Source of the DNA: an uncultured archaeon
GTDB lineage: Archaea; Aenigmatarchaeota; Aenigmatarchaeia; GW2011-AR5
Direction: 5' to 3'
Length of the DNA stretch: 64,000 bases
NCBI GenBank assembly: GCA_964373255.1
Contig: CAYJTG010000001.1
Location: forward strand, 82,768-146,767
This document shows, piece after piece, positions 1 to 64,000 of the stretch (its first letter is position 1; each line of letters starts with the position of its first letter). A model generated the notes under the pieces. The model saw only the letters and a program-made list of their open reading frames with translations. It did no database searches and was not told where the DNA came from. The translations under genes were made by a program, and so were the position numbers.

Positions 1-621
1 ATTTCTTTCTGCCGCCCAACAACAGGATCCAGCTTGTCATCAGCAACTAGCTGGGTAATGTCTGTCAAAAACATTTTCAGCTCATCAGGCAACGAAAACG
101 CCTTTGGTCTTGTCTGTTGCGTAGGCTGAGAAACACCGTGTCGATGTTCAACCGTAGGCGTTCCAGGGCGCCTCAAGCTGACGTATCGCACATGTTCCTC
201 CAAGGCAGACGCATCCACACCGATTTCTTCTTCCAATTCTGTTCGTAATGAAGCAACATCGATCTTCTTGGCAACAACGTATCTTACAAATGTGCAACCT
301 CTATCAAGAATCAAGGCAAACAAAAATATCTCAGCAGATACATTCTGATGTGCAAGTGCAGCAATCTTTTGTGCCCGCTCAATAACGCGCGGTACATTCG
401 AAGTATTTTCTTGAAACTTTCGAAGCATTTGAAGATCGTGCATGACACCAGAATAAGAAAGCTTGAATTTGTCGCAGACATTCTTTACCGGCTGCTTGAG
501 AAATTCGTAGACAGCCAGAAAAATATGAAGTGTAGTCATCTGCACAAATCCAGTTCCGCTTGCAAGAGAGTTCGCCCTCTGAATGATAGAGCCTTGATCA
601 GCTTGAGTGTTCTCTGGCATA
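1..621 (-). CDS. Partial CDS (runs off window start): Clp/Hsp100-family AAA+ chaperone, N-terminal Clp_N repeat region ending in an LDPVVGR motif
   Basis: Minus-strand ATG at ~621 with an upstream GGAGAA. Translation MPENTQADQGS...HQNVSAEIFLFALIL...DKLDPVVGRQKE resembles the Clp_N repeats and the conserved LDPV(I/V)GR linker of ClpA/B/C. No stop inside the window, so it is absent from the ORF track. Confidence 0.45.
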
Positions 622-680
622 AAAGTAATTCTCCTTTCCAAAGTGTTATCTAAATTAGAAATTAGTGAAAATAAAGAAAT

Positions 681-2414
681 TTAACTAAAATCTGATTTTA
701 TCACGTGCTTTACAGTATTTACCCTGCCACACACGCATCGATCAGATTTCTTGTAGCTCACGATATCCTCGACACCGTAAGCCACGACCTGTCCTGGAAC
801 TGTCACGCCGTAAAGCCATTCGCTATTTTTTTCCGTCGCACGATTTCCACCAACAAGACAAGTCCTTTCCTTTTGAATCAGGTTCCTGAACCACGCGCCC
901 TGTAACCAAGATGGCTTAAGCAATTCGATACAAAGCCTCAACGTTAGGTGAACGCTCGGACACGTCTCAAATACAGTTGCAGGCTGGGTTCCTCCGTAAA
1001 ACATCTCCCTCTGTTCTTCGGAAAGATCAGGCGCATCGCCAAAATCAACAGGCAGCTTGCTGTTGAGGCACTCATAGCAAGGGCCATTTTTGCCATCAAC
1101 AACAATTGCCTTGTAGTGCGTAACGCCTGGAAATGCTGTGGGTATCACATGCTTGATGCCCTTTTTTCTCAATGCATCAGCAGCAGCAAAATTATCATCC
1201 TGGCTCCGCCCCATCGCAACAACAACAATATCAGGGCGAAATAAATCAAGATAGTGCTCGAATGTTGTTATACTGTCTGCATTGGTTGCTGATAAATTGA
1301 GATTGATTCCTGCAAAATAGTTGGCTGTATGGATATTTTTATAGATTGTACCGTGCGGAAATTCCTCTACAACCCACTCTTTGTCGTCAGCTATTCTTTC
1401 TGAAAGCTTCCGTGCAAGAACAAATGGCTTTAGCTCATTTTCTACTTCACTGACATCAACCCACTGTCGCACAGGGTTGTATATAGAAAATGGCTTGCAG
1501 TCGACAAGAATAACAGAATGAAAATAGTGCGCTATGTCTCGTGCAAGCAGACTGGCTGTACCGCATCCGATTATCATGATCTTTTTGTCGCTGAAGAATC
1601 CCAGGGGCTCGACAAATCTCCGCATAAATGTGAATCTCTTTCTGATATAATCCTTGCTTGTCAATGGATTAATGAAACTTACGTGCCAAGGCCACCGAGC
1701 GCTTCCCTTCAGAACAACGCATTTTCGCTCTTGAAAAAGAAGCCGTTCTATCTCATCTACGTTGTTTTGTGTTCCTCGAAGAAGCACTGCTTTTGCAAGC
1801 CTCATCGTCTCATCGCACGCATCCAACCAATTTATGTGTCGCTCAAGAGTCAAATCGCATGTGTCAATCATTGCTTCATGACCAAGCGTAAGAAGGAATT
1901 CTGTGAACGCTCTTGGCAAATTCTCGTTATGCACAAACACCGCAGAATTCACATCGCGATCCTTGACGAGAATGAAGCTTATAGCAGGAATATTTACCTG
2001 CTGGGCGATCTTCTCAATAAAACAAATATCCTGCACAGACCCTGCACCAATAATAAGATCGGCATTAAGAGATCTTAGCAAAGGGTCGTAGCTCGTATTT
2101 GGCCTTTCCCAGACGTAGAACTCCCACTCTTTCTCCAAGATGTTATGGGTCATAATAATGTCTCGGAGTGCATCGCAGTAGTTCTGTCCAACATATTTTT
2201 CCCCAAAGGTGTAGCAGAACATATCACCTGCTGCCACAGCGGCATCGTCAAAGAAAACAAATCTTTTGACGCCACAACGTGCAAATGCCTCAGCAACCAA
2301 AAAGGTATAAGGGAGGTTGAACAGTGCGATGGTCTTGTCGCGCAAATAATTCCCAACAACAGGAATTATCCGCTGAAAATATTCATCCAGTGTGTGCATA
2401 ACATTTCCTTTCAT
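681..2414 (-). CDS. E1-like ThiF/MoeB superfamily protein, 577 aa. Appears to have an N-terminal degenerate ThiF-like domain and a C-terminal active adenylation domain (IIGCGTASLLARDIA...LVD, PVRQ arginine, GPCYEC and CVCG zinc motifs)
   Basis: GxGxxG Rossmann motif followed by the conserved R-Q. CxxC...CxxC typical of E1 adenylating enzymes. A second, degenerate ThiF-like segment (GVKRFVFFDDAAV ... ADLIIGAGSVQD...IPAISF) lies N-terminal. Confidence 0.7.
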   Translation of the reverse strand: MKGNVMHTLDEYFQRIIPVVGNYLRDKTIALFNLPYTFLVAEAFARCGVKRFVFFDDAAVAAGDMFCYTFGEKYVGQNYCDALRDIIMTHNILEKEWEFYVWERPNTSYDPLLRSLNADLIIGAGSVQDICFIEKIAQQVNIPAISFILVKDRDVNSAVFVHNENLPRAFTEFLLTLGHEAMIDTCDLTLERHINWLDACDETMRLAKAVLLRGTQNNVDEIERLLFQERKCVVLKGSARWPWHVSFINPLTSKDYIRKRFTFMRRFVEPLGFFSDKKIMIIGCGTASLLARDIAHYFHSVILVDCKPFSIYNPVRQWVDVSEVENELKPFVLARKLSERIADDKEWVVEEFPHGTIYKNIHTANYFAGINLNLSATNADSITTFEHYLDLFRPDIVVVAMGRSQDDNFAAADALRKKGIKHVIPTAFPGVTHYKAIVVDGKNGPCYECLNSKLPVDFGDAPDLSEEQREMFYGGTQPATVFETCPSVHLTLRLCIELLKPSWLQGAWFRNLIQKERTCLVGGNRATEKNSEWLYGVTVPGQVVAYGVEDIVSYKKSDRCVCGRVNTVKHVIKSDFS

Positions 2415-2449
2415 TAGTTAAAGACTATAAGTTCATTTTCCTATTTGCT

Positions 2450-3349
2450 TTATTTAATTTTGTTCAAGAGGTTGAAGAGAAAATTATTATCGTCCAAAGA
2501 GGGTGCATTCTCACAAGGGTCAATATCACATACAACACCTTTCCCCTTCTTATAAATGCGCCCTCCGTCTTTCGGAAAGAAGGGTGAAAGTACAATAGAC
2601 ATATGACGATCTTTCCAAACAACATCGTATCGCCGCCACCCTCTTAACAATGCCGAAGCGCAAGGATTGCACCCTGCTCCGTTAAGAACCTGAAAATTCA
2701 GCTCTTCCCATAATTTTCCCTTTGTTGTATACCAAAATGGCAGCTGCCTTGCCTCTTCTGCGAAGATGTGGTCGTCTGGTATCAAAATGACATCGCCCAA
2801 GCTTGTATTGATGCCTATTTTATTCAGTGCAAAGCATCCGATGCGCCATCCATGTTCAGAAAAAGAAGGGATCATAATGAAGCTGAATGTCGTTGCAAAT
2901 CCAAGCCTGTAAGACAGATCAAAGGTTCTGTACACCGTAGCAAGATCTCCGCCAGAGAGCCATGGTTCTTGTGAGAATGGGTGGCTGTGCTGCTTTCCGA
3001 CGAGCTCTAGAAGTGGATTTCTGCTTATTATCTCCTCAATCTGATCGTTGAAAAATCTGTTAATCTTGTTGAGTTTCCTGCTCTTGAATCCGGCATGTCC
3101 TTCAGAGTAGTTCTTTGCCTCATCAGGCGGAATTGCCACGTCCATCACGATAACATGCCCGACCTCGTCAAGTCCGACCTTCTCAAGCGGTGTTTTTTTC
3201 ACATCGTGTCCAAGCTTGATATGCATAACAGGATACATGGCCGCCTCAAAAGGCCTTCCGCATTTCTGAATACCGAAATCAAAAAACTTCTTTGCCTCCT
3301 CAACTGCTTTGCTAAATGCTGATTCTATGTAAAAAATCAGAGGTTTCAT
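2450..3349 (-). CDS. JAB/MPN (JAMM) metalloprotease-domain protein with a C-terminal Cys-rich (CNPC...CDIDPC) extension
   Basis: HSHPFSQEPWLSGGD matches JAMM HxHx7-9Sx2D with an upstream Glu. The track ORF 2450..3496 begins with TTG directly after the upstream stop. The ATG at ~3349 (MKPLIFY) sits behind an AT-rich promoter-like stretch and is the likelier start. Confidence 0.65.
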   Translation of the reverse strand: MKPLIFYIESAFSKAVEEAKKFFDFGIQKCGRPFEAAMYPVMHIKLGHDVKKTPLEKVGLDEVGHVIVMDVAIPPDEAKNYSEGHAGFKSRKLNKINRFFNDQIEEIISRNPLLELVGKQHSHPFSQEPWLSGGDLATVYRTFDLSYRLGFATTFSFIMIPSFSEHGWRIGCFALNKIGINTSLGDVILIPDDHIFAEEARQLPFWYTTKGKLWEELNFQVLNGAGCNPCASALLRGWRRYDVVWKDRHMSIVLSPFFPKDGGRIYKKGKGVVCDIDPCENAPSLDDNNFLFNLLNKIK

Positions 3350-3492
3350 TGTGAAAATTCCTTTCTTAAAATTTCTTTTGTGACAATTGTAACTAGTGGC
3401 ATGAAGCGCCGCTAAGCAAAACAAGCCAAATTTTTTATGAATTTTATTTGAAAAGACGCAGGTCAAAGAAAGATAACCTGCGCCTTTTCTGA

Positions 3493-4332
3493 TCAATCAA
3501 TGTTCACGTACCGGTTGAATGCGTGCTGGAGTCTTTCACCCTTCTGAGGCCGCCCGATCGTGTTGTAGATGTCATGCATGCCGCCAACTTCCTGCAGCAC
3601 CCTATCAAGCTTGCCGACTATTTTCAAGTCAGCAATGATCAGGTCTATTCCAATGCGCGGCAACACACGGCTCTGGAGCACCATTCTCAATGGCTGTTTA
3701 TGATAGTGGGAAAAATTGCACAGCCTGTAATGGCCTCGTATATTCTCGCCTGCCGTGTGCGCAACTGGAATATCCAAGATCCTGAAGTAGTATTCTGACA
3801 GATAGGTAGACGACTCAGTCGAAGGGCCGCTCGATGCGTACACAGCAAGCACAGGAGGTGCAAAGTATATGGTATCCTTTGCATAGATGAAGTACGAATT
3901 AAAGATGTCTCTTTCATCGCCCTCATCCATCTCTTCTATGCGCTTATCCACAGACTTTAGAAATGGCCTTCCGCGCAATCGCTCGCCGTCACGCGTGCCT
4001 ATGTTGAAGACAAGCCTTCCGACGAATCCGAGCAAAGCGCTAGGATGCGGAGGGTATTCTCTTTCACAGGCAACGCACTCGAACCTGTCAGCAACTATAA
4101 TCAGGTTGCCACAGTTTGGGCATTCAGCAAATCCTTCGCCAGGGTTTGTGATGGAAGTGATAAAAGACGGGAAAAATCGCTTCATCTCCTCCATCTCTTC
4201 CACTAGGGCATCAGGATCCCGTCTTGCCCATGAGATGTGGCGTTGAATGACGTCCGGATTTACAATCCACGTTCTGGGTGACTCATCAGGGTGAACGAGC
4301 TTTTGCTGGGTGATATCCATGGCAGACCTCAT
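3493..4332 (-). CDS. Uncharacterized protein with internal zinc ribbon (CPNCG...CVAC), 279 aa; member of the E1/JAB operon
   Basis: ATGA start/stop overlap with the upstream 136-aa ORF. Stop overlaps a TTG in the JAB gene frame. Four-Cys knuckle. No family recognised by eye; it could be a divergent E2-like or adaptor protein. Confidence 0.55.
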   Translation of the reverse strand: MRSAMDITQQKLVHPDESPRTWIVNPDVIQRHISWARRDPDALVEEMEEMKRFFPSFITSITNPGEGFAECPNCGNLIIVADRFECVACEREYPPHPSALLGFVGRLVFNIGTRDGERLRGRPFLKSVDKRIEEMDEGDERDIFNSYFIYAKDTIYFAPPVLAVYASSGPSTESSTYLSEYYFRILDIPVAHTAGENIRGHYRLCNFSHYHKQPLRMVLQSRVLPRIGIDLIIADLKIVGKLDRVLQEVGGMHDIYNTIGRPQKGERLQHAFNRYVNID

Positions 4333-4739
4333 CCATAAAACTCATCCCGACGCAGATCAACGCGTTGTGTTGTGCTTGGCTTCTCATCGCCTGTGCTTGT
4401 GTCTGATGTACTCTCCTCGACCTTCATCTCTGCTACTGTATCAGGTGTTACGCTCGCGGTGACATCGACAACAACATTTCCGCCTTGATCTTTGACTACA
4501 CGACCTTCTTCTTCCACCCTCCATCCTTGGCGCCACACATATTTGTTGACATCCCATTCATAAACGTTGAATGGAGCTTCCTTGAGGCAGAGTGCAAATC
4601 GCGGAACACCGATGCCCTCAACAACGCCAAGATCTTTTCGAGGGAAGAGCTGGAACTTCGGATCGTGACAGTCGCACATCTGGCTTTTAGAAAGATCAAT
4701 TGTGCCAGTTGTGCCAGTTGCTTCTTGGAGTTTTTCCAT
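4329..4739 (-). CDS. Small protein (136 aa), first gene of the E1/JAB operon. Acidic Ser/Thr-rich C-terminal tail ending ...EFYG; candidate Ubl or E2-like partner
   Basis: ORF with ATGA coupling to the downstream gene. The protein ends in a single Gly immediately before the stop. Confidence 0.5.
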   Translation of the reverse strand: MEKLQEATGTTGTIDLSKSQMCDCHDPKFQLFPRKDLGVVEGIGVPRFALCLKEAPFNVYEWDVNKYVWRQGWRVEEEGRVVKDQGGNVVVDVTASVTPDTVAEMKVEESTSDTSTGDEKPSTTQRVDLRRDEFYG

Positions 4740-4869
4740 ATCTTACTTCTCCTTTCACAAATTAGAAATTATGAGTGTTTGGTTAATTAAAAAACAAAAT
4801 TAAAAAACAAAAATCAAAGTAGGTAGAGAAGATGGTACAAAATTTCTCTACCTACTTAGTAATACGGCA

Positions 4870-5598
4870 TCATCGCCTTCTTCGTTTGGTTCGTTTGTCC
4901 GTAAGACCCACTCCATGAGGGCCAACATCTAGACTCCCACTAAGTATTGCTGCATTTAATTCATCCGCAGTCATCTCAGTTTGAGTCGATTGTTCTGCTT
5001 CTTGTACTGCAGTGTGGTCAACATCCACTCCTGTCTTCGTTTCGGGTGCAGATACACCAACAAACTTGAACACGATTTCAGAAACAGGCGTGCCTTCAGG
5101 CTTCTTGTTGAAGTTGACCACAAGCTTCTTGTTGAGCAGGTCGAGAAGTATATTGTCAGCTTTTTCCGGATCAACACCAAGTTCTCGGACAAGAACCTGC
5201 GTTGTCAGATAGCCACGATACCTCTCGGCAATGAACATGAGCATGCGGGCGCTTGGAAACCTGTTCATCTCTATTATGAGAAGATAGATCCCAATCACCA
5301 GCAGAATTGCACTCACAACGAAAGCCCAGAAACCTACAAGCGGTATAGGATAGGGTGATCGAAAATCAGCTGCATTGACAATAGCCAGAGCAATCAGACC
5401 TATTCCCCACCATTTGACCTTCTTGCATGTTTTCATGTAGTTAGCTGGATTGCGATCGTAATCTTCATCGCGTCTTTGAAACATTTCTTTCTCCTTTCTT
5501 GTTAATGAATAATAGTTTTCTGAAGAAAAAGGGATGCGCCATCTCTTAGTAAGATCAACTAGATAACGCACCCCTTCTAAAGTAAGAGTCTTATTCAA
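4870..5598 (-). CDS. Membrane protein (two TM helices) with C-terminal soluble domain and poly-basic tail (KRTKRRRR)
   Basis: ORF with hydrophobic segments; start codon uncertain (several in-frame Met). Confidence 0.4.
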   Translation of the reverse strand: MNKTLTLEGVRYLVDLTKRWRIPFSSENYYSLTRKEKEMFQRRDEDYDRNPANYMKTCKKVKWWGIGLIALAIVNAADFRSPYPIPLVGFWAFVVSAILLVIGIYLLIIEMNRFPSARMLMFIAERYRGYLTTQVLVRELGVDPEKADNILLDLLNKKLVVNFNKKPEGTPVSEIVFKFVGVSAPETKTGVDVDHTAVQEAEQSTQTEMTADELNAAILSGSLDVGPHGVGLTDKRTKRRRR

Positions 5599-5605
5599 CT
5601 TACTT

Positions 5606-6859
5606 TTACTTCTCGTTGTCAGGCTTCATAATGCTCTTCAAGGCATTGATATTAAGCGCATCCCAAGAAAGAGCACTCGGCAAGCCCTTCGAGTCATTGA
5701 ATATGCGCAAGTTCGGGAAGGGTGTCTGTCCAGATTCATAAGCATTAGCAAGCACCCGATGACCGAACTTATAGGCTTCGAGATTCACGTCCAAGGCACG
5801 GTCTGCTTCGATTATTTTTCGCTTGTAGTAGGAGTCGCCTTCACCTTCCAGAATGTCCCTTATCTTGTTCTGCTCGGCTGCTTGTCTGTCAAACTGTGCA
5901 ACCTTAAGACCACCTTCTGCAAGTATTTCGACAACCTTTTTCTGCCTTTCAGCCCCGATAACCGTGACGATCTTTACCTTCTCGGCGTCGTATTTAGCAA
6001 TAGTGACGTTATATTTACCTTCCTCTTCTGCCTGAAGACGCTCGAATTGGGCTTGCTCGCCTCTCGCCCTTGCGGTTATGATGGCCATAATATTCGTTCG
6101 CTTGCTCGAAATTTGAGTCTCTATGCCTTCTTCGTAATCGATTTCCTTGATAACGAATTGGCTAAGGCCTATATTGTACTTTGCAAGCGGATTCTCTTTT
6201 CTCATGGGCTTGCCATCCTTATACCGCTTAACTACAACGCGCGAGCGAAGAGTCCGCTCATGTGTTGCTGGATCCTTTATAGTATCCTTTTTCTCCTCTG
6301 TTAAGTAAATACCGTACCGAACCTGATCCCAAGCCATCTCAGAGAAAGAACTTCTCTTCGTAGTGTAGCTCTCTTCTGACGCCATCAGAGCAGCTGTCAG
6401 AATAACTGCTTCTGATACAACCTGACGCACGGCTTGATTCACAAAGTTCTCATAAGAACGGAAACTCTTATGAAGACTAATTAGCATTGAATCATCATCA
6501 GGCAAGATGAAGCGAACATTACCGGTAATATTAGCCTGTCCACCGTCATTAAACCTGATAGGTATCGATTCTTCAAGGTCACCACCCTCGGCAAAGTGCT
6601 TGGAGAAGAAAAAGGTACCAGCTGCCTGATATTCGGATATCGTACCGAACATCTGCCAGTAGGTCTGTGGTCTTCGAATTGTGCTCATATCACCTGTTAC
6701 GGCTTCCTGCTTGACATGATATTTACTAAGATCAACTGTTTCCCAGATAAACGCTGAGAAAATGAATAAAATTACGCCAAGTACGCTGAATAACCAAAAA
6801 AGGGCCTTTCTGAGCGTGCTTCGACGTCCAGTATCAACTGAACTACCTAATGTAGCCAT
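5606..6859 (-). CDS. SPFH/band-7 (stomatin/flotillin-like) domain membrane protein
   Basis: N-terminal TM then an SPFH-like core and a long coiled-coil. Paralogous to the next gene (IRFNDGGQANITGNVRFILP vs VRFNDGGIAKISGNVRFRIP). Confidence 0.65.
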   Translation of the reverse strand: MATLGSSVDTGRRSTLRKALFWLFSVLGVILFIFSAFIWETVDLSKYHVKQEAVTGDMSTIRRPQTYWQMFGTISEYQAAGTFFFSKHFAEGGDLEESIPIRFNDGGQANITGNVRFILPDDDSMLISLHKSFRSYENFVNQAVRQVVSEAVILTAALMASEESYTTKRSSFSEMAWDQVRYGIYLTEEKKDTIKDPATHERTLRSRVVVKRYKDGKPMRKENPLAKYNIGLSQFVIKEIDYEEGIETQISSKRTNIMAIITARARGEQAQFERLQAEEEGKYNVTIAKYDAEKVKIVTVIGAERQKKVVEILAEGGLKVAQFDRQAAEQNKIRDILEGEGDSYYKRKIIEADRALDVNLEAYKFGHRVLANAYESGQTPFPNLRIFNDSKGLPSALSWDALNINALKSIMKPDNEK

Positions 6860-6922
6860 AGTAATTCTCCTCTTATTAATTGTTTTTGAGATTGTGATTT
6901 AGAAAAAATGAAATCTTTTCTC

Positions 6923-8206
6923 CTACTTACTCGATACGTCTTGCTTACCAGGCTTAAATGTAATCGGCTTGAACGTGAGATCAAGACCAAGATCTTTCTG
7001 CACGTGCTCATTGATAGCCAACAAAAGGCTATAACCGTTGTTATCGGCCTTATTGTTTCCAACCTCGATCTCTGGCGTTGGTCTGTGCTTGGCATAAGCA
7101 ACAGCCCAGTAACCGATTACTTCTTTATAAGTCTGAATGCGCTGCGCCAGTGCGCCATCTGCAAGCATAACCTTTCTGCGCTTTTCTGCTTCACCGTCAC
7201 CTTTCAGGATCTGCTCCATCTTGTACTGCTCTGCCTTCTGTCGGTTGAGTTTTGCAACTGATAATCGTGCCTGGGAAATTGTTATAGCAGAGTCTCTCTG
7301 CTGTTCAGCAACCACGATATCTCGTTGCATATCAACCCTGGCTGTATACTCAGCCTCGGTGACAGCTTTTTTTCCTGTCTCTTCAGCGGTTTTCTTATCC
7401 TGAATGGCCTTATCGGCAGCCGCCTTTGCAGTCGCAATAGCCTGCAAGGCCTCGCGTTTAGCCTTGATCTGGTTGAGTGTGGCTTGTTCGTAATCGATTT
7501 CCTTGATTATGAACTGGGCAATCTGAATACCATAATCTTCCAGCGGGTTTTCTTTTCTCACAGACTTACCATCAGGACCTCTCATTATATCAACTATTTC
7601 TTTCCTGACGGGTTCGCCTGTATCAGGATCTTTATCGAGTGTGATCCTCGATTCGGTCAGATAAACGCCATCCATAACTTGATCGCGGGACATCTCGGAG
7701 AATGCACTTCTCTTAGTCGTGTATGCTTCCTCAGAAGACATAAGTGCGGCTGTAAGGATAACTGATTCATTGACAAGCTGGAGAATGCATTCATGTACCA
7801 TCTCTTTATTCCCGCGGAAGTGCTTATGTATCTTAAACAAATACTCATCCACACGGGGTATTCTGAAACGGACGTTTCCGGATATCTTCGCTATGCCACC
7901 ATCGTTGAATCTGACATCAACCCTACTGTCGTTGTCGTCGTCCACCTTTACAAAATCATAGGCGTCCTCGATCTTGTACGTGTAGACATCTGCAAGCATT
8001 TTACGATACATGCCAGGATCGTAGCGCGCAGAAAGGCTGCCAGTGTAAAATGCCTCGACAATCTGGTAGTAGCCGTTGTTGTTGTCGCCGATCATGTTCA
8101 TACCAATACCAAGAACGGCAAGACCAACAACTGTCCATACCGCGATTCGAATGAATCGCTGGATGTTGCGAGGCACGTCGAATGTATCAAAGAATTTTTG
8201 TAACAT
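6923..8206 (-). CDS. SPFH/band-7 (flotillin-like) domain membrane protein, tandem paralog
   Basis: Same architecture and motifs as 5606..6859 (VILTAALMSSEEAYTTKRSAFSEM). Confidence 0.65.
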   Translation of the reverse strand: MLQKFFDTFDVPRNIQRFIRIAVWTVVGLAVLGIGMNMIGDNNNGYYQIVEAFYTGSLSARYDPGMYRKMLADVYTYKIEDAYDFVKVDDDNDSRVDVRFNDGGIAKISGNVRFRIPRVDEYLFKIHKHFRGNKEMVHECILQLVNESVILTAALMSSEEAYTTKRSAFSEMSRDQVMDGVYLTESRITLDKDPDTGEPVRKEIVDIMRGPDGKSVRKENPLEDYGIQIAQFIIKEIDYEQATLNQIKAKREALQAIATAKAAADKAIQDKKTAEETGKKAVTEAEYTARVDMQRDIVVAEQQRDSAITISQARLSVAKLNRQKAEQYKMEQILKGDGEAEKRRKVMLADGALAQRIQTYKEVIGYWAVAYAKHRPTPEIEVGNNKADNNGYSLLLAINEHVQKDLGLDLTFKPITFKPGKQDVSSK

Positions 8207-8423
8207 AGTACTATTCCTTTGAATTGTGAATAATGTGGTTTATTAGTTGGTTAGTTACAGAATTAGACTTACTTCACAAAAATTACTGCTTTACTGTTTA
8301 TTTGCTTCAGGTGTCGCTCGGCCGCTTGAACCTATCACTAAGCGCCCACCATCCACGCTCCTTTCTTGAAAAATGTGAATAGAATTAGTTGATTAAAAAA
8401 CTGATTGAGTTGACGACTCGATG

Positions 8424-8978
8424 TCACAACTCTTTACCTAACAGATGAATCACGCCAGGATAACGGCTTTTCAGGTTCATAGCGTAATCGACAAAATTGT
8501 GGCGCATGAGTTCATCGCACAAATGTCGCAGATCAACCTTGAAGCCTACAAGAACAAGATTTTGCTGTGTCCTGAGCTTCTTCATAAAACTTCCATTGTC
8601 GAACATCAGTTCAGCAAGAATCGTATCCATTGTGGTCACTTTTTCTTCTGAATCGAAAAGCTCGACGTACAGGGTTATGAAAGAGGACCTATAGTAGTCC
8701 TGCAAAATACTATCTGGAGGCAGACCTCTCATCGCAACAGCAGAGACAAGATATCCACCATCAAGCTTTGGGTCAAGGAATACAATAAGTCTTCCATCTA
8801 GTTTGACGCTGTCCCAGATGTCGGCCTGTTCATATCGCTCTGCTGGCTTTTCATTCTTTCTTGTTAAAGATATGACAGCCAAAACCGCAAGCACAACCAG
8901 ACTAAATACAAAGGTAAGGCGAAAGAACCCGCCTTTCTTTTCTGTCGTTTGTTGTGGGTTATGGTTAGTTATTTTCAC
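8424..8978 (-). CDS. Membrane-anchored protein of unknown function
   Basis: ORF with a single N-terminal TM segment. Confidence 0.4.
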   Translation of the reverse strand: MKITNHNPQQTTEKKGGFFRLTFVFSLVVLAVLAVISLTRKNEKPAERYEQADIWDSVKLDGRLIVFLDPKLDGGYLVSAVAMRGLPPDSILQDYYRSSFITLYVELFDSEEKVTTMDTILAELMFDNGSFMKKLRTQQNLVLVGFKVDLRHLCDELMRHNFVDYAMNLKSRYPGVIHLLGKEL

Positions 8979-9057
8979 TTTTAATTCTCCTTTCCGAGAA
9001 AAAGTTAATGATTAGTTATTAATTGTGATTTAATTTTTACAATCTTACTGCAAAAAC

Positions 9058-9354
9058 TCATTCATCCGTAAAGAAATCGCCCTGCTTTTTCTTGCGCGCG
9101 GTTGTGCGGGCTACTGACAATCGTTTCTTCTTGTTATCGATCCACCTGAGAACCTTGCTTATCAACGTCATATCAGAACCACTCATCATGTGTTTTTGCA
9201 GATTTTTGCCAGACTTTAGATTATTCAGTGTATCTAAGATTTTCTTTTGATCGATACCAGGGATTTCAATATCAGCGCGCACAACACGATAAAGAATTCT
9301 GCACTGACGTTTTGCTTTTCGTTTAAGCTCTTTCAATTTTAATTTTAGCACCAT
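9058..9354 (-). CDS. Small basic protein, unknown
   Basis: ORF with K/R-rich composition. Confidence 0.3.
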   Translation of the reverse strand: MVLKLKLKELKRKAKRQCRILYRVVRADIEIPGIDQKKILDTLNNLKSGKNLQKHMMSGSDMTLISKVLRWIDNKKKRLSVARTTARKKKQGDFFTDE

Positions 9355-9481
9355 AGAACATCCTTCTTAAAAATTATTATATATTGTTGGTTAGTTGATT
9401 GAAAATTAGTGCAAATTGAAGGTGGAATGCAAGATTTCAATTGTTTATAGTGAACCAACATTTACTGGGTTTACAATATAT

Positions 9482-10090
9482 TCATGAATTTACAGCGTTA
9501 CGATCGGCGAGTCTTTGCAGCGTTTCCTCCTCTTTGCCCAGTATCATAACATCATCAACGACTGGTAACGCGTTTGAGTAGGAATTTGCCCATTCAATTA
9601 TCGTTAATTCTCTGCTGCGCAGAACCTCAATGAAGCGCCTCGTGTGTACGCCGTTCGTCAGTGAAAAATCAGCTATAATAAATTGGGGCCTCGTTTCTCC
9701 AATCAGAACCAGTGCCTGAAAGACGTCATCAGATACTATAACTTTTGCGTGCTGAAACTTCTCCGAAATCATTCCACTGAGTTTCTCGACATACCCGTTC
9801 CTCAGAAAGCCGCTCTTCTGGACGATCAAAAATCGTACCTCCCTCTCATCGCTGCATTCGAAATTGATGGGTATCTTGTTTCTTGCCAGGAATTTTTTCA
9901 GCTCTATCGGCAAAATCCTGTGGTGTTTCTTATGTTTGCCTCCGGCTGTCCTGAATGAACGTAGCCCGCGCCCATATATCCAGTTCAGGATTGTTTTGTT
10001 GCATACTCCGCAGATGTCAGCAACCATCCCAACGCTCAGTGGCTGTGTTAAAATCTTTTTTGTTGATTTTGTAAGCACTGTTGTAGGCAT
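9482..10090 (-). CDS. DNA-binding protein: N-terminal MerR/excisionase-type HTH fused to a CheY-like receiver domain
   Basis: ICGVCNKTILNWIYGRGLRSFRT is HTH_17-like. KVIVSDDV...FIIADFSLTNGVH has the receiver acidic pocket and phospho-Asp position. Confidence 0.5.
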   Translation of the reverse strand: MPTTVLTKSTKKILTQPLSVGMVADICGVCNKTILNWIYGRGLRSFRTAGGKHKKHHRILPIELKKFLARNKIPINFECSDEREVRFLIVQKSGFLRNGYVEKLSGMISEKFQHAKVIVSDDVFQALVLIGETRPQFIIADFSLTNGVHTRRFIEVLRSRELTIIEWANSYSNALPVVDDVMILGKEEETLQRLADRNAVNS

Positions 10091-10492
10091 CTATGTTCTC
10101 CTTTCAAAATAATTGTTGAAATTGTTGATATAGTGAATTTGAAAAAATCATTTAAAAAATACTGTTCCTCTTATTCTTTCTTCCCGCTCAATGGCCCTCC
10201 GTTCTTCCTGACTATAATGCGTTTCTTATTAGAAACGCAGAAGTCGCGTCTGTGAATCGGCTGGAAAGATTTGAGAATGCGAACTTGGTGCTTTAGCCCA
10301 TTACCTAAACCTAAAGGTTTTTGAGAATAATTTTTTGGTTGCATACCTTTGTCCTTTTTGAATTTTCGAAAGATTCGTGGATTAAAGAAAAACTAATGAA
10401 ACCAAGGGCTCTGTAATGGCGTTGATTGGAGTTACAGAGCCCATTAAGAATCACAAACCACCGGATGGTTGCTGCTTGTCTTCAGAACTTAC

Positions 10493-11986
10493 TTAGACAT
10501 TCTTCAGCATCGCCACAAGGAAGTTCCAGAACTTCTCGACAGTATCTATATAGACCATCTCGCCCGGTGCGTGATTGCCTTTGATTGTCGGGCCAAATGA
10601 AATGGTATCAATATTGGGATGTTTCTGACAGATTATTGCGCACTCCAAACCAGCATGAACTGTTTTTACCTTTGGTTCTTCTCCAAACAGCTTGGTGTAA
10701 ACATCTTTTGCCGTTGCGAGAAGGGGTGAATTCATATTGGGCTGCCACGCTGGATATTCGCTTTTATATTCGACCGCCATTGCAAAACGTCCAAATAAAG
10801 CATCAACCTCTTCATTCAGTTCATCCAGTTCAGAAGTGCTCATGCTGCGCTGGCTTGTTGTGAACACGACGGAATCCTCCGTTGTCTTGACGATTGCAAG
10901 ATTCATCGACGTCTGGACAAGCCCTGGAATCTCAGACATCTTGATCACGCCGTGCCGTATATCATGAATTATAGAAAGAACCATCGATCTATCGCCACCA
11001 TCCATAACGCCCTTGCAATTTGCCTTCTCCTGCTCATTCAATTCTTCCAGCACGACAGCAAGTTCTGGATCCGTATTTGCATAAGTATCGCGAAATGTAT
11101 TGGTTGATTCTTCAACAACATTTTTCGCGTCCTCGACCCGGTTGCTAGGAATGAAAAGAAGTGCTTCGCATGACGATGGAATTGCATTGTGCTTTGACCC
11201 GCCGTTGATAGAAGACACCATAGCACCTGCTTCATCAACGAGTGTATCGATGATTTCACCGATGATTTTGATCGCGTTTCCACGGTTTTCATGGATTTCC
11301 AAACCGGAATGACCGCCTTTCAAGCCACTGACGCCAAGCTTATACAGCGCATGACCTTCAGGCAAATTCCGGAAAATTACAGGAAGTGTTCCGGCCGTTG
11401 TCCTGCCGCCTGCACAGCCAACAAAGATATCTGGCCAATCTTCCGAGTCCAGATTTATCATTTTTTTGCTCTCCAGTTCAAAAGCAAGGACCTTTACTCC
11501 GTTCAGACCCCTTTCTTCGTCTGTCGTGAACAAAAGCTCAAGCGGGCCGTGCTGGACATCCGGGTCGATCATGACAGCAAGCTCGGCAGCAACTCCAATG
11601 CCATCGTCTGCTCCGAGCGTTGTTTCAACCGCTTTTATGACGTTGCCCTCACGAATGAACCGGACAGGGTTCGCAGAGAAGTCATGACCCTTCGGCTCTG
11701 ATACCATGTCGATATGCGATTGCAAGCAAATCGGGTCGCGATCTTCATACCCAGGGGTTACCGGAACTCTGACAAGAACGTTGTGGGCTCCATCGGATTC
11801 TACGGTGCAGCCAAAACTATTTGCAAGGTCAATGATGTATTTGGCGATTTCCTCTTCATGCCCAGAATCTCTCGGTATGAGCGATATCTCCACGAGTTGA
11901 TCCCAAACGAATTGTGGTTTAAGTCCTATCACCGCCTGTAAATTATGCAGGCGTATGGACTCTCTGTTGTTTGTCACGTCTTTCAT
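10493..11986 (-). CDS. pepD: Aminoacyl-histidine (Xaa-His) dipeptidase, peptidase family M20C
   Basis: QSHIDMVSEP, TTLGADDGIGVAAELAV, ~495 aa, PepD-like throughout. Confidence 0.75.
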   Translation of the reverse strand: MKDVTNNRESIRLHNLQAVIGLKPQFVWDQLVEISLIPRDSGHEEEIAKYIIDLANSFGCTVESDGAHNVLVRVPVTPGYEDRDPICLQSHIDMVSEPKGHDFSANPVRFIREGNVIKAVETTLGADDGIGVAAELAVMIDPDVQHGPLELLFTTDEERGLNGVKVLAFELESKKMINLDSEDWPDIFVGCAGGRTTAGTLPVIFRNLPEGHALYKLGVSGLKGGHSGLEIHENRGNAIKIIGEIIDTLVDEAGAMVSSINGGSKHNAIPSSCEALLFIPSNRVEDAKNVVEESTNTFRDTYANTDPELAVVLEELNEQEKANCKGVMDGGDRSMVLSIIHDIRHGVIKMSEIPGLVQTSMNLAIVKTTEDSVVFTTSQRSMSTSELDELNEEVDALFGRFAMAVEYKSEYPAWQPNMNSPLLATAKDVYTKLFGEEPKVKTVHAGLECAIICQKHPNIDTISFGPTIKGNHAPGEMVYIDTVEKFWNFLVAMLKNV

Positions 11987-12071
11987 AAAAAATATCTCCT
12001 CAAAAAATTGTGAATAGTTAGTTGATTATAATTTGATTATAATTAAAAGATATTATAATATTCCCGATTAT

Positions 12072-12386
12072 TTATGTCAGTTTGCCTGTCTGCATTTTCC
12101 TTACAAATCTTTCTGCAACGAATGAGGAAATAATAATCGGTAGAAGAATGCACAGAAAATAGAAAGAGCCGATTAAGTCGTCTCCGATACGGGCGCTGAA
12201 TTGCCTTGCATATGCATCAAGCCTGCCCCATACAACAGCAAGCACAATAATGCTGAGGGACGCCAGAAACGTTCCGGCAAAAACAAGGGAAGTCGCCAGT
12301 ACTGTGCGCGCCCTGAGCTTCTGGCAGTTTTTGAAAGCAAGGTAAACTGCCACAAAACCTGCGGCGAATGTTACAATTGCGTTCAT
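12072..12386 (-). CDS. Small integral membrane protein
   Basis: ORF with three predicted TM helices. Confidence 0.35.
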   Translation of the reverse strand: MNAIVTFAAGFVAVYLAFKNCQKLRARTVLATSLVFAGTFLASLSIIVLAVVWGRLDAYARQFSARIGDDLIGSFYFLCILLPIIISSFVAERFVRKMQTGKLT

Positions 12387-12392
12387 CGCAGT

Positions 12393-13229
12393 TTACTCCT
12401 TTACAACCCTTCTGTAAAATTCTGCAACATCGATCCTAAAGAATGCCACTGCCCTCTCTTTGAACGTTTTTCCGAGTGGAAGTTTGGGATAATCACGTAT
12501 GAGAAAATTCGGGCTGTTGGGGGAATATCTAAGAGTGAAATAATTATCATCTATGTATATGCTCTTATAGATCCCGTCTTTTCCTACGTTAAGTTCGTAG
12601 TAATTGATATCTCCGTTGTTATCCAGTCCTATATATGCGGTTGTATCAGTGACGTTTCCATCGGTTGTTCCACAGTGCACAGAAAGCTTCTTGTCCAGTC
12701 CCATAACGTGTGCGCCCTTACCTTCACCTTCACCTTCTATTGTGTCCTCAGTCATCTTTACCATGTCAGGCTTTGACGGCAGGACCAGAAGCTCCTCAAG
12801 GGTCTTGTCAATGATCATGCGCGTATATTTCTTGTATTCGTCCTTTGCGTTTATATCGAACGGATATGTTGTGTTCGAACCAAGAACATTTCCAAAAGCG
12901 TCCATTTCTTTTACAACCATCGTGATCTGTCCGAATACTCCATTTTTCTGAGTGTACGTGACGGTTGTGTCAAATCCTGCTTTGCCACTTGACGAAACAG
13001 ACATAACATAGCTTGTATCCGGCATCTCTCTTAGACTGTATAATTTATTGTCGATAACACAAGCGATCGCGTTTGCTAGTATTGGCTCGCTCTTGTGTTC
13101 TTCTTGCTTTGCAGCTGTCGTGGATGATTGTTGTTCTTGCTGCTCCTGTTGCTTATCTCCACCGCACGACATCAAAGCAGCAAGAAGAAATGCAGCGATA
13201 ACAATAATATAAGATTTGAAGTTTTTCAT
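12393..13229 (-). CDS. Secreted/lipoprotein-like protein with Gln/Glu-rich linker (MKNFKSYIIVIAAFLLAALMSCGG...)
   Basis: Signal peptide with a Cys lipobox-like motif. Start placed at the internal Met preceding the signal peptide. Confidence 0.5.
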   Translation of the reverse strand: MKNFKSYIIVIAAFLLAALMSCGGDKQQEQQEQQSSTTAAKQEEHKSEPILANAIACVIDNKLYSLREMPDTSYVMSVSSSGKAGFDTTVTYTQKNGVFGQITMVVKEMDAFGNVLGSNTTYPFDINAKDEYKKYTRMIIDKTLEELLVLPSKPDMVKMTEDTIEGEGEGKGAHVMGLDKKLSVHCGTTDGNVTDTTAYIGLDNNGDINYYELNVGKDGIYKSIYIDDNYFTLRYSPNSPNFLIRDYPKLPLGKTFKERAVAFFRIDVAEFYRRVVKE

Positions 13230-13517
13230 AAAATATCTCCTCAAAAAATTGTGAATAGTTAGTTGATTAAAAAACTGTAAAAATAAAAAGCAGGGCATCG
13301 GGTTGTTCCAGAATGCCTAAATGTCCTCTGTCGGTGCCTGATCAGATTTAGGGTCCTGTGCGCAATGCCGATGCCGTGCATTGGTATCAAAAAAGCATGC
13401 TCCCGAACTTTCTATGGTTGTAAAACACGAGAAAAATCGCCAGGCCGCCCGATATAAAAATCACTGCGTTGGATATTATTTCTGTTATATTTATCATTCT
13501 AATCTTTTGCTCCTTTC

Positions 13518-13799
13518 TTACCATTTCTTTATCACAAGAATAAGCCCGGAAAATAAAAGTGCATACCCGACAATTTGCTGCCACACAATTCTTTGTGGAG
13601 GCATGATATCCGGCATTATTTTTCCAGCGACAAACAGCAACAGCACCGCTAAGCCATTGTACATAGCCCAGATTACCGTATTGTTAGAAGCTTCTGCAGG
13701 ATCTGACTGGATTGACAAAGCCGTCAACAGCACGCCACCGCATATCAGCAGGCCTGTCATTAAACCAGAAAACCATACACCACCAGGCGCATCGCCCAA
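13518..13799 (-). CDS. Small membrane protein
   Basis: ORF with hydrophobic helices. Confidence 0.3.
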   Translation of the reverse strand: MGDAPGGVWFSGLMTGLLICGGVLLTALSIQSDPAEASNNTVIWAMYNGLAVLLLFVAGKIMPDIMPPQRIVWQQIVGYALLFSGLILVIKKW

Positions 13800-13838
13800 G
13801 GCCGAGCAGCACGTTCAGTATCAAATCATGCGTAATGT

Positions 13839-14204
13839 TCATGCCGGTTTTCCTTTCAAAGATGGTGGATTGCGTTTATATCCTGCAGCCGCGATCGGAA
13901 GCTGACTCGTGCGCTCAATCTCCTTTCTGTCAGGCACAGCAAAGACGTACAGAAGTACAGTAATTGCAAACAGCACAGCAGCCAGAATAAAGCGGTTTCT
14001 CCTTGCGGAAAGCGGCACACGGTCGTTCAACGAGCTTCCGAAGATTATCGCAGACAAAACCAGAATCCATAAATAAATATCTATGTCCGCCAGAACCAAA
14101 AACACAAACACAACAACCACAAAGAACAGCGAAGCCCTCCAAAGAATTATATTTTTCCTCTCTTCTATATTTTTCTTTTCTTCTTCCATGGTAACTCCTT
14201 TCAT
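13839..14204 (-). CDS. Membrane protein
   Basis: ORF with 3 TM segments; the overlapping alternative ORF 13930..14421 is less likely. Confidence 0.35.
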   Translation of the reverse strand: MKGVTMEEEKKNIEERKNIILWRASLFFVVVVFVFLVLADIDIYLWILVLSAIIFGSSLNDRVPLSARRNRFILAAVLFAITVLLYVFAVPDRKEIERTSQLPIAAAGYKRNPPSLKGKPA

Positions 14205-14601
14205 TATTGATTATGTTGTTCAGAGTTATTCTGATCCTTCGATTTATGTCTGATGCCTGTGTACAGAATAAAGCATAAGGCAATACCGACAATTCCAACG
14301 ACAAGACTTTACTCCTTTCGTGATATTTGTTAGAAAATGTTAGAAAATAATTGAACCGAAATAAAAAGCTCCGCCAGGCGTTGAGGTACCAATTCAATGC
14401 CGTCTGAAAGGAGGAAACCAATCAGACACCCTAACAACCTTGAAAGGGCTTAGCGGAGCCATTAATCAAAGAGGCTGATTACTGTCCTGTCACTGCAGCT
14501 CACGGCTCAAAGTCATTGCCATAATAAGTAACAGCGTAGCGAATGGAATCCTTGTCAGCCGAAAGCCTGGATCAGGCGCTAAATGCGAGACACTGGGTAA
14601 G

Positions 14602-15732
14602 TCATTGCGCAAACGGCCTGCAGACCTTTGACTTTAGATCTATGAACCTAAGATATACAGTTCGACGATGTTTTGGCAAAGATTTGACGCCAACACCAAG
14701 AGAATAATCGCAAATGATGTCGCCAAACAATCTTTCACGCTCCTCTTGCAATCTTTTCCTTCTTTCCTCTTCTGCACGCAGTTCATGCAACTTGATCATT
14801 TCTATCGTAATAGATTGCAGCTTATTCAAGAGTAGCACAACCACAATGAAAGATAAGCTAAATACAACGAATTGCATCGGTATACCATAGGGAAGAAACA
14901 GTATACCATAGGGAAGAAACATATTTGTCAAGAATGAAAAAACAAAAAGACCAATCCACACAATAGGTGCAAATAAAATATAATAGAATGGTCTTTGATT
15001 TCCATCTTTATCTTTGACAAAAATGGAGCTTTCACGATAATACCATACATCATTAGGAGTGTCTCTGAGTGGGTGAAGGATAGGTTTGAAGTCAATACCA
15101 CGATATCCACAAAGAAGAAAGAAAATACCGCCAAACAGTTTTATTATTGTGACGATAGGAATCAAGATCAAGAACACTAAAATCGGTTGCAGCGTATAAG
15201 CAAGGATTCTTCGGCGTCGATAAGCGCACTGATCCGCGGGTTTGGTACTAAAAAAAATATTTACCCATTTATTTTCCCATTCTCGTGGCTCTTTTGCGAA
15301 GAATTCTTTTCCAACCACTATATCTATTGATGTGTGCTCGATCACACCAATATCACTTTCTTCCAGATAATTTTTCCTGAACTTCCCGGCACCATCAAAA
15401 ACTTTGTATTCGTAATTGTGGGTGCTCCTTTTGCTCAAGCAGAATATTTTCATCCAGTCAATATTTCGTGATTTCAGGTAAACTATAGCCGCATAAACCG
15501 TATATTTTCCTGGTCGAGAAAATTGGACATAATCCATGAGCTGATCAATCTCCAGAAGGCCTCGGTCAACTTCATAATTCGACGATCCTTCATTGCGGAG
15601 AACCACAACAAGAAGGCGTGGTTCTTTGTCGATCACATCTTTCAATCTTTCGATAGTGTCCGATGTCAAACACCATCGTAATGGCAGAACAGCGTCAGCT
15701 GCTTGCGGGTTATTTATAATAAGTTTAAGCAT
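14602..15732 (-). CDS. Polytopic membrane protein with C-terminal coiled-coil/basic tail; contains a tandem LPYGI duplication
   Basis: ORF; direct DNA repeat at ~14870-14915. Confidence 0.45.
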   Translation of the reverse strand: MLKLIINNPQAADAVLPLRWCLTSDTIERLKDVIDKEPRLLVVVLRNEGSSNYEVDRGLLEIDQLMDYVQFSRPGKYTVYAAIVYLKSRNIDWMKIFCLSKRSTHNYEYKVFDGAGKFRKNYLEESDIGVIEHTSIDIVVGKEFFAKEPREWENKWVNIFFSTKPADQCAYRRRRILAYTLQPILVFLILIPIVTIIKLFGGIFFLLCGYRGIDFKPILHPLRDTPNDVWYYRESSIFVKDKDGNQRPFYYILFAPIVWIGLFVFSFLTNMFLPYGILFLPYGIPMQFVVFSLSFIVVVLLLNKLQSITIEMIKLHELRAEEERRKRLQEERERLFGDIICDYSLGVGVKSLPKHRRTVYLRFIDLKSKVCRPFAQ

Positions 15733-15787
15733 GTCAAATATCCTTATGTTGTTATAAAAAGTGAATTCGAAAAATTGTAAATTAGAT

Positions 15788-17098
15788 CTAGAACGAATAA
15801 GTCAGCTGGCTGTTCCACCCGAGATCAGACGCCCAGCTCGTGCGCAAGCGGATGCCCTCGACAAGAACACTAAAGCCAGCTATATACCTTTCCCCACTAG
15901 ACAAGATGGGATGTCTGTCATAGTTTGCGGCGAGCTCCAGGAATGTCATCGGTCTTGCAATGCAGACGGCATAAAAATATGTGCCGTTATATGTATCGCT
16001 ACTGAACGGCGCTATTCCTGCTATCACGTTTACAAACCCTTTCTTAAGACTAGTCTGAAATACTACTCTCTCAAAGCTGTGATTCTTTTCGAAGCTCATA
16101 ATGATCTTAAAAGGATCGAATGTTTTTGAAGAAACAAATGAGAATCGTATCCTTGGATTCTGGGCGACCATAAATTTTGAATAGAAGTCGCTTCCAGTAT
16201 AAGCAACCATTACGCCGCGCAGTGTTATGTCCACATCACGCGCAATCAGGGGTGCATGAGCAAACGAACCGTCAGGCGAAGGAGGTACACCAGGGATAGG
16301 CGTATACTGCTGGCCGGCTGATACATCAATATTATTGCCAAGACTGTAGGAGACAAACGCCTGATTTAATTTTGGATTTAACGTAAGGTCGATATCAGAG
16401 ACGTACCTTACGCTGCCTTTTGTTCCTTCTACGCCAATAATCGCCCAATTAAAATTGAAATCAACCAGATTAAAAATTGTCTGGCCATATATTCTATTCT
16501 CGCTCTTTTCCTGGGTTCGCACAAAAGAGAAAGGCGCAGCAAGAAACGTCAATACGCTTGCTATAGCCAGTGCAAGCCTTGATTTATGCTCTATCGCTTC
16601 AGGCAATTCCTTTACAGCAAGAGCCATATTTTTGCCATTGCGTTGCAGTTCTTTTACGGCGCTTTCTGACAGCTCGCGCGCGGTATCGATGTGAATTCCA
16701 TGGTATTCGCGCCTTGACGTATATTCATTGAACCTGTCAAGCTCAAAGTGCCTTGAAAATGCCATCGGGCTGCTGCGAAAGAAACGCTGTACGTACAGCC
16801 ATACAAGCATGAACGGCCAGAAAACAAAAATTGCCCAGAATATAAATCCAGTCTTCCAGCCCGCCATTATCTCGCTGTAGACATATGCGTCCCAATGACC
16901 TGTACCGCTATTCTTCCCTGTAATATAGATCCGGAATGCGATTGTAAATACGCCCAAAGTCAAGGACAAAGACGTCCATAAAGGGCTATAGACAAAAAGC
17001 CCTGCATAAACGACCAGAATACAGAGCTTTGATATAAAATCTGCCAACGAATCATCATCGCATGAATAATGATTTGAATAACAATTAGAGTAATACAT
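15788..17098 (-). CDS. Membrane protein with N-terminal TM bundle and C-terminal extracytoplasmic domain
   Basis: ORF with hydrophobic N-terminus. Confidence 0.45.
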   Translation of the reverse strand: MYYSNCYSNHYSCDDDSLADFISKLCILVVYAGLFVYSPLWTSLSLTLGVFTIAFRIYITGKNSGTGHWDAYVYSEIMAGWKTGFIFWAIFVFWPFMLVWLYVQRFFRSSPMAFSRHFELDRFNEYTSRREYHGIHIDTARELSESAVKELQRNGKNMALAVKELPEAIEHKSRLALAIASVLTFLAAPFSFVRTQEKSENRIYGQTIFNLVDFNFNWAIIGVEGTKGSVRYVSDIDLTLNPKLNQAFVSYSLGNNIDVSAGQQYTPIPGVPPSPDGSFAHAPLIARDVDITLRGVMVAYTGSDFYSKFMVAQNPRIRFSFVSSKTFDPFKIIMSFEKNHSFERVVFQTSLKKGFVNVIAGIAPFSSDTYNGTYFYAVCIARPMTFLELAANYDRHPILSSGERYIAGFSVLVEGIRLRTSWASDLGWNSQLTYSF

Positions 17099-17343
17099 TT
17101 TTGGATTCCTTATAATTATAAAATGATTTGTTTAGAATTAGTTGATTTTTCAATAAACGTAAAAGCAGCGGACAGATGGCATCTCGTCCATAAAGGATAT
17201 ATTTGGTATCGTCCGCTGCTTTCGAAAAGTGGACATCGACAATATCATCCATAGAAAGGACAACAAGATAATCGTCCACTTTATGAAAATATCAGAAACA
17301 AATGCTACGCCGCCCGATTATTCTGTGTTTACATTATTTTACT

Positions 17344-17766
17344 TCACGCAAGCCTGACGATAGCATAAACAATACCATAAAATATACCGTACAAAGCTCC
17401 CGCCATTACCAGCACAGAGCACACAGCCGCAAATTTTGATATTTTCAGCTCCTCTGCTGCGAGTACTGCTACGAGTACTGCGAGTACTAGTACGGGTGCT
17501 GCAAGTGCTGGTGCGAATGCTGCGAATGCTGTGAATGCTGCTGCGAGTGCTGCTGGTGCGAATGCTGCGAATGCTGTGAATGCTGCTGGTGTGAATGCTG
17601 CTGCGAGTGCTGCTGGTGTGAATGCTGCTGCGAGTGCTGCTGGTGCGAATGCTGCGAATGCTGCATCTCTTGTCAGTACATAAACCACAAAAAACACACC
17701 ACTGCAAGCAACAGTCAAAACCCATTCGTATTTGAACAGCTTGCTGGCGAAGAATTGTTTTAACAT
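17344..17766 (-). CDS. Ala-rich tandem-repeat membrane protein (AAFTPAALA units)
   Basis: 27-nt tandem repeats at ~17455-17650, with TM segments at both ends. The alternative Ser/Thr/Arg-rich frame (17339..17725) was judged less likely. Confidence 0.35.
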   Translation of the reverse strand: MLKQFFASKLFKYEWVLTVACSGVFFVVYVLTRDAAFAAFAPAALAAAFTPAALAAAFTPAAFTAFAAFAPAALAAAFTAFAAFAPALAAPVLVLAVLVAVLAAEELKISKFAAVCSVLVMAGALYGIFYGIVYAIVRLA

Positions 17767-17823
17767 GCTAGACTCCTTTCCTGGAGGTTGTTTAGAATTA
17801 GTTGATTTTTGAAAAATTGTTTT

Positions 17824-18402
17824 TCAGAAATTTGATTTGAAATATGTCCTAAATACCAGAAAAAATACAGCGCCTATAATCAAAAACATGGCGACAGGAT
17901 ATACGACAATCGCAAACTCGAACTTATCTATTGCGACTAAATTCGCGATGCTTCCGGCAAAGAAAAGCAGCCATGCTGACTTGCTTTCGATCTGGGGATT
18001 GCAATATACCTTGCGTATCGTTGGCAATGCACCAGTCATGTCAACAGCTATGTTAATCAGCAAAGCTGGCAAAGGTGAGTTGAATATAAACCAAAGTAAA
18101 AGCCCAACAGCCGATATTATTAAACAAGTCCTGTCAAACGACGTCCAACCGCCTTCGCCGTACTTCAGTGAAAGCAGCGCAACTATTATCGTGCCTATAG
18201 AATAGGATACCAGAACAAATATTGTTGATTCTGCACCAGAAGAATGATAACTGGCCAGGATTATGATGTTCATTACAAGCCAAATCAACCACGAAGCCCT
18301 GTTTGGCTTTGTTGACCCCTTCAGAATTGAGGAGATATACGGTATGTAAGCGAGGATTGACAAAATCCCTGCTATTAATCCAAAAATTTTGGTATAATGC
18401 AT
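17824..18402 (-). CDS. Polytopic membrane protein
   Basis: ORF with 6 hydrophobic helices. Confidence 0.4.
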   Translation of the reverse strand: MHYTKIFGLIAGILSILAYIPYISSILKGSTKPNRASWLIWLVMNIIILASYHSSGAESTIFVLVSYSIGTIIVALLSLKYGEGGWTSFDRTCLIISAVGLLLWFIFNSPLPALLINIAVDMTGALPTIRKVYCNPQIESKSAWLLFFAGSIANLVAIDKFEFAIVVYPVAMFLIIGAVFFLVFRTYFKSNF

Positions 18403-18807
18403 TGAAGTGTCCTTTCACGGTGATTTTCAATTTATTTTTCAAAATTGTTTTCTTACTTGATTTTCTTTCCAAAGATTACTATGTTTCTTGATCAAACTTT
18501 TGGATAATAATTGATTCAATGTAATTTCTTTTAATCGACTTTTTCTTTTGGAAAGAAAAAGTCGCAAGACAACGCAAGACATTGAAAAGTCTGGTGTTGT
18601 ACAAAATTTTATGTAGCGAAGCGTAAAGAAATAGAAAAGGCAAGACATGCAGAAACCAGCTTTACAGGCTGATTTGATTAAGTTTTTTTCGTCTTGCTTT
18701 CTTCCCGTTAGAGAGCTTTCGACCCTACCGATCTAAGTAAGAAAAGACTGATTGCTCAATTTTTCTTATATTTGTGATCGGATTTGAATTTTGTGATTTT
18801 TCTTTGT

Positions 18808-20811
18808 TTATAGGTAAATATTCTCGAATGCGCCTGTGCCCATGAACTCATCGGCAAGCTGCACAAATATCTTCATGCCGCCCTTCTTTTTTGCGTACCG
18901 GCACGCCTGCTGCAGCAGTACGTTTTTCAAGGCTTCGTTTGCGCAAATATAATAGCCGTTGTTGTGGAGTGCCCTGTAAATTGGGTCGCGATCGTAATTC
19001 GTTATAAATGAAAGCTTTAACTCCTTATCGCCCTTTTTAAGCATTACTAATCCGCCTGAATCAGCCGCCTGCCCAACCTCGTAGCCGGATGACTCGAACT
19101 TCCATATTATGTGCTTTTTGTCCATTTTTTCCTGCCTTGGGGCGGTTTTTTCTATTTTATTGAATACACCCTCGCCGATGTCTGTCAAAAAGTAATAAAC
19201 GGCCTTGGTTTTCTTCACCTTCACGCCTTTCTGATCCACCAAACCAAGCTTTAGCAAAAGCTTCATGTTGTCGTTGAACGTCGAGCCGGACATCTTCAGT
19301 GCCTTATAGAGCTGCGACGTATAGAGGCCTTTGCCAGTGCCTATGGCTGTGATTATCTTCATCTCGCTTTCATTCAAGCCGTTGACATCAAAATCCACGT
19401 CAACATTCGCCCTGCCGATAGTTTTTATCTTGTCCCGCATCAGCTCGACGACGTCTTTATCGGTTATCTTCCCTTTCTCTATTTCCAGCTTTTCGAACTC
19501 AGCAAGGAACGGCTTTGAAAATTCTGAATTTCTTGCCAGCATAAATCCGTGCCCCACGGGCAGCCTTCGCAAATAAGAGCCTTCCTCATTATAGTCAAGC
19601 CCGAGCATGTTCGCAGCGTCCATTATGTCTGACGACTGCTTTGTGTCTAGTCCTAAATTCATGTATATGTGCGTTGACGTATTGCCCATAGCCGGATAGC
19701 TCACCAATGAAGGATGCTGGTCGATATAAATTATGCCCAGCCCCAATTCACGAACCTCACGGAACAATAAATCAATGACCGTCTCTGACCCGAGCTTCTT
19801 CGATTTTTCCCTGTTCAGAACGTGATGCGCCTCCTCAAGGATTATGGCGCCTGCTAATTTTTCCCTGCTCTTGCCTGCGAGCATCCAGTCGCGTATCCAC
19901 TGCAGCACAATCTCGATGAAAAACGTCTTGTCGTTTGTCGACAACGCGTCCAGTTCGAATATTGTGATCTTGCCCGGTGAAAATAATTGCGACAGATCAG
20001 AGAAGTCCGTATCAAAAACATCGTTCATTTCACGGAAGCAGAGCGATTCCAACGGACGCATTGCTGTTGCGACCCAGTTTCTTTCCCTTGACGATCCATG
20101 GCTATGGGAAAGGATTTCAACTGCGTCTTTCAGGTCAGCCAGCCTTGGGTTCTGCTTATTTTCGTACAAATCATTCATTGCCATCATAATTATGTGCTGC
20201 CCGCCCCCAAGCAGCCAGTAGGCGTGGTCGAATATGGATGCGAACTCCTTTATCCACTGCGACGCCGTTATGTCCTTGGGCGGCTTCAACGGGTTGAACC
20301 TGAACGGCGAGACATCACGACCGATCGTGTAAACCTCTATCCTGTCCCTTAATTCTGTTTGAAGTAGGTCACGGTAATTTCTTTTCGAGAAGTCAAATAT
20401 AATTACAGGTATATTCATCTCCGCCAAACTCTTCGCAAGCATAAAGGAGACGTTTGTCTTGCCGTACCCGGAAGACCCGAATATTCCTATGTGCGTAAGC
20501 AATGATTCTGCCTTTATTAAAAGTGGAAACAGTCTTTTTCTGCCGTAGTTGACGTGACCCAGCTTTATTTCCCCGCTGATCACTTCTCTTTCAGGCGGCT
20601 CGATGAGAACCGTGTCCCTCAATTCCTTGTCCGAGTTGACAGCCGCTTTCAGTATGTCGACCATCTCAATTATTCTTTTCCTCGTCTCCTCATCCGCCAA
20701 TAGATAAGTCTTTAACAACCGCTCGGCGTTCTGCCTGCCCATGACAGGCGTCATCTTCTTGATCTCGTCGCTTATCAGCTTTTCCTGGTAGTACATATTA
20801 ATCACGACCAA
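18808..20811 (-). CDS. HerA/FtsK-superfamily (DUF87-type) P-loop ATPase with C-terminal winged-helix and extra domain
   Basis: Walker A GSSGYGKT, Walker B IILEEAHH, 667 aa. C-terminal wHTH-like GKGLYTSQLYKALKMSG. Confidence 0.65.
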   Translation of the reverse strand: MVVINMYYQEKLISDEIKKMTPVMGRQNAERLLKTYLLADEETRKRIIEMVDILKAAVNSDKELRDTVLIEPPEREVISGEIKLGHVNYGRKRLFPLLIKAESLLTHIGIFGSSGYGKTNVSFMLAKSLAEMNIPVIIFDFSKRNYRDLLQTELRDRIEVYTIGRDVSPFRFNPLKPPKDITASQWIKEFASIFDHAYWLLGGGQHIIMMAMNDLYENKQNPRLADLKDAVEILSHSHGSSRERNWVATAMRPLESLCFREMNDVFDTDFSDLSQLFSPGKITIFELDALSTNDKTFFIEIVLQWIRDWMLAGKSREKLAGAIILEEAHHVLNREKSKKLGSETVIDLLFREVRELGLGIIYIDQHPSLVSYPAMGNTSTHIYMNLGLDTKQSSDIMDAANMLGLDYNEEGSYLRRLPVGHGFMLARNSEFSKPFLAEFEKLEIEKGKITDKDVVELMRDKIKTIGRANVDVDFDVNGLNESEMKIITAIGTGKGLYTSQLYKALKMSGSTFNDNMKLLLKLGLVDQKGVKVKKTKAVYYFLTDIGEGVFNKIEKTAPRQEKMDKKHIIWKFESSGYEVGQAADSGGLVMLKKGDKELKLSFITNYDRDPIYRALHNNGYYICANEALKNVLLQQACRYAKKKGGMKIFVQLADEFMGTGAFENIYL

Positions 20812-21169
20812 ACATCATTTTTCTTGTTCGTAATACAGTGCCTTTGTCTATGGTGTCGTATCTCAGGCTGTAGTTAACGTCACCCATGCATTCGACAAGG
20901 CTCTTGATGTCTTCGCCATAAAAATTGGTGTCCCTGTCAACAAAAGTAACGCATTCATTTGTTCCATCGGGGCGCTCTGGCCTGAACGTCACATTGTATG
21001 TTCCGTTATCCGTGACTTTCTGTACATAGACCCAAATCTTGTAGGGGCCCAGAATGGCCTTAGTGTTGGGAATAAGCCTTCCATCGTTATACGCAGCAAA
21101 AAAAAATTCAATACCTATAACATTTCCATTAATCAAATCGTCAATATCCCACATCTTATTCACCCTCAT
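20798..21169 (-). CDS. Small protein of unknown function, operon partner of the HerA-like ATPase
   Basis: ORF overlapping the ATPase start by 14 nt. Confidence 0.4.
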   Translation of the reverse strand: MRVNKMWDIDDLINGNVIGIEFFFAAYNDGRLIPNTKAILGPYKIWVYVQKVTDNGTYNVTFRPERPDGTNECVTFVDRDTNFYGEDIKSLVECMGDVNYSLRYDTIDKGTVLRTRKMMFGRD

Positions 21170-21698
21170 TCAGATTCTCGAATATCGAAGCAATCTTTCT
21201 TTCGGTCTCGTGCTGCTCTGTGAGCTGCTTCAGCTCCGTAGTGAGCTCCATGACGTCCTTCCAGAACTGGACATCCTCGTGCCGCTTCTCCTTCCGGAGC
21301 ACGGATACGTCCAGCTTCAGGTTCCTTCTTTCATTAGGGTCAGAAATAACAAGGCTCATGCTGTTCTTGTCGTCGATGTCCTTCTCTATCTCTTTTTCAA
21401 TGCTTCCGTGGAGCTGTGTCCTTACGTCTATGTTTTTTCTTATCTCGTCTATTCGCTGCTCCAGAAATTTTACTCGGTCAAAGATATTCCCGATGACATC
21501 AGAGCTGACAATCTTCAGCGGCTCTATCACATCATCCGTCATGCGCGGCATCGCCTGGTGCTCGACTACCGTAACTGTCTTCGGTCTTTTTGGCTCGTAT
21601 ATATCTTCGTCTGTCTTCTTTGCCTTCGCTGTCTTCTCTATGTCTTCTATTGTTTTGTACAGTCTTTCGTCTTTCTTGTACTTGTCAATTTCGTACAT
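21156..21698 (-). CDS. Coiled-coil protein, first gene of the HerA-like ATPase operon
   Basis: ORF, Glu/Lys-rich heptad-like sequence; overlaps the next gene by 14 nt. Confidence 0.4.
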   Translation of the reverse strand: MYEIDKYKKDERLYKTIEDIEKTAKAKKTDEDIYEPKRPKTVTVVEHQAMPRMTDDVIEPLKIVSSDVIGNIFDRVKFLEQRIDEIRKNIDVRTQLHGSIEKEIEKDIDDKNSMSLVISDPNERRNLKLDVSVLRKEKRHEDVQFWKDVMELTTELKQLTEQHETERKIASIFENLNEGE

Positions 21699-21779
21699 TT
21701 TACCACCTATAGATAGTTAACTTATATACGTTCCGCCGGAACGTATTTAAAGCTTTCGCCACTGCTTGGTGATATAAAC

Positions 21780-21960
21780 ATAATCCACCATCTAAAGATG
21801 GTGGTATTTCTTTGAAATACCACAAGATAATACATGGTGAAGCTACGCTTCACCTGTACAGGAGAATCTTCGATTCTCCATGTATTTGTGGATTATGTTA
21901 TACAGGTGAATACCATAATACCGCTGTTTCAAAACAGTGGTATTCACCATGTATAAAAAC
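21780..21960. repeat. Repeat family B copy 1 (~180 bp, internally palindromic: ccaccatctaaagatggtgg, ggagaatcttcgattctcc, catggtgaa...ttcaccatg)
   Basis: About 90% identical to the inverted copy at 38445..38620. A partial copy lies at 43905..43965. Confidence 0.7.
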
Positions 21961-21984
21961 TATTGCGTAAAAAAACTGCACGAT

Positions 21985-22135
21985 TGAAACAAACTGACGC
22001 ACGAAGTGCGTCTATCTGTATTGACAATGCCTCTAGCTGACAGTTGCAGAAAACGAAGTTTTCTGAACTCTTGGAAAGCTTCGCTTTCCACAGATATACG
22101 TCAACAGACGTATATGTCTACGTCGACCATGCTGT
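21985..22135. repeat. Repeat family C copy 1 (gaaacaaactgacgcacNNagtgcgtctatctg hairpin module + caatgcctctagctgac + acgtatatgtctacgtcgac module)
   Basis: Related copies at 23338..23483, 41755..41880 (inverted) and 47250..47355. Confidence 0.6.
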
Positions 22136-22209
22136 GAAGATCAGAGGTCTTCAAGCTCTCGACGAGCTACGCTCAGTCGCAGATGAACCCGTGGGTTCAA
22201 ATCTTAAAA

Positions 22210-22412
22210 GTGCTCCCGACGGGATTTGAACCCGTGTCCGCGACGGACTCCAACCATCTTCCAGTTTTCTTGATCAACCTTCTTTCCAAAAGAAGGTTGT
22301 GAGAGGCCGCTATCCTATCGGTTTTTCTTGATTGACCGGGATTTCCAACCTTTTCCTGGTTCTTTTGATTAATCTTTTCTTCCAAGAAAAGATTACTAGA
22401 CTACGGGAGCTT
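22210..22412 (-). tRNA. tRNA-like gene, apparently intron-rich or degenerate (canonical T-arm GGTTCAAATCC and 7-bp acceptor complementarity GCTCCCG...CGGGAGC-A ~200 nt apart)
   Basis: The 3' end reads ACGGGTTCAAATCCCGTCGGGAGCA. The 5' part reads GCTCCCGTAGTCTAGT, the same TA-GxxT-AGT architecture as the tRNA at 24148..24314. The body contains extended hairpins (aaccttctttNNNNaaagaaggtt). I could not fold a clean cloverleaf, so the isotype is undetermined. Confidence 0.3.
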
Positions 22413-22423
22413 CAATCTTACAC

Positions 22424-22514
22424 AGTATCTCCGAAAGTTGGATTACTGCCTGTTGGCAGTAATCCTCTACCGAGGTATACGCCAAGAGGCGTATACCTCA
22501 CTTTCGGAGATACT
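22424..22514. repeat. Repeat family A copy 1: ~90-bp element with 15-bp terminal inverted repeat (agtatctccgaaagt ... actttcggagatact) enclosing two perfect hairpins
   Basis: Copies at 39322..39413 and 48608..48698 (inverted), >90% identical. Confidence 0.7.
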
Positions 22515-22571
22515 ATTACAGAATTAAGCAGGAACGATTAAATAAATGAATTTTGTCGGCATTTATGAAAC

Positions 22572-23273
22572 TTACGCAACCGGAAATACCGACCCCAGAA
22601 GCAGCACAAATGCGGCGCCTAGGATAACAGAAATTATCACAACGGAATTGAATTTCTTATGGGCCTCCGGCAACAGGTCTGACGCGCCTATGTACAGGAA
22701 GTCTCCGGCCACAAACGCGAGCACCATTTCATTAAATCCGACTGGTATGATTCTTGACAGGGCTGCGCCTATCGGGTAAAGCACAGCCGCCACAGCAAGT
22801 ACTGCATATATTTTTGCCTTTGAGTAGCCGGCGTTCTTCATTATCACGCTGGACGCTATGCCTTGCGGGATCTCATGAACGACCACGCCTACCGTTATCA
22901 TCAAGCCTAAAAACGGGTTCAGCGCATAGCCGACAGCTATTCCTATCCCGTCAACTATGTTGTCCAACGCCATGCCAAAAACAGTTATTCCGCCGACCTT
23001 GTGTACCTCGCACTCGCTCTCGCCGCACGCGTGCAGCATCATAACCTTTTCAATTATGTAGAATGCAAAGAAGCCGACCATTACGATGGCTGCGTTGCTT
23101 GCTATGTTTATTTCAGGCAGTATGTCCACAAACGTCAGCGTTATCAGTATCCCGGCGGCAAACCCTATTATATATCTTGGCATTATCTTGCTGATCTTCG
23201 TGCTTCTGCCGAGCCAGCCGCCGAACAGGTCGGATAAGCCTGCTATTATCGCGTACAAGATCTCGAGAGCCAT
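22572..23273 (-). CDS. ZIP-family divalent metal (zinc) transporter
   Basis: HEIPQGIASSVIM and a His-rich TM signature typical of ZupT/ZIP. Confidence 0.7.
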   Translation of the reverse strand: MALEILYAIIAGLSDLFGGWLGRSTKISKIMPRYIIGFAAGILITLTFVDILPEINIASNAAIVMVGFFAFYIIEKVMMLHACGESECEVHKVGGITVFGMALDNIVDGIGIAVGYALNPFLGLMITVGVVVHEIPQGIASSVIMKNAGYSKAKIYAVLAVAAVLYPIGAALSRIIPVGFNEMVLAFVAGDFLYIGASDLLPEAHKKFNSVVIISVILGAAFVLLLGSVFPVA

Positions 23274-23337
23274 GGGTAGTAATTATGAAGCTGCAAATAT
23301 AAATTAGTGAAGGAAGACGTTCATATTCCTTTGTAGT

Positions 23338-23483
23338 TACCATCCTTCGGGCACTGTCAACTTAACGGCTGTTGAAACAAACTGACGCACTAAAGTGCGT
23401 CTATCTGCTTTGGCAACAGCCTTTTCTGGGTGGTTAGCAACAGCTAACCACCCTTAAGTTGACAGTGCCCATCCTTCGGGCGG
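23338..23483. mobile_element. MITE-like insertion: 12-bp direct repeats (ccatccttcggg) flanking 17-bp terminal inverted repeats (gcactgtcaacttaa...) around a family-C hairpin core
   Basis: The target-site-duplication-like flanking repeats and the inverted repeats are visible directly. The right inverted repeat supplies the last codons and stop of the glycosylase gene. Confidence 0.45.
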
Positions 23484-24071
23484 CTTTGTCTCTATGGATT
23501 TCCAGAGGTACAGCGACGCGTAGCTCCTGTAAGGTTTCCACCTTCTTGAGAATTTGTCCAGGTTCTTTGAGGACGCATCATTCATTTTGTATAACCTGGC
23601 TATAGCTTTTTTTATTCCGAGGTCGTCCGCGGGAAATACGTCCTGCCGTCCAAGAGAAAACATCAGGAACATCTCAGCTGTCCACCTGCCTATTCCTTTT
23701 ACCTTGACGAGCTCTTCCAGGACCTGCTCGTCAGACTGAAAATGAAATTTGTGCGGGTTTATTTCTTTCTTGATAAATTTTTCTGCAAGGTCTTTAATGT
23801 AAGACACTTTTGGGTACGAGAAACCTGCTTTTCGGATCTGCCCAGGCCTCAGCTTTGCAATATTCCAGGGCGTGATACTTCCACCGCACATCTTTTTCAG
23901 GCGTCCGTATATCGTGTCAGCCGCTTTGCCGGAGAGCTGCTGGTTTGCTATGGACAGCACGAGTACGTTAAAATAATCGCTCCTCTTTCTCAACGTCTGG
24001 ACGCCGTTGACGTCTATAATGGCCTTTAGTCTTCTGTCGTTCCTGAGAAATTTAGCGGCCTTCTTTGACAT
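23454..24071 (-). CDS. HhH-GPD superfamily DNA glycosylase (AlkA/3-methyladenine DNA glycosylase II-like)
   Basis: VKGIGRWTAEMFLMF...D helix-hairpin-helix Gly/Pro-Asp signature. Confidence 0.7.
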   Translation of the reverse strand: MSKKAAKFLRNDRRLKAIIDVNGVQTLRKRSDYFNVLVLSIANQQLSGKAADTIYGRLKKMCGGSITPWNIAKLRPGQIRKAGFSYPKVSYIKDLAEKFIKKEINPHKFHFQSDEQVLEELVKVKGIGRWTAEMFLMFSLGRQDVFPADDLGIKKAIARLYKMNDASSKNLDKFSRRWKPYRSYASLYLWKSIETKPPEGWALST

Positions 24072-24147
24072 CGTACCACCATATTTTTTACTTTCTTCAT
24101 TAGGAGGAAGTAAGACCTTAGAAGGAACCTAGGTTCCTTCTCGGTAG

Positions 24148-24314
24148 CGGGCCTGGAGGGATTCGAACCCCCGACTTCCACGTCCGAAGCGTGGCGCTAT
24201 GGACCCTTTTGGTCTATCCTGGTTTCTCTACCATCCCTAATATTTTATGAAGTTTCTTGGGGTTCACCAAGACCTTCTTTTCAAAGAAGGGATTGGTAAC
24301 TAAGCTACAGGCCC
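24148..24314 (-). tRNA. tRNA-Arg (anticodon TCG) with a ~95-nt non-canonical intron in the D-loop/D-arm
   Basis: Acceptor GGGCCTG/CAGGCCC + discriminator G. Anticodon arm CCACG-CTTCGGA-CGTGG. Variable loop AAGTC. T-arm GGGGG-TTCGAAT-CCCTC. Exon 1 is GGGCCTGTAGCTTAGTT and exon 2 starts ...GGTCCATAGCG. No encoded CCA. Confidence 0.6.
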
Positions 24315-24353
24315 GTAAATAGAAATTAAATTAGCAAACTTAAAAAGAAACTA

Positions 24354-25739
24354 TCACTTCAAAAATCTCTGCAAAATTCGCCTTATCGTCTCAGAGTCAC
24401 CGCGACCGTGCGTCTTCCTCATGATCTGGCCGACGAGGAAATTAATCGCCTCTTTCTTGCCGGATTTGTAATCAAGGATGGCGTTTGCGTTTTCACCGAG
24501 AACCTGCTCAACAACAGGTGTCAAGGCGACCTCGTCATAAATTCTCGACACGTTTTCTCGCTCGAGCAATACCTGAGGATCCTCGGGCCTGACAATCATC
24601 TCCCTCAGTATAAGCTCTGCGCTTGCCTCGGTTATGACTTTTCTTTTTACAAGGTCGAGTAGATTAATTATGTGCTCTGCTTTCACCTTCGTGTCCTTTA
24701 TTCTCAGGCTGTTGTAGTTCAGTGTTTTTTTGACCTCGCCTGCAAACCACTTTGCAGCAAGCAGCGGGTCGGCTTTCTTTATTACCGTCTCGAACATCGC
24801 AGCCAGGTCGGGCTCTGACGTGATGGAAATGGCAAGATCCAAACCTACGCCCAGTTCCTTTACATATCTCTCCAGTTTCTCTTCGGCGAGCTCTGGAATT
24901 GACGCCTCTATCTCTTCAATCCTGTCTCTAGGTATTGTTATGCGTGGCAGGTCTGTTTCTATGATGTAGCCGTAGTCCTCTTCCTCTTCTTTTGTGCGCA
25001 GGCTTCTTGTCACGCCTGCGTCAGCGTCCCAGCCGCGCGTTTCCCTGACGATAGACTTGCCTTTCGACAGCAGATTTTTCTGTCGCAGTATCTCATAATT
25101 CAGCGCCTTTTCCACGTCCTTGAATCCTGATATGTTTTTTACCTCAACACGGGCTTCGCCCAGGGATATGTTTGCGTCCACGCGCATCGAGCCTTCTGTG
25201 TTAGGATCGAAGACATCCAAGTACTGAAGCACGCTCGACAGCTCCTGCAGAAACAACCTCGCCTCGCGTGACGATGAAAACTCGGGCTCTGTAACAATCT
25301 CGCACAACGGCACGCCTGACCTGTTATAGTCGAGAAGAAGGTATTCTGCACGTGTGATTGTGCCGATGTGAACGATCCTTGCCGGATCCTCTTCAGCATT
25401 AATTCTGGAAATTTTTATTTTTTTGTTTCCTACTTTCAAAAAACCGTTCTGCGCAATCGGCACCTCGTATTGAGTTATCTGGAAATTCTTTCCCATGTCC
25501 GGATAGAAGTAAGTCTTGCGCGAGAAAAACATCTCCCGTGGAATTTTGCAGTGAAGCGCGATTCCTATCTTGAGCGCGTACTCTACGGCTTTCTCGTTCA
25601 GCCGCGGCTTTGTGCCAGGCAGCCCGATGCAGTAATCGCACGTCTGCGTATTTGGCTCGGCTGCAAATTTGTTGGTGCATCCGCAAAACAACTTTGTCTT
25701 TGTCTTCAATTGGACGTGACATTCTAATCCGATTTTCAT
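24354..25739 (-). CDS. gatB: Asp-tRNA(Asn)/Glu-tRNA(Gln) amidotransferase subunit B
   Basis: MKIGLECHVQLKTKTKLFCGCTN N-terminus with GatB-like sequence throughout. Confidence 0.85.
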   Translation of the reverse strand: MKIGLECHVQLKTKTKLFCGCTNKFAAEPNTQTCDYCIGLPGTKPRLNEKAVEYALKIGIALHCKIPREMFFSRKTYFYPDMGKNFQITQYEVPIAQNGFLKVGNKKIKISRINAEEDPARIVHIGTITRAEYLLLDYNRSGVPLCEIVTEPEFSSSREARLFLQELSSVLQYLDVFDPNTEGSMRVDANISLGEARVEVKNISGFKDVEKALNYEILRQKNLLSKGKSIVRETRGWDADAGVTRSLRTKEEEEDYGYIIETDLPRITIPRDRIEEIEASIPELAEEKLERYVKELGVGLDLAISITSEPDLAAMFETVIKKADPLLAAKWFAGEVKKTLNYNSLRIKDTKVKAEHIINLLDLVKRKVITEASAELILREMIVRPEDPQVLLERENVSRIYDEVALTPVVEQVLGENANAILDYKSGKKEAINFLVGQIMRKTHGRGDSETIRRILQRFLK

Positions 25740-25740
25740 A

Positions 25741-26304
25741 TTATTTCAGCACCTTGTACATCAAAATATCATCCATATATTTTCCTTTGCGCTTTATGCC
25801 GCGTGGTATTTTACCTGAATACACAAAACCAATTTTTTTATAAAGGTTCTGAGCGACTTTGTTTTTGTCATAGACCCACAAAAAAGCTATCTCTGATTTC
25901 AGGTTCTTCTTTGCTAATTCTAAAATCATCTGTGAGAATTTTTTGCCCAGTCCGATTCCCGTATATTCCTGAAGGATGCATATACCAAAGTTACATATGT
26001 GTTTGTTGGTCTCTGCTTTTGGAGTAAATGCAGTAGAGCTTCCTATTATTTTTCCATTATGCTCGGCGAGCAGGCAAACAGACATTTTATTTTTGTTTTC
26101 CTTAATCATATTTTTGACCCACTCGGCTTCGTCTTTTCTTTTTACAGGAGTAATTCTTGAAAGAAATTCGGTCTCCTTAATGACTTTATTGTAGAATTTC
26201 ATTATTTTGTCAACGTCGTTTTTTCTCGGTGCTCTGACAATTACTTCTATCATTTTTCCTTTCTTCTGCAAAAATAATCTGCTTGTAATATGACCTTCTT
26301 TCAT
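25741..26304 (-). CDS. GNAT-family N-acetyltransferase, inserted between gatA and gatB
   Basis: Acetyl-CoA binding motif GIGLGKKFSQMILELAKK. 2-nt spacing to the gatA stop and to the gatB start. Confidence 0.65.
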   Translation of the reverse strand: MKEGHITSRLFLQKKGKMIEVIVRAPRKNDVDKIMKFYNKVIKETEFLSRITPVKRKDEAEWVKNMIKENKNKMSVCLLAEHNGKIIGSSTAFTPKAETNKHICNFGICILQEYTGIGLGKKFSQMILELAKKNLKSEIAFLWVYDKNKVAQNLYKKIGFVYSGKIPRGIKRKGKYMDDILMYKVLK

Positions 26305-26306
26305 TT

Positions 26307-27710
26307 CTAATCACTCTTCTTCATGGAATTTTCAAAAGCCGATCCGATTTCTATCAGTTTCTTTTCGTTGAGATGGTCGGCAATCAGATGCAATCCGACG
26401 GGCAGATTTTTTGCAAATCCACAAGGCACGCTCATATGCGGCACGCCAGCAAGGTTAGGCGCCACGGTAAGCACGTCCATCTGGTACGCCTGCAGCGGCG
26501 ACAATTTTTTGATTTCTGAGAACTTCGGCGGCAGTATGGGCATGGTAGGCGCGGCTATGGCATCAAACCGCCTGAAGATTTTCTTGAAGTCGTTTATTAT
26601 GAGCGTGCGGACCTTCATGGCCTTTATATAAAATTTGTCTCTGTACCCGCTCATGCGGGCAAATGTTCCCAGCATAATTCTTCGCTTTGCTTCCTCGCCG
26701 AAGCCGTCTGTCCGTACTTTTGAAAAATATTCGTCGAAATTCCCGTGCAGTTCTTTGTGCAGGCCGTAGCGCAGCCCACAGAATTTTGCCAGGTTCGTAG
26801 ACGCCTCGGCCGTGGCGATAATGTAGTAAGCAGGCAGCGCGTATTTTGTCATCGGCAGTGAAACTTCTTTGCACTTCGCTCCCGATTCCTCCAGCTTCTC
26901 TATTGCTTTCCACACGCACTTTTCGACGCTTTTGTCTATATTCCTGAAATACTCCTTTGGCACGGCAATAGTTTTTCCCCGCACGTCATCTCTCACGTGA
27001 GCGGTGTAATCGTATTTTTTCGTGTTTATTGATGTGAAATCCCTGCTGTCGTGCCCGGAAATCACAGACAAAACCAGCGCGGTATCGAAAACATTTTTGC
27101 CTATAACTCCTATCTTGTCAAGGCTGTTCGCATAATCAATAAGGCCGTACCGCGACACAAGTCCGTAGGTCGGCGTCAGCCCTACAACGCCGCAGAACGA
27201 CGCGGGGCACGATATCGAGCCGCCTGTGCTTTCTGCCAGCGCAACGTGCGGAAAATTAGCAGCCGCCGTTAGTCCGGCTGCTCCGCCAGACGAGCCGCCG
27301 CACGTCCGCTGCGGGTCGTGCGGATTTTTCGGGATGCCGTAGGCCGAGTTCACAGAAAACGTTCCAAAGCCGAACTCGTCCTGGTTTGTCTTGCCGAGAA
27401 TGTTTCCGCCTGATTCCTTTATTTTTTTTACAGGCGTCGCGTCCATTGGCGGCATATAGTCCTCGAGGATTTTAGACCCCGCCCTGCTCGGCACGCCGGC
27501 AACGCATATGTTGTCCTTGACAGATACGGGCAGCCCAAAAAGGTTGTAAGAGAACGTTACATTTACAAAATTATCAAGATGCGCAAAAAAATTATACTTC
27601 TCGTTCAGCTTCTTTGACTCATCCAGAACGTGGTGCAGAAAATCAGCTCGGTCGAATCGCTTGTCTTCTGCCTGCTTCAGGTATTGTTCGACAGAAATAT
27701 TGTAGTTCAT
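26307..27710 (-). CDS. gatA: Asp-tRNA(Asn)/Glu-tRNA(Gln) amidotransferase subunit A (amidase signature family)
   Basis: GGSSGGAAGLTAAAN amidase signature, 467 aa. Confidence 0.85.
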   Translation of the reverse strand: MNYNISVEQYLKQAEDKRFDRADFLHHVLDESKKLNEKYNFFAHLDNFVNVTFSYNLFGLPVSVKDNICVAGVPSRAGSKILEDYMPPMDATPVKKIKESGGNILGKTNQDEFGFGTFSVNSAYGIPKNPHDPQRTCGGSSGGAAGLTAAANFPHVALAESTGGSISCPASFCGVVGLTPTYGLVSRYGLIDYANSLDKIGVIGKNVFDTALVLSVISGHDSRDFTSINTKKYDYTAHVRDDVRGKTIAVPKEYFRNIDKSVEKCVWKAIEKLEESGAKCKEVSLPMTKYALPAYYIIATAEASTNLAKFCGLRYGLHKELHGNFDEYFSKVRTDGFGEEAKRRIMLGTFARMSGYRDKFYIKAMKVRTLIINDFKKIFRRFDAIAAPTMPILPPKFSEIKKLSPLQAYQMDVLTVAPNLAGVPHMSVPCGFAKNLPVGLHLIADHLNEKKLIEIGSAFENSMKKSD

Positions 27711-27989
27711 GCTTCATAACTTGGCTCAAACGGATTTAATGTTAATGTGCTACAAGGAATGAACCGGTATACCAAATTCCTTGTGCACAGTACATGGTAA
27801 AGCAAAGCTTTACCTGTAATTTGAAAATCCTCCAGATTTTCAATTACAATTCGAATTCCTGGAATTCGAAATTGTACAAGCGAAACTTTGTTTCGCTATG
27901 TACTGTGATCCAAATCTATATAGCCCGATTCTTTATTTGGATCACATTAATTTCTGAAAAATCGTTCCTTAAAAAGAATATAGTAACGC

Positions 27990-28018
27990 TTAAATACTAT
28001 AGAATACTATAGAATACT
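27990..28018. promoter_or_regulatory. Three direct repeats (tagaatacta) immediately upstream of the antitoxin gene; probable operator
   Basis: atactatagaatactatagaatactatgg is visible directly. Confidence 0.4.
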
Positions 28019-28237
28019 ATGGTAACAACAATACAGATAAGCGAGAAGTTGAAAGAAAGGCTGGAAAAGAGGAAGCTTTACAAAAATGAGACTTACGAAG
28101 ATGTTCTTTTGGATTTGTTGGAAGACAGTATGGAATTATCCGATGAGACCAAGAAAAATATAGCACAAGCAGAAAAAGAGATCAAAGAAGGTAAAGGCAA
28201 AACTCTTGAACAGGTGAAGAAGGAGTTAGGTCTATGA
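28019..28237 (+). CDS. Type II antitoxin (RelB/ParD-like), 72 aa
   Basis: Small ORF overlapping the toxin gene by 4 nt (ATGA). Confidence 0.5.
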   Translation: MVTTIQISEKLKERLEKRKLYKNETYEDVLLDLLEDSMELSDETKKNIAQAEKEIKEGKGKTLEQVKKELGL

Positions 28238-28491
28238 CGTATGAAATAATAATCCTTCCTGTTGCCCAGCGCCAGTTAGAGAGGCTTGAAAAAAATGTTC
28301 AAGAAAGAATACTTAATTCTTTGGAAAGAATAAAAATTCGCCCGTATGATTTTGTTAGGAAACTCACAGGCTCGCCATTTTATAAATTACGTGTGGGTGA
28401 CTATAGGATTATTCTGAAAATTTTAAATGAGACCATGATAATTTATGTAGTGGAAGTTGGCAATAGAAAAAACATATACAAAAATATCTGA
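28234..28491 (+). CDS. relE: RelE/ParE-family type II toxin
   Basis: ...FYKLRVGDYRIILKILNETMIIYVVEVGNRKNIY matches the RelE consensus (YRLRVGDYRIIY...IGHRK.Y). Confidence 0.7.
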   Translation: MTYEIIILPVAQRQLERLEKNVQERILNSLERIKIRPYDFVRKLTGSPFYKLRVGDYRIILKILNETMIIYVVEVGNRKNIYKNI

Positions 28492-29055
28492 ATCATTTTT
28501 TTATATTTTTCTTCTTTTTCTTTTCAAAGCTCTTGAGAAGGATTGGGAGATCGTCCACGTTACTAACGACGTGGTCAAAGAAATTCATAGCGAGCCTCGA
28601 AAATGCAAAAAAATAATACACGTCTTCAGAGACCTCAATATAACGGTCAAAACGATATACGCGAAGAGGATTGGCTAGCTTACCTGCACGCCACTAGGCA
28701 TTATACGCATGGCGACAGTTTCCTGAACAATCATCCGCTGGCGTCAACGCAGGCGTAGGCGTTGCCTGAACCTGATAATTGTGAAACACTTAGATTATTA
28801 TTGACATCTAAGCGACCGCCTATCGAAACATCTGGTATCAATTTTATCAGAGGAGTCGTTCCTGGGCGCCCTCCGTCAGCGACTTCTCCGAATTGCTTCG
28901 CAATTCTCGACTTTTTCTTTCAGAAAAAGGGACTTAACAGCGCTTATACGGTTCCGCCTTCGCTCTGCCGCTCGGCTCCACTCCAATTTTCTCTACGAGA
29001 AAACTGCGCATAAGCCCGATGTTGTACGCAATCGGTCTCTCGGGCGCACTGAATA

Positions 29056-29742
29056 TTACTTCAATATATGATCTACAGTTGCATCAGCAAAAATCTTCAT
29101 TGTATCGTATATGTTGAGTTTATGTTGTGGTATTAGAAGCTGTAAATCTGTACAAGCTAATATTACATTTTTAACTCCTTTTTCTTCGAAATTGTCTATT
29201 ATTTTAAGAAGCTCTTGTCTATCCTTATTTGCATGTCTGTTCAAAACAATATTGTTTATTATCTTTCCTATTTTAGCTTGGTCAAACTCATCAGGTAAAA
29301 CTTGCTCTATACATTCTTTTTTTAGGGCATCCTCATATAGTTTATTTTTTATAATACTTGGTGTTGCTAAAATACCGACTTTTGATATTTTTTTGTTTTT
29401 TAGAAATTTGACAGTTTCTTCTATAATGCTTAATACAGGTATTTTTACTGATTTTCTAATCTCTTTAATAAATATATGAAGTGTATTACATGGCATAACT
29501 AAAAAATCAGCACCAGCTTTTTCTAACATTTTTGCAGCTTTAGTGAGATACGGAATATATCTGTCTTCTCCTCTTGCTTCTACCTGTGCTTCTTTTTCAA
29601 TTTTGTAACTTTGTGGGATATTCCAGATTAAAATTCCGGGTCTTCTCTCTTTATTTTTTTGATAACAACCGAAACTTAATTCTAAATAAAACTCAGCTGT
29701 TGTTTCAGGTCCTAAACCGCCAATTATGCCAACTGTTTTCAT
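29056..29742 (-). CDS. Aspartate/glutamate racemase family protein
   Basis: GGLGPETT, MPCNTLH, ILACTDL catalytic-Cys motifs. Markedly AT-rich compared with its neighbours. Confidence 0.65.
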   Translation of the reverse strand: MKTVGIIGGLGPETTAEFYLELSFGCYQKNKERRPGILIWNIPQSYKIEKEAQVEARGEDRYIPYLTKAAKMLEKAGADFLVMPCNTLHIFIKEIRKSVKIPVLSIIEETVKFLKNKKISKVGILATPSIIKNKLYEDALKKECIEQVLPDEFDQAKIGKIINNIVLNRHANKDRQELLKIIDNFEEKGVKNVILACTDLQLLIPQHKLNIYDTMKIFADATVDHILK

Positions 29743-29927
29743 ACAACTAGTTTTATATTCAATTCTTTATAAAACTTCTCAAAAAAACGCGCCCGAGACC
29801 GACTCTTCGGAAGCTTCGCTTCCTCGTCCTCACTTTATTCGGAGCCTCACTGTTTGCTTACAATCCTAAAAAAGAAAAAGTAAAAATATGCTTTTGGTCT
29901 GAAGTAAGCTTCACTATTCTAAGAAAG

Positions 29928-31070
29928 TTATGGTATATAGTTTACCGCTCCATATGCATCTACTCTGCCCCAACCGTAACTTGAATCCCAACCAGACTTT
30001 CCTAGATCCTTAGCTGTTTTGAACAATGCATTCTCTATCTGAGATACTGTATATTCAGGATGAGCAAATTTTATTAGCGCCGCTGTTCCACTAACCATTG
30101 GAGTTGCCATGCTGGTGCCGCTGGCAGTGGCATAAGAAGTACCGAGCCATGTTGAAAACAGACTAACGCCGGGTGCCGTCACGTCAACAGCACTGCCTCT
30201 TCCTGAAAATCTTGCAATTTTATCAGAGCTATTAACTGCGCCAACTGTTGTGGAATAGCTTATGCAACCTGGAATTGAAACGCCCGCGCCTCCACTATTG
30301 CCTGCTGCAACAATAACAGCAACATTTCTGTCTCTTGCATATTTTATAGCATTAGTTAAACTTGGTAAAACATTATCGCAGAATCCTTTGTAAGTATAAG
30401 GCTGTGATGTGCCGAGGCTCATGCTTATCCCATCTGCATTAAAATCATCTGGTGTTCCATAAATTCCATCAGGTCCATCTACTGCCCAGTAAATTGCAGC
30501 AACAACATCGCTAAAGTATCCTGAACCGGAAGAAGATAAAACTTTTCCAGCAACAATTCCAGCATCTGGACTAACTCCCTTAGCAGAAGCCAAAACTCCG
30601 TCAGCAGTTATAATTCCAGCGACATGACTCCCATGGCCATTATCATCAAACGGATCATCATCATTATTAACAAAATCTTTTCCTCCAAGATAGCTCGAAC
30701 TTAATTCTGGATGATTATAATTGTAACCTGTGTCAAGGATAACAATTTTCCTTCCTGCTCCGTTGTTACTAGATGACTGCACTGTGTCTGCTCTTATCTG
30801 TTTATTAGCGTTTGAATCCATTGCAAACACTTTAATATCTTCTTGTAAACCTAATGAAGAAGCAACATCAGCTGAACAAACCAGGGCCTTTAGTGTTCTG
30901 GCCTCCCTAACTTTCTCACAACCCTTTGCTAATGCATCTGAAACTTCTTTATCTGTATGAGCGATTACTCTTACTTTCTCTTTGCCTTGTGCTGAAACCA
31001 CCACAACTGACGATACTAACAATAATAATATCATCACAACATAAACCCAGCTTTTAATTTGTATTTTCAT
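29928..31070 (-). CDS. Secreted subtilisin-like serine protease (peptidase S8)
   Basis: Catalytic triad motifs ILDTGYNYNHPE (Asp), HGSHVAGI (His), GTSMATPMVSG (Ser). Start placed at MKIQIKSW, which begins a signal peptide. The longer track ORF overlaps aspS. Confidence 0.75.
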   Translation of the reverse strand: MKIQIKSWVYVVMILLLLVSSVVVVSAQGKEKVRVIAHTDKEVSDALAKGCEKVREARTLKALVCSADVASSLGLQEDIKVFAMDSNANKQIRADTVQSSSNNGAGRKIVILDTGYNYNHPELSSSYLGGKDFVNNDDDPFDDNGHGSHVAGIITADGVLASAKGVSPDAGIVAGKVLSSSGSGYFSDVVAAIYWAVDGPDGIYGTPDDFNADGISMSLGTSQPYTYKGFCDNVLPSLTNAIKYARDRNVAVIVAAGNSGGAGVSIPGCISYSTTVGAVNSSDKIARFSGRGSAVDVTAPGVSLFSTWLGTSYATASGTSMATPMVSGTAALIKFAHPEYTVSQIENALFKTAKDLGKSGWDSSYGWGRVDAYGAVNYIP

Positions 31071-31111
31071 GATATATTCTATTGAGCATATCATATATTT
31101 AAATCTCTTTT

Positions 31112-32389
31112 TCAGGGGTACGCCCTGTTTATCACGCGCGGGAAAGGCATGGCGTCGCGTATGTGCTCCAGCTTCAGGATCCAGCGCATGAACCGCTCTA
31201 CGCCCAAGCCGAAGCCTGAGTGCGGGACCGACCCGTACTTTCTCAGGTCCAGGTACCATTGGTAGTTTTTCAAATCTGCGTTCTGCTTCTTTAATCGTGC
31301 AACAAGCTTGTCGTAGTCTGTCTCGCGCTCTGAGCCGCCGATGATCTCACCGTAGCCCTGCGGCGCGAGCATGTCTGCGCACAAGACAGTCCTTGCATCA
31401 GCGGGATTCTCTTTCATGTAGAACGCCTTTGCCTCTAATGGATAGTTTACGACGAAGATAGGTTTTTCCTCTTTCTCCGTTAGAATCCGTTCGTCCTCTG
31501 TACCTAGGTCATCGCCCCACTTTATCGGCGAATTATTTTTTTGCAGGATTTTTATTGCGTCGTTGTAATCGAGCCGCCTGAATTGGGGCTTTATCGAAGA
31601 CAAATAATCTGGCTGGCCTTCAAGCTCCAGAATTTTTAATTCGCCTTTCATCCCGCTTACTTTTTCGCACAGGTAACTTATGAGATTTTCTTGTATCTTC
31701 ATGTTCTCCTCGTGATCGACAAAGGCCGCCTCTGGCTCCAGGTGCCAGTATTCAGCCAGATGCCTCACCGTCCGGGACTTTTCTGCGCGGAAGGATGGCG
31801 TTATGGCGTACACGCGTTCCAGGCCGAAGATCAGCGCTTCCTGATAGAGCTGGGCTGACTGTGATAAATAAGCAGTAGAATCAAAGTACTTGAACTCAAA
31901 AAGCGTTGACCCGCCCTCGACGCCTGACGTGGTAATTATGGGCGGCGTTGTCTCAATGAATCCGGAATCGTCGAGAAACTCGCGGGCTGCTTTCATTATT
32001 CCTGCTTTTATTTTCATAACGGCTGTCTGCTTTCTCGAGCGCACCCACAAATGCTTCTGGTCGAGAAGCAGTTCGGTTGATTTGTCCTTTGTAATAGGAA
32101 AAACATCAGATGAATGTATTATCTTCAGCCCTTCTGCCTCGATTTCGTAGCCCGTAGGCGCACGCTCGTCCTTCTTGACTACGCCACTTACAATGACGCT
32201 GGATTCTATCAGCAGTTTTTCTGATTCCCTGAAATGGGGGCTGGAATCGCGAATTGTGCACTGGATAATGCCTGTAACGTCCCGAACAACCATGAAAACG
32301 ACATTTTTGCTCGACCTTATTCTGTAGATCCAGCCGCGGACCTCTGCTGATTTTCCCACACAGCCGTCATTTATGTCAGAGATTTTCAT
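31112..32389 (-). CDS. aspS: Aspartyl-tRNA synthetase, short archaeal/eukaryal type (likely non-discriminating, given gatCAB)
   Basis: 425 aa; N-terminal OB domain VRGWIYRIRSSKNVVFMVVRD; class II motifs (FRAE, GLGVERF). Confidence 0.85.
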   Translation of the reverse strand: MKISDINDGCVGKSAEVRGWIYRIRSSKNVVFMVVRDVTGIIQCTIRDSSPHFRESEKLLIESSVIVSGVVKKDERAPTGYEIEAEGLKIIHSSDVFPITKDKSTELLLDQKHLWVRSRKQTAVMKIKAGIMKAAREFLDDSGFIETTPPIITTSGVEGGSTLFEFKYFDSTAYLSQSAQLYQEALIFGLERVYAITPSFRAEKSRTVRHLAEYWHLEPEAAFVDHEENMKIQENLISYLCEKVSGMKGELKILELEGQPDYLSSIKPQFRRLDYNDAIKILQKNNSPIKWGDDLGTEDERILTEKEEKPIFVVNYPLEAKAFYMKENPADARTVLCADMLAPQGYGEIIGGSERETDYDKLVARLKKQNADLKNYQWYLDLRKYGSVPHSGFGLGVERFMRWILKLEHIRDAMPFPRVINRAYP

Positions 32390-32754
32390 GGCTCAATCAC
32401 TCTTTTTGAAAAGAAATACACACAGGCAAACCACTTGTACTTGTTTCTTCCGTCTATCTGCAGATCTGCATCAACAGGTACCTCGAACTTACGAAAAAAT
32501 TTGCTGTGGTATTTGGGTACTTCACGCCCGTCCTCTACTCCTGCAAGATTAAATTCGTAGACAGACGCCTTACTAGCTACGTGTAGTGTTATGCGCCCAT
32601 CTATAGAAGGAATCTTTGCTGTAAGCAGGTTCGTGTTTCTTAGTGTTAGTCTCTTTATCATCTCTTCTGTCTTCTCTACGTCGAGGCTTTCTGCATCTGG
32701 TATAGTTTCGAGATATCCTGGCAAGTCTGAATAATATATTTCTTTACCATCCAT
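32386..32754 (-). CDS. Uncharacterized protein, translationally coupled upstream of aspS
   Basis: ORF with 4-nt overlap of the aspS start. Confidence 0.4.
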   Translation of the reverse strand: MDGKEIYYSDLPGYLETIPDAESLDVEKTEEMIKRLTLRNTNLLTAKIPSIDGRITLHVASKASVYEFNLAGVEDGREVPKYHSKFFRKFEVPVDADLQIDGRNKYKWFACVYFFSKRVIEP

Positions 32755-32832
32755 TGTAGAAATAATAGATATAACTTATTAAAAACCTTATGTAATACTT
32801 TCTTGATTAAACTTCTTTTACAAAGAAGTTTA

Positions 32833-33141
32833 TTACACAGCTCGTGGTCCCTTGAAGAAGCCGTCTTCCTTGTGTTTTGTGTTCGCCAGCGCCTGTTCTC
32901 TTGTCAGCGACTGTTCAGGCTCGTCCTTGCGAAGAACGTCCTTGACGTCGATGGGATGAAAAGAAGGCTTTACGTTTGCTTTTGCCTTGTCGAGCTCCCT
33001 GAAAGCCAAAATTATCTCATTTAATTCTTTCTGGTATTTTTTTGCCGCGGCTGGCGTGAGGTTTATGCGGGCAAGCCTGGCGACGTGCATGACCGTATCC
33101 AGCGATATCGCGCCGTTTTTCCGGCTTTTCTGTTTTTTCAT
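32833..33141 (-). CDS. gatC: Asp-tRNA(Asn)/Glu-tRNA(Gln) amidotransferase subunit C
   Basis: LDTVMHVARLARINLTPAAAKKYQKELNEIILAFRELDK is GatC-like. Start placed at an internal Met; the track ORF extends to 33186. Confidence 0.65.
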   Translation of the reverse strand: MKKQKSRKNGAISLDTVMHVARLARINLTPAAAKKYQKELNEIILAFRELDKAKANVKPSFHPIDVKDVLRKDEPEQSLTREQALANTKHKEDGFFKGPRAV

Positions 33142-33205
33142 CATGAATATTTGGAAAGAAAGTATAAAAACTATCAAAATCAACAAAAAAATAAAATACT
33201 AGAAA

Positions 33206-33664
33206 CTACTCCTTTGCAAAGTAGCCGTTGATCAGACCGAGCAGCCCGAGGACGAGCGCGCCGTAGATGAAGTACCCTGTCACAGGAACAAGCAGTGCGC
33301 TGAAAAGGTATATTACGCCTAAACCCATCCCTGACACGTCGTTCATCTTCTGGCCGCCGACAAACAGCGCAGCACCCAGCAGGATTAGCCACAGGGACAT
33401 CAGCCAGTAGTACGGGAATGCCACGAGATTGGCCGCGAGCGCTACCGTCACCAAAAAGCCGAATACGCCTGCCTGCATCCACACATTTCCGATATCCTTT
33501 GGCATCTTTTTCATGGTCTTGCCGACGGCATAGTTCAGGATGTTTAAGATTATTGCCCATGCCACCCACAAGGTCGCTTCGCTGTAGCCTGCCTTGAGCG
33601 CGTAGTCAGACGCCCAAAGACCGACCAACAGAACTAAACCCCATCCGATTACAGATGTTTTCAT
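33206..33664 (-). CDS. Integral membrane protein (4 TM)
   Basis: ORF with hydrophobic helices. Confidence 0.45.
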   Translation of the reverse strand: MKTSVIGWGLVLLVGLWASDYALKAGYSEATLWVAWAIILNILNYAVGKTMKKMPKDIGNVWMQAGVFGFLVTVALAANLVAFPYYWLMSLWLILLGAALFVGGQKMNDVSGMGLGVIYLFSALLVPVTGYFIYGALVLGLLGLINGYFAKE

Positions 33665-34235
33665 TAAATAACTATTTGTCTGGCCGGTATTTATAGTTCT
33701 ACATTAAGGGAAACCCAGGTTTCCCTTATAACACGCAAAGAACCAAAGGTTCTTTGGTGCACCAGAAAGCTTTGCTTTCTGTGTGTCTAGACTTAATCCT
33801 TTCCTAAGCTAGAACTTAATCCTTTCCTAAGCTAGAAATTGTAATAATTTTCTCAAAATAATTTTTCTTGATTGACCTTTTGATAATAAATTTATCCTGA
33901 TAATTTTTCTTGATTGACCTTCTTTTTTGAAAGAAATTTTTTTGATTAACCTTTTTTCCACTTTAGTTAATACAAAAAAGGTTAAAAGAAAGAGTCGGCA
34001 GCCGGCAAGCCACTCAGCATACCATTGAAGGCCTGCCTTATGATCTCACCGACTGCCTATCTTTGGGGTGTGGTCAGCATAAGACGAAAACCTAGGTTTT
34101 CATTCTTATCAACTTCCTTTCCTAGGTGACTTTCGCCATATTATTTTCTACTTATTTTCTTTAGGGTTCACCAATCCTTTTCTTTTCAAAAGAAAGGGAT
34201 TGGCAATGACGAAAACGCCCCAAATAATTTCGCCA

Positions 34236-35357
34236 TCACTTCAGCATCTCTATGCCCAGTTCACTCTGCACTTTTTGCAGCGTAGCTGTTCTTTTTCCTG
34301 TTGGACCCAGTATGTACGGCGACTTGACGCCTGTAATGATCGTGATAACCTGTATCTTGTGCTCGAACTCTGGCAGAACCCTTGCGCCCCAGATGACCTG
34401 CGCGTTAGCCGCCAGCTGTTGCTGGACAGCTTCTCCGATGACATTTATCTCATCTAATTTCATGTCCGGCCCGCCGACGACCTGGATCAAAGCGCCTGTC
34501 GCGCCTGAATAGTCAACCTCTAGCAGCGGGTGCGACAATGCCTTTGTTATGGCGTCCAAAGCACGATTGGGCGCTTCGCTCTCGCCCACGCTTATCGTGG
34601 CGACGCCGCCTGCGCGCATTATCGCACGCACGTCAGCGTAATCCAGATTAACAAGCGAAGGGACCGAGATCGTTTCTGTTATGCCCTTTATCATCGTGGC
34701 TATGAGTCCATCAGCAATGCCGAACGCCTCTTTCAACGGCTTATTCCCGGCAAGTTCGAGAAGCCTCTGGTTTTCAATAACTATTACAGTGTCCGTGCTC
34801 TCCCTGAGCTGTGCAAGGCCTTCTTCTGCCTTTATGAGCCGTGCGCCTTCCAGCCTGAAAGGCATTGTAACAGCCGCGATAACAATCGCGCCTGTTTCCT
34901 TTGCCAGCTTTCCTATGACAGGCGCAGCACCGGTTCCTGTTCCGCCGCCTAAGCCGCACGTCAGAAAGAGTAAATCAACGCCCTCGAGCATTTTTCTGAT
35001 GTCGTTCTTGCTCTCCAGCGCTGCCTGTTTTCCAATATCAGGGTAGCCGCCTGCTCCCATGCCCTTGGTGAGATTTCTTCCAATAAGCACCTTCTGGTGC
35101 GCCTTGCTTATTGAAAGGTGTTTTGCATCCGTGTTGACAGCCACAACGGTCGCGCCCTCTATGCCCTTGTTGAACAACGCGGTTGCTGTGTTGTTCCCGC
35201 CGCCGCCTGCGCCAACAATCATTATTTTTGCCTTATGAACATCCAAATCTCCCTGGACATTAGCGAAGTCATGGTCCACAATAGTCACATCCTGTTTTTG
35301 CGTAATTTCTGCACAATTTTCGCATAATCTATATAGTGCAATATATATTTTTGTCAA
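34236..35357 (-). CDS. ftsZ: Cell-division GTPase FtsZ (tubulin/FtsZ family)
   Basis: GAGGGGNN, GLGGGTGTGAAPV tubulin signature, and a T7 loop region. The start may lie downstream of the first Met. Confidence 0.8.
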   Translation of the reverse strand: MTKIYIALYRLCENCAEITQKQDVTIVDHDFANVQGDLDVHKAKIMIVGAGGGGNNTATALFNKGIEGATVVAVNTDAKHLSISKAHQKVLIGRNLTKGMGAGGYPDIGKQAALESKNDIRKMLEGVDLLFLTCGLGGGTGTGAAPVIGKLAKETGAIVIAAVTMPFRLEGARLIKAEEGLAQLRESTDTVIVIENQRLLELAGNKPLKEAFGIADGLIATMIKGITETISVPSLVNLDYADVRAIMRAGGVATISVGESEAPNRALDAITKALSHPLLEVDYSGATGALIQVVGGPDMKLDEINVIGEAVQQQLAANAQVIWGARVLPEFEHKIQVITIITGVKSPYILGPTGKRTATLQKVQSELGIEMLK

Positions 35358-35633
35358 GCGAAAACTGTTTTTATACTACGATATATATTAAACTCTAGAA
35401 ATAGTGCAATTGTCCACCAAAATCGATTGTCCAGATCGACTAGGTAATAGTTCTATTACACGTTGTCCAGACGTGTAATTACTTTTTATATCATTGTTTA
35501 GTCTTAAGAATATTTGTATTATGCAAACGTATATTTTACAGAATATAGGTTACTGATATATCCACCAAAAATCATATCTCTTTGACGAGAACGAGCCTGT
35601 CTTTGCCCTCTATGTAAAAATTTTTGTCAATTT

Positions 35634-35948
35634 TCAGATTTTTGAATCCCGTTTTATAATAAAATTTTCGCGTTTCCTCTTCTGAACAGTCATTAACAGC
35701 GTTTTGCCAATGCCTTTTCTTCTGTAATTTGGTAAGATACCCATCCACATTATCTCAGCCATATATTTCCATGTGCGGTACATAACAAAGCCGACAATTT
35801 TACCTTTGTCGGAGGCAACAAAACACCGCTGGCTTTTGAAAGCATTTCTTATGCCTCTTCTTCCTCTTGCCGTAAACCACTTGGAAAGCGACCTGGCGAT
35901 CGTCATTATTTCTTTCAGGTCGGATTTTTCCGCTTTTTTTATTTTCAT
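35634..35948 (-). CDS. GNAT-family acetyltransferase, possibly frameshifted/truncated at the C-terminus
   Basis: RRKGIGKTLLM acetyl-CoA motif. A plausible continuation (NFYIEGKDRLVLVKEI) lies in another frame at ~35580-35645. Confidence 0.45.
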   Translation of the reverse strand: MKIKKAEKSDLKEIMTIARSLSKWFTARGRRGIRNAFKSQRCFVASDKGKIVGFVMYRTWKYMAEIMWMGILPNYRRKGIGKTLLMTVQKRKRENFIIKRDSKI

Positions 35949-36000
35949 AGATTTAATTAAGCATCATCAGAATTTATAGTTCAGATTCCAGAATTAAATC

Positions 36001-36630
36001 ATGAAGCTGACAATCCTGCTAATTCTGATTGCGATAGCTGTTTTTTTCATAAGCTTCAGCTTGGACACAGAATCAGTCTTCAATACGTATGGTTTCTCCG
36101 GCAAAAACATGCTGGCAAATCCTGTTGTTCTAATAACATCCATCTTCCTGCACGCCTCGCTCATCCACCTGCTTTCAAACATCCTGATATGGTTCTTCTT
36201 CGGCTCGGCCGTCGAGAAGGAACTGGGCGCGGCAAAGACGCTGGCTATATTTTTCCTGGGCGCATTCGCCGGCAGCTTTTTGTCACTTCTTTTCTACCCG
36301 TTCGACACCATAGGCATAGGCGCGTCGGCAGGCATTTTTGCCCTCGTGGGCACGGGCATGCTCGTCAAGCCGATGGACCTTTCATTCTATCCGCTCATCG
36401 TGCCCGTCCCGCTCATCTTTCTGGGCATCCTGTACGCGGTCTACAACGTCTACGCATTTTTCATGGGCATCGATCAGTCTGTATCGTACGTCGCGCATTT
36501 CGGCGGATTGATCGTAGGCCTTGTGTTCGGCTTCAGGACGACCGGCGTCAAGCACGGGCTGAAAATAATTCTGCTTGCGATCGGCGTCATGGCGCTTATA
36601 CCGATATTGTGGAAGCTGCTGTTCGGGTAG
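36001..36630 (+). CDS. Rhomboid-family intramembrane serine protease
   Basis: GASAGIFALVG (GxSG) and AHFGGLIVG (catalytic His) in TM helices. Confidence 0.7.
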   Translation: MKLTILLILIAIAVFFISFSLDTESVFNTYGFSGKNMLANPVVLITSIFLHASLIHLLSNILIWFFFGSAVEKELGAAKTLAIFFLGAFAGSFLSLLFYPFDTIGIGASAGIFALVGTGMLVKPMDLSFYPLIVPVPLIFLGILYAVYNVYAFFMGIDQSVSYVAHFGGLIVGLVFGFRTTGVKHGLKIILLAIGVMALIPILWKLLFG

Positions 36631-36672
36631 AGGTGATGAAGAAATGAAAACAAAATTATAATTAGAAGCGTC

Positions 36673-37062
36673 CTAAACAGGGTAAATTTTCTGCTGCTGA
36701 AAATAAACAGAATGAATTAGTCCTCTTTCAAGCTCGATATTTTTAGATGAATAAAATCCATCCTTTTTAAGTTTCTTATGTAGTCTTTCGGCTTTTTTAG
36801 TTAGTATTAAATATGAAGAATAACCGCCTTCTCTGGTATTCCATGGATCACTAACAGAAACGTACTTTACTAGTCCAAGCCTCTTCCAAATACTCGTATC
36901 ATCGTCTCCAAAAAGACGATATCTACCATTAACTTCGGGGAATTTAGATTCTATAGGCCTACATTGAAAGCTAGTATCTAAGTTTGAAGCAATATAATTT
37001 ACTAGTTCGTCGATATCAATCTTTTCATTAATTAGCTTTCGAAGTTCTTCTTTTGCTTGCAT
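36673..37062 (-). CDS. Uncharacterized protein (AT-rich gene)
   Basis: ORF; composition differs from the flanks. Confidence 0.35.
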   Translation of the reverse strand: MQAKEELRKLINEKIDIDELVNYIASNLDTSFQCRPIESKFPEVNGRYRLFGDDDTSIWKRLGLVKYVSVSDPWNTREGGYSSYLILTKKAERLHKKLKKDGFYSSKNIELERGLIHSVYFQQQKIYPV

Positions 37063-37119
37063 ATGATTGCTATCACAGTAAAGTTTATAAATCTCTGAAT
37101 AAATAGAATCTCTTTCTTT

Positions 37120-38355
37120 TCATATCGCCACAGGGCTCGAGCCGGCGTGCCACGACTGTCGCGGGCGGACGCGGATCTTATAGATACGCTCCGAGTTGTC
37201 GTCCAGCACGATAGCCGCGCCCTTAACCTTTGGCAGCTCGTTGATGTATTTCCCTATGCCGAATATCAGGTACGTCTGCATGATTCCCTCCAGCGCCTCG
37301 ACGTCTGATTTTGCCGTCATGCTGTGCGATATCACGATGTCAGCCTGCGTGAGCGCATCAGGGCTGAGCTTGTTTGGCTGCTGGCTGATAAGGACAAGCG
37401 TTATCCCCGGCTGGCGGCCTTCTTTCACAACGGTGTTCAGGATATCTGTGGCAGCTGTTTTTCCAGTGTCCGGCAAAAAATTATGGGCCTCGTCGATAAA
37501 TATCCATGGAATGGGCGTCCTTTTTGCCGTTGACACCTCTATGATAGACTGCTCTTCCTTTCTGCGCGCCTTTGTCCTGTCTACAAAAATTTTCCTGCAC
37601 ACGATCCCGATAAGAAGCGCCCTCACTCCTTGTGGTGTCAAACTAACGTCGAGCACTGTGGACTTTCCTGGAACAAGTATGTCAGGTATCTTCTCATCGC
37701 CAAAGATGCCCCAGGATTCGGCTGCGTCAAACCTGTTTTGCAACGCGAGCTTCTCGTGCTCAAAGCCTTCCTCTTTTGAGATAGCAGAAATTATAGTATC
37801 GATGCCAAATTCCCTGTCGCCAAGTTTTTTGTACACCCTCTGGAGCAGTATGCCCAACGGGTCGTTCTGATTTATTGCAAAGACCGAGAGCCAGTCTTCC
37901 GCGGTCATCTGCGACGGCTTCACGGAGAAGACGCCGTCGTACTCAACGCCCGCCTCTGAGAACATTTCGGCCTGGCCCTCCGGAACGTAGACGTTCACGT
38001 CAAACCCCTTTGGCTTCATGCCCCACTCGTTGAGCAGCACAGCCTCGCGCTCGTTCGGCGTCTTCATGGTCCAGAATATTCCCTGCGTGTCGACGATGAG
38101 CGAGCACAGGTTGTTTCTTACGTTGGCCTGCATCATCTGCATCTCCTCGACCATGACGCCTGCATCAAACGACTTGCCGGTGCCTCTCTTGCCCGTGATT
38201 ACTATCAGGTGCGGCCGCAGGGCGTCGAGAAAAAGCGGTGTTGTGAGGTGCGTCTCATCGCCTGTCCCGACGATATGCTTCCCAAGAAAGAGCGTTCCAG
38301 TATCGCCGAACCTCTTTGCGTCTTCATCGTCACGGCCAACAACAATCTCTGTCAT
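37120..38355 (-). CDS. DUF87/HerA-like P-loop ATPase (second copy in window)
   Basis: Walker A GKRGTGKS, Walker B IFIDEAHNF. Start placed at MTEIVVGRDD; the track ORF extends to 38466 into repeat B. Confidence 0.6.
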   Translation of the reverse strand: MTEIVVGRDDEDAKRFGDTGTLFLGKHIVGTGDETHLTTPLFLDALRPHLIVITGKRGTGKSFDAGVMVEEMQMMQANVRNNLCSLIVDTQGIFWTMKTPNEREAVLLNEWGMKPKGFDVNVYVPEGQAEMFSEAGVEYDGVFSVKPSQMTAEDWLSVFAINQNDPLGILLQRVYKKLGDREFGIDTIISAISKEEGFEHEKLALQNRFDAAESWGIFGDEKIPDILVPGKSTVLDVSLTPQGVRALLIGIVCRKIFVDRTKARRKEEQSIIEVSTAKRTPIPWIFIDEAHNFLPDTGKTAATDILNTVVKEGRQPGITLVLISQQPNKLSPDALTQADIVISHSMTAKSDVEALEGIMQTYLIFGIGKYINELPKVKGAAIVLDDNSERIYKIRVRPRQSWHAGSSPVAI

Positions 38356-38444
38356 GAATATCACAAGTAAACTGAACAAAAATCTCCCTTTTCTTTGGGG
38401 CTTACAAAGACCTTTCTTTTGAAAAAGAAAGGGATTTGTATTGT

Positions 38445-38620
38445 ATTTATACATGGTGAATATCACTGTTTTGAAGCAGTGGTATTATAGTATTCACCTG
38501 TATAATACAATCCACGAATACATGGAGAATCGAAGATTCTCCTGTACAGGTGAAGCGTAGCTTCACCATGTATTATCTGTGGTATTTCAAAAAAATACCA
38601 CCATCTTTAGATTGTGGATT
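38445..38620. repeat. Repeat family B copy 2 (inverted relative to copy 1), immediately upstream of the DUF87 ATPase gene
   Basis: About 90% identity to 21780..21960 in reverse complement. Confidence 0.7.
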
Positions 38621-38927
38621 GTATTTATATGCTTATCTTATAAATAAAATAACAAAACAGATACTAACAAAATAATCTAGAAGGCTTGAACAATATGTTG
38701 TCAGAAGCGGGGAAAATAAAAGTAGAATATCATAATAAAATGTCTAAACATCACTTATCTAGATACGATAAAATTTACGATGAAAACAGCTGGAGACCAG
38801 TTTTTAATCCCGCTATTTATTTTCATACGATTGCTTGGATTTTGCATAATGGAGCAGCTGAATTATATAAACTTCTTCACGACAAAGATTATATGAGCAG
38901 ACAAGAGTTATACTGCTAATTTTCAAA

Positions 38928-39224
38928 GTGGTAACAATGAAGATAGCTGAAATAAAAGACGACTCGAGAAAAATAAACGTCGAGGCCAAGGTCGTCGAGA
39001 AAGAAGACACGAGAGACGTCACAACAAAGTTCGGCACAACCCTGAAGGTTGCGAACGCCGTCCTCGAGGACGATTCAGGCAGCATCCAGCTCACGCTCTG
39101 GGGCGACGACGCCGACAAGGTCAAGCAGGGCGACACCATAAAGATAGAGAACGGCTTTGTCAAGGAATGGAACAACTCGCTGCAGCTCTCTGTTGGAAAA
39201 TACGGTAAATTGACTGTGCTATAA
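38928..39224 (+). CDS. OB-fold nucleic-acid-binding protein (RPA/SSB-like single OB domain)
   Basis: KIAEIKDDSRKINVEAKVV...FGTTLKVANAVLEDDSGSIQLTLWGD...GDTIKIENGFVKEWNNSLQLSVGKYGKLTV matches the archaeal RPA-like OB pattern. Confidence 0.55.
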   Translation: MVTMKIAEIKDDSRKINVEAKVVEKEDTRDVTTKFGTTLKVANAVLEDDSGSIQLTLWGDDADKVKQGDTIKIENGFVKEWNNSLQLSVGKYGKLTVL

Positions 39225-39321
39225 TTTTTCAAGTCTTCGGAAGGCTTTTTCTGATGAAAAAAGATTAGTCAAGAAAAATTACCGCTTCTTTGAATTCTTC
39301 TGAAAACCGCTGACTCTGTCC

Positions 39322-39413
39322 AGTATCTCCGAAAGTTGGATTACTGCCTCTTTGCAGTAATCCTCTACCGAGGTATACGCCAAGAGACGTATACCTCACT
39401 TTCGGAGATACTA
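39322..39413. repeat. Repeat family A copy 2, abutting the stop of the M50 protease gene
   Basis: Same terminal inverted repeat and both internal hairpins as copy 1. Confidence 0.7.
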
Positions 39414-39421
39414 CTATCCGT

Positions 39422-40027
39422 TCACAAAACCACAAACATCGCTATCAGGATTACGAAGACCGCTGCGAATATTCTCCTGTCCCACGCAAAGACTTTTGAT
39501 CCGTCCAGAGGCGGTATTGGCAGCATGTTGAACAAGGCCAGCCAGATGTTTATGCTCGTCCCCATCTGCCATAATTTTGACGGAGAAAACATATTTAGTG
39601 CAAAGAACACAAGCCCCAGTATAATATTGACAACAGGGCCTGCAAGCGATATTATCCCGTACTTCTTTTTTGTGATTGGCTTCGTGTCGCCCCACAAGTC
39701 AGGGCGGCCGCCGATAACAACAGCGCCCGGCGCTGCAAACACAAACCCCGCAAATGAAAATACCAAAGCGATCAACAAGCCTGTTTTCCACATCTTGAAT
39801 TCAGCGTAGTAATTATACCTCTGCGCAAACAGCTTGTGCCCGATCAGTTCGTGCGCTATGAATCCTATGCCTACAACCACAAAGGAAAATGCTATCGAAA
39901 TTGGCAGCTTCTCTATGCTTGCCATTGCCCTGAGACCACCTGAGAACACTATTCCAAACGCCACAGAAAGAACTATCGTTGCTATTAGTATCTCTTTGAT
40001 TTCCTGAGTCGAGAACGTCAGCTTCAT
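39422..40027 (-). CDS. M50-family (site-2 protease-like) membrane metalloprotease
   Basis: HELIGH (HExxH) in TM and the downstream MLPIPPLDG motif. Confidence 0.7.
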   Translation of the reverse strand: MKLTFSTQEIKEILIATIVLSVAFGIVFSGGLRAMASIEKLPISIAFSFVVVGIGFIAHELIGHKLFAQRYNYYAEFKMWKTGLLIALVFSFAGFVFAAPGAVVIGGRPDLWGDTKPITKKKYGIISLAGPVVNIILGLVFFALNMFSPSKLWQMGTSINIWLALFNMLPIPPLDGSKVFAWDRRIFAAVFVILIAMFVVL

Positions 40028-40547
40028 AATACCCTCACTTCGTGAGTCTATACCATATTATTATTTTTTTTCCTCAATTAATTTCTTTTGATTAATCTTT
40101 TCTTTTTCCGCTACAATTTTTCTTACTCAATTTTCTTTAGAAAAGAAAATTGAGTGGAGGCGCGTCCTCGGTGGAAGCCGCCTGCAAAAATGGTTTGTCC
40201 GGCACCATTGCTCCGCCCAGTTTTCCCATGAGCATTGCAAATATAACTTATGTCTGCTACGTTCCCGTTCTCATTCCCCAGCCTTTTCAATTCTTTGCAA
40301 AAAGTCTTTCGCTTTTTGCAGATTTCCCAAGGCTTTTCTTTTGCGAAAGAAAAGGCTTACAGGTTCGCTATACTTGTAATCCCACAGGTCTGGACTTCTA
40401 CGCTCTGATGCTGGGCCATGATTGCAATCAGAATCGCCCTCGAACTTCGGTCCCGCCTATAGCGGATTGACGGCAACAGGTGTCCGCTACCCACCCGACC
40501 TAGCCTCCAAGATTAATTATAGGGAAATGCTTAAGAAGAAAGTGAAA

Positions 40548-41003
40548 TTACACGCACTTTGCCCCTTTCTTGTAGGTATCGGATACCCCGCCACAGTTTG
40601 TGGTCACCGTCACGTAGGCGAAATCACCACAACTTGGCACGCTAAGGTTTGAGAACGTCAGCGTCACAACCTCGCCGACATCGAAGTCTATTACAGGCAT
40701 GCTAGAAGCAGAAAAGCTCGTGCCTGTTCTGTTCGTCAGTACGCCGTTAACTATAATCATGTCGTCCTTCAGCCCGTTGTTGATGGCGCTCACGCGGGCC
40801 GTACCCGCTGTGCCGTTGGTCAGAAACACGTCTGATATGCTTACAGACGCGCCGGAGCACTCAGCAGACGTGCCAGTCCTGTTTTGAATTGTCTCTGTCG
40901 AGCTTGTTACAAGGTCTGTACTGAATGTTGTTATGATTGTTGCAAGAATAACGACTATAACAACAAGAAGCACTGTTGCAATCAGCGGCGAAACTCCTTT
41001 CAT
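40548..41003 (-). CDS. Archaeal type IV pilin-like protein with class III signal peptide (MKGVSPLIATVLLVVIVV)
   Basis: KG|VSPLIA prepilin peptidase-type signal then a hydrophobic helix; Thr/Ser-rich body. Confidence 0.6.
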   Translation of the reverse strand: MKGVSPLIATVLLVVIVVILATIITTFSTDLVTSSTETIQNRTGTSAECSGASVSISDVFLTNGTAGTARVSAINNGLKDDMIIVNGVLTNRTGTSFSASSMPVIDFDVGEVVTLTFSNLSVPSCGDFAYVTVTTNCGGVSDTYKKGAKCV

Positions 41004-41222
41004 AGTCTATCGTTGTTATTACTACACCACAGAGCAATATTTATAGGTTGTGGGTATCTCTAAAACCTGAATGATAATTTATGTCCAAATCAACCAAAAT
41101 TGTGAAAAATCTTTTCGCCTGCTCGCAAGACATAAATTTTGGAATGAAGTTTGTGAAATTTCATAGAAGCTGTGCTCAAGCATCTCTGCTATTGCACACG
41201 AAAAACTTTGTTTCACTATATC

Positions 41223-41714
41223 TCAGCAGTTTGCGAACGTGACTTCGCTCCCTGGAATGGAATTGGCACCCTGGCTGGGGCAGTTGACGCTGTTCACGGT
41301 TATCTTGTCGACCGTCCTGTTGATGCCTGTGCACGTGCCTGTGCTCGCGTTCGACAGCGTGACCGTGGAGCCTGCATCAATCGTTGTGTCATTCAAACCA
41401 AATGCAAATACCGTGCCTGTCGTATTCTGGATATAAATCCTGTTCATAAGCAGCGATACCCTGCCTGAATTTTTGACGCTCAGCGTAACGGTGTGTGTGG
41501 TTCCGGATGCGCAGTTATTTGAGCAGTTGTACGTAGCCGACTTTATAAAAAGATTGCTGAACTCGCACCTGAGCTGCTCGTTCGTGAGGTTTTTTATCGA
41601 GGCCGTGCGCTCGCTCGACAACGACGGCAGCCACCCGATTACGATCGCCGACAGCCCTACGCCCATGACGACTAGCATCAATGCCTCTATGAGCGGGCTG
41701 ACACCTTTTTTCAT
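41223..41714 (-). CDS. Archaeal pilin-like protein (class III signal MKKGVSPLIEALMLVV)
   Basis: Paralog of 40548..41003. Start moved to the internal Met; the upstream part of the track ORF overlaps repeat C. Confidence 0.55.
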   Translation of the reverse strand: MKKGVSPLIEALMLVVMGVGLSAIVIGWLPSLSSERTASIKNLTNEQLRCEFSNLFIKSATYNCSNNCASGTTHTVTLSVKNSGRVSLLMNRIYIQNTTGTVFAFGLNDTTIDAGSTVTLSNASTGTCTGINRTVDKITVNSVNCPSQGANSIPGSEVTFANC

Positions 41715-41754
41715 ACGCATGATTAGCACCTGCACGATTGAATTCCATATTCGT

Positions 41755-41880
41755 ATGATGATGGTCGACGTAGACATATACGTCTGTTGACGTATATGTC
41801 AGCTAGAGGCATTGTCAATACAGATAGACGCACTTCGTGCGTCAGTTTGTTACAATGCCTCTCACGTCGACCATCATACT
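41755..41880. repeat. Repeat family C copy 3 (inverted), between two pilin genes
   Basis: tgtcagctagaggcattgtcaatacagatagacgcacttcgtgcgtcagtttgtt plus the cgtcgacgtagacatatacgtc module. Confidence 0.6.
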
Positions 41881-42054
41881 TTAATGGAATTCAATCCACC
41901 TGCACTGTTTATAGATATACATTGTTTATAGATATAGTTAGCCATATAGATAAAATTAGCGCATGACAAAATTGCCGTAAACATTGCATATTTCTTATCA
42001 GTCACTATCAAGAAATCGAAAGTGCGCATGCTATTTTATCCGCTATTTTCGCAT

Positions 42055-42492
42055 TCACCTGAACTTCAGCGATATTATTTCCTGCGGGCAGTTTGTCGCC
42101 ACGACCTCTATCTTATCGGGCTTTGCCGTGTTGCCTGTGCTGACAACAAAGAACGTAGCCGTTACAGGCGGCAGAGGGTCCGTGACGTTGTAGTCCTTCA
42201 GCGTATAAACCTTGTTTTTCGTCACGTCGCCATACTCGACGGTGGCCTTCAGGTCTGTAAGATTCATATATCCGCTTGTGTTTCTTATCTTTACGCTTAT
42301 TGTACCGTTGTTGAAAGAAAGCGAGCTCAGATCCAGCACTCCGAGGCAGTCTGCAGCTGCCGTGGCCGAAGCGAGCCTCTGGGCGGAAAACGTGTTCGCC
42401 CACGCAGCCATGATGCCTGCTATAACCATGGTGAAGGCGATGAGCAAAACCGTTGCTATGAGCGGTGACACGCCCTTGAAACGCTGCTTCAT
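42055..42492 (-). CDS. Archaeal pilin-like protein (MKQRFKGVSPLIATVLLIAF)
   Basis: Class III signal paralog; start at an internal Met. Confidence 0.55.
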   Translation of the reverse strand: MKQRFKGVSPLIATVLLIAFTMVIAGIMAAWANTFSAQRLASATAAADCLGVLDLSSLSFNNGTISVKIRNTSGYMNLTDLKATVEYGDVTKNKVYTLKDYNVTDPLPPVTATFFVVSTGNTAKPDKIEVVATNCPQEIISLKFR

Positions 42493-42853
42493 GATAAACC
42501 TACCTTTTTCCTGCCTCTTCATTTCTGATGCAATTAATTATGCAAGGGCTATATAAATAATTTTTCGGACGCAGGAGAAACCCATTGCAGCCGATCAATA
42601 AGGCAAAACAAACCGGACTTGCAAAGCGGCCGAATTTCTCGTTGCTTTGCCTATGATTTGTAAACAGAAAGCGAAATCTTTTACTCTATTAATGTGCTAC
42701 AAGATAGGATAGTCAACAATTCATCCGCACGCTGAAGCAATCGGCGTTCTTGTCGATGATAGTAAATGTGATGCACTTATGGTTTGCTAACGCCGCTAAA
42801 CAAAAAATCAAGACAAAAACAAAAAGAGAAACGGTTCAGCTCGCTTCAGGTCT

Positions 42854-43261
42854 TTAGCAGGTCCTGGTGTCTGAAAATGCTGCCGTAGTTACCTTAAGTG
42901 TGCCGCCTGAAGAACAAGATGCAGTTAATGTACAGGTAGCTAGCCCTGATGAATTTATAATTATGCCATCAGTAGCAGGACCGAAGGTACATGTTTTCAG
43001 GGCATTATCTACATAAAACCCTAGTACAGTGCTATTTATGGGTGGGTTTCCGCTGTTTCTTAGGACAACCGTTGTGCCACTTACGCCGTCTATAGTTATT
43101 GCTTGTCGAATATTTTTAGTTAGATCCTCTAGCCCTGTTGACGTTACATTTGCCGCTGCACCGAATAGCTTCTGGAAGAACCCGAAGCTGTAGCCAACTA
43201 TTGCTATAGTGATGATGAGCAACAGGATGGTCGCTATGACAGGCGTTATTCCTTTTTTCAT
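42854..43261 (-). CDS. Archaeal pilin-like protein (MKKGITPVIATILLLIIT)
   Basis: Class III signal paralog. Confidence 0.6.
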   Translation of the reverse strand: MKKGITPVIATILLLIITIAIVGYSFGFFQKLFGAAANVTSTGLEDLTKNIRQAITIDGVSGTTVVLRNSGNPPINSTVLGFYVDNALKTCTFGPATDGIIINSSGLATCTLTASCSSGGTLKVTTAAFSDTRTC

Positions 43262-43339
43262 GAAAATCCCCTAATTACGTTGCCATTAATTGTGTACAGG
43301 TCATATAAATAACTTACTGTAATTTTTCCAAAATTGTAT

Positions 43340-43807
43340 TTATGAGCATTTTGGTGTTCCATCGAATACGTTGGAAATGCCGCCGCAGTTCGTGGTTACA
43401 ATCACTTTCGAGAATGCATTCGGGCAGCTCGCCGAAGAGAAGCTCACATTGCTGAACGTGAGCGTTACTATGTTTCCGCGGTCAAAGTTTGTGACCGGCG
43501 TGTCCGGCGTGCTGAAGTTGCTTCCCGTCTTGTTGAATACCTGGCCGTCCTGGACGACCAGGTCGTCTGTGTAGCCCGAGTTCTTCACTATCGCCCTCAC
43601 GGTCGACGAGCTCGAGGACCCGCTTATGAAGACGTCCTGTATGCTCACAGACGCCGAAGTGCACTCCACGGTCTTGGCGGACGTGTTGGACGTTATCGCC
43701 GTGCTCGACCTAATCGTCGTCGACAGCGACCCGTAAATTATTGTCGCGATTGTCATCGACACTACTATAAGCATGACCGCGGCTATGAGCGGTGATACGC
43801 CTTTCAT
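43340..43807 (-). CDS. Archaeal pilin-like protein (MKGVSPLIAAVMLIVVSM)
   Basis: Class III signal paralog; closest to 40548..41003. Confidence 0.6.
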   Translation of the reverse strand: MKGVSPLIAAVMLIVVSMTIATIIYGSLSTTIRSSTAITSNTSAKTVECTSASVSIQDVFISGSSSSSTVRAIVKNSGYTDDLVVQDGQVFNKTGSNFSTPDTPVTNFDRGNIVTLTFSNVSFSSASCPNAFSKVIVTTNCGGISNVFDGTPKCS

Positions 43808-43861
43808 ATATAATTATTTGCACGCAAGCCATATAAGTAGAATACACATGTGGTCTCGATA

Positions 43862-43968
43862 TTATTATGAAGCAAGTAAATGATCTGGATATTATAACTT
43901 GCTTCATATACATGGAGAATCGAAGATTCTCCTGTACAGGTGAAGCGTAGCTTCATCATGTATAGCAA
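43862..43968. repeat. Repeat family B partial copy 3, directly upstream of the pilin gene 43340..43807
   Basis: catatacatggagaatcgaagattctcctgtacaggtgaagcgtagcttcatcatgtat matches the central part of copies 1 and 2. Confidence 0.6.
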
Positions 43969-44122
43969 ACAAGAAATATAATATCTGATTCTTTTCTTGT
44001 TTAGCTATAATAGCGATAAAATTTTGTTTTGTCAATTGCCCGCCACCAAAGCGGCGGGCGTGAGTAGGACAAAGCAAGCCTGCTATTTAGATTTTAATTT
44101 TATGGAACTCATGTTTGTAAAT

Positions 44123-44917
44123 TCAACGTATATTCCTGACGTCCATTACAAGAAAGTCCGCCCCCGCGTAAAGCTTGTAGTAGACGTCGTAGCTCAGCGA
44201 TGTCGCGTTGACAAAGAAATGCGCCGTGCACGCGGGCAGCAGCGTGCCGTTCCTCTGCAGCTCGCTGTAGCCGCGGCCGCTTGACGTGGATACGTTGCTG
44301 TCTATCGTGATGGACGAGTTTGCAAACGTTATGGTCGTGTTGCCCGTCTTCTCGACAAGCCTGATGAGGTTTGACGACGTGCTTATGTTCGAGAGGTTTA
44401 CGTTTTTGGCGACCCTCTGGAAAACCGCCTTCAGGAAAGAATTTTCAACGACAAGGTCGGCGATTCCGTCGTTATTTCCGTCCGTCTCAGAGCACTGGAC
44501 GTCGTCGCCGCCTATGAATAATATATTATTTTTCATGCTGCGCGTTAGGTACTCAACGCCAAAGACGTTTGTGCCCTCTTTCTTGAACTCGATTGAGTCC
44601 TCTGATGGTATGGACTCAAACCTTTCCGAAGTCGTAAACGACACGACCCGAGTTGCGTTGAACCCTTCCGCCATGACCTCCCTCATGCCATTGTCAATCA
44701 GCTGCAGTATGTCTTCCACCTTGCTGACCTCCACGAACGACGTGGACGATTGCACGGCCGACCGGCTCGTGACCAGGACTATCGTGATCGCGGCTATTAC
44801 TATGACAATCGTGAGGACAAACGAGAAAGTCGATGCTATGCCCTTTGAATAGACAGAACAAGATTCTTTTGATGCTTTTGGTTTTGTTTTGTCCTTTTCT
44901 TTAATCATTTTCACCAC
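44123..44917 (-). CDS. Pilus-associated/minor pilin-like protein with KG|IASTF class-III-type signal
   Basis: ORF; N-terminal basic region then a hydrophobic helix; part of an overlapping operon. Confidence 0.45.
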   Translation of the reverse strand: MVKMIKEKDKTKPKASKESCSVYSKGIASTFSFVLTIVIVIAAITIVLVTSRSAVQSSTSFVEVSKVEDILQLIDNGMREVMAEGFNATRVVSFTTSERFESIPSEDSIEFKKEGTNVFGVEYLTRSMKNNILFIGGDDVQCSETDGNNDGIADLVVENSFLKAVFQRVAKNVNLSNISTSSNLIRLVEKTGNTTITFANSSITIDSNVSTSSGRGYSELQRNGTLLPACTAHFFVNATSLSYDVYYKLYAGADFLVMDVRNIR

Positions 44918-45522
44918 GTCCTGTTGTACGTCTCCTTCCTGTTTATCGAAGACCTCTCGCCCCTCAGAGTCACGTCAAAAATGCCTGCCGTCGAATTTCT
45001 CCCAGCTGCCGCGAGGGAAAATATTTCCGTAACGTCTTCAGCCCCTTTTTTGTAGTAAACCGTGATGTTCACGGTGCCGTTGACGCTTGACGAAAAGTAG
45101 AGCGACGAGCTTTGTTTGTCGCCAAGAAATGTATAATTGCTCGAAGGCGTCGAGCTCGTGGCGTTCACGGTCACGTTTACAGCCCTGTCCAGGTAGTTTC
45201 CCACAATTACAGAATACCTCTGGTCTGATTTGTTATACAGGGCTACCACGTAAAATACGTTGCTGTCAAATTCGCTGCGCATGTAAGCTGAAAAATTCGA
45301 CATGGCTCTTTTCACCGCCTCGTCGGGCGTGCTGCTGAGCGTTGCCGCGCCGAGGGAAAATATATATTCGTTCATGACATTCTTTATGTTTTTCTCAGGC
45401 ACCATGGTGTCCTGAAATCTTTTTTCCTCGGTTATGTGCGGCGCGCCGACAACGTTAAACACAAGAACTATGCCCGTTATGATGATTATCGCAGCGAGCA
45501 GAAACATCTGTCCTTTCATCAT
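44911..45522 (-). CDS. Minor pilin-like protein (MMKGQMFLLAAIIIITGIVLV)
   Basis: ORF with 7-nt overlap with the downstream gene; Asn/Ser/Thr-rich body (N-glycosylation sequons). Confidence 0.45.
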   Translation of the reverse strand: MMKGQMFLLAAIIIITGIVLVFNVVGAPHITEEKRFQDTMVPEKNIKNVMNEYIFSLGAATLSSTPDEAVKRAMSNFSAYMRSEFDSNVFYVVALYNKSDQRYSVIVGNYLDRAVNVTVNATSSTPSSNYTFLGDKQSSSLYFSSSVNGTVNITVYYKKGAEDVTEIFSLAAAGRNSTAGIFDVTLRGERSSINRKETYNRTW

Positions 45523-45953
45523 GAACTACCCCACATCCAGAGCTTTATCTTCTTGGTAAAAAACGCGTCCCTGTATCCTGACACGTAATAGTCAACGGTG
45601 ATGATGCTCGTGCCAGACGGCACGTTGCCCGCGCACACGTCCGTGCATACGTCTGTCTCGAGCGATATCGATGACGGCAGAAGCGCCTTCAGCTTCTCCT
45701 CAAGCGTTATTTCATTTCCAGAGAACGCCAGGAACCTCAGCTCGCCCGCCTGATCAAGATACTCCAGCGCCTCAAACCCCTGCTTCTTTATGAGGGCTGT
45801 TTTTGCCGACGCCGGGGCCTGCGTCGAGCTGAAGATAATGACCATCGAGACCATTATTAATGACACAGCTATGATGACCTCAAGCGTAAACAGGTAGCCC
45901 TTGTGATGATTATTTTTTAGTGCATTACCACGTCTGTACCACGATCTTTCCAT
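45519..45953 (-). CDS. Small pilin-like/membrane protein
   Basis: ORF with 4-nt overlap; hydrophobic N-terminal helix after a basic stretch. Confidence 0.4.
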   Translation of the reverse strand: MERSWYRRGNALKNNHHKGYLFTLEVIIAVSLIMVSMVIIFSSTQAPASAKTALIKKQGFEALEYLDQAGELRFLAFSGNEITLEEKLKALLPSSISLETDVCTDVCAGNVPSGTSIITVDYYVSGYRDAFFTKKIKLWMWGSS

Positions 45954-46767
45954 CGATTACCCCTCCTGTTGAGTTCTGAAAGAGTGCATAGCGCTGCACG
46001 CTTACGACATTTTCCGCCCTCGACACCTCTCCGCCGTACTCGAAAAAGACGGTGTTTGGCGAGACCTCTGTGTTGTACAGCGTTATCCTGAAGTCCCTGC
46101 CCTGCAGCGACGGCATTACGGCAGAGTAGTTTGAGCTGTTGAGCGCCTGAAGCTTTTTGTGCTGTACGACTGTCAGCGGATAGGCAGGATAGATTGTCTC
46201 GCCTATAACGTTGCTGCCCGTTATGTTTGTGGACCTGCTTGAGAAGTTGCTGTCGTCGTCGAAATAGAGAATGAAGACCTTAATGGCGTTCGCGCTTATG
46301 TCTCTCCTGAATGTTATAGCGCTGCCGTTTATCTGGTAAGGCACCTCTGTCGAGCCGTCGTAGATCACTGTTGAATTGACATCTATCCCGGAAAATCCCA
46401 TGTCACTATAATTAAAAGACACGAGCTCATTGCTGAGGTCGGTGACGCTCTGGCTCTGGTTGATGAGAAAGGACTGGTTGTTGCTCATGATTATTTCAAG
46501 CCTGTACGACCTGGTCGAAAGCCCGATCCTCTGGACGTCGCCCGTACCGTTCCATCCTGCTGGCGTGAATTCAAAATCCGCGACGCCCAAAAGGCTCAGC
46601 GCGTGCGCCGTGAGCACCTCCGTCTGCGACGTACTCTCCACGGTCGTGAAGAATGCGGTTATCGTCTGGACAACAACCGCAAACACGACTATGAACACGG
46701 CGATGGCTATGATGAAATCTATCTGTATGGCGCCTTTCTTTCTGCTCTGTAGAAAACCTATGATCAT
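45925..46767 (-). CDS. Pilin-like secreted protein (RKKGAIQIDFIIAIAVFIVV class III signal); many NxS/T sequons
   Basis: Start placed at an internal Met, giving an ATGA overlap with the upstream gene stop (46764). Confidence 0.45.
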   Translation of the reverse strand: MIIGFLQSRKKGAIQIDFIIAIAVFIVVFAVVVQTITAFFTTVESTSQTEVLTAHALSLLGVADFEFTPAGWNGTGDVQRIGLSTRSYRLEIIMSNNQSFLINQSQSVTDLSNELVSFNYSDMGFSGIDVNSTVIYDGSTEVPYQINGSAITFRRDISANAIKVFILYFDDDSNFSSRSTNITGSNVIGETIYPAYPLTVVQHKKLQALNSSNYSAVMPSLQGRDFRITLYNTEVSPNTVFFEYGGEVSRAENVVSVQRYALFQNSTGGVIDGKIVVQTW

Positions 46768-47399
46768 ACACTTTTCATCTCGACAGCGTCTGAAGTTGTG
46801 TTGCGCAGGAATGATATCCTCGTCAGTCCGCCTGATGTATGTCCGGAGTACGTCGCGTTGAGCCCTACGACGCACGTGGCGTTGAAATAAAGCCCCGACG
46901 TCTCTAACCTTATGGACGCGTTCTGGAACTTTGCGGTATATTCTGCATCAGCCAGCTTGTCGGGCAGGTTGACATCGAGCGAGCTTCTGGAAGCCGCGGG
47001 CGACCTGTACGAAGACGCGTAGAAAATTTTCTCAACGCCCCCACGCAGTGTAAGGCAAAGCTGGTCGATCTCGCTCTCCGCCGCGAACAGCTGAAAATCT
47101 TCGTGCAGCGATACGAACGTATTCACGATGACGAGTATGAAGAATATTACAAAGCCAAGCAGAAGCGTATGAGTCAGGAGCGTTGCCTGGCCTTTTCTAC
47201 AGAGCTTTGATTCTGTTTTTTTGCCTCTGTTGAAATTCTCAACAAAAGCGTCGACGTGAGAGGCATTGAAACAAACTGACGCACGGAGTGCGTCTATCTG
47301 TTCAGACAATGCCTCTAGCTGACCCATACGTCGATAGACGTATGGGTCTACGTCGACACTTTTGACATAGGTTTTTAACAGAGCTGGTTTTTTCATCAT
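46764..47399 (-). CDS. Pilin-like protein whose N-terminal ~45 codons are encoded by a family-C repeat copy; true start uncertain
   Basis: ATGA coupling to the upstream gene. Class-III-like RKG|QATLLTHTLLLGFVIFFILV segment after the repeat-derived region. Confidence 0.4.
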   Translation of the reverse strand: MMKKPALLKTYVKSVDVDPYVYRRMGQLEALSEQIDALRASVCFNASHVDAFVENFNRGKKTESKLCRKGQATLLTHTLLLGFVIFFILVIVNTFVSLHEDFQLFAAESEIDQLCLTLRGGVEKIFYASSYRSPAASRSSLDVNLPDKLADAEYTAKFQNASIRLETSGLYFNATCVVGLNATYSGHTSGGLTRISFLRNTTSDAVEMKSV

Positions 47400-47983
47400 A
47401 TCACGGCTGCAGATATATTGAATATATTTCCGATCCTTCCCTGGTTTCTGATAAGGAGCTTCACGGGCCCGTTCATGACGGTCTTGTTATGTATGTCGGC
47501 GTTCTGGTATTCGAGCCGCATGAAAAAGAAGAATGTGCCTGCAACGGGCAGCACAATATTCCCAAAGGTCCTTGAAATTAGCCTGAAGTCCTCTGCGTCC
47601 TTTGCGTGGGCGTCTATATTGTTCCACGTGCCGCTCGTAAATGCAAGAAGGAATCTGTTGTTGTACGCCTCCTGCGTCATGCGGAGCAAATACTCACTGG
47701 AAGAATAAGACGTGTTTATGTGGATATTCAGAAATTCCGACCCCGCGAACGCAAGGCCAAAAACCTTGCCGTTCCTCTCAGAGGATACGAACTTCTTGTC
47801 CATCGTTGGGAATGTTATCTCACTTGTCTGGCTTCCTGAAAAGTCTGTCCCGTTTGTGCGTATCGTGTCCGACTTGTCGCCGCCGATATTGAACGCAAAG
47901 TTCATGGATACGCTCCTCGCGTAAGCTGTGGGCAATAATATAGTCAATAGAAGAAACGCCAGAAGAAATACGCGTATATTCAT
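47396..47983 (-). CDS. Secreted protein with Sec-type signal peptide (MNIRVFLLAFLLLTILLPTAYA)
   Basis: ORF; first gene of the overlapping pilus-associated operon. Confidence 0.45.
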   Translation of the reverse strand: MNIRVFLLAFLLLTILLPTAYARSVSMNFAFNIGGDKSDTIRTNGTDFSGSQTSEITFPTMDKKFVSSERNGKVFGLAFAGSEFLNIHINTSYSSSEYLLRMTQEAYNNRFLLAFTSGTWNNIDAHAKDAEDFRLISRTFGNIVLPVAGTFFFFMRLEYQNADIHNKTVMNGPVKLLIRNQGRIGNIFNISAAVI

Positions 47984-48172
47984 GAGTCATTTATTCATTC
48001 GGAATAATAAATGGTTTTGCTTGTGCATTGAAAGATTGAATTCCATTAAAGTATGATCGTCAGCGTGAGCACCATCGCCTTCCTGGCAATGGTGCTAGCT
48101 GCGGTATACATCAAAAGACGTATATCGCTACGCTGACGATCATCATACGAATATGGAATTCAATCCAAAAAA

Positions 48173-48544
48173 TCACAGTATAACATTCCTTACGGCAAAC
48201 ACGTTGACGATGCGCTTATTTTCGAAATCGTATATAACAATCAGAGAATCCGCTGCGCCCTCAAAAACGACAAGATAATCCCCTGCAGCTGCGCCGCTGT
48301 ACACAACGGGCTGCTCGGCCTTCAGACTTGCCAGCTCTGTCTCATCAAGCAACCTCACGTTCACCGTGGCGTTTTCGAACGGCTTTATTTCAGCGTTCTT
48401 CAAAAGCTCTGTGGTTATAGATTGTTTGATATTTTTGCTGTCCACGCTGCCAGAAGTGCTGTAATTATTAAGTAAGACGGACACGACCAGCGCGGCAATA
48501 ACAATCACAATAACCGCAATGGTAAGCAATTTTCTGTTAAGCAT
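48173..48544 (-). CDS. Small membrane-anchored protein
   Basis: ORF with an N-terminal TM. Confidence 0.4.
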   Translation of the reverse strand: MLNRKLLTIAVIVIVIAALVVSVLLNNYSTSGSVDSKNIKQSITTELLKNAEIKPFENATVNVRLLDETELASLKAEQPVVYSGAAAGDYLVVFEGAADSLIVIYDFENKRIVNVFAVRNVIL

Positions 48545-48607
48545 TCTATAAATTAGAGTAATAAACTTAATAAATACTACGATACAGAGAAATTCAAAAA
48601 TTAGAAT

Positions 48608-48698
48608 AGTATCTCAGAAAGTGAGGTATACGCCTCTTGGCGTATACCTCGGTAGAGGATTACTGCCAACAGGCAGTAATCCAACTTTCGGAGATACT
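48608..48698. repeat. Repeat family A copy 3 (inverted; one mismatch in the terminal inverted repeat)
   Basis: agtatctcagaaagtgaggtatacgcctcttggcgtatacctcggtagaggattactgccaacaggcagtaatccaactttcggagatact. Confidence 0.7.
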
Positions 48699-48777
48699 GT
48701 AGAAAGAATCAAAATTATTTCTACATCTCGACATACCTGCAAAAAGTGTTAAGAGAAAAAGTGCGCTTTCCTTTGCT

Positions 48778-49392
48778 TTACGCTATCGTTCCGTTTGCCG
48801 TCATGTAGCAGCCGGTGTTCTGCTCGAACCATGCGCGGTTGAGCGGCCCGGCAATAACAGGAACAGCGCCGTTGAATATCGCCGGTATGCTTGTAATGTT
48901 CAGTTGTAAGCACAGCGGCAGGCTCTGCCCGCTGCAGTCTACGTATATGCGCGGTGAGAATGCGCCCAATTCCTGCAGCTGCACCTGAGTTGCCGTATCG
49001 TTGGCAAGCCCCAAGATACGCACATTCTTGTCGAACAGGCACTGCACGAATGCGCTCTGGTTCTTGAGAGAAGACTTCTGGCCCTCTATCTCGACAAGCC
49101 TGTCTGTCAGGAATAATCCGTTTTTTGTTACGAATACGTCTGCCAGCGTGTCCCGGCCGGTCGCGTCCTTGACCCTGAGCGTTACCTTGTAAAGCCCGTT
49201 TTCGTCGACAGTCTTTATTACCTCTGCAGGGCTTCCACTCACGATCTCATAGAGCGCCTTTACACTCTCTTCGGCCTTGCTGGCGTCTCCTGTCACCTGC
49301 GCCGGCTTTTGTGTAACAAAGTATCCAATAACAAGAAGAAGGACTATAATAATACCAATATATTTGTAGTTTCCTGTCTTTTCTGCTGCCAT
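48778..49392 (-). CDS. Membrane-anchored extracytoplasmic protein
   Basis: Start placed at MAAEKTGNYKYIGIIIVLLLV; the track ORF extends to 49539. Confidence 0.4.
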   Translation of the reverse strand: MAAEKTGNYKYIGIIIVLLLVIGYFVTQKPAQVTGDASKAEESVKALYEIVSGSPAEVIKTVDENGLYKVTLRVKDATGRDTLADVFVTKNGLFLTDRLVEIEGQKSSLKNQSAFVQCLFDKNVRILGLANDTATQVQLQELGAFSPRIYVDCSGQSLPLCLQLNITSIPAIFNGAVPVIAGPLNRAWFEQNTGCYMTANGTIA

Positions 49393-49651
49393 CTGACCAC
49401 ACTTGACAAATTTTTCTTTTTCTCTACTCTGCACACAAAAGTTTAAATATGTATATATTTTTTGTGGAATGAAATCCTGCAATTTTTCATTCATCCCTGT
49501 AATGCTTTTGTAATTGAATTGTAATTCGTGCCGTCCCAACGAACTTCTCCAGTGCAGCCAGCCTTGCTTTCAATTCCGCATTCTCGGTAAAATTTTATGT
49601 TGCTCAAAATGTAACGAAATGTTTATAAATAGTAAACAATAAGTTTATTGT

Positions 49652-50188
49652 ATGGCAGCACTTTTTCAAAAAGAAATGTATAGGATAATAGAATTTATTT
49701 TGGATAGTACATCAAAGACAACAAAGGTAAGGGAACTGGCAAGGCTGCTGAATCTAAGCCCTGCTCACGTCAGCAGAACTCTGAAAACTCTGGAGAGGCA
49801 CAAAATTATTAAAAATGGTTCTGTGGATTTGTCCAATCCTTACGTGAAGGCATTAAAGATCTTTTTTAATATACAAAAACTGACTGACAGCAATGTTATA
49901 AGGATATTAAAAAAAATAGAACCAGCAGGTGCGGGTATTTATGGCTCGTGGGCGAATGGGACGAATAACGAAACTAGTGATGTTGATATTTGGATTAAAG
50001 TAGAAAAAAAGGCAAACGAAACCAAAATAGCGGTTTTATCGAGTAAGATGAGAAAAGCCCTCCGTAGAAACATACAATTATTGGTGCTCACGCCAGAGAG
50101 GATAGGCAGGCTAAAAAGAGATGACCCGATTTTCTATTATTCGCTCGTCTTTGGCTCTATAAACATTTATGGTGAATCCCTTGAATGA
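49652..50188 (+). CDS. Minimal nucleotidyltransferase (MNT) antitoxin-like protein with N-terminal wHTH
   Basis: GIYGSWANGTNNETSDVDIW (GSx9-13DxD) nucleotidyltransferase motif. Confidence 0.6.
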   Translation: MAALFQKEMYRIIEFILDSTSKTTKVRELARLLNLSPAHVSRTLKTLERHKIIKNGSVDLSNPYVKALKIFFNIQKLTDSNVIRILKKIEPAGAGIYGSWANGTNNETSDVDIWIKVEKKANETKIAVLSSKMRKALRRNIQLLVLTPERIGRLKRDDPIFYYSLVFGSINIYGESLE

Positions 50189-50606
50189 ATTGGAAAAATG
50201 TTTTGAAAAAGGTTTGATAAGAAAAACGCTTCCATCAATAGAAAAGTCGTTGAAGGGTGTTAAGAAAGCTAAAAAATGGCTGGAAGAGGCTAAGAAGAAT
50301 TTTGAATTTGGTCTTTTTGACAGCTGTTTGGTTTCTTCCTATTCCGCTATGTTTCACGTCTCAAGGGCTTTGTTGATGAAGGATGGATTCAGGGAGAAAA
50401 GCCATTACTGTGTTGTAAGATACATTGAAGAAAAATATGTCAATACAAAAAAGCTAAACCATATTATTGTAGATCTATTGGACAGGTTCAGAGAGCTCCG
50501 GCATGAAGACCTCTATGAACTGGACTTCTTTGCAACAAAAGACGACGCAAAAGAAGCGATCAAGAATGCGGAGATCATCATAAAAGAAATAGAAAAGCTT
50601 ATTTGA
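50169..50606 (+). CDS. HEPN-domain protein (toxin partner of MNT)
   Basis: RELRHEDLY (Rx4-6H) HEPN motif; 20-nt overlap with the MNT gene. Confidence 0.6.
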   Translation: MVNPLNELEKCFEKGLIRKTLPSIEKSLKGVKKAKKWLEEAKKNFEFGLFDSCLVSSYSAMFHVSRALLMKDGFREKSHYCVVRYIEEKYVNTKKLNHIIVDLLDRFRELRHEDLYELDFFATKDDAKEAIKNAEIIIKEIEKLI

Positions 50607-50608
50607 AT

Positions 50609-50762
50609 TTTCTTCACTTCCCGCCCAGCACCGCGACATTAATACCAAGCTTCTTCTCAATCGCCGCCAGCCTTGATTTCAGATCACTCATCTCTGACCT
50701 GAGCTCTGTGTTCTCCGCCTTCAGCTTTGCTAGCTCGTCAAGCGCCTGCTTGAAGAAAAAGT
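50609..50762 (-). repeat. Copy A of the giant-gene 3'-end repeat (encodes ...KQALDELAKLKAENTELRSEMSDLKSRLAAIEKKLGINVAVLGGK* with no start codon)
   Basis: About 99% identical over ~115 bp to 52443..52557. Lacks an ATG, and abuts the stop of the DUF2283-like gene. Confidence 0.7.
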
Positions 50763-50984
50763 CTAGAGCTCTTTTACAAGGAATTTCATCTCTGGTATCA
50801 AGTCCTTCTCGTGCTGCACATTAAACTTCTCGAAGCCTATAACTTCACCTGTTTTAATGTCTTTTTTTATAATGAACTCTTCTTCCGTTTCTTCGCATAT
50901 GGCTTTTCTAGGCTTCACAAACCATACGTCCAGCGTGTTGCCCTCTTTGTCAAAAATTACTGTTATTTCGTTTCTTTTTTCCAT
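50763..50984 (-). CDS. DUF2283-like small protein (antitoxin-like partner)
   Basis: ITVIFDKEGNTLDVWF resembles the DUF2283 YDxExDxLYI core; 22-nt overlap with the upstream gene. Confidence 0.45.
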   Translation of the reverse strand: MEKRNEITVIFDKEGNTLDVWFVKPRKAICEETEEEFIIKKDIKTGEVIGFEKFNVQHEKDLIPEMKFLVKEL

Positions 50985-51277
50985 ACGATATCACCTTTCT
51001 TCATCTTGTCCGCCATGTAAGCTGTTATGATAACTCCCGCTCCGTCAAGATGCCTTATAAGTACGCAGACATAATACTTGTACTTCTTATAATAAAGGTA
51101 TACGTTCTTATCCTTTTTGCTTCTGCGCACTTCATCTGGCTCTTTCAGCGTTTCCTTGACTTCCTTTTCGTAGTCGGCCATAATAGGGTGCTTGAATTCT
51201 GATATAAGTGCCCAGCGCATTTCTGTTATTACAACTTTCTTACCCAACACAGAAATGACTTCGAATCTAATCTTCAT
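50963..51277 (-). CDS. DUF4258-like small protein (toxin-like partner)
   Basis: About 100 aa with basic composition; operon with the DUF2283-like gene. Confidence 0.45.
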   Translation of the reverse strand: MKIRFEVISVLGKKVVITEMRWALISEFKHPIMADYEKEVKETLKEPDEVRRSKKDKNVYLYYKKYKYYVCVLIRHLDGAGVIITAYMADKMKKGDIVWKKETK

Positions 51278-51370
51278 TTATTTCTCCTGTATAATCATTT
51301 TACAGATACGTATAAAAAATAGCAGGTACTTCTCAAAATTATGCCGATGACACAATGTATTTTGTTTTCT

Positions 51371-51556
51371 TTACTTCCCGCCCAGCACCGCGGCATTAAT
51401 ACCAACCTTCTTCTCAATCGCCGCCAGCCTTGATTTCATATCACTCATCTCTGACCTGAGCTCTGTGTTCTCAGCCTTCAGCTTTGCTATCTCGTCGAGC
51501 GCCTGCTGGCTATTCGCCGCTGCTGTCTCATTCACCGCATCAATCTTGCTATTCAA
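51371..51556 (-). CDS. 61-aa coiled-coil ORF = copy B of the giant-gene C-terminus (MNSKIDAVNETAAANSQQALDEIAKLKAENTELRSEMSDMKSRLAAIEKKVGINAAVLGGK)
   Basis: The last 45 codons are near-identical to the giant protein's C-terminus. It has its own ATG. Confidence 0.4.
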   Translation of the reverse strand: MNSKIDAVNETAAANSQQALDEIAKLKAENTELRSEMSDMKSRLAAIEKKVGINAAVLGGK

Positions 51557-51858
51557 TTATTTGGTTGCATTGACAGTGGTATTTCTATGCAGAGAATCTA
51601 CTCTGACAATTTTTTATAGTCATTTCTTGCTTTTACAAGTGAATTATTGAAGTCTTTCTTGTTCATTTTTGCCATATCTTCTCTAGCTTTGTGTATTCTT
51701 TTCATTATTTTTGATTCTTTCATTCGAGCACCTCTTCTGGTGTATTTATCATAATTTCCGAATATCCCAATTCTCGGTTTATCTTATTTACGCCTACAAT
51801 AGTTTTCAGTTTCACAAGTTTAAATATATAGATAATTATTGTTATGTGGGTGAAAACT

Positions 51859-52041
51859 ATGAAACCGCTAGAGGAGAAGTTAGATCTGATTGAAAAAGAA
51901 ATCAACGAATTGAAAATTATAGTTATGCGGCAAAATACACCAAAAACTAAGGTTTCTTTAAAAGGGTCTTTGAAAGGCCTTAAAATTGATGAGAACGAGA
52001 TAGAAAAGGTAAAAAAATCGATATTTAAATCTGGTGCATAA
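51859..52041 (+). CDS. Antitoxin-like small coiled-coil protein upstream of the PIN gene
   Basis: Overlaps the PIN gene start by 8 nt. Start at MKPLEEKL (the track gives 51844). Confidence 0.4.
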   Translation: MKPLEEKLDLIEKEINELKIIVMRQNTPKTKVSLKGSLKGLKIDENEIEKVKKSIFKSGA

Positions 52042-52432
52042 AATGATTTATGTTACCGACACGCATTCATTTCTTTGGTACTTATCAGGAGACAAAAGAC
52101 TTGGCAAAGGTGCAAAATCTGTTTTTGACAAAGCTGAGAACGGAGATGCAACTATAGTTATCCCAACCATAGTTCTTGCAGAATCTTTGTACATCCTTGA
52201 AAAAGAAAATGCTATTATGAAATTCAAGGACATCATAAAGAAGGTTGAAATTGGTTGGAACTATACAACAATTTCACTGGACATGCAAATCATTAAAAGA
52301 ATAGAAGACCTTACAAAGCTCTCCGAATTGCACGACAGAATAATAGTGGCATCAGCCGACATTCTGAATGCAGATCTGATAACAAAAGATGAAAACATAA
52401 AGAAAAGTGGTTACGTTAAAACGATCTGGTAA
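52034..52432 (+). CDS. vapC: PIN-domain ribonuclease toxin (VapC-like)
   Basis: Conserved acidic residues (VTDTH, LAES, HDRIIVASAD, TKD) at PIN positions; 132 aa. Confidence 0.65.
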   Translation: MHKMIYVTDTHSFLWYLSGDKRLGKGAKSVFDKAENGDATIVIPTIVLAESLYILEKENAIMKFKDIIKKVEIGWNYTTISLDMQIIKRIEDLTKLSELHDRIIVASADILNADLITKDENIKKSGYVKTIW

Positions 52433-52442
52433 GTCTGTTCTT

Positions 52443-55400
52443 TCACTTCCCGCCCAGCACCGCGACATTAATACCAAGCTTCTTCTCAATCGCCGCCAGC
52501 CTTGACTTCAGATCACTCATCTCTGACCTGAGCTCTGTGTTCTCCGCTTTGAGCTGCTCAACCTGTTGCTGCTGCTGTTGAATCGCGTTGACTAAGACTG
52601 GTGCGAAAAGATCATATTCTAGGCCCCAGAGTGTTCTATTCTCATCAGCCGGTTTATCAACAAGTTCTGGCATAATGGGATAGACATCTTGAGCCACTAA
52701 ACCAATGATTTCCTTGCCGGAGTTTTCCACCACAAGCGTATTGTTATCAAAATGGGAGTTTTGATAGAAATAGCGTTTTGGAGTGAGTTTCAATACTTCA
52801 GCGAGACCATAATTGAGCGGTTGTTGATTGCTCTTTACCCGACTATCGGAAGTACTCCACCATTGCCAAGCCCATCCTTGACCGCTTGCATCAGCTGTAG
52901 TTGGAAGCTCTAAACGATGCGTTGGGCTGGTCATCCCGATGCCGACGTAGCCGCTTGGTGTAATTTCCATCACATTAATGCCATCGGCGTCATTCCTAAT
53001 ATTGAAGTTGCCCACTCGGCCTGATACTCCGCTTCCTAGTGTCCGTACTCTCCATTGCTTACCACCTGAGCCTGTATTTGCAAATTCTATGCCTGTTTCA
53101 ATAGTATTTGCATCAGCAAGTTCAAGGAGCATATCTGGCGCCAGAACCCCGATGCCGACTTTGCCGGTTGTTCCAGTAATTACAATGCCTGCAACCCCTG
53201 CACCTCCCGAATTTGTGCTAAGAAGTATTTTGCCTCCATTTGTTCTGTAAACAATATCTCCGAGAACAGAACCTGTAGCATAAGCATCATTAAAGGTAGG
53301 AAGCGCGATATAACCCCGAACTGTCCCTGATGTTTTCAATACTATTGCTGGATATTGTGTTCCATCAAGAGTAATCCCATCACCTCCTGTGGTGGTGTAA
53401 ACACTGAGTTTAGTGCCTGGGTTTGTAATCCCGATGCCGACGTTGCCTTGGTTAAAATACACGCTTCCGCTGTTCGGGATGGCCCAGCTGTTGCCAGATA
53501 AGTCGGCACCGCGGAAGTAAACAGGCCTTCCTGCGGTACCATCAGTAATGTAGTGCGTTGGAGAGTACAGATAAGTCGTACTGATACTATTCCTAACGTA
53601 GAACCCCCACCCAGCTACCGAACCATCAACCACCAGGCCAGTTACACCATCAACTACCGTACTGCCTCCAATATAGTTGTCGAACCTGGAGGTGCCAACC
53701 ACATGTAACTTCGCCCCAGGCCCCGTCGTCCCGATGCCGACGTTGCCGTTTATGTTGGAAAGAATCGATGTTCTCGAATAAGTAGTTCCAGTATCTGGAA
53801 TGGCAGCGTACTGGGTGAGATCCCCGGTGTTTAATGATACAGACCCATAGTATTGAGCTGTCCATGGAACTCCGCCCAGCCAGCTAGCGCTTGCCTGTGC
53901 CCAAATAGACAGATAATTCGGGCCGAGACCGGTTCCGCTGCGGCGGACTACTTTTACATCTGCGATGGTATACTCGCTGCCCCCAGTTACTTCATGCTCA
54001 ATGTTATAAGTACTTTCTATGTCAGATCCGCCATTCCTGAACTGCACCGAGATCGTCTCTACCGAGTCGCCATGGTTTGGGTTTGTCGGAAATACGCTCC
54101 ATACAACGCCTGCCGCACTGTAAGCCCCATTAACAGTCAGCTCTCCAATCTTGATCCACTTGCCACTGCTGTCGCCGTTCGTATGGAGCCATGTCCAGTG
54201 CCCGCTTTGCATGAGAGTGCCGCTGCTTCCTGCCAGCCGGAATGAGCCTGCAACATCCAATTTACTCCCCGGATTCGTCGTCCCGATGCCGACGTTGCCG
54301 CTGGTTACCATCAACCCTTTCCCATTGACAATCTCAACGTAACTCTTGTCATAACCTGTCCCAACTCCTGTGCCCGCGCCTAGCTGAATTCCTGTATCAA
54401 AGTTTATCCTCAATTGCTGATAGGTATTTGCTGTCCACGCGCCGGACATCCGGTAAATTCCGTAGGCTGCGCTAGGCGTCACCCCTGAGACGTGCCAATA
54501 AATACCATAGGTCCCATCCGTGGCTACCGACCCTCCGCTAGGCTGTAACACAATGCTGTTAAGGTTTGTCCCGATATTCCCACTGACCTCAAGCTTATAG
54601 TTTGGTCCCGTCGTCCCGATGCCGACGTTGCCGCCGTTAAGAATTGTCATTTTTGTAGTCGGACTACTAGCAGCACCAGCAGTTGTTCCAGTTCCTGTGT
54701 CAAAATTGAAAGCTCCATCTACCATTCCAAGAATAACTGATTTATAGACACTATATTTATTTACCCATCCAGCGGCGGTGTATTGAGTATTTCCAGTTAT
54801 ATAACTATCGTAAGCATTTCTAAACAAAACTCCAAAAGCTCCAGCATGCATTTCACTATATGCTGCATTTGTAGCAGAAAAGCTCCCCGCACCAAGTTGA
54901 AGAAGTCCAGCAGGTGCCGTCGTCCCGATGCCGACGTTGCCGGTATTCATAATTCTCATTCTTTCTGTAATTTCATTTCCGCCAGATGCTTTTGTCCCGA
55001 AAAGTAAATCAACACCATAGTTACCAACCTGCTTGCCAACGATAGCTCCGCCAGCATAATTTTCCAGAGCATTGTGAAAGATTAATCCTTTTTTACCAAC
55101 CAAATCACCTATCGCATCATTTAGAGTTCCTAAAGCAGTTACTCTGCCAATATCCAGAGTGAACACAGGACTCGTCGTCCCGATGCCGACGTTGCCGTCA
55201 TTTTGAATCCTCATCCGTTCTCCGGCATTGAAAGTTGTACCAGTGAGGAATCGAATGGATGCTGCTTGCAAATTCTGGATGTTGAATTGATTATTGTCCC
55301 GCTCAGAGAAAACTACCCCCATCTGGTTTCCGCTATTAATCCAACGTATCCCCGAGGTTACTCCTACTCCATTAGCCGCAGATGGGTTGTCCACAACAAT

Positions 55401-58400
55401 CTGTTCAGACCGTCCAGCAACTGAGTTTTCAACCTCGAGTCTATCTACTGGACTCGTCGTCCCGATGCCGACGTTGCCGCTACTTAACACAACAACAGCT
55501 GGTGTCGAAAAGGTTGAACCCCCATTTGCCGTTGATGGAGTTATTTCAAATCCATTGTTGACATTAAATTGTCCACCTATAAGCCAGTTTCTTGTCGCAC
55601 CGTCTGTTTGAACAAATGTAAGTCTTGTATTGCCATCGGTTGTAGCTAATGTCAGTTTCGTAAGCGGACTCGTCGTCCCGATGCCGACGTTGCCTGTTGT
55701 TCTATCTAAATACATTTTCCCATCATCAAAATTAATATTATCATTATCACCTAATCTTAGAATAGAACCGCCACCCGAAGCATAAAGATAAGTATCATTA
55801 TCAATAACGATATTACCTCCCACAACGCTTAACTTTGCCGCCGGACTCGTCGTCCCGATGCCGACGTTGCCGTTGCCTAAAACTGTGAAACTCGTGTCAG
55901 CCGGCGCACCTGCATTGGCAAGAGATAAATAAAATCTTCCAGTCTGAACATTATTACCATTCTGAAGAATACCAAATTCTCCAAGCAAATTTTTCGTTGC
56001 TCCGCCGTCCGTGTAAGAACGGATTGAATATCCTGCGCCATTAGCAGAATTTGCGTGATAAGTTGATATATAACCATCTTGAACTTGTAATTTTGTATTT
56101 GGACTCGTCGTCCCGATGCCGACGTTGCCGTCGCCATTGATTCGAAACGCTGTATTCGGCATTCCAACACCGTAACGCACATTCAATAAAGCAAACCCAT
56201 TTCCAGATGATTCGCTTCCAATATCAACGACAGTGCCGGTGTATGATGCGCTTGAAGCGTACAGCCGTGCAGCCCCTTGACTCGTATCCGAAGTAAAGAC
56301 TTCGAATTTTCTAGCAGGCCCCGTCGTCCCGATGCCGACGTTGCCGCTTGTATCTATTCTCATTCTCTCAGTATTACCGCCAGTACCAAATCGGATAACT
56401 CCACCGGTACCAGCACTTGCTAATAAATTTAATCCGCCAGATGTAGTAGAGTCAGCTTCTAAAGTTACACTATCTTGAACATACAAACCAGATGTCGTAT
56501 AGGCACTTCCAAATGTATATAAATATGCATTAGCGGCATCTGACGCTATTTGTATAGATGCGAACGAATTATTCGTTGTTTTAGATAAATGCAATAATGA
56601 TGCAGGCCCCGTCGTCCCGATGCCGACGTTGCCTGAAGATGTGGCAAGAAGCGTCTGCCCAGAGACGTTGAGAAGGCTTGTCGCGATTGAAGAAGGCGAG
56701 AAGATGCCTGCAAGCAATGTGCCTGTTATGTTAGCGTCGCCCACGACAACCAGCTTCTGATTAGGCGCCGTCGTCCCGATGCCGACGTTGCCTTCACCTA
56801 ATGGGTCGCCAGCTGGGGTGATAGTAAGATAATCACTAGCACCAGCAGTCTGACCCCCTCCTACTTTAAATCGATAACCATCTGAATAGTCTAATCCCAT
56901 ATGCCAACCGACGACATCATTAGAATTCAATGCTACGGTGGCATCACCAGCCATCTTTCTTAATGTCAATATTTCTCCCGGCGCCGTCGTCCCGATGCCG
57001 ACGTTGCCTGAAGAGTCTATCCGCATCCGCTCAGTCAATACCGAAGGTGTAGCAGTGTTAGCAGTAAAAAAGGTCATTAATCCGGGGACACTGTTATCAG
57101 CGATTGTTCCTTCTGTTCTGAATGCTATCCTCGCAGCCAATTTATACCCCGATGTAGCACCTGAATATCCGTATCCATTTATTATTAAAGGATAATCTCC
57201 AGTGGTGATAACCAACGGAACTGCGTTTGTTCCTCTTGATTTGTACGAATCAATCGCCAAACCTTGAACATTATTATCAGCGGCAAACGCCGTAACCATA
57301 GACAGCGTGCTCGGGTCATCCGATGAAAGTGTAAGGCTTCGACCATGTGCAGTGCTTGATAATGTGCCAGTCTGTATATCAAGTTTTGATGTCGGTGTCG
57401 CCGTCCCGATGCCGACTCTTCCTGTATTATTATCGACAAACAAAACGTTGTTGCTCACAGTGAGGTTTCTTGTAACAACCAAGTTCTCAGGAAACGTATA
57501 AGCCGTTGTTCCGCCAAATGTACCGACAGTTATGTTAGCGGCAGGAAGTGATGTAGTCGCTGGCGGTATCGTCGGTGTGTTTGTCAGGTTGGAATAGTCT
57601 AATTTTATCTTGTTATTCAGTGTTGTTCCGTAATCGCCAGTTATGTTTTGTATCGGCAGGCTTGTAGTAGCAGGCGGTATCCCTGTTGTATTGGCATAAG
57701 CGATTGTAAGCTTATTGTTCCATGTCGATAAATCGCCTGTGATGTTTGCAGCAGGGAGCGACAGTCCGTTCAATGCTATCGTGACGGTGTTTCCTGACTT
57801 TGATGTCAGTATCGCGCCCAGCCCTGATATTGTTGTAAGCACCGAAGAGCCGCCAATCAAGACGTCTGTGCCAAAGTACCCGCGCCTCCATGTCCTCGAC
57901 GTGAAGCCTATGTCAAAGGTGTTGTCGAATACAGAAGGCGGCAGTATCGAGCCGTTGACAGAAAGATTATTGACATTCGTGTTCGTGAGGTTGCCCAGCA
58001 GGAATAGGTTCCTGTTTATAATAACGTCATTGTCAAACGTCCACACACCTGTCACTGTTTCTGTTACACCTTTTCTCGGCACGACAGACGTGTCTATTGC
58101 AACATCGTCTGCGTTTATGGTTATCCCTGTGCCCGCACCAACAGTTAATGTGCCCGAGCCGCCCAATGCGATAGACCCGCCACCGCTCAATCCAGAGCCT
58201 GCCGTGACCGTGAGCGATGAATTGACAAGGTCCTGATTAGCTACGCTGCTGTCTGTTAAATTAGCTCCAGACAGTCCGCTCACGCCGCCATACCCAGCGT
58301 CAGCTACGCAAATTGATGAAGAAGTGCCGTCTATTAATGTTACATTCCTTAAAAATTGTCCTACTGCGCATTGTTGTGAGAATCCGCCTGTCACGTTCGC

Positions 58401-61400
58401 TATTGGAATTGTTGATCCGCCTGCTCCCTGGTCAGCCACGCACTGCAAAGTACCATTGGCTGTCGTGCTCAATACTTGCCCTGATGAGCACTTTGTGGCG
58501 TGAAGCACAACGCCAGACGTGAAGTTCTGCAGGGCCGTGAACTTCTGGTTATCCCTGTTCAATAAAGCGGCATTGATGCTTAGCCGTGCATCTGCCAGTA
58601 TTCCGCTTGTTATGTTCGTAGCGTCTAGTGTTATCTTGTTGTTCCAGAATGACAGGTCGCCGGAAATGTTCTGCGCCAATAATGTGATCTTGTTGTTCCA
58701 GAATGACAGATCGCCGGAAATGTTCTGCGCCAATAATGTGATCTTGTTGTTCCAGAATGACAAGTCTCCGCTGATGTTCTGCGCCAGCAGTGTCAGCTTG
58801 TTGTTGCCGTTGCCCCAGACAATTGTCGGGTTCGGGTACGTTCCTGAGAGGTCGCCGCCTGATGACTGCCCCTCATTTATGTACGTCGTGTTGCCGTATC
58901 CGCTGTCAAAAAATACAGTGCCTGATGTTGTTATAGGATTAGGACTCAATATTATTCCCAGACCTTGGCTTATGCTCGTGACCGTGCCATTGCCCTGGCT
59001 GACGATCTGATTATCCACGTAAGTTTTCGTAGCCGCATCGCTTCCCTGCGTAGGCGTGCCAAGGTTGGTTATTCTTTTTGCCCCAAGGTTGATATTTTCC
59101 GAGAACGTCACGTTGCCTATGGTTATATTTGGAATTATGACAGATTTCCCTGTTAGTGTGCTCAGCACCGGCCCGATAGTGCCTTCTATGCTGATGCGCA
59201 GTTCAGACGTCGCCCCTAAATCCTGGCCGACCGCCCTCAGCCCGCGGTTGCCGAAAAGCTCTATGTATATTGCTGACGGCATATAGTTGCCGCCCCAGTT
59301 ATATCTGGGGTCATTCATGTAATTTGTGTCTAATCCGCCCCAGCCAGGATCGCCACCGTATGAAAACTCGATCTGTCTGGTGCGTACAGACTTGTCTACC
59401 GTAAGAACGCCGCCGCGGTCAGCCCCTGTTCTCTGCAGGCGCAGGCCTCCGTATATGGTCTGGTCGCCCACGCCTATTATAGGCGTATCCTGGTATTCGC
59501 TGATCACATTGCCGGAATTCATCTGGACAGCGTCAAAATAGCCAAAGCCTCCGCTTGAAGGGCCAATAGCCTTGAGCTCGATATGAATGACATCGCTCGG
59601 GTTCATCGTTGCCTTTGTCGTGAACTTGCCAGTGATAAGCGCCCAGTTTGTCGAGGTGCTGGACTGCTCTGTGAAACCAGACACGAGCGCTGTGCCTGTT
59701 ACATTTAATCTTACGCTTACCGTCCCGTTCCTCTTTGCCCACACGCCCACGCTGTACGTCTTGTTCGGCTGCAGTTTGTACGCGAGTATGTCCTGCGAGA
59801 TTTTTCCAAGATTGCCGCCGCCCGGGTCGAGCTTTAGCGCGTTGTAGCCTTGAAATACGTCTGTTCCAACAAAATAAGAAGCAGGCGCGTACTGGTAAGC
59901 AGTTCCGCTGTTCTGTATCCAGCCGTCGGCAATAGCAGAAATCTGGTCGCCGCTCCACGACGAGCCGCCGCTGAAGCTCTCGAATCCGCCATTCCTCACT
60001 AGATTGGAGAAATCCTGCTTGATCTTGCCGCCCGAGAACTGGAATTCCTGAGTGTTTGTGTCGAACTGCAGCGTCTGCGCGCTGCTGCCTGAACCGAACG
60101 TGATCGTAGGCGGCGATGCGCCAAGCACGCTCAAAGAGCCGTTCACTTCAACGCTCGCGCCGAATGAGATCGGATATGTCGCGCTTGCGTTGAACACTAT
60201 CGCCTTCTGCCTTGATGTATTTGTTGGCTGCGCCGGGTCGTAGAATGTTATAGCAGGCGAGCTTGCCGCTATCTGAAGCGGCGCGCTGAAAATAAATTTT
60301 CCGTTGCTGCCAAGCGTGGTATCGAATGTTATGTTCTCCCACCCGTCACTTGTTTTTCCAAGAATGATGGTGCCGTTTGACGTTGTTGCCGCAGGCGCAA
60401 GCACGGCATACAACACGCCTGATATGTTTACAGCGCCTATTACTTCAAGTGTGTTCTGCGGGGCTGTCGTCCCAATCCCAACCCGTCCCGTATTATTGTC
60501 AACGAACAGGATATTATTGCTCACGGTGAGATTTCTTGTAACAACAAGGTTTTGAGGAAATGTATAAGCCGTAGTGCCGCCAAAAGTCCCGGCTGTTATA
60601 TTTGCCGCGGGCAGCGTCGAGCCGCCTGCTCCCTGGTCTGATACGCACTGAATTGTTCCGTTTGCCGTTGTCGACAAGACTTGTCCGGCAGAGCACTTCG
60701 ATCCGTGGACAATGACACCTGAAGAAAGATTAGTTGTCCCCACGACCTGGAGCGTGAACAGCGGCGAAGTCGTCCCAACGCCGACGCTGCTTGTCCCATT
60801 GCTCACAAACAGGACGTTGTTGCTCACCGTGAGGTTCCTTCCGATCACGGTATTGCCAGACGCATCAACATTCGTGAATGACTGACTGCCGACATACAAG
60901 GTTCCTGTGACATTGGCATCGCCAGCTACAGTTAATGCTTGCGTCGGGTTAGTCGTTCCTATGCCGATGCGGCTGCTTGATTCATAAATAACAGAATTTC
61001 CCTGCGACGTTGACCCGGTCCATTTTGGTATGTAGTTTGACGAACCGGTTCCTGTAATATTTCCTGTCACAGCCACGCCTCCTACGTAGAGCGCGCCTGT
61101 GATATTTGCGTCGCCCGAGACCGTCAACTCGTGCGTAGGCAATATGCCAATGCCAACCCTCCTGTTCGCCGTGTCAACGATAAGTATCTGCGTGCCTGTG
61201 GAGTTAAAAATCCTAAAAGCACTTGTGGAGTCAGAAGCAGGTGTGAAGTTTGCTGTGCCCACGACCGCAAATGTCTGCTGCGGGCTCAATGTCCCTATTC
61301 CAATCCGGCCTGTATTGTTGTCGACAAAAAGAATATTATTGCTCACAGTGAGGTTTCTTGTAACAATCAAATTCTCTGGGAACGTGTATCCACCAGAGCC

Positions 61401-63170
61401 GAATGTGCCTGATGTGATGTTGGCGGCTGGCAGTGACGGGACATTAGATACTGACCCAGTTATGTTTGCGAATGATATTGATAATTTATTATTCCAGCTC
61501 GACAAGTCCCCGCTGATGTTCTGAGCTAATAATGTGATCTTGTTGTTCCAGAATGACAGGTCGCCGGAAATGTTCTGCGCCAGCAATGTCAGCTTGTTGT
61601 TAAGAAATGCGATGTTCAGAAGCTTCAATGCATCAACCATGTCTATAGTGGCGTTTGTGACGTTGCCAGCAGCTATCTTTGCTGTCGTGACCGATGAGTC
61701 TGCTAATTCTGAAGTGTCGATCTGGCCGGAAGGCAGCGAGACTGTCCCAGAAGAAACAGTCAATCCCGTGGATGTTATTGTGCCCGCTACGTCCAGCGCG
61801 GTTGACGGGTTCGTGGTAAGAATGCCCACGCGTGCTGTTCCGTTGCTCACGAACAGAACGTTGTTGCTCACCGTGAGGTTTCTTCCGACAATCAGGTTGC
61901 CGGCTGCGTCTACATTCGTGAATGATTGCTCACCAACGTAAAGCGTCCCTGTGACGTTGGCGTCGCCCACGACCACAAGCTTCTGGCCCGGGCTCGTCGT
62001 TCCTATTCCAATCCGGCCTGTATTGTTGTCGACAAAAAGAATATTATTGCTGACAGTGAGATTTCTTGTAACAATGAGGTTCACAGGAAAAGTAAAGCTT
62101 CCGGAGCCGAACGTACCTGATGTGACATTAGCAGCCGGAATTGTTCCTTGATACGAGCCGACTATTGTGCCGTATATAAACCCTGTGACGTTCGCGTCGC
62201 CCACGACCGTGAGCAGATGTGTAGGCGCCGTAGTATTGATGCCCACCCTTCCTTCTGTATCTATCGTTACCCTGTCTGCGTTGTTTGTGTAAAATCTCAG
62301 CTGGTTGTTTGTTATCGTGCCCAGGCTCGCTCCGACGCCTCCGCCTGACAGCGTCCCAAGATACACGCCAAACGACCGTGAGCTGTCATTCACTAAAAGC
62401 ATGGTTGAATTCGTAGATCCAAGAACTGCCAGTGCGTTAGCCGGCACAACGCCCACACCGATCCTTCTGTTTATGGTGTCAACAACAAGAACGCTCGCGC
62501 CCGTGGAGTTCTGGACCTGCAAAGCCGTCGTCGAATCCGTGAGCGGCCGCTGAACAATAGTGCCGTTGAACGTGGCTGTCCCGCCGACAAGATTAAACAG
62601 CGACACAGGCGAGGTCGTGTTTACGCCGACGTTCCCGCCAACCGTTATGACATTCATTTTTCCGCCGGCGAAATTCTGTATCTCCAGAATATTAGCTGTT
62701 TGTCCGGATGAGTGCGGCTTGATGACAAACGTCCCGGCTGCTGTAGCGTTGTCGGCAATATAATTAGTGAAGTTTGTCCTGAACGTGTAGGCCGTCGACC
62801 CGATAGTGTACCTCGGAATCAGCGTCTCGCCGTTGATGACAAGCTCCAGGAAATAGTCTTCGCTGAACGTGAGGTTTAACACCGTGACAGACCCGAGCAG
62901 CGTGGCGAAAAGCCCCTGGCTGCTTGTATTGAGTTTTTTTGTCTCCTGCCACAAAGGCAACCCGCCCGTCTCGGCGTTGTACATCTTGAATATGAACGTG
63001 TACTCGCCCGCGAGGGGTTCATCGTTTATGTTCGTCAGTTTTCCCTGCACGTTCAGAAGGTTTGGTATCGCCATGGAGGCTGCAGAAAATAATACGAGTA
63101 CGAACAGGATGAGTACGCCGATCCTCTTATTAAAAAAGCCGCTAAAGCCGGAAGAAATTAGCCGCATCAC
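52443..63170 (-). CDS. Giant secreted fibre/adhesin-like protein (3575 aa): N-terminal signal/TM, >25 'GNVGIGTT(S/A)P' repeats, tandem LTLLAQNISGDLSFWNNKIT repeats, C-terminal phage tail-fibre-type intramolecular chaperone domain (peptidase S74-like, SDSRVKSNQ...) ending in a coiled coil
   Basis: Single 10.7-kb ORF. Nucleotide repeat cgtcgtcccgatgccgacgttgcc recurs ~17 times between 52.9 and 57.4 kb, with diverged copies up to 62.6 kb. The C-terminal 130 aa match the endosialidase-chaperone consensus start (S-D-x-R-x-K) followed by a heptad coiled coil. Confidence 0.8.
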   Translation of the reverse strand: MMRLISSGFSGFFNKRIGVLILFVLVLFSAASMAIPNLLNVQGKLTNINDEPLAGEYTFIFKMYNAETGGLPLWQETKKLNTSSQGLFATLLGSVTVLNLTFSEDYFLELVINGETLIPRYTIGSTAYTFRTNFTNYIADNATAAGTFVIKPHSSGQTANILEIQNFAGGKMNVITVGGNVGVNTTSPVSLFNLVGGTATFNGTIVQRPLTDSTTALQVQNSTGASVLVVDTINRRIGVGVVPANALAVLGSTNSTMLLVNDSSRSFGVYLGTLSGGGVGASLGTITNNQLRFYTNNADRVTIDTEGRVGINTTAPTHLLTVVGDANVTGFIYGTIVGSYQGTIPAANVTSGTFGSGSFTFPVNLIVTRNLTVSNNILFVDNNTGRIGIGTTSPGQKLVVVGDANVTGTLYVGEQSFTNVDAAGNLIVGRNLTVSNNVLFVSNGTARVGILTTNPSTALDVAGTITSTGLTVSSGTVSLPSGQIDTSELADSSVTTAKIAAGNVTNATIDMVDALKLLNIAFLNNKLTLLAQNISGDLSFWNNKITLLAQNISGDLSSWNNKLSISFANITGSVSNVPSLPAANITSGTFGSGGYTFPENLIVTRNLTVSNNILFVDNNTGRIGIGTLSPQQTFAVVGTANFTPASDSTSAFRIFNSTGTQILIVDTANRRVGIGILPTHELTVSGDANITGALYVGGVAVTGNITGTGSSNYIPKWTGSTSQGNSVIYESSSRIGIGTTNPTQALTVAGDANVTGTLYVGSQSFTNVDASGNTVIGRNLTVSNNVLFVSNGTSSVGVGTTSPLFTLQVVGTTNLSSGVIVHGSKCSAGQVLSTTANGTIQCVSDQGAGGSTLPAANITAGTFGGTTAYTFPQNLVVTRNLTVSNNILFVDNNTGRVGIGTTAPQNTLEVIGAVNISGVLYAVLAPAATTSNGTIILGKTSDGWENITFDTTLGSNGKFIFSAPLQIAASSPAITFYDPAQPTNTSRQKAIVFNASATYPISFGASVEVNGSLSVLGASPPTITFGSGSSAQTLQFDTNTQEFQFSGGKIKQDFSNLVRNGGFESFSGGSSWSGDQISAIADGWIQNSGTAYQYAPASYFVGTDVFQGYNALKLDPGGGNLGKISQDILAYKLQPNKTYSVGVWAKRNGTVSVRLNVTGTALVSGFTEQSSTSTNWALITGKFTTKATMNPSDVIHIELKAIGPSSGGFGYFDAVQMNSGNVISEYQDTPIIGVGDQTIYGGLRLQRTGADRGGVLTVDKSVRTRQIEFSYGGDPGWGGLDTNYMNDPRYNWGGNYMPSAIYIELFGNRGLRAVGQDLGATSELRISIEGTIGPVLSTLTGKSVIIPNITIGNVTFSENINLGAKRITNLGTPTQGSDAATKTYVDNQIVSQGNGTVTSISQGLGIILSPNPITTSGTVFFDSGYGNTTYINEGQSSGGDLSGTYPNPTIVWGNGNNKLTLLAQNISGDLSFWNNKITLLAQNISGDLSFWNNKITLLAQNISGDLSFWNNKITLDATNITSGILADARLSINAALLNRDNQKFTALQNFTSGVVLHATKCSSGQVLSTTANGTLQCVADQGAGGSTIPIANVTGGFSQQCAVGQFLRNVTLIDGTSSSICVADAGYGGVSGLSGANLTDSSVANQDLVNSSLTVTAGSGLSGGGSIALGGSGTLTVGAGTGITINADDVAIDTSVVPRKGVTETVTGVWTFDNDVIINRNLFLLGNLTNTNVNNLSVNGSILPPSVFDNTFDIGFTSRTWRRGYFGTDVLIGGSSVLTTISGLGAILTSKSGNTVTIALNGLSLPAANITGDLSTWNNKLTIAYANTTGIPPATTSLPIQNITGDYGTTLNNKIKLDYSNLTNTPTIPPATTSLPAANITVGTFGGTTAYTFPENLVVTRNLTVSNNVLFVDNNTGRVGIGTATPTSKLDIQTGTLSSTAHGRSLTLSSDDPSTLSMVTAFAADNNVQGLAIDSYKSRGTNAVPLVITTGDYPLIINGYGYSGATSGYKLAARIAFRTEGTIADNSVPGLMTFFTANTATPSVLTERMRIDSSGNVGIGTTAPGEILTLRKMAGDATVALNSNDVVGWHMGLDYSDGYRFKVGGGQTAGASDYLTITPAGDPLGEGNVGIGTTAPNQKLVVVGDANITGTLLAGIFSPSSIATSLLNVSGQTLLATSSGNVGIGTTGPASLLHLSKTTNNSFASIQIASDAANAYLYTFGSAYTTSGLYVQDSVTLEADSTTSGGLNLLASAGTGGVIRFGTGGNTERMRIDTSGNVGIGTTGPARKFEVFTSDTSQGAARLYASSASYTGTVVDIGSESSGNGFALLNVRYGVGMPNTAFRINGDGNVGIGTTSPNTKLQVQDGYISTYHANSANGAGYSIRSYTDGGATKNLLGEFGILQNGNNVQTGRFYLSLANAGAPADTSFTVLGNGNVGIGTTSPAAKLSVVGGNIVIDNDTYLYASGGGSILRLGDNDNINFDDGKMYLDRTTGNVGIGTTSPLTKLTLATTDGNTRLTFVQTDGATRNWLIGGQFNVNNGFEITPSTANGGSTFSTPAVVVLSSGNVGIGTTSPVDRLEVENSVAGRSEQIVVDNPSAANGVGVTSGIRWINSGNQMGVVFSERDNNQFNIQNLQAASIRFLTGTTFNAGERMRIQNDGNVGIGTTSPVFTLDIGRVTALGTLNDAIGDLVGKKGLIFHNALENYAGGAIVGKQVGNYGVDLLFGTKASGGNEITERMRIMNTGNVGIGTTAPAGLLQLGAGSFSATNAAYSEMHAGAFGVLFRNAYDSYITGNTQYTAAGWVNKYSVYKSVILGMVDGAFNFDTGTGTTAGAASSPTTKMTILNGGNVGIGTTGPNYKLEVSGNIGTNLNSIVLQPSGGSVATDGTYGIYWHVSGVTPSAAYGIYRMSGAWTANTYQQLRINFDTGIQLGAGTGVGTGYDKSYVEIVNGKGLMVTSGNVGIGTTNPGSKLDVAGSFRLAGSSGTLMQSGHWTWLHTNGDSSGKWIKIGELTVNGAYSAAGVVWSVFPTNPNHGDSVETISVQFRNGGSDIESTYNIEHEVTGGSEYTIADVKVVRRSGTGLGPNYLSIWAQASASWLGGVPWTAQYYGSVSLNTGDLTQYAAIPDTGTTYSRTSILSNINGNVGIGTTGPGAKLHVVGTSRFDNYIGGSTVVDGVTGLVVDGSVAGWGFYVRNSISTTYLYSPTHYITDGTAGRPVYFRGADLSGNSWAIPNSGSVYFNQGNVGIGITNPGTKLSVYTTTGGDGITLDGTQYPAIVLKTSGTVRGYIALPTFNDAYATGSVLGDIVYRTNGGKILLSTNSGGAGVAGIVITGTTGKVGIGVLAPDMLLELADANTIETGIEFANTGSGGKQWRVRTLGSGVSGRVGNFNIRNDADGINVMEITPSGYVGIGMTSPTHRLELPTTADASGQGWAWQWWSTSDSRVKSNQQPLNYGLAEVLKLTPKRYFYQNSHFDNNTLVVENSGKEIIGLVAQDVYPIMPELVDKPADENRTLWGLEYDLFAPVLVNAIQQQQQQVEQLKAENTELRSEMSDLKSRLAAIEKKLGINVAVLGGK

Positions 63171-63412
63171 GACCCCCTCCTGCTGACTAATTTCATGTTG
63201 CCGAAGCTGACGATCTTTATCTTATTTTCAGCTTCGAGAACGTAGCAATATTTAGAAGCAGTGGCTATCGATATTCCGCACCCTTGGGCAATCTTGTGGA
63301 TAGGCGTGCCGTCTCCTTTCTTCACAACTTCAAGAATCTGCTCTTTTACGCCCTTCTTGTACACTCTTTCTGCCCGCTCTGACCACGGATACCGCTCTTT
63401 CTGTCCGACCAA
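63167..63412 (-). CDS. Small winged-HTH transcriptional regulator, translationally coupled to the giant gene
   Basis: GTPIHKIAQGCGISIATASKYCYVLEAENKI is HTH-like; ATGA overlap with the giant gene start. Confidence 0.5.
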   Translation of the reverse strand: MVGQKERYPWSERAERVYKKGVKEQILEVVKKGDGTPIHKIAQGCGISIATASKYCYVLEAENKIKIVSFGNMKLVSRRGS

Positions 63413-63591
63413 GTAATGTTTTCGTAATTTTACATCTATACAATAAATATATTGACTAGACCTAGTATATAAAATTACCTTTTAAATTTACCGAATAAAT
63501 ATACAATATTATATGTGATGGTGCGCGCCGTCTTGGGCGGAAAAAAATTTTATATATTGCGGCTGCGCACAATTATAATGGAGAAACAAAA

Positions 63592-64000
63592 ATGACCGTA
63601 GAAAAAAACGACTTCATCCTAACTTTATCGCTTTTTGGAATCCTGCTTTCTTTACTTGTTCAAGTGTCGTACGCGCAGAATATAAAGAGCGGGAATTTCT
63701 CTGCTGTCATAATTATCGACGAGGCCGGCGGACTTTCGAACAGCTCCAGCTTCAAGATGGCACTCTCAGCGGGCTCTACGCTTGGTCTATCGAACTCTAC
63801 GACGTACAGGGCGTGCCTGGGCTACATGTGCGTCGAGTTCGGGCCGCGCGGTGAAATACTGAGCGTGCGGTTCCTCCTAGAGTTCAACATAAGCGGCGCA
63901 TCGGGCGACCAGGGCTTTGTCGGCAACAACGGCACAGGGCTGTACAGCCCGAAAGATATAGCGCAGCTCTTTGTCTGCGTGCAGGACCCGACCCTTACAG
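63592..64000 (+). CDS. Partial CDS (runs off window end): secreted protein with N-terminal signal peptide
   Basis: ATG at 63592 (MTVEKNDFILTLSLFGILLSLLVQVSYAQ...). Open to the window end, hence absent from the ORF track. Confidence 0.35.
   Translation, partial: MTVEKNDFILTLSLFGILLSLLVQVSYAQNIKSGNFSAVIIIDEAGGLSNSSSFKMALSAGSTLGLSNSTTYRACLGYMCVEFGPRGEILSVRFLLEFNISGASGDQGFVGNNGTGLYSPKDIAQLFVCVQDPTLT

Follow-up and report, generated by a model that had tools for sequence, protein, structure and literature searches.

We found that the window, meaning the whole 64,000-nt stretch of archaeal DNA analyzed here, contains a giant ORF of 3575 codons, which probably encodes a secreted fiber built like mosaic adhesive trimer (MAT) adhesins and phage S74 fibers, and whose repeated motif DNA probably serves as a recombination junction for module shuffling. 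Its architecture, that of a chromosomal secreted fiber of an uncultured, probably DPANN-type archaeon, is largely shown.

Architecture of the giant fiber

The product of the ORF is identical to the NCBI-annotated protein. Our residue numbering starts at the GTG at 63170; the annotated protein of 3574 amino acids (aa) starts at the ATG at 63167, so 1 must be subtracted from the residue numbers given here to obtain the annotated numbering. The features that we identified are listed in the table.

Features of the fiber gene and its upstream neighbor in the window
Feature	Coordinates	Strand	Evidence
Upstream 81-aa ORF, possible small winged-helix protein	63167..63412	-	HTH matches under gathering scores
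Giant fiber ORF	52443..63170	-	ORF call and identity to NCBI-annotated protein
Sec-type signal peptide MRLISSGFSGFFNKRIGVLILFVLVLFSAASMA	63069..63167	-	Read from sequence; start of N-domain alignment
Conserved N-terminal all-beta domain, ~aa 35-135	62766..63068	-	Homologue search and AF2
Proximal stalk, N-x-S/T sequon-rich	57321..62765	-	Sequon count and self-BLAST
Two tandem copies of 18-aa unit (L/I)TLLAQNISGDLSFWNNK	61485..61592	-	37/54 nt matching
CBM_4_9 carbohydrate-binding domain, aa 1055-1190	59601..60008	-	Pfam, 30.9 bits versus cutoff of 25.9
Three tandem 18-aa units (L/I)TLLAQNISGDLSFWNNK	58635..58796	-	Repeat alignment
Distal modular region, aa 1951-3440, 16 unrelated modules	52851..57320	-	Motif, identity, and GC3 analyses; MAT-fiber match
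13 exact copies of 24-nt core GGCAACGTCGGCATCGGGACGACG (coding strand)	span 53724..57008	-	Exact matching
Core low coordinates, first seven	53724, 54276, 54609, 54918, 55173, 55455, 55671	-	Exact matching
Core low coordinates, last six	55848, 56106, 56322, 56610, 56769, 56985	-	Exact matching
Degenerate core GYVGIGMT/GKVGIGVL/GNVGIGIT	52929-52952, 53142-53165, 53424-53447 (in 52929..53447)	-	Motif search
Peptidase_S74 intramolecular chaperone/auto-processing domain	52659..52850	-	Pfam, motif, and fold match
C-terminal coiled coil of chaperone, aa 3526-3563	52482..52595	-	Coiled-coil family matches and AF2 helix

At its N terminus the protein has a signal peptide, in which n, h, and c regions and an A-x-A-like site can be read directly from the amino acids; in homologues, the conserved domain starts directly past this site. 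That domain, modeled by AF2 as all-beta with pLDDT of 88 to 98, is the presumed cell-proximal anchor of the fiber. A search with it yielded 3631 matches at E ≤ 1e-10, mostly located at protein N termini; these came from an exhaustive search, while a word-indexed search with the fiber N terminus returned one fragment only. Upstream, the stop codon of the 81-aa ORF overlaps the fiber ATG (TGATG), and an SD-like GGAGGGGG precedes the start. The earlier note had described a small HTH regulator translationally coupled to the fiber gene: the stop/start overlap is confirmed, but the HTH assignment is weak (HTH_24, 19.3 bits, below the cutoff of 21.9).

The proximal stalk (GC3 of 0.575) contains long units of ~60 aa that recur at 74 to 85% nucleotide identity in self-BLAST. 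The 5′ half contains the longest DNA repeats of the gene (189 nt at 80% and 116 nt at 85%) and is thus not simply more diverged, as it had been described earlier. Two arrays in the stalk had also been called perfect tandem triplicates of a 54-nt unit. The one at 58635 to 58796 is a perfect triplicate in protein, but its DNA copies match at 43, 44, and 53 of 54 nt; the other is a duplicate rather than a triplicate. The stalk contains 70 N-x-S/T sequons compared with 38.9 expected (z = +6.0), an enrichment higher than in all 120 homologues, which argues for adaptation to archaeal N-glycosylation; the stalk is presumably N-glycosylated. The distal region, by contrast, has 0.27 of the expected sequons versus 0.74 to 1.15 in the same homologues. 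Such depletion, a point against the module-exchange reading below, speaks for a long stay in a glycosylating archaeon rather than for recent import.

Each of the 16 distal modules is 45 to 176 aa long and opens with a GNVGIGTT-type capping loop; in the whole fiber we confirmed the presence of at least 25 units of the (G/S)x(V/I)G(I/V)G type. GC3 is 0.42 for the distal region overall and ranges from 0.19 to 0.56 by module (chi2 = 105, p = 3e-15). A search for homologues of the long module at aa 2958 to 3150 returned the motif alone and no homologue of the module body. The AF2 monomer model of the rod is of low confidence (pLDDT of ~43).

At the C terminus, Peptidase_S74 (PF13884) matches aa 3441 to 3504 of the whole protein with 35.9 bits, where the gathering score is 22, over profile positions 1 to 57 of 58; the last 159 aa searched alone score 41.9 bits against the same cutoff. 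An alignment of 14 sequences shows the S, D, and K of the motif S3441-D-S-R-V-K3446 to be invariant, and Ser3441 is the predicted cleavage site. The chaperone part of the AF2 model (pLDDT of 80 to 96) has as its top PDB match in Foldseek the MyRF ICA domain (7DC3; probability of 1.00, TM of 0.58 to 0.62), followed by 3GW6 and 3GUD, albeit with modest E values (4e-3). Profile, motif, and fold all agree with the S74 assignment made in the earlier note, as do the coiled-coil family matches and the predicted long helix (pLDDT of ~90) with the coiled coil that it placed after this domain.

Taken in order along the chain, these features suggest how the fiber may work. The chain would be exported by its signal peptide, and the N-terminal beta-sandwich would keep the fiber at the cell. 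The ~1900-aa stalk, presumably N-glycosylated and carrying the CBM_4_9 domain, would project the fiber outward, and the distal 1500 aa would form a beta-helical rod whose 16 modules all begin with a GNVGIGTTxP capping loop. The S74 domain would template folding of the trimer (the fiber is presumably trimeric) and then cleave itself at Ser3441; such cleavage may expose a tip that binds the surface of a partner or host cell, the ligand probably being a glycan.

The 24-nt core

The near invariance of a 24-mer encoding GNVGIGTT, reported earlier for the distal half of the gene, is confirmed: besides the 13 exact copies there are two with 3 mismatches, where none are expected. All 15 are on one strand, as direct repeats in one reading frame. 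The probability that all 13 exact copies use the same codons is ~1e-41; all eight codons end in G or C, and they belong to the minority codons of the gene's distal half. Identity among the copies is 100% over exactly eight codons and drops to ~30%, the random level, from the next codon. The synonymous identity of the invariant Pro two codons 3′ of the core is just 0.31, and where Pro or Leu is invariant 2 to 6 codons from the core, synonymous sites likewise agree only at the random level. The distal 3′ units have in common only a core of ~24 to 32 nt, with a few pairs reaching identity over 29 to 35 nt. GC3 change-points in the gene lie 0 to 13 codons from cores (p = 0.003).

The exact 24-mer is not confined to this archaeon. 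We found it in at least 240 contigs, no fewer than 120 of them viral and no fewer than 120 from genomes, in up to 15 copies per gene; its carriers include phages, NCLDV-type viruses, CPR bacteria, and DPANN and methanogen MAGs, among others. The GC content of these contigs ranges from 0.28 to 0.65, and flank GC3 averages 0.41. Third positions in the core flanks are random across 226 loci, showing that the loci are not redundant copies. Because the 24-mer is common to hundreds of unrelated genomes, we regard it as a conserved junction sequence rather than as part of a local gradient within one gene. Under a null model based on local codon usage at each site, we observed 4 exact copies compared with 0.004 expected, and 29 sites within two codons of an exact match compared with 0.67 expected. 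A null model based on the product of codon frequencies was dropped, since differences in GC between genomes made its distribution bimodal.

DNA similarity between the window gene and 356 other loci is limited to 29 to 65 nt around cores: 4697 of 4700 DNA matches fall on cores and none in the S74 region. Horizontal transfer of the whole gene was rejected on this basis. Strong homogeneity is specific to the core or its 1-mismatch derivatives; other loci have 21 distinct encodings at 22 sites. The idea that each multicopy gene homogenizes a version of its own therefore holds only in part, although AT-rich phages do have a looser local consensus. We found no mention of the peptide strings of the motif in the open-access literature, and a linker shared across the domains of life seems not to have been described so far.

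Probable module exchange and competing explanations

Loci related to one another provide evidence for exchange. Among them, homology blocks end no more than 8 nt from a core in 32% of cases versus 5% for random positions, an excess to which BLAST extension into the identical 24-mer could contribute in part. Cassettes common to loci L059, L052, and L091 are 96 to 100% identical inside and 11 to 32% identical just outside the cores, and modules that adjoin in one contig are 3.2 kb apart in another. In three syntenic phages, modules have been shuffled with the motif at their boundaries. The junction role of the core is seen in these relatives; for the window gene we infer it, as its closest relatives in a search of 5.8 billion proteins are 33 to 36% identical and, with none above 36%, no recombinant of the gene itself is seen. 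Sharing of module bodies between viruses and cells is weak (~80% over at most 146 nt), leaving the shared core as the sole strong link for those pairs.

We suggest that the 24 nt encoding GNVGIGTT probably act as a homologous-recombination junction, and that the modules it flanks would be swapped, duplicated, or deleted as cassettes that keep the reading frame. Crossovers and heteroduplex repair, recurring inside this junction, could hold its synonymous sites identical while module bodies diverge beyond recognition, and a junction sequence that is the same in many lineages would keep the fiber genes of distant organisms recombination compatible. At 24 nt, however, the junction is near the shortest length at which homologous recombination is efficient. 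Recombination alone offers no obvious reason for one master sequence to persist across distant hosts. More tentatively, and with slightly less than an even chance of being right, GGCAACGTCGGCATCGGGACGACG may be a universal in-frame connector by which receptor-binding cassettes circulate across the three domains of life, its G/C third positions being the footprint of GC-biased repair. The carriers under this broader proposal, to be read with the same reserve, would be phages, giant viruses of eukaryotes, CPR and predatory bacteria, and DPANN and methanogenic archaea.

Synonymous sites frozen across hosts of very different codon usage could also mean that the 24-mer is kept for a function of the nucleic acid itself, either as a folding-pause hairpin in mRNA or single-stranded DNA or as a site for a regulator or small RNA. 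The coding-strand core does form a 5-bp hairpin (dG of −6.2, z of −2.9) that folds better than 198 of 200 shuffles. However, AT-rich phages encode the same peptide motif by a different, hairpin-free, near-uniform sequence; the hairpin is thus not needed for the protein, and we rejected the hairpin idea as not general across motif-encoding loci. Nor does such a function predict homology breakpoints at cores, and it is difficult to imagine one pause signal that acts in the same way in bacteria, in archaea, and in the giant viruses of eukaryotes. We consider an explanation of this kind unlikely.

Another possibility is that the fiber belongs to a virus or tailocin within an integrated element. 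Its C terminus matches ~25 PHROG tail families, its PHROG matches include phrog_9942 (1.4e-61) and phrog_18345 (4.7e-34), it has an S74 domain, and its best full-length matches are phage fibers; toxin-antitoxin-like genes (PIN, HEPN/NTase) lie directly downstream. Against this, the protein starts with a signal peptide, its N-domain is present in 8 of 120 cellular loci but in none of 236 viral loci, and its stalk sequon enrichment exceeds that of all 120 homologues. The 30 neighboring ORFs encode, according to Pfam, FtsZ, aminoacyl-tRNA synthetase, GatA/B, archaeal pilins, HerA, subtilase, and toxin-antitoxin proteins, and no capsid, portal, terminase, baseplate, or integrase gene was found among the ORFs scanned in the 64-kb window, which covers 830 nt upstream of the gene. 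The setting is that of a cellular archaeal chromosome, and the fiber gene is chromosomal, in a cellular archaeal genome and outside any provirus. Among the possibilities left standing by the earlier note, a host-encoded surface fiber is upheld, whereas a domesticated or viral tail fiber is not favored; a tail fiber in an integrated element seems quite improbable.

Site-specific switching of fiber tips is known from phages Mu and P1 and from the R64 shufflon, and the precise breakpoints at cores would suit a dedicated shufflon- or invertase-like recombinase acting on them. Direct in-frame repeats, though, would yield deletions rather than inversions, the 24-mer does not show the two-arm symmetry that recombinase sites typically have, and one crossover sits at a variable point within the core. 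No recombinase adjoins the window gene, and among 240 loci with cores no nonfiber family is present in more than 6%. We find this explanation highly improbable. As for a diversity-generating retroelement, no reverse transcriptase was found among the window ORFs scanned, and the constancy of the A positions in the core speaks against its being the variable region of such an element.

The earlier note had read the 3′ half of the gene as the product of ongoing gene conversion or recent expansion, in which case the 24-mer would be merely the best-preserved part of young duplicates. Thirteen identical copies in one gene, and the few longer identical pairs, are what such an array might leave. This reading is contradicted by flanks that are random directly outside the eight-codon core, also at the synonymous positions of the Pro and Leu codons that are invariant in protein, by modules that differ in length, sequence, and GC3, by the one long module that lacks any homologue outside the motif, and by the occurrence of the 24-mer in hundreds of unrelated genomes; it retains a very slim chance. 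That core conservation is an artefact of codon bias, GC heterogeneity, or database redundancy, as the G/C-ending codons and the GC-confounded product null might suggest, is almost certainly wrong in view of the local-usage null, the flank GC3, the random flank third positions, and the minority status of the core codons.

Recognition of hosts or prey by fibers determines who infects, parasitizes, or eats whom among microbes. If the cores are indeed junctions for in-frame cassette exchange among very different genomes, this would explain quick retargeting of ultrasmall episymbionts (DPANN, CPR), predators, and their viruses; a 24-mer search would offer a simple handle to find and delimit receptor-binding cassettes in metagenomes, and the core itself a natural standard connector for engineering fibers of new specificity. 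The core is also a rare case in which synonymous sites stay fixed from one domain of life to another and, as such, is relevant to the part that recombination hotspots and biased gene conversion play in shaping coding sequence.

Comparison with known fibers and exchange systems

Judged by sequence matches, the closest characterized relatives are the Bdellovibrio MAT fibers (PDB 8OND and 8OML), an S74 subgroup for which the same architecture and capping-loop motif have been described (Caulton et al. 2024, PMC10769870). The fiber repeat region matches 8OND (E = 1.4e-9) and 8OML (E = 4.5e-5) in phmmer via its capping-loop motifs, and its VGIGTTxPxxKL-type motifs, numbering at least 25, are one residue longer than the published MAT consensus, V-G-G/N-pi-x-x-P-x-x-x-L (PMC10769870). 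Both kinds of fiber have a signal peptide directly followed by a beta-rich domain (a likeness of position and beta content alone), a long beta-helical rod with V-G-x-G...P...L capping loops, and a C-terminal S74 domain with SDxxxK. The fiber described here differs in being archaeal, in its sequon-rich stalk and CBM_4_9 domain, in its size (3.5 times that of a typical MAT protein of ~1000 aa), and in being a single gene in the window, whereas MAT proteins are a family of 21. The MAT study treats tip swapping rather than a junction at the nucleotide level (PMC10769870).

S74 spikes and fibers of phages (K1F endosialidase, 3GW6; T5 pb1, 4UW8; GA-1, 3GUD) likewise end in a C-terminal Ser-Lys chaperone, and the ICA domain of eukaryotic MyRF (7DC3) is an intramolecular chaperone with a Ser-Lys dyad, as in the archaeal fiber. 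Unlike the phage proteins, the archaeal fiber is encoded outside a virion gene set and has an export signal and a cell-type N-domain.

With regard to exchange, the T-even long tail fiber/gp38 adhesins recombine in or near short glycine-rich motifs (Tetart et al. 1996, 1998; Trojet et al. 2011, PMC3157838), which are conserved, structurally essential, and located between hypervariable segments (PMC3157838). Breakpoints at a conserved motif are thus common to these adhesins and to core-bearing fiber genes, but the core is one 24-nt sequence frozen at all synonymous sites and is not restricted to one phage subfamily. The R64 Rci/shufflon (sfx), Mu Gin, and P1 Cin systems resemble the core system in having short repeats within adhesin or fiber coding sequence and in exchanging variable C-terminal parts; they rely on inverted sites and a linked recombinase, while cores are direct and in frame, with no linked enzyme found.

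Relatives of the window protein at E ≤ 1e-10 number at least 2823. "Tail fiber domain-containing proteins" of Patescibacteria and uncultured organisms (1.4 to 2.7 kaa) share its repeat motif, S74 end, and large size. The window protein is longer, is at most 36% identical to these Patescibacteria-type fibers, and combines their distal region with a presumably glycosylated stalk of archaeal type. The protein is known in kind, as a MAT/S74 fiber, and the archaeal form extends that kind to a giant fiber that is, as its sequons suggest, partly glycan shielded.

Architecture and chromosomal setting of the giant fiber

The giant fiber gene is a single ORF (see table) whose product is identical to an NCBI-annotated protein (148,531-nt contig) and is the sole member of its 90% cluster. 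We number residues from the GTG at 63170 (3575 codons); the database protein begins at the ATG one codon later (3574 aa), and 1 must be subtracted to match it. The N-terminus reads in sequence as a Sec-type signal peptide, directly followed by an all-β domain of ~100 aa. At E ≤ 1e-10 we found 3631 relatives of this domain, mostly N-terminal, in proteins of 150 to 5659 aa; the named ones are "[archaeon]" proteins plus one from Aenigmatarchaeota. Among the fetched loci, it was found in 8 of 120 cellular contigs versus 0 of 236 viral contigs, which makes it a marker of the cell-anchored version of these fibers.

A regular-expression scan counted 25 (G/S)x(V/I)G(I/V)G units, nine at aa 179-895 and 16 at aa 2055-3407, confirming the 25 or more GNVGIGTT-type units of an earlier note made from the sequence alone. 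The C-terminal Peptidase_S74 domain with a coiled coil after it, also proposed there, was recovered by profile search. Alignment to 13 homologous C-termini shows S3441, D3442, and K3446 of the SDxxxK motif to be invariant. AlphaFold modeled the chaperone part at pLDDT 80-96, and the model's top PDB matches were the MyRF ICA domain (7DC3; probability 1.00), the endosialidase chaperone 3GW6, and 3GUD. PHROG tail-fiber families also matched strongly (e.g., phrog_9942 at 1.4e-61). We consider the fiber architecture and the S74 active-site motif and fold established. A stalk unit, (H)GSKCSAGQVLSTTANGT(I/L)QCV(S/A)DQGAGGS, occurs twice and holds four of the six cysteines of the protein; the two copies may be disulfide-stapled knots.

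The gene is composed of two unlike parts that meet near 57320. The first ~1950 aa contain 70 N-x-S/T sequons versus 38.9 expected (z = +6.0; GC3, 0.575), and the last ~1625 aa contain 6 versus 22.4 expected (z = −4.1; GC3, 0.42). The observed/expected ratios, 1.80 in the stalk and 0.27 in the distal part, are outliers in opposite directions when set against 120 bacterial and phage homologues (0.74 to 1.15). Sequon counts thus suggest that glycans shield the stalk and are kept off the distal rod, and existence in an N-glycosylating archaeon may have shaped both halves.

The window encodes FtsZ, a class II aaRS, GatA/GatB, a subtilase, two HerA-type ATPases, and an archaeal type IV pilin (Pilin_N) cluster at 40.5-44 kb. 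The earlier note had advised a check of neighboring contigs for viral structural genes; in the window, which reaches only 830 nt upstream of the fiber gene, no capsid, portal, terminase, baseplate, or integrase gene was found. The window is a cellular archaeal chromosome, and its gene content argues that the fiber is host-encoded. Directly upstream, the TGA of an 81-aa ORF overlaps the fiber ATG (TGATG), with GGAGGGGG just 5′. Its description as a small coupled HTH regulator holds for the stop/start overlap but is weak for the HTH, since its winged-helix matches fall below threshold (HTH_24, 19.3 bits versus 21.9).

Several other features of the window deserve mention. A run of small ORFs carries class III signal peptides (archaeal type IV pilin type) of the form MKGVSPLIATVLL. 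Pilin_N was confirmed for two of these ORFs, and the run, additional membrane ORFs, and a DUF7287-like protein together make up a pilus/surface-structure cluster ~4 kb from the fiber gene. A 59-nt tRNA match may represent an atypical or split archaeal tRNA. Two small overlapping ORFs, by eye an antitoxin/RelE-type toxin pair, lie within the lowest-GC stretch of the window (0.36; trough at 28-30 kb).

Features of the window, the giant fiber protein, and related loci
Feature	Position	Strand	Remarks
Giant fiber ORF	52443-63170	-	Single ORF
CBM_4_9	aa 1055-1190	-	Pfam 30.9 bits (cutoff 25.9)
Peptidase_S74	aa 3441-3504	-	Pfam 35.9 bits (cutoff 22)
Coiled coil	C-terminal of Peptidase_S74 domain	-	
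Stalk Cys unit	60616-60698 (aa 825-851)		
Stalk Cys unit	58411-58493 (aa 1560-1586)		
PIN-domain gene	52034-52432	+	Toxin-antitoxin-like; convergent, end 10 nt from fiber stop codon
wHTH-nucleotidyltransferase + HEPN pair	49652-50606	+	Toxin-antitoxin-like; directly downstream of fiber gene
Small-ORF run	40548-48544	-	Pilin signal peptides
Overlapping ORF pair	28019-28491	+	
tRNA match	24148-24206	-	Rfam 35.2 bits (cutoff 29); no ARAGORN call
Fiber gene, L358	6001-12819		Syntenic phage-like contig, ~65 kb, with GroEL/ES
Fiber gene, L359	6001-13998		As L358
Fiber gene, L360	6001-13368		As L358
Tandem giant genes, L361	1-2994; 3001-11778		144-kb contig; >1625 aa and 2925 aa

A frozen 24-mer at module junctions

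The 24-mer coding for GNVGIGTT, recognized earlier as near-invariant, is present in 13 exact copies at 53724-57008 and two more with three mismatches, with none expected by chance. Its eight codons are identical in 78 of 78 pairs of these 13 units, and the adjoining codons show ~30% nucleotide identity. Synonymous identity is 0.31 at the invariant Pro two codons 3′ of the core and 0.15 at a near-invariant Leu; the ERMRI motif 5′ of several units also varies in its codons. The codons used in the core are minority choices in the distal half, and the probability that all eight would be common to all 13 copies is ~1e-41.

The earlier note had read this uniformity as a gradient left by gene conversion or recent 3′ expansion. 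Instead, the 24-mer is a sharply bounded island, and the longest DNA repeats lie not in the supposedly more homogeneous 3′ half but in the 5′ half (189 nt at 80%, 116 nt at 85%). Random flanks and the 5′ location of these repeats rule out recent duplication in the 3′ half, as well as conversion there over long tracts. As for the "perfect triplicate" of 54 nt, its units are identical in protein but match at 43, 44, and 53 of 54 nt in DNA; the second array has two copies only, matching at 37 of 54 nt.

GC3 of the 17 core-delimited distal segments ranges from 0.19 to 0.56 (χ² = 105, p = 3e-15; four-fold sites, p = 2e-5), and the six strongest change-points fall 12, 2, 0, 2, 13, and 4 codons from a core (random mean, 21 codons; p = 0.003). 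Such compositional mosaicism is the signature expected if modules of different history were joined at the cores. No relatives of the module bodies were detectable, the 176-aa module matching others in motif only, and we observed no recombinant of the window gene itself, the closest match to its distal half being 33-36% identical. On the coding strand, each core at 53724-57008 contains a 5-bp inverted repeat (CGTCG-N9-CGACG) and as single-stranded DNA folds at a ΔG of −6.2 kcal/mol (z, −2.9), beating 198 of 200 shuffles; the AT-rich junction version of L358-L360 has no such hairpin.

Distribution of the core and shuffling of cassettes

Exact-match scans found the 24-mer in at least 120 viral and at least 120 genome contigs (at least 174 and at least 200 exact sites, respectively, among the matches listed). 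Many of the 80 genome records listed are Patescibacteria and 10 are archaeal (Woese-, Pace-, Aenigmat-, and Nanoarchaeota, Methanosarcinales, and Methanoregula); Elusimicrobia, Omnitrophica, Bdellovibrionales, Planctomycetales, Acidobacteria, and proteobacterial MAGs are also among the matches listed. An NCLDV major capsid protein is encoded on at least 11 core-bearing loci and an AEP C962R-type primase on at least seven; L026, L092, L005, and L069 are among the viral loci concerned, and at least two contigs are labeled giant-virus MAGs. Core-bearing contigs with these capsid or primase genes are giant viruses of eukaryotes. Another contig, L361, carries two giant genes in tandem, the second with core-like junctions (zero to three mismatches) and no S74 match on record.

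Core-bearing loci span a GC content of 0.28 to 0.65. Flank third positions are essentially random across 226 loci (0.13 bits at the Pro codon), and the loci are thus not redundant copies; flank GC3 averages 0.41, versus eight of eight G/C-ending codons in the core. An unbiased, codon-degenerate scan yielded 244 GNVGIGTT sites with >200 distinct encodings. Compared with a null model based on the local codon usage of each site (2000 simulations), exact cores numbered 4 versus 0.004 expected, and sites within two codon differences numbered 29 versus 0.67 expected (maximum in any run, 6). Strong uniformity within a gene (15 of 17 sites in L020, 5 of 5 in both L023 and L207, 13 of 24 in L141) is specific to the master sequence or its one-mismatch derivatives; other genes had 21 distinct encodings at 22 sites. 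When the window gene was compared with 356 fiber loci, 4697 of 4700 BLASTN matches lay on cores and none in the S74 region, though this is the most conserved protein domain of the family.

In relatives, cassette boundaries fall at cores. In an all-against-all comparison to which 27 loci contributed, 32% of the ends of internal homology blocks came to lie 8 nt or less from a core, versus 5% for random positions; BLAST extension into an identical 24-mer may inflate the former value. In L059, the segment between cores 3447 and 3836 matches L091:4734-5123 at ~90%, and that between cores 3813 and 4121 matches L091:1221-1529 (97%) and L052:423-731 (98%); a pair of modules adjacent in one contig is thus separated by 3.2 kb in another. 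Ungapped identity among these three loci is 0.96-1.00 within cassettes and 0.11-0.32 just beyond the flanking cores, and one switch point lies inside the core itself. The three best protein matches to the distal half, of 2272, 2665, and 2455 aa, are orthologous fiber genes (L358-L360) in which only the two ends are collinear. Their internal modules (200-364 nt, 86-98% identity) are extensively reshuffled among one another, with offsets from −2223 up to +4590 nt; a GNVGIGTT site lies 0-9 nt from most of the module ends. The encoding of this motif in the AT-rich phages is near-uniform and their own, GGYAACGTAGGTATWGGTACTACT. Sharing of module bodies between viruses and cells is weak (~80% over at most 146 nt). 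No non-fiber gene family recurs beside core-bearing genes, and hence nothing points to a dedicated enzyme.

Proposed mechanism and relation to known fibers

We propose that the fiber is exported and anchored at the cell by its N-terminus, with a glycosylated stalk; the S74 domain would template trimerization and then cleave itself off at S3441, and the fiber would bind a surface glycan of a partner cell. The cores would serve in-frame homologous recombination, whether inside a single gene, among paralogues, or from genome to genome; each would supply perfect homology over ~24 nt, a length near the minimal efficient processing segment of bacterial recombination. Heteroduplexes repeatedly formed and repaired there might homogenize the core, and its all-G/C third positions would be explained if this repair is GC-biased. 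Such a mechanism would not fully account for one master sequence persisting in hosts so distant from each other.

The repeat region matches solved Bdellovibrio fibers, 8OND (Bd2133; E = 1.4e-9) and 8OML, via ERMRIxxxGN(V/L)G(I/L)GTxxPxxKLxV. These mosaic adhesive trimer (MAT) proteins have a signal peptide, then a conserved β-rich domain, a trimeric β-helix rod with recurring capping loops (V-G-G/N-π-x-x-P-x-x-x-L), and an S74 chaperone or other tip at the end; they are displayed on the surface and bind glycans (PMC10769870). The plan of the giant fiber is the same, making it an unusually large archaeal member of a kind already known, the MAT-like/S74 fibers, widely annotated in databases as "tail fiber domain-containing protein." Searches of open-access full-text literature with peptide strings returned no earlier description of the junction at the nucleotide level, on which the MAT paper is silent (PMC10769870). 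A single 24-nt junction, frozen at synonymous sites and lying at cassette boundaries in fiber genes of cells and viruses across domains, is classed here as a variant of conserved-motif-mediated fiber shuffling.
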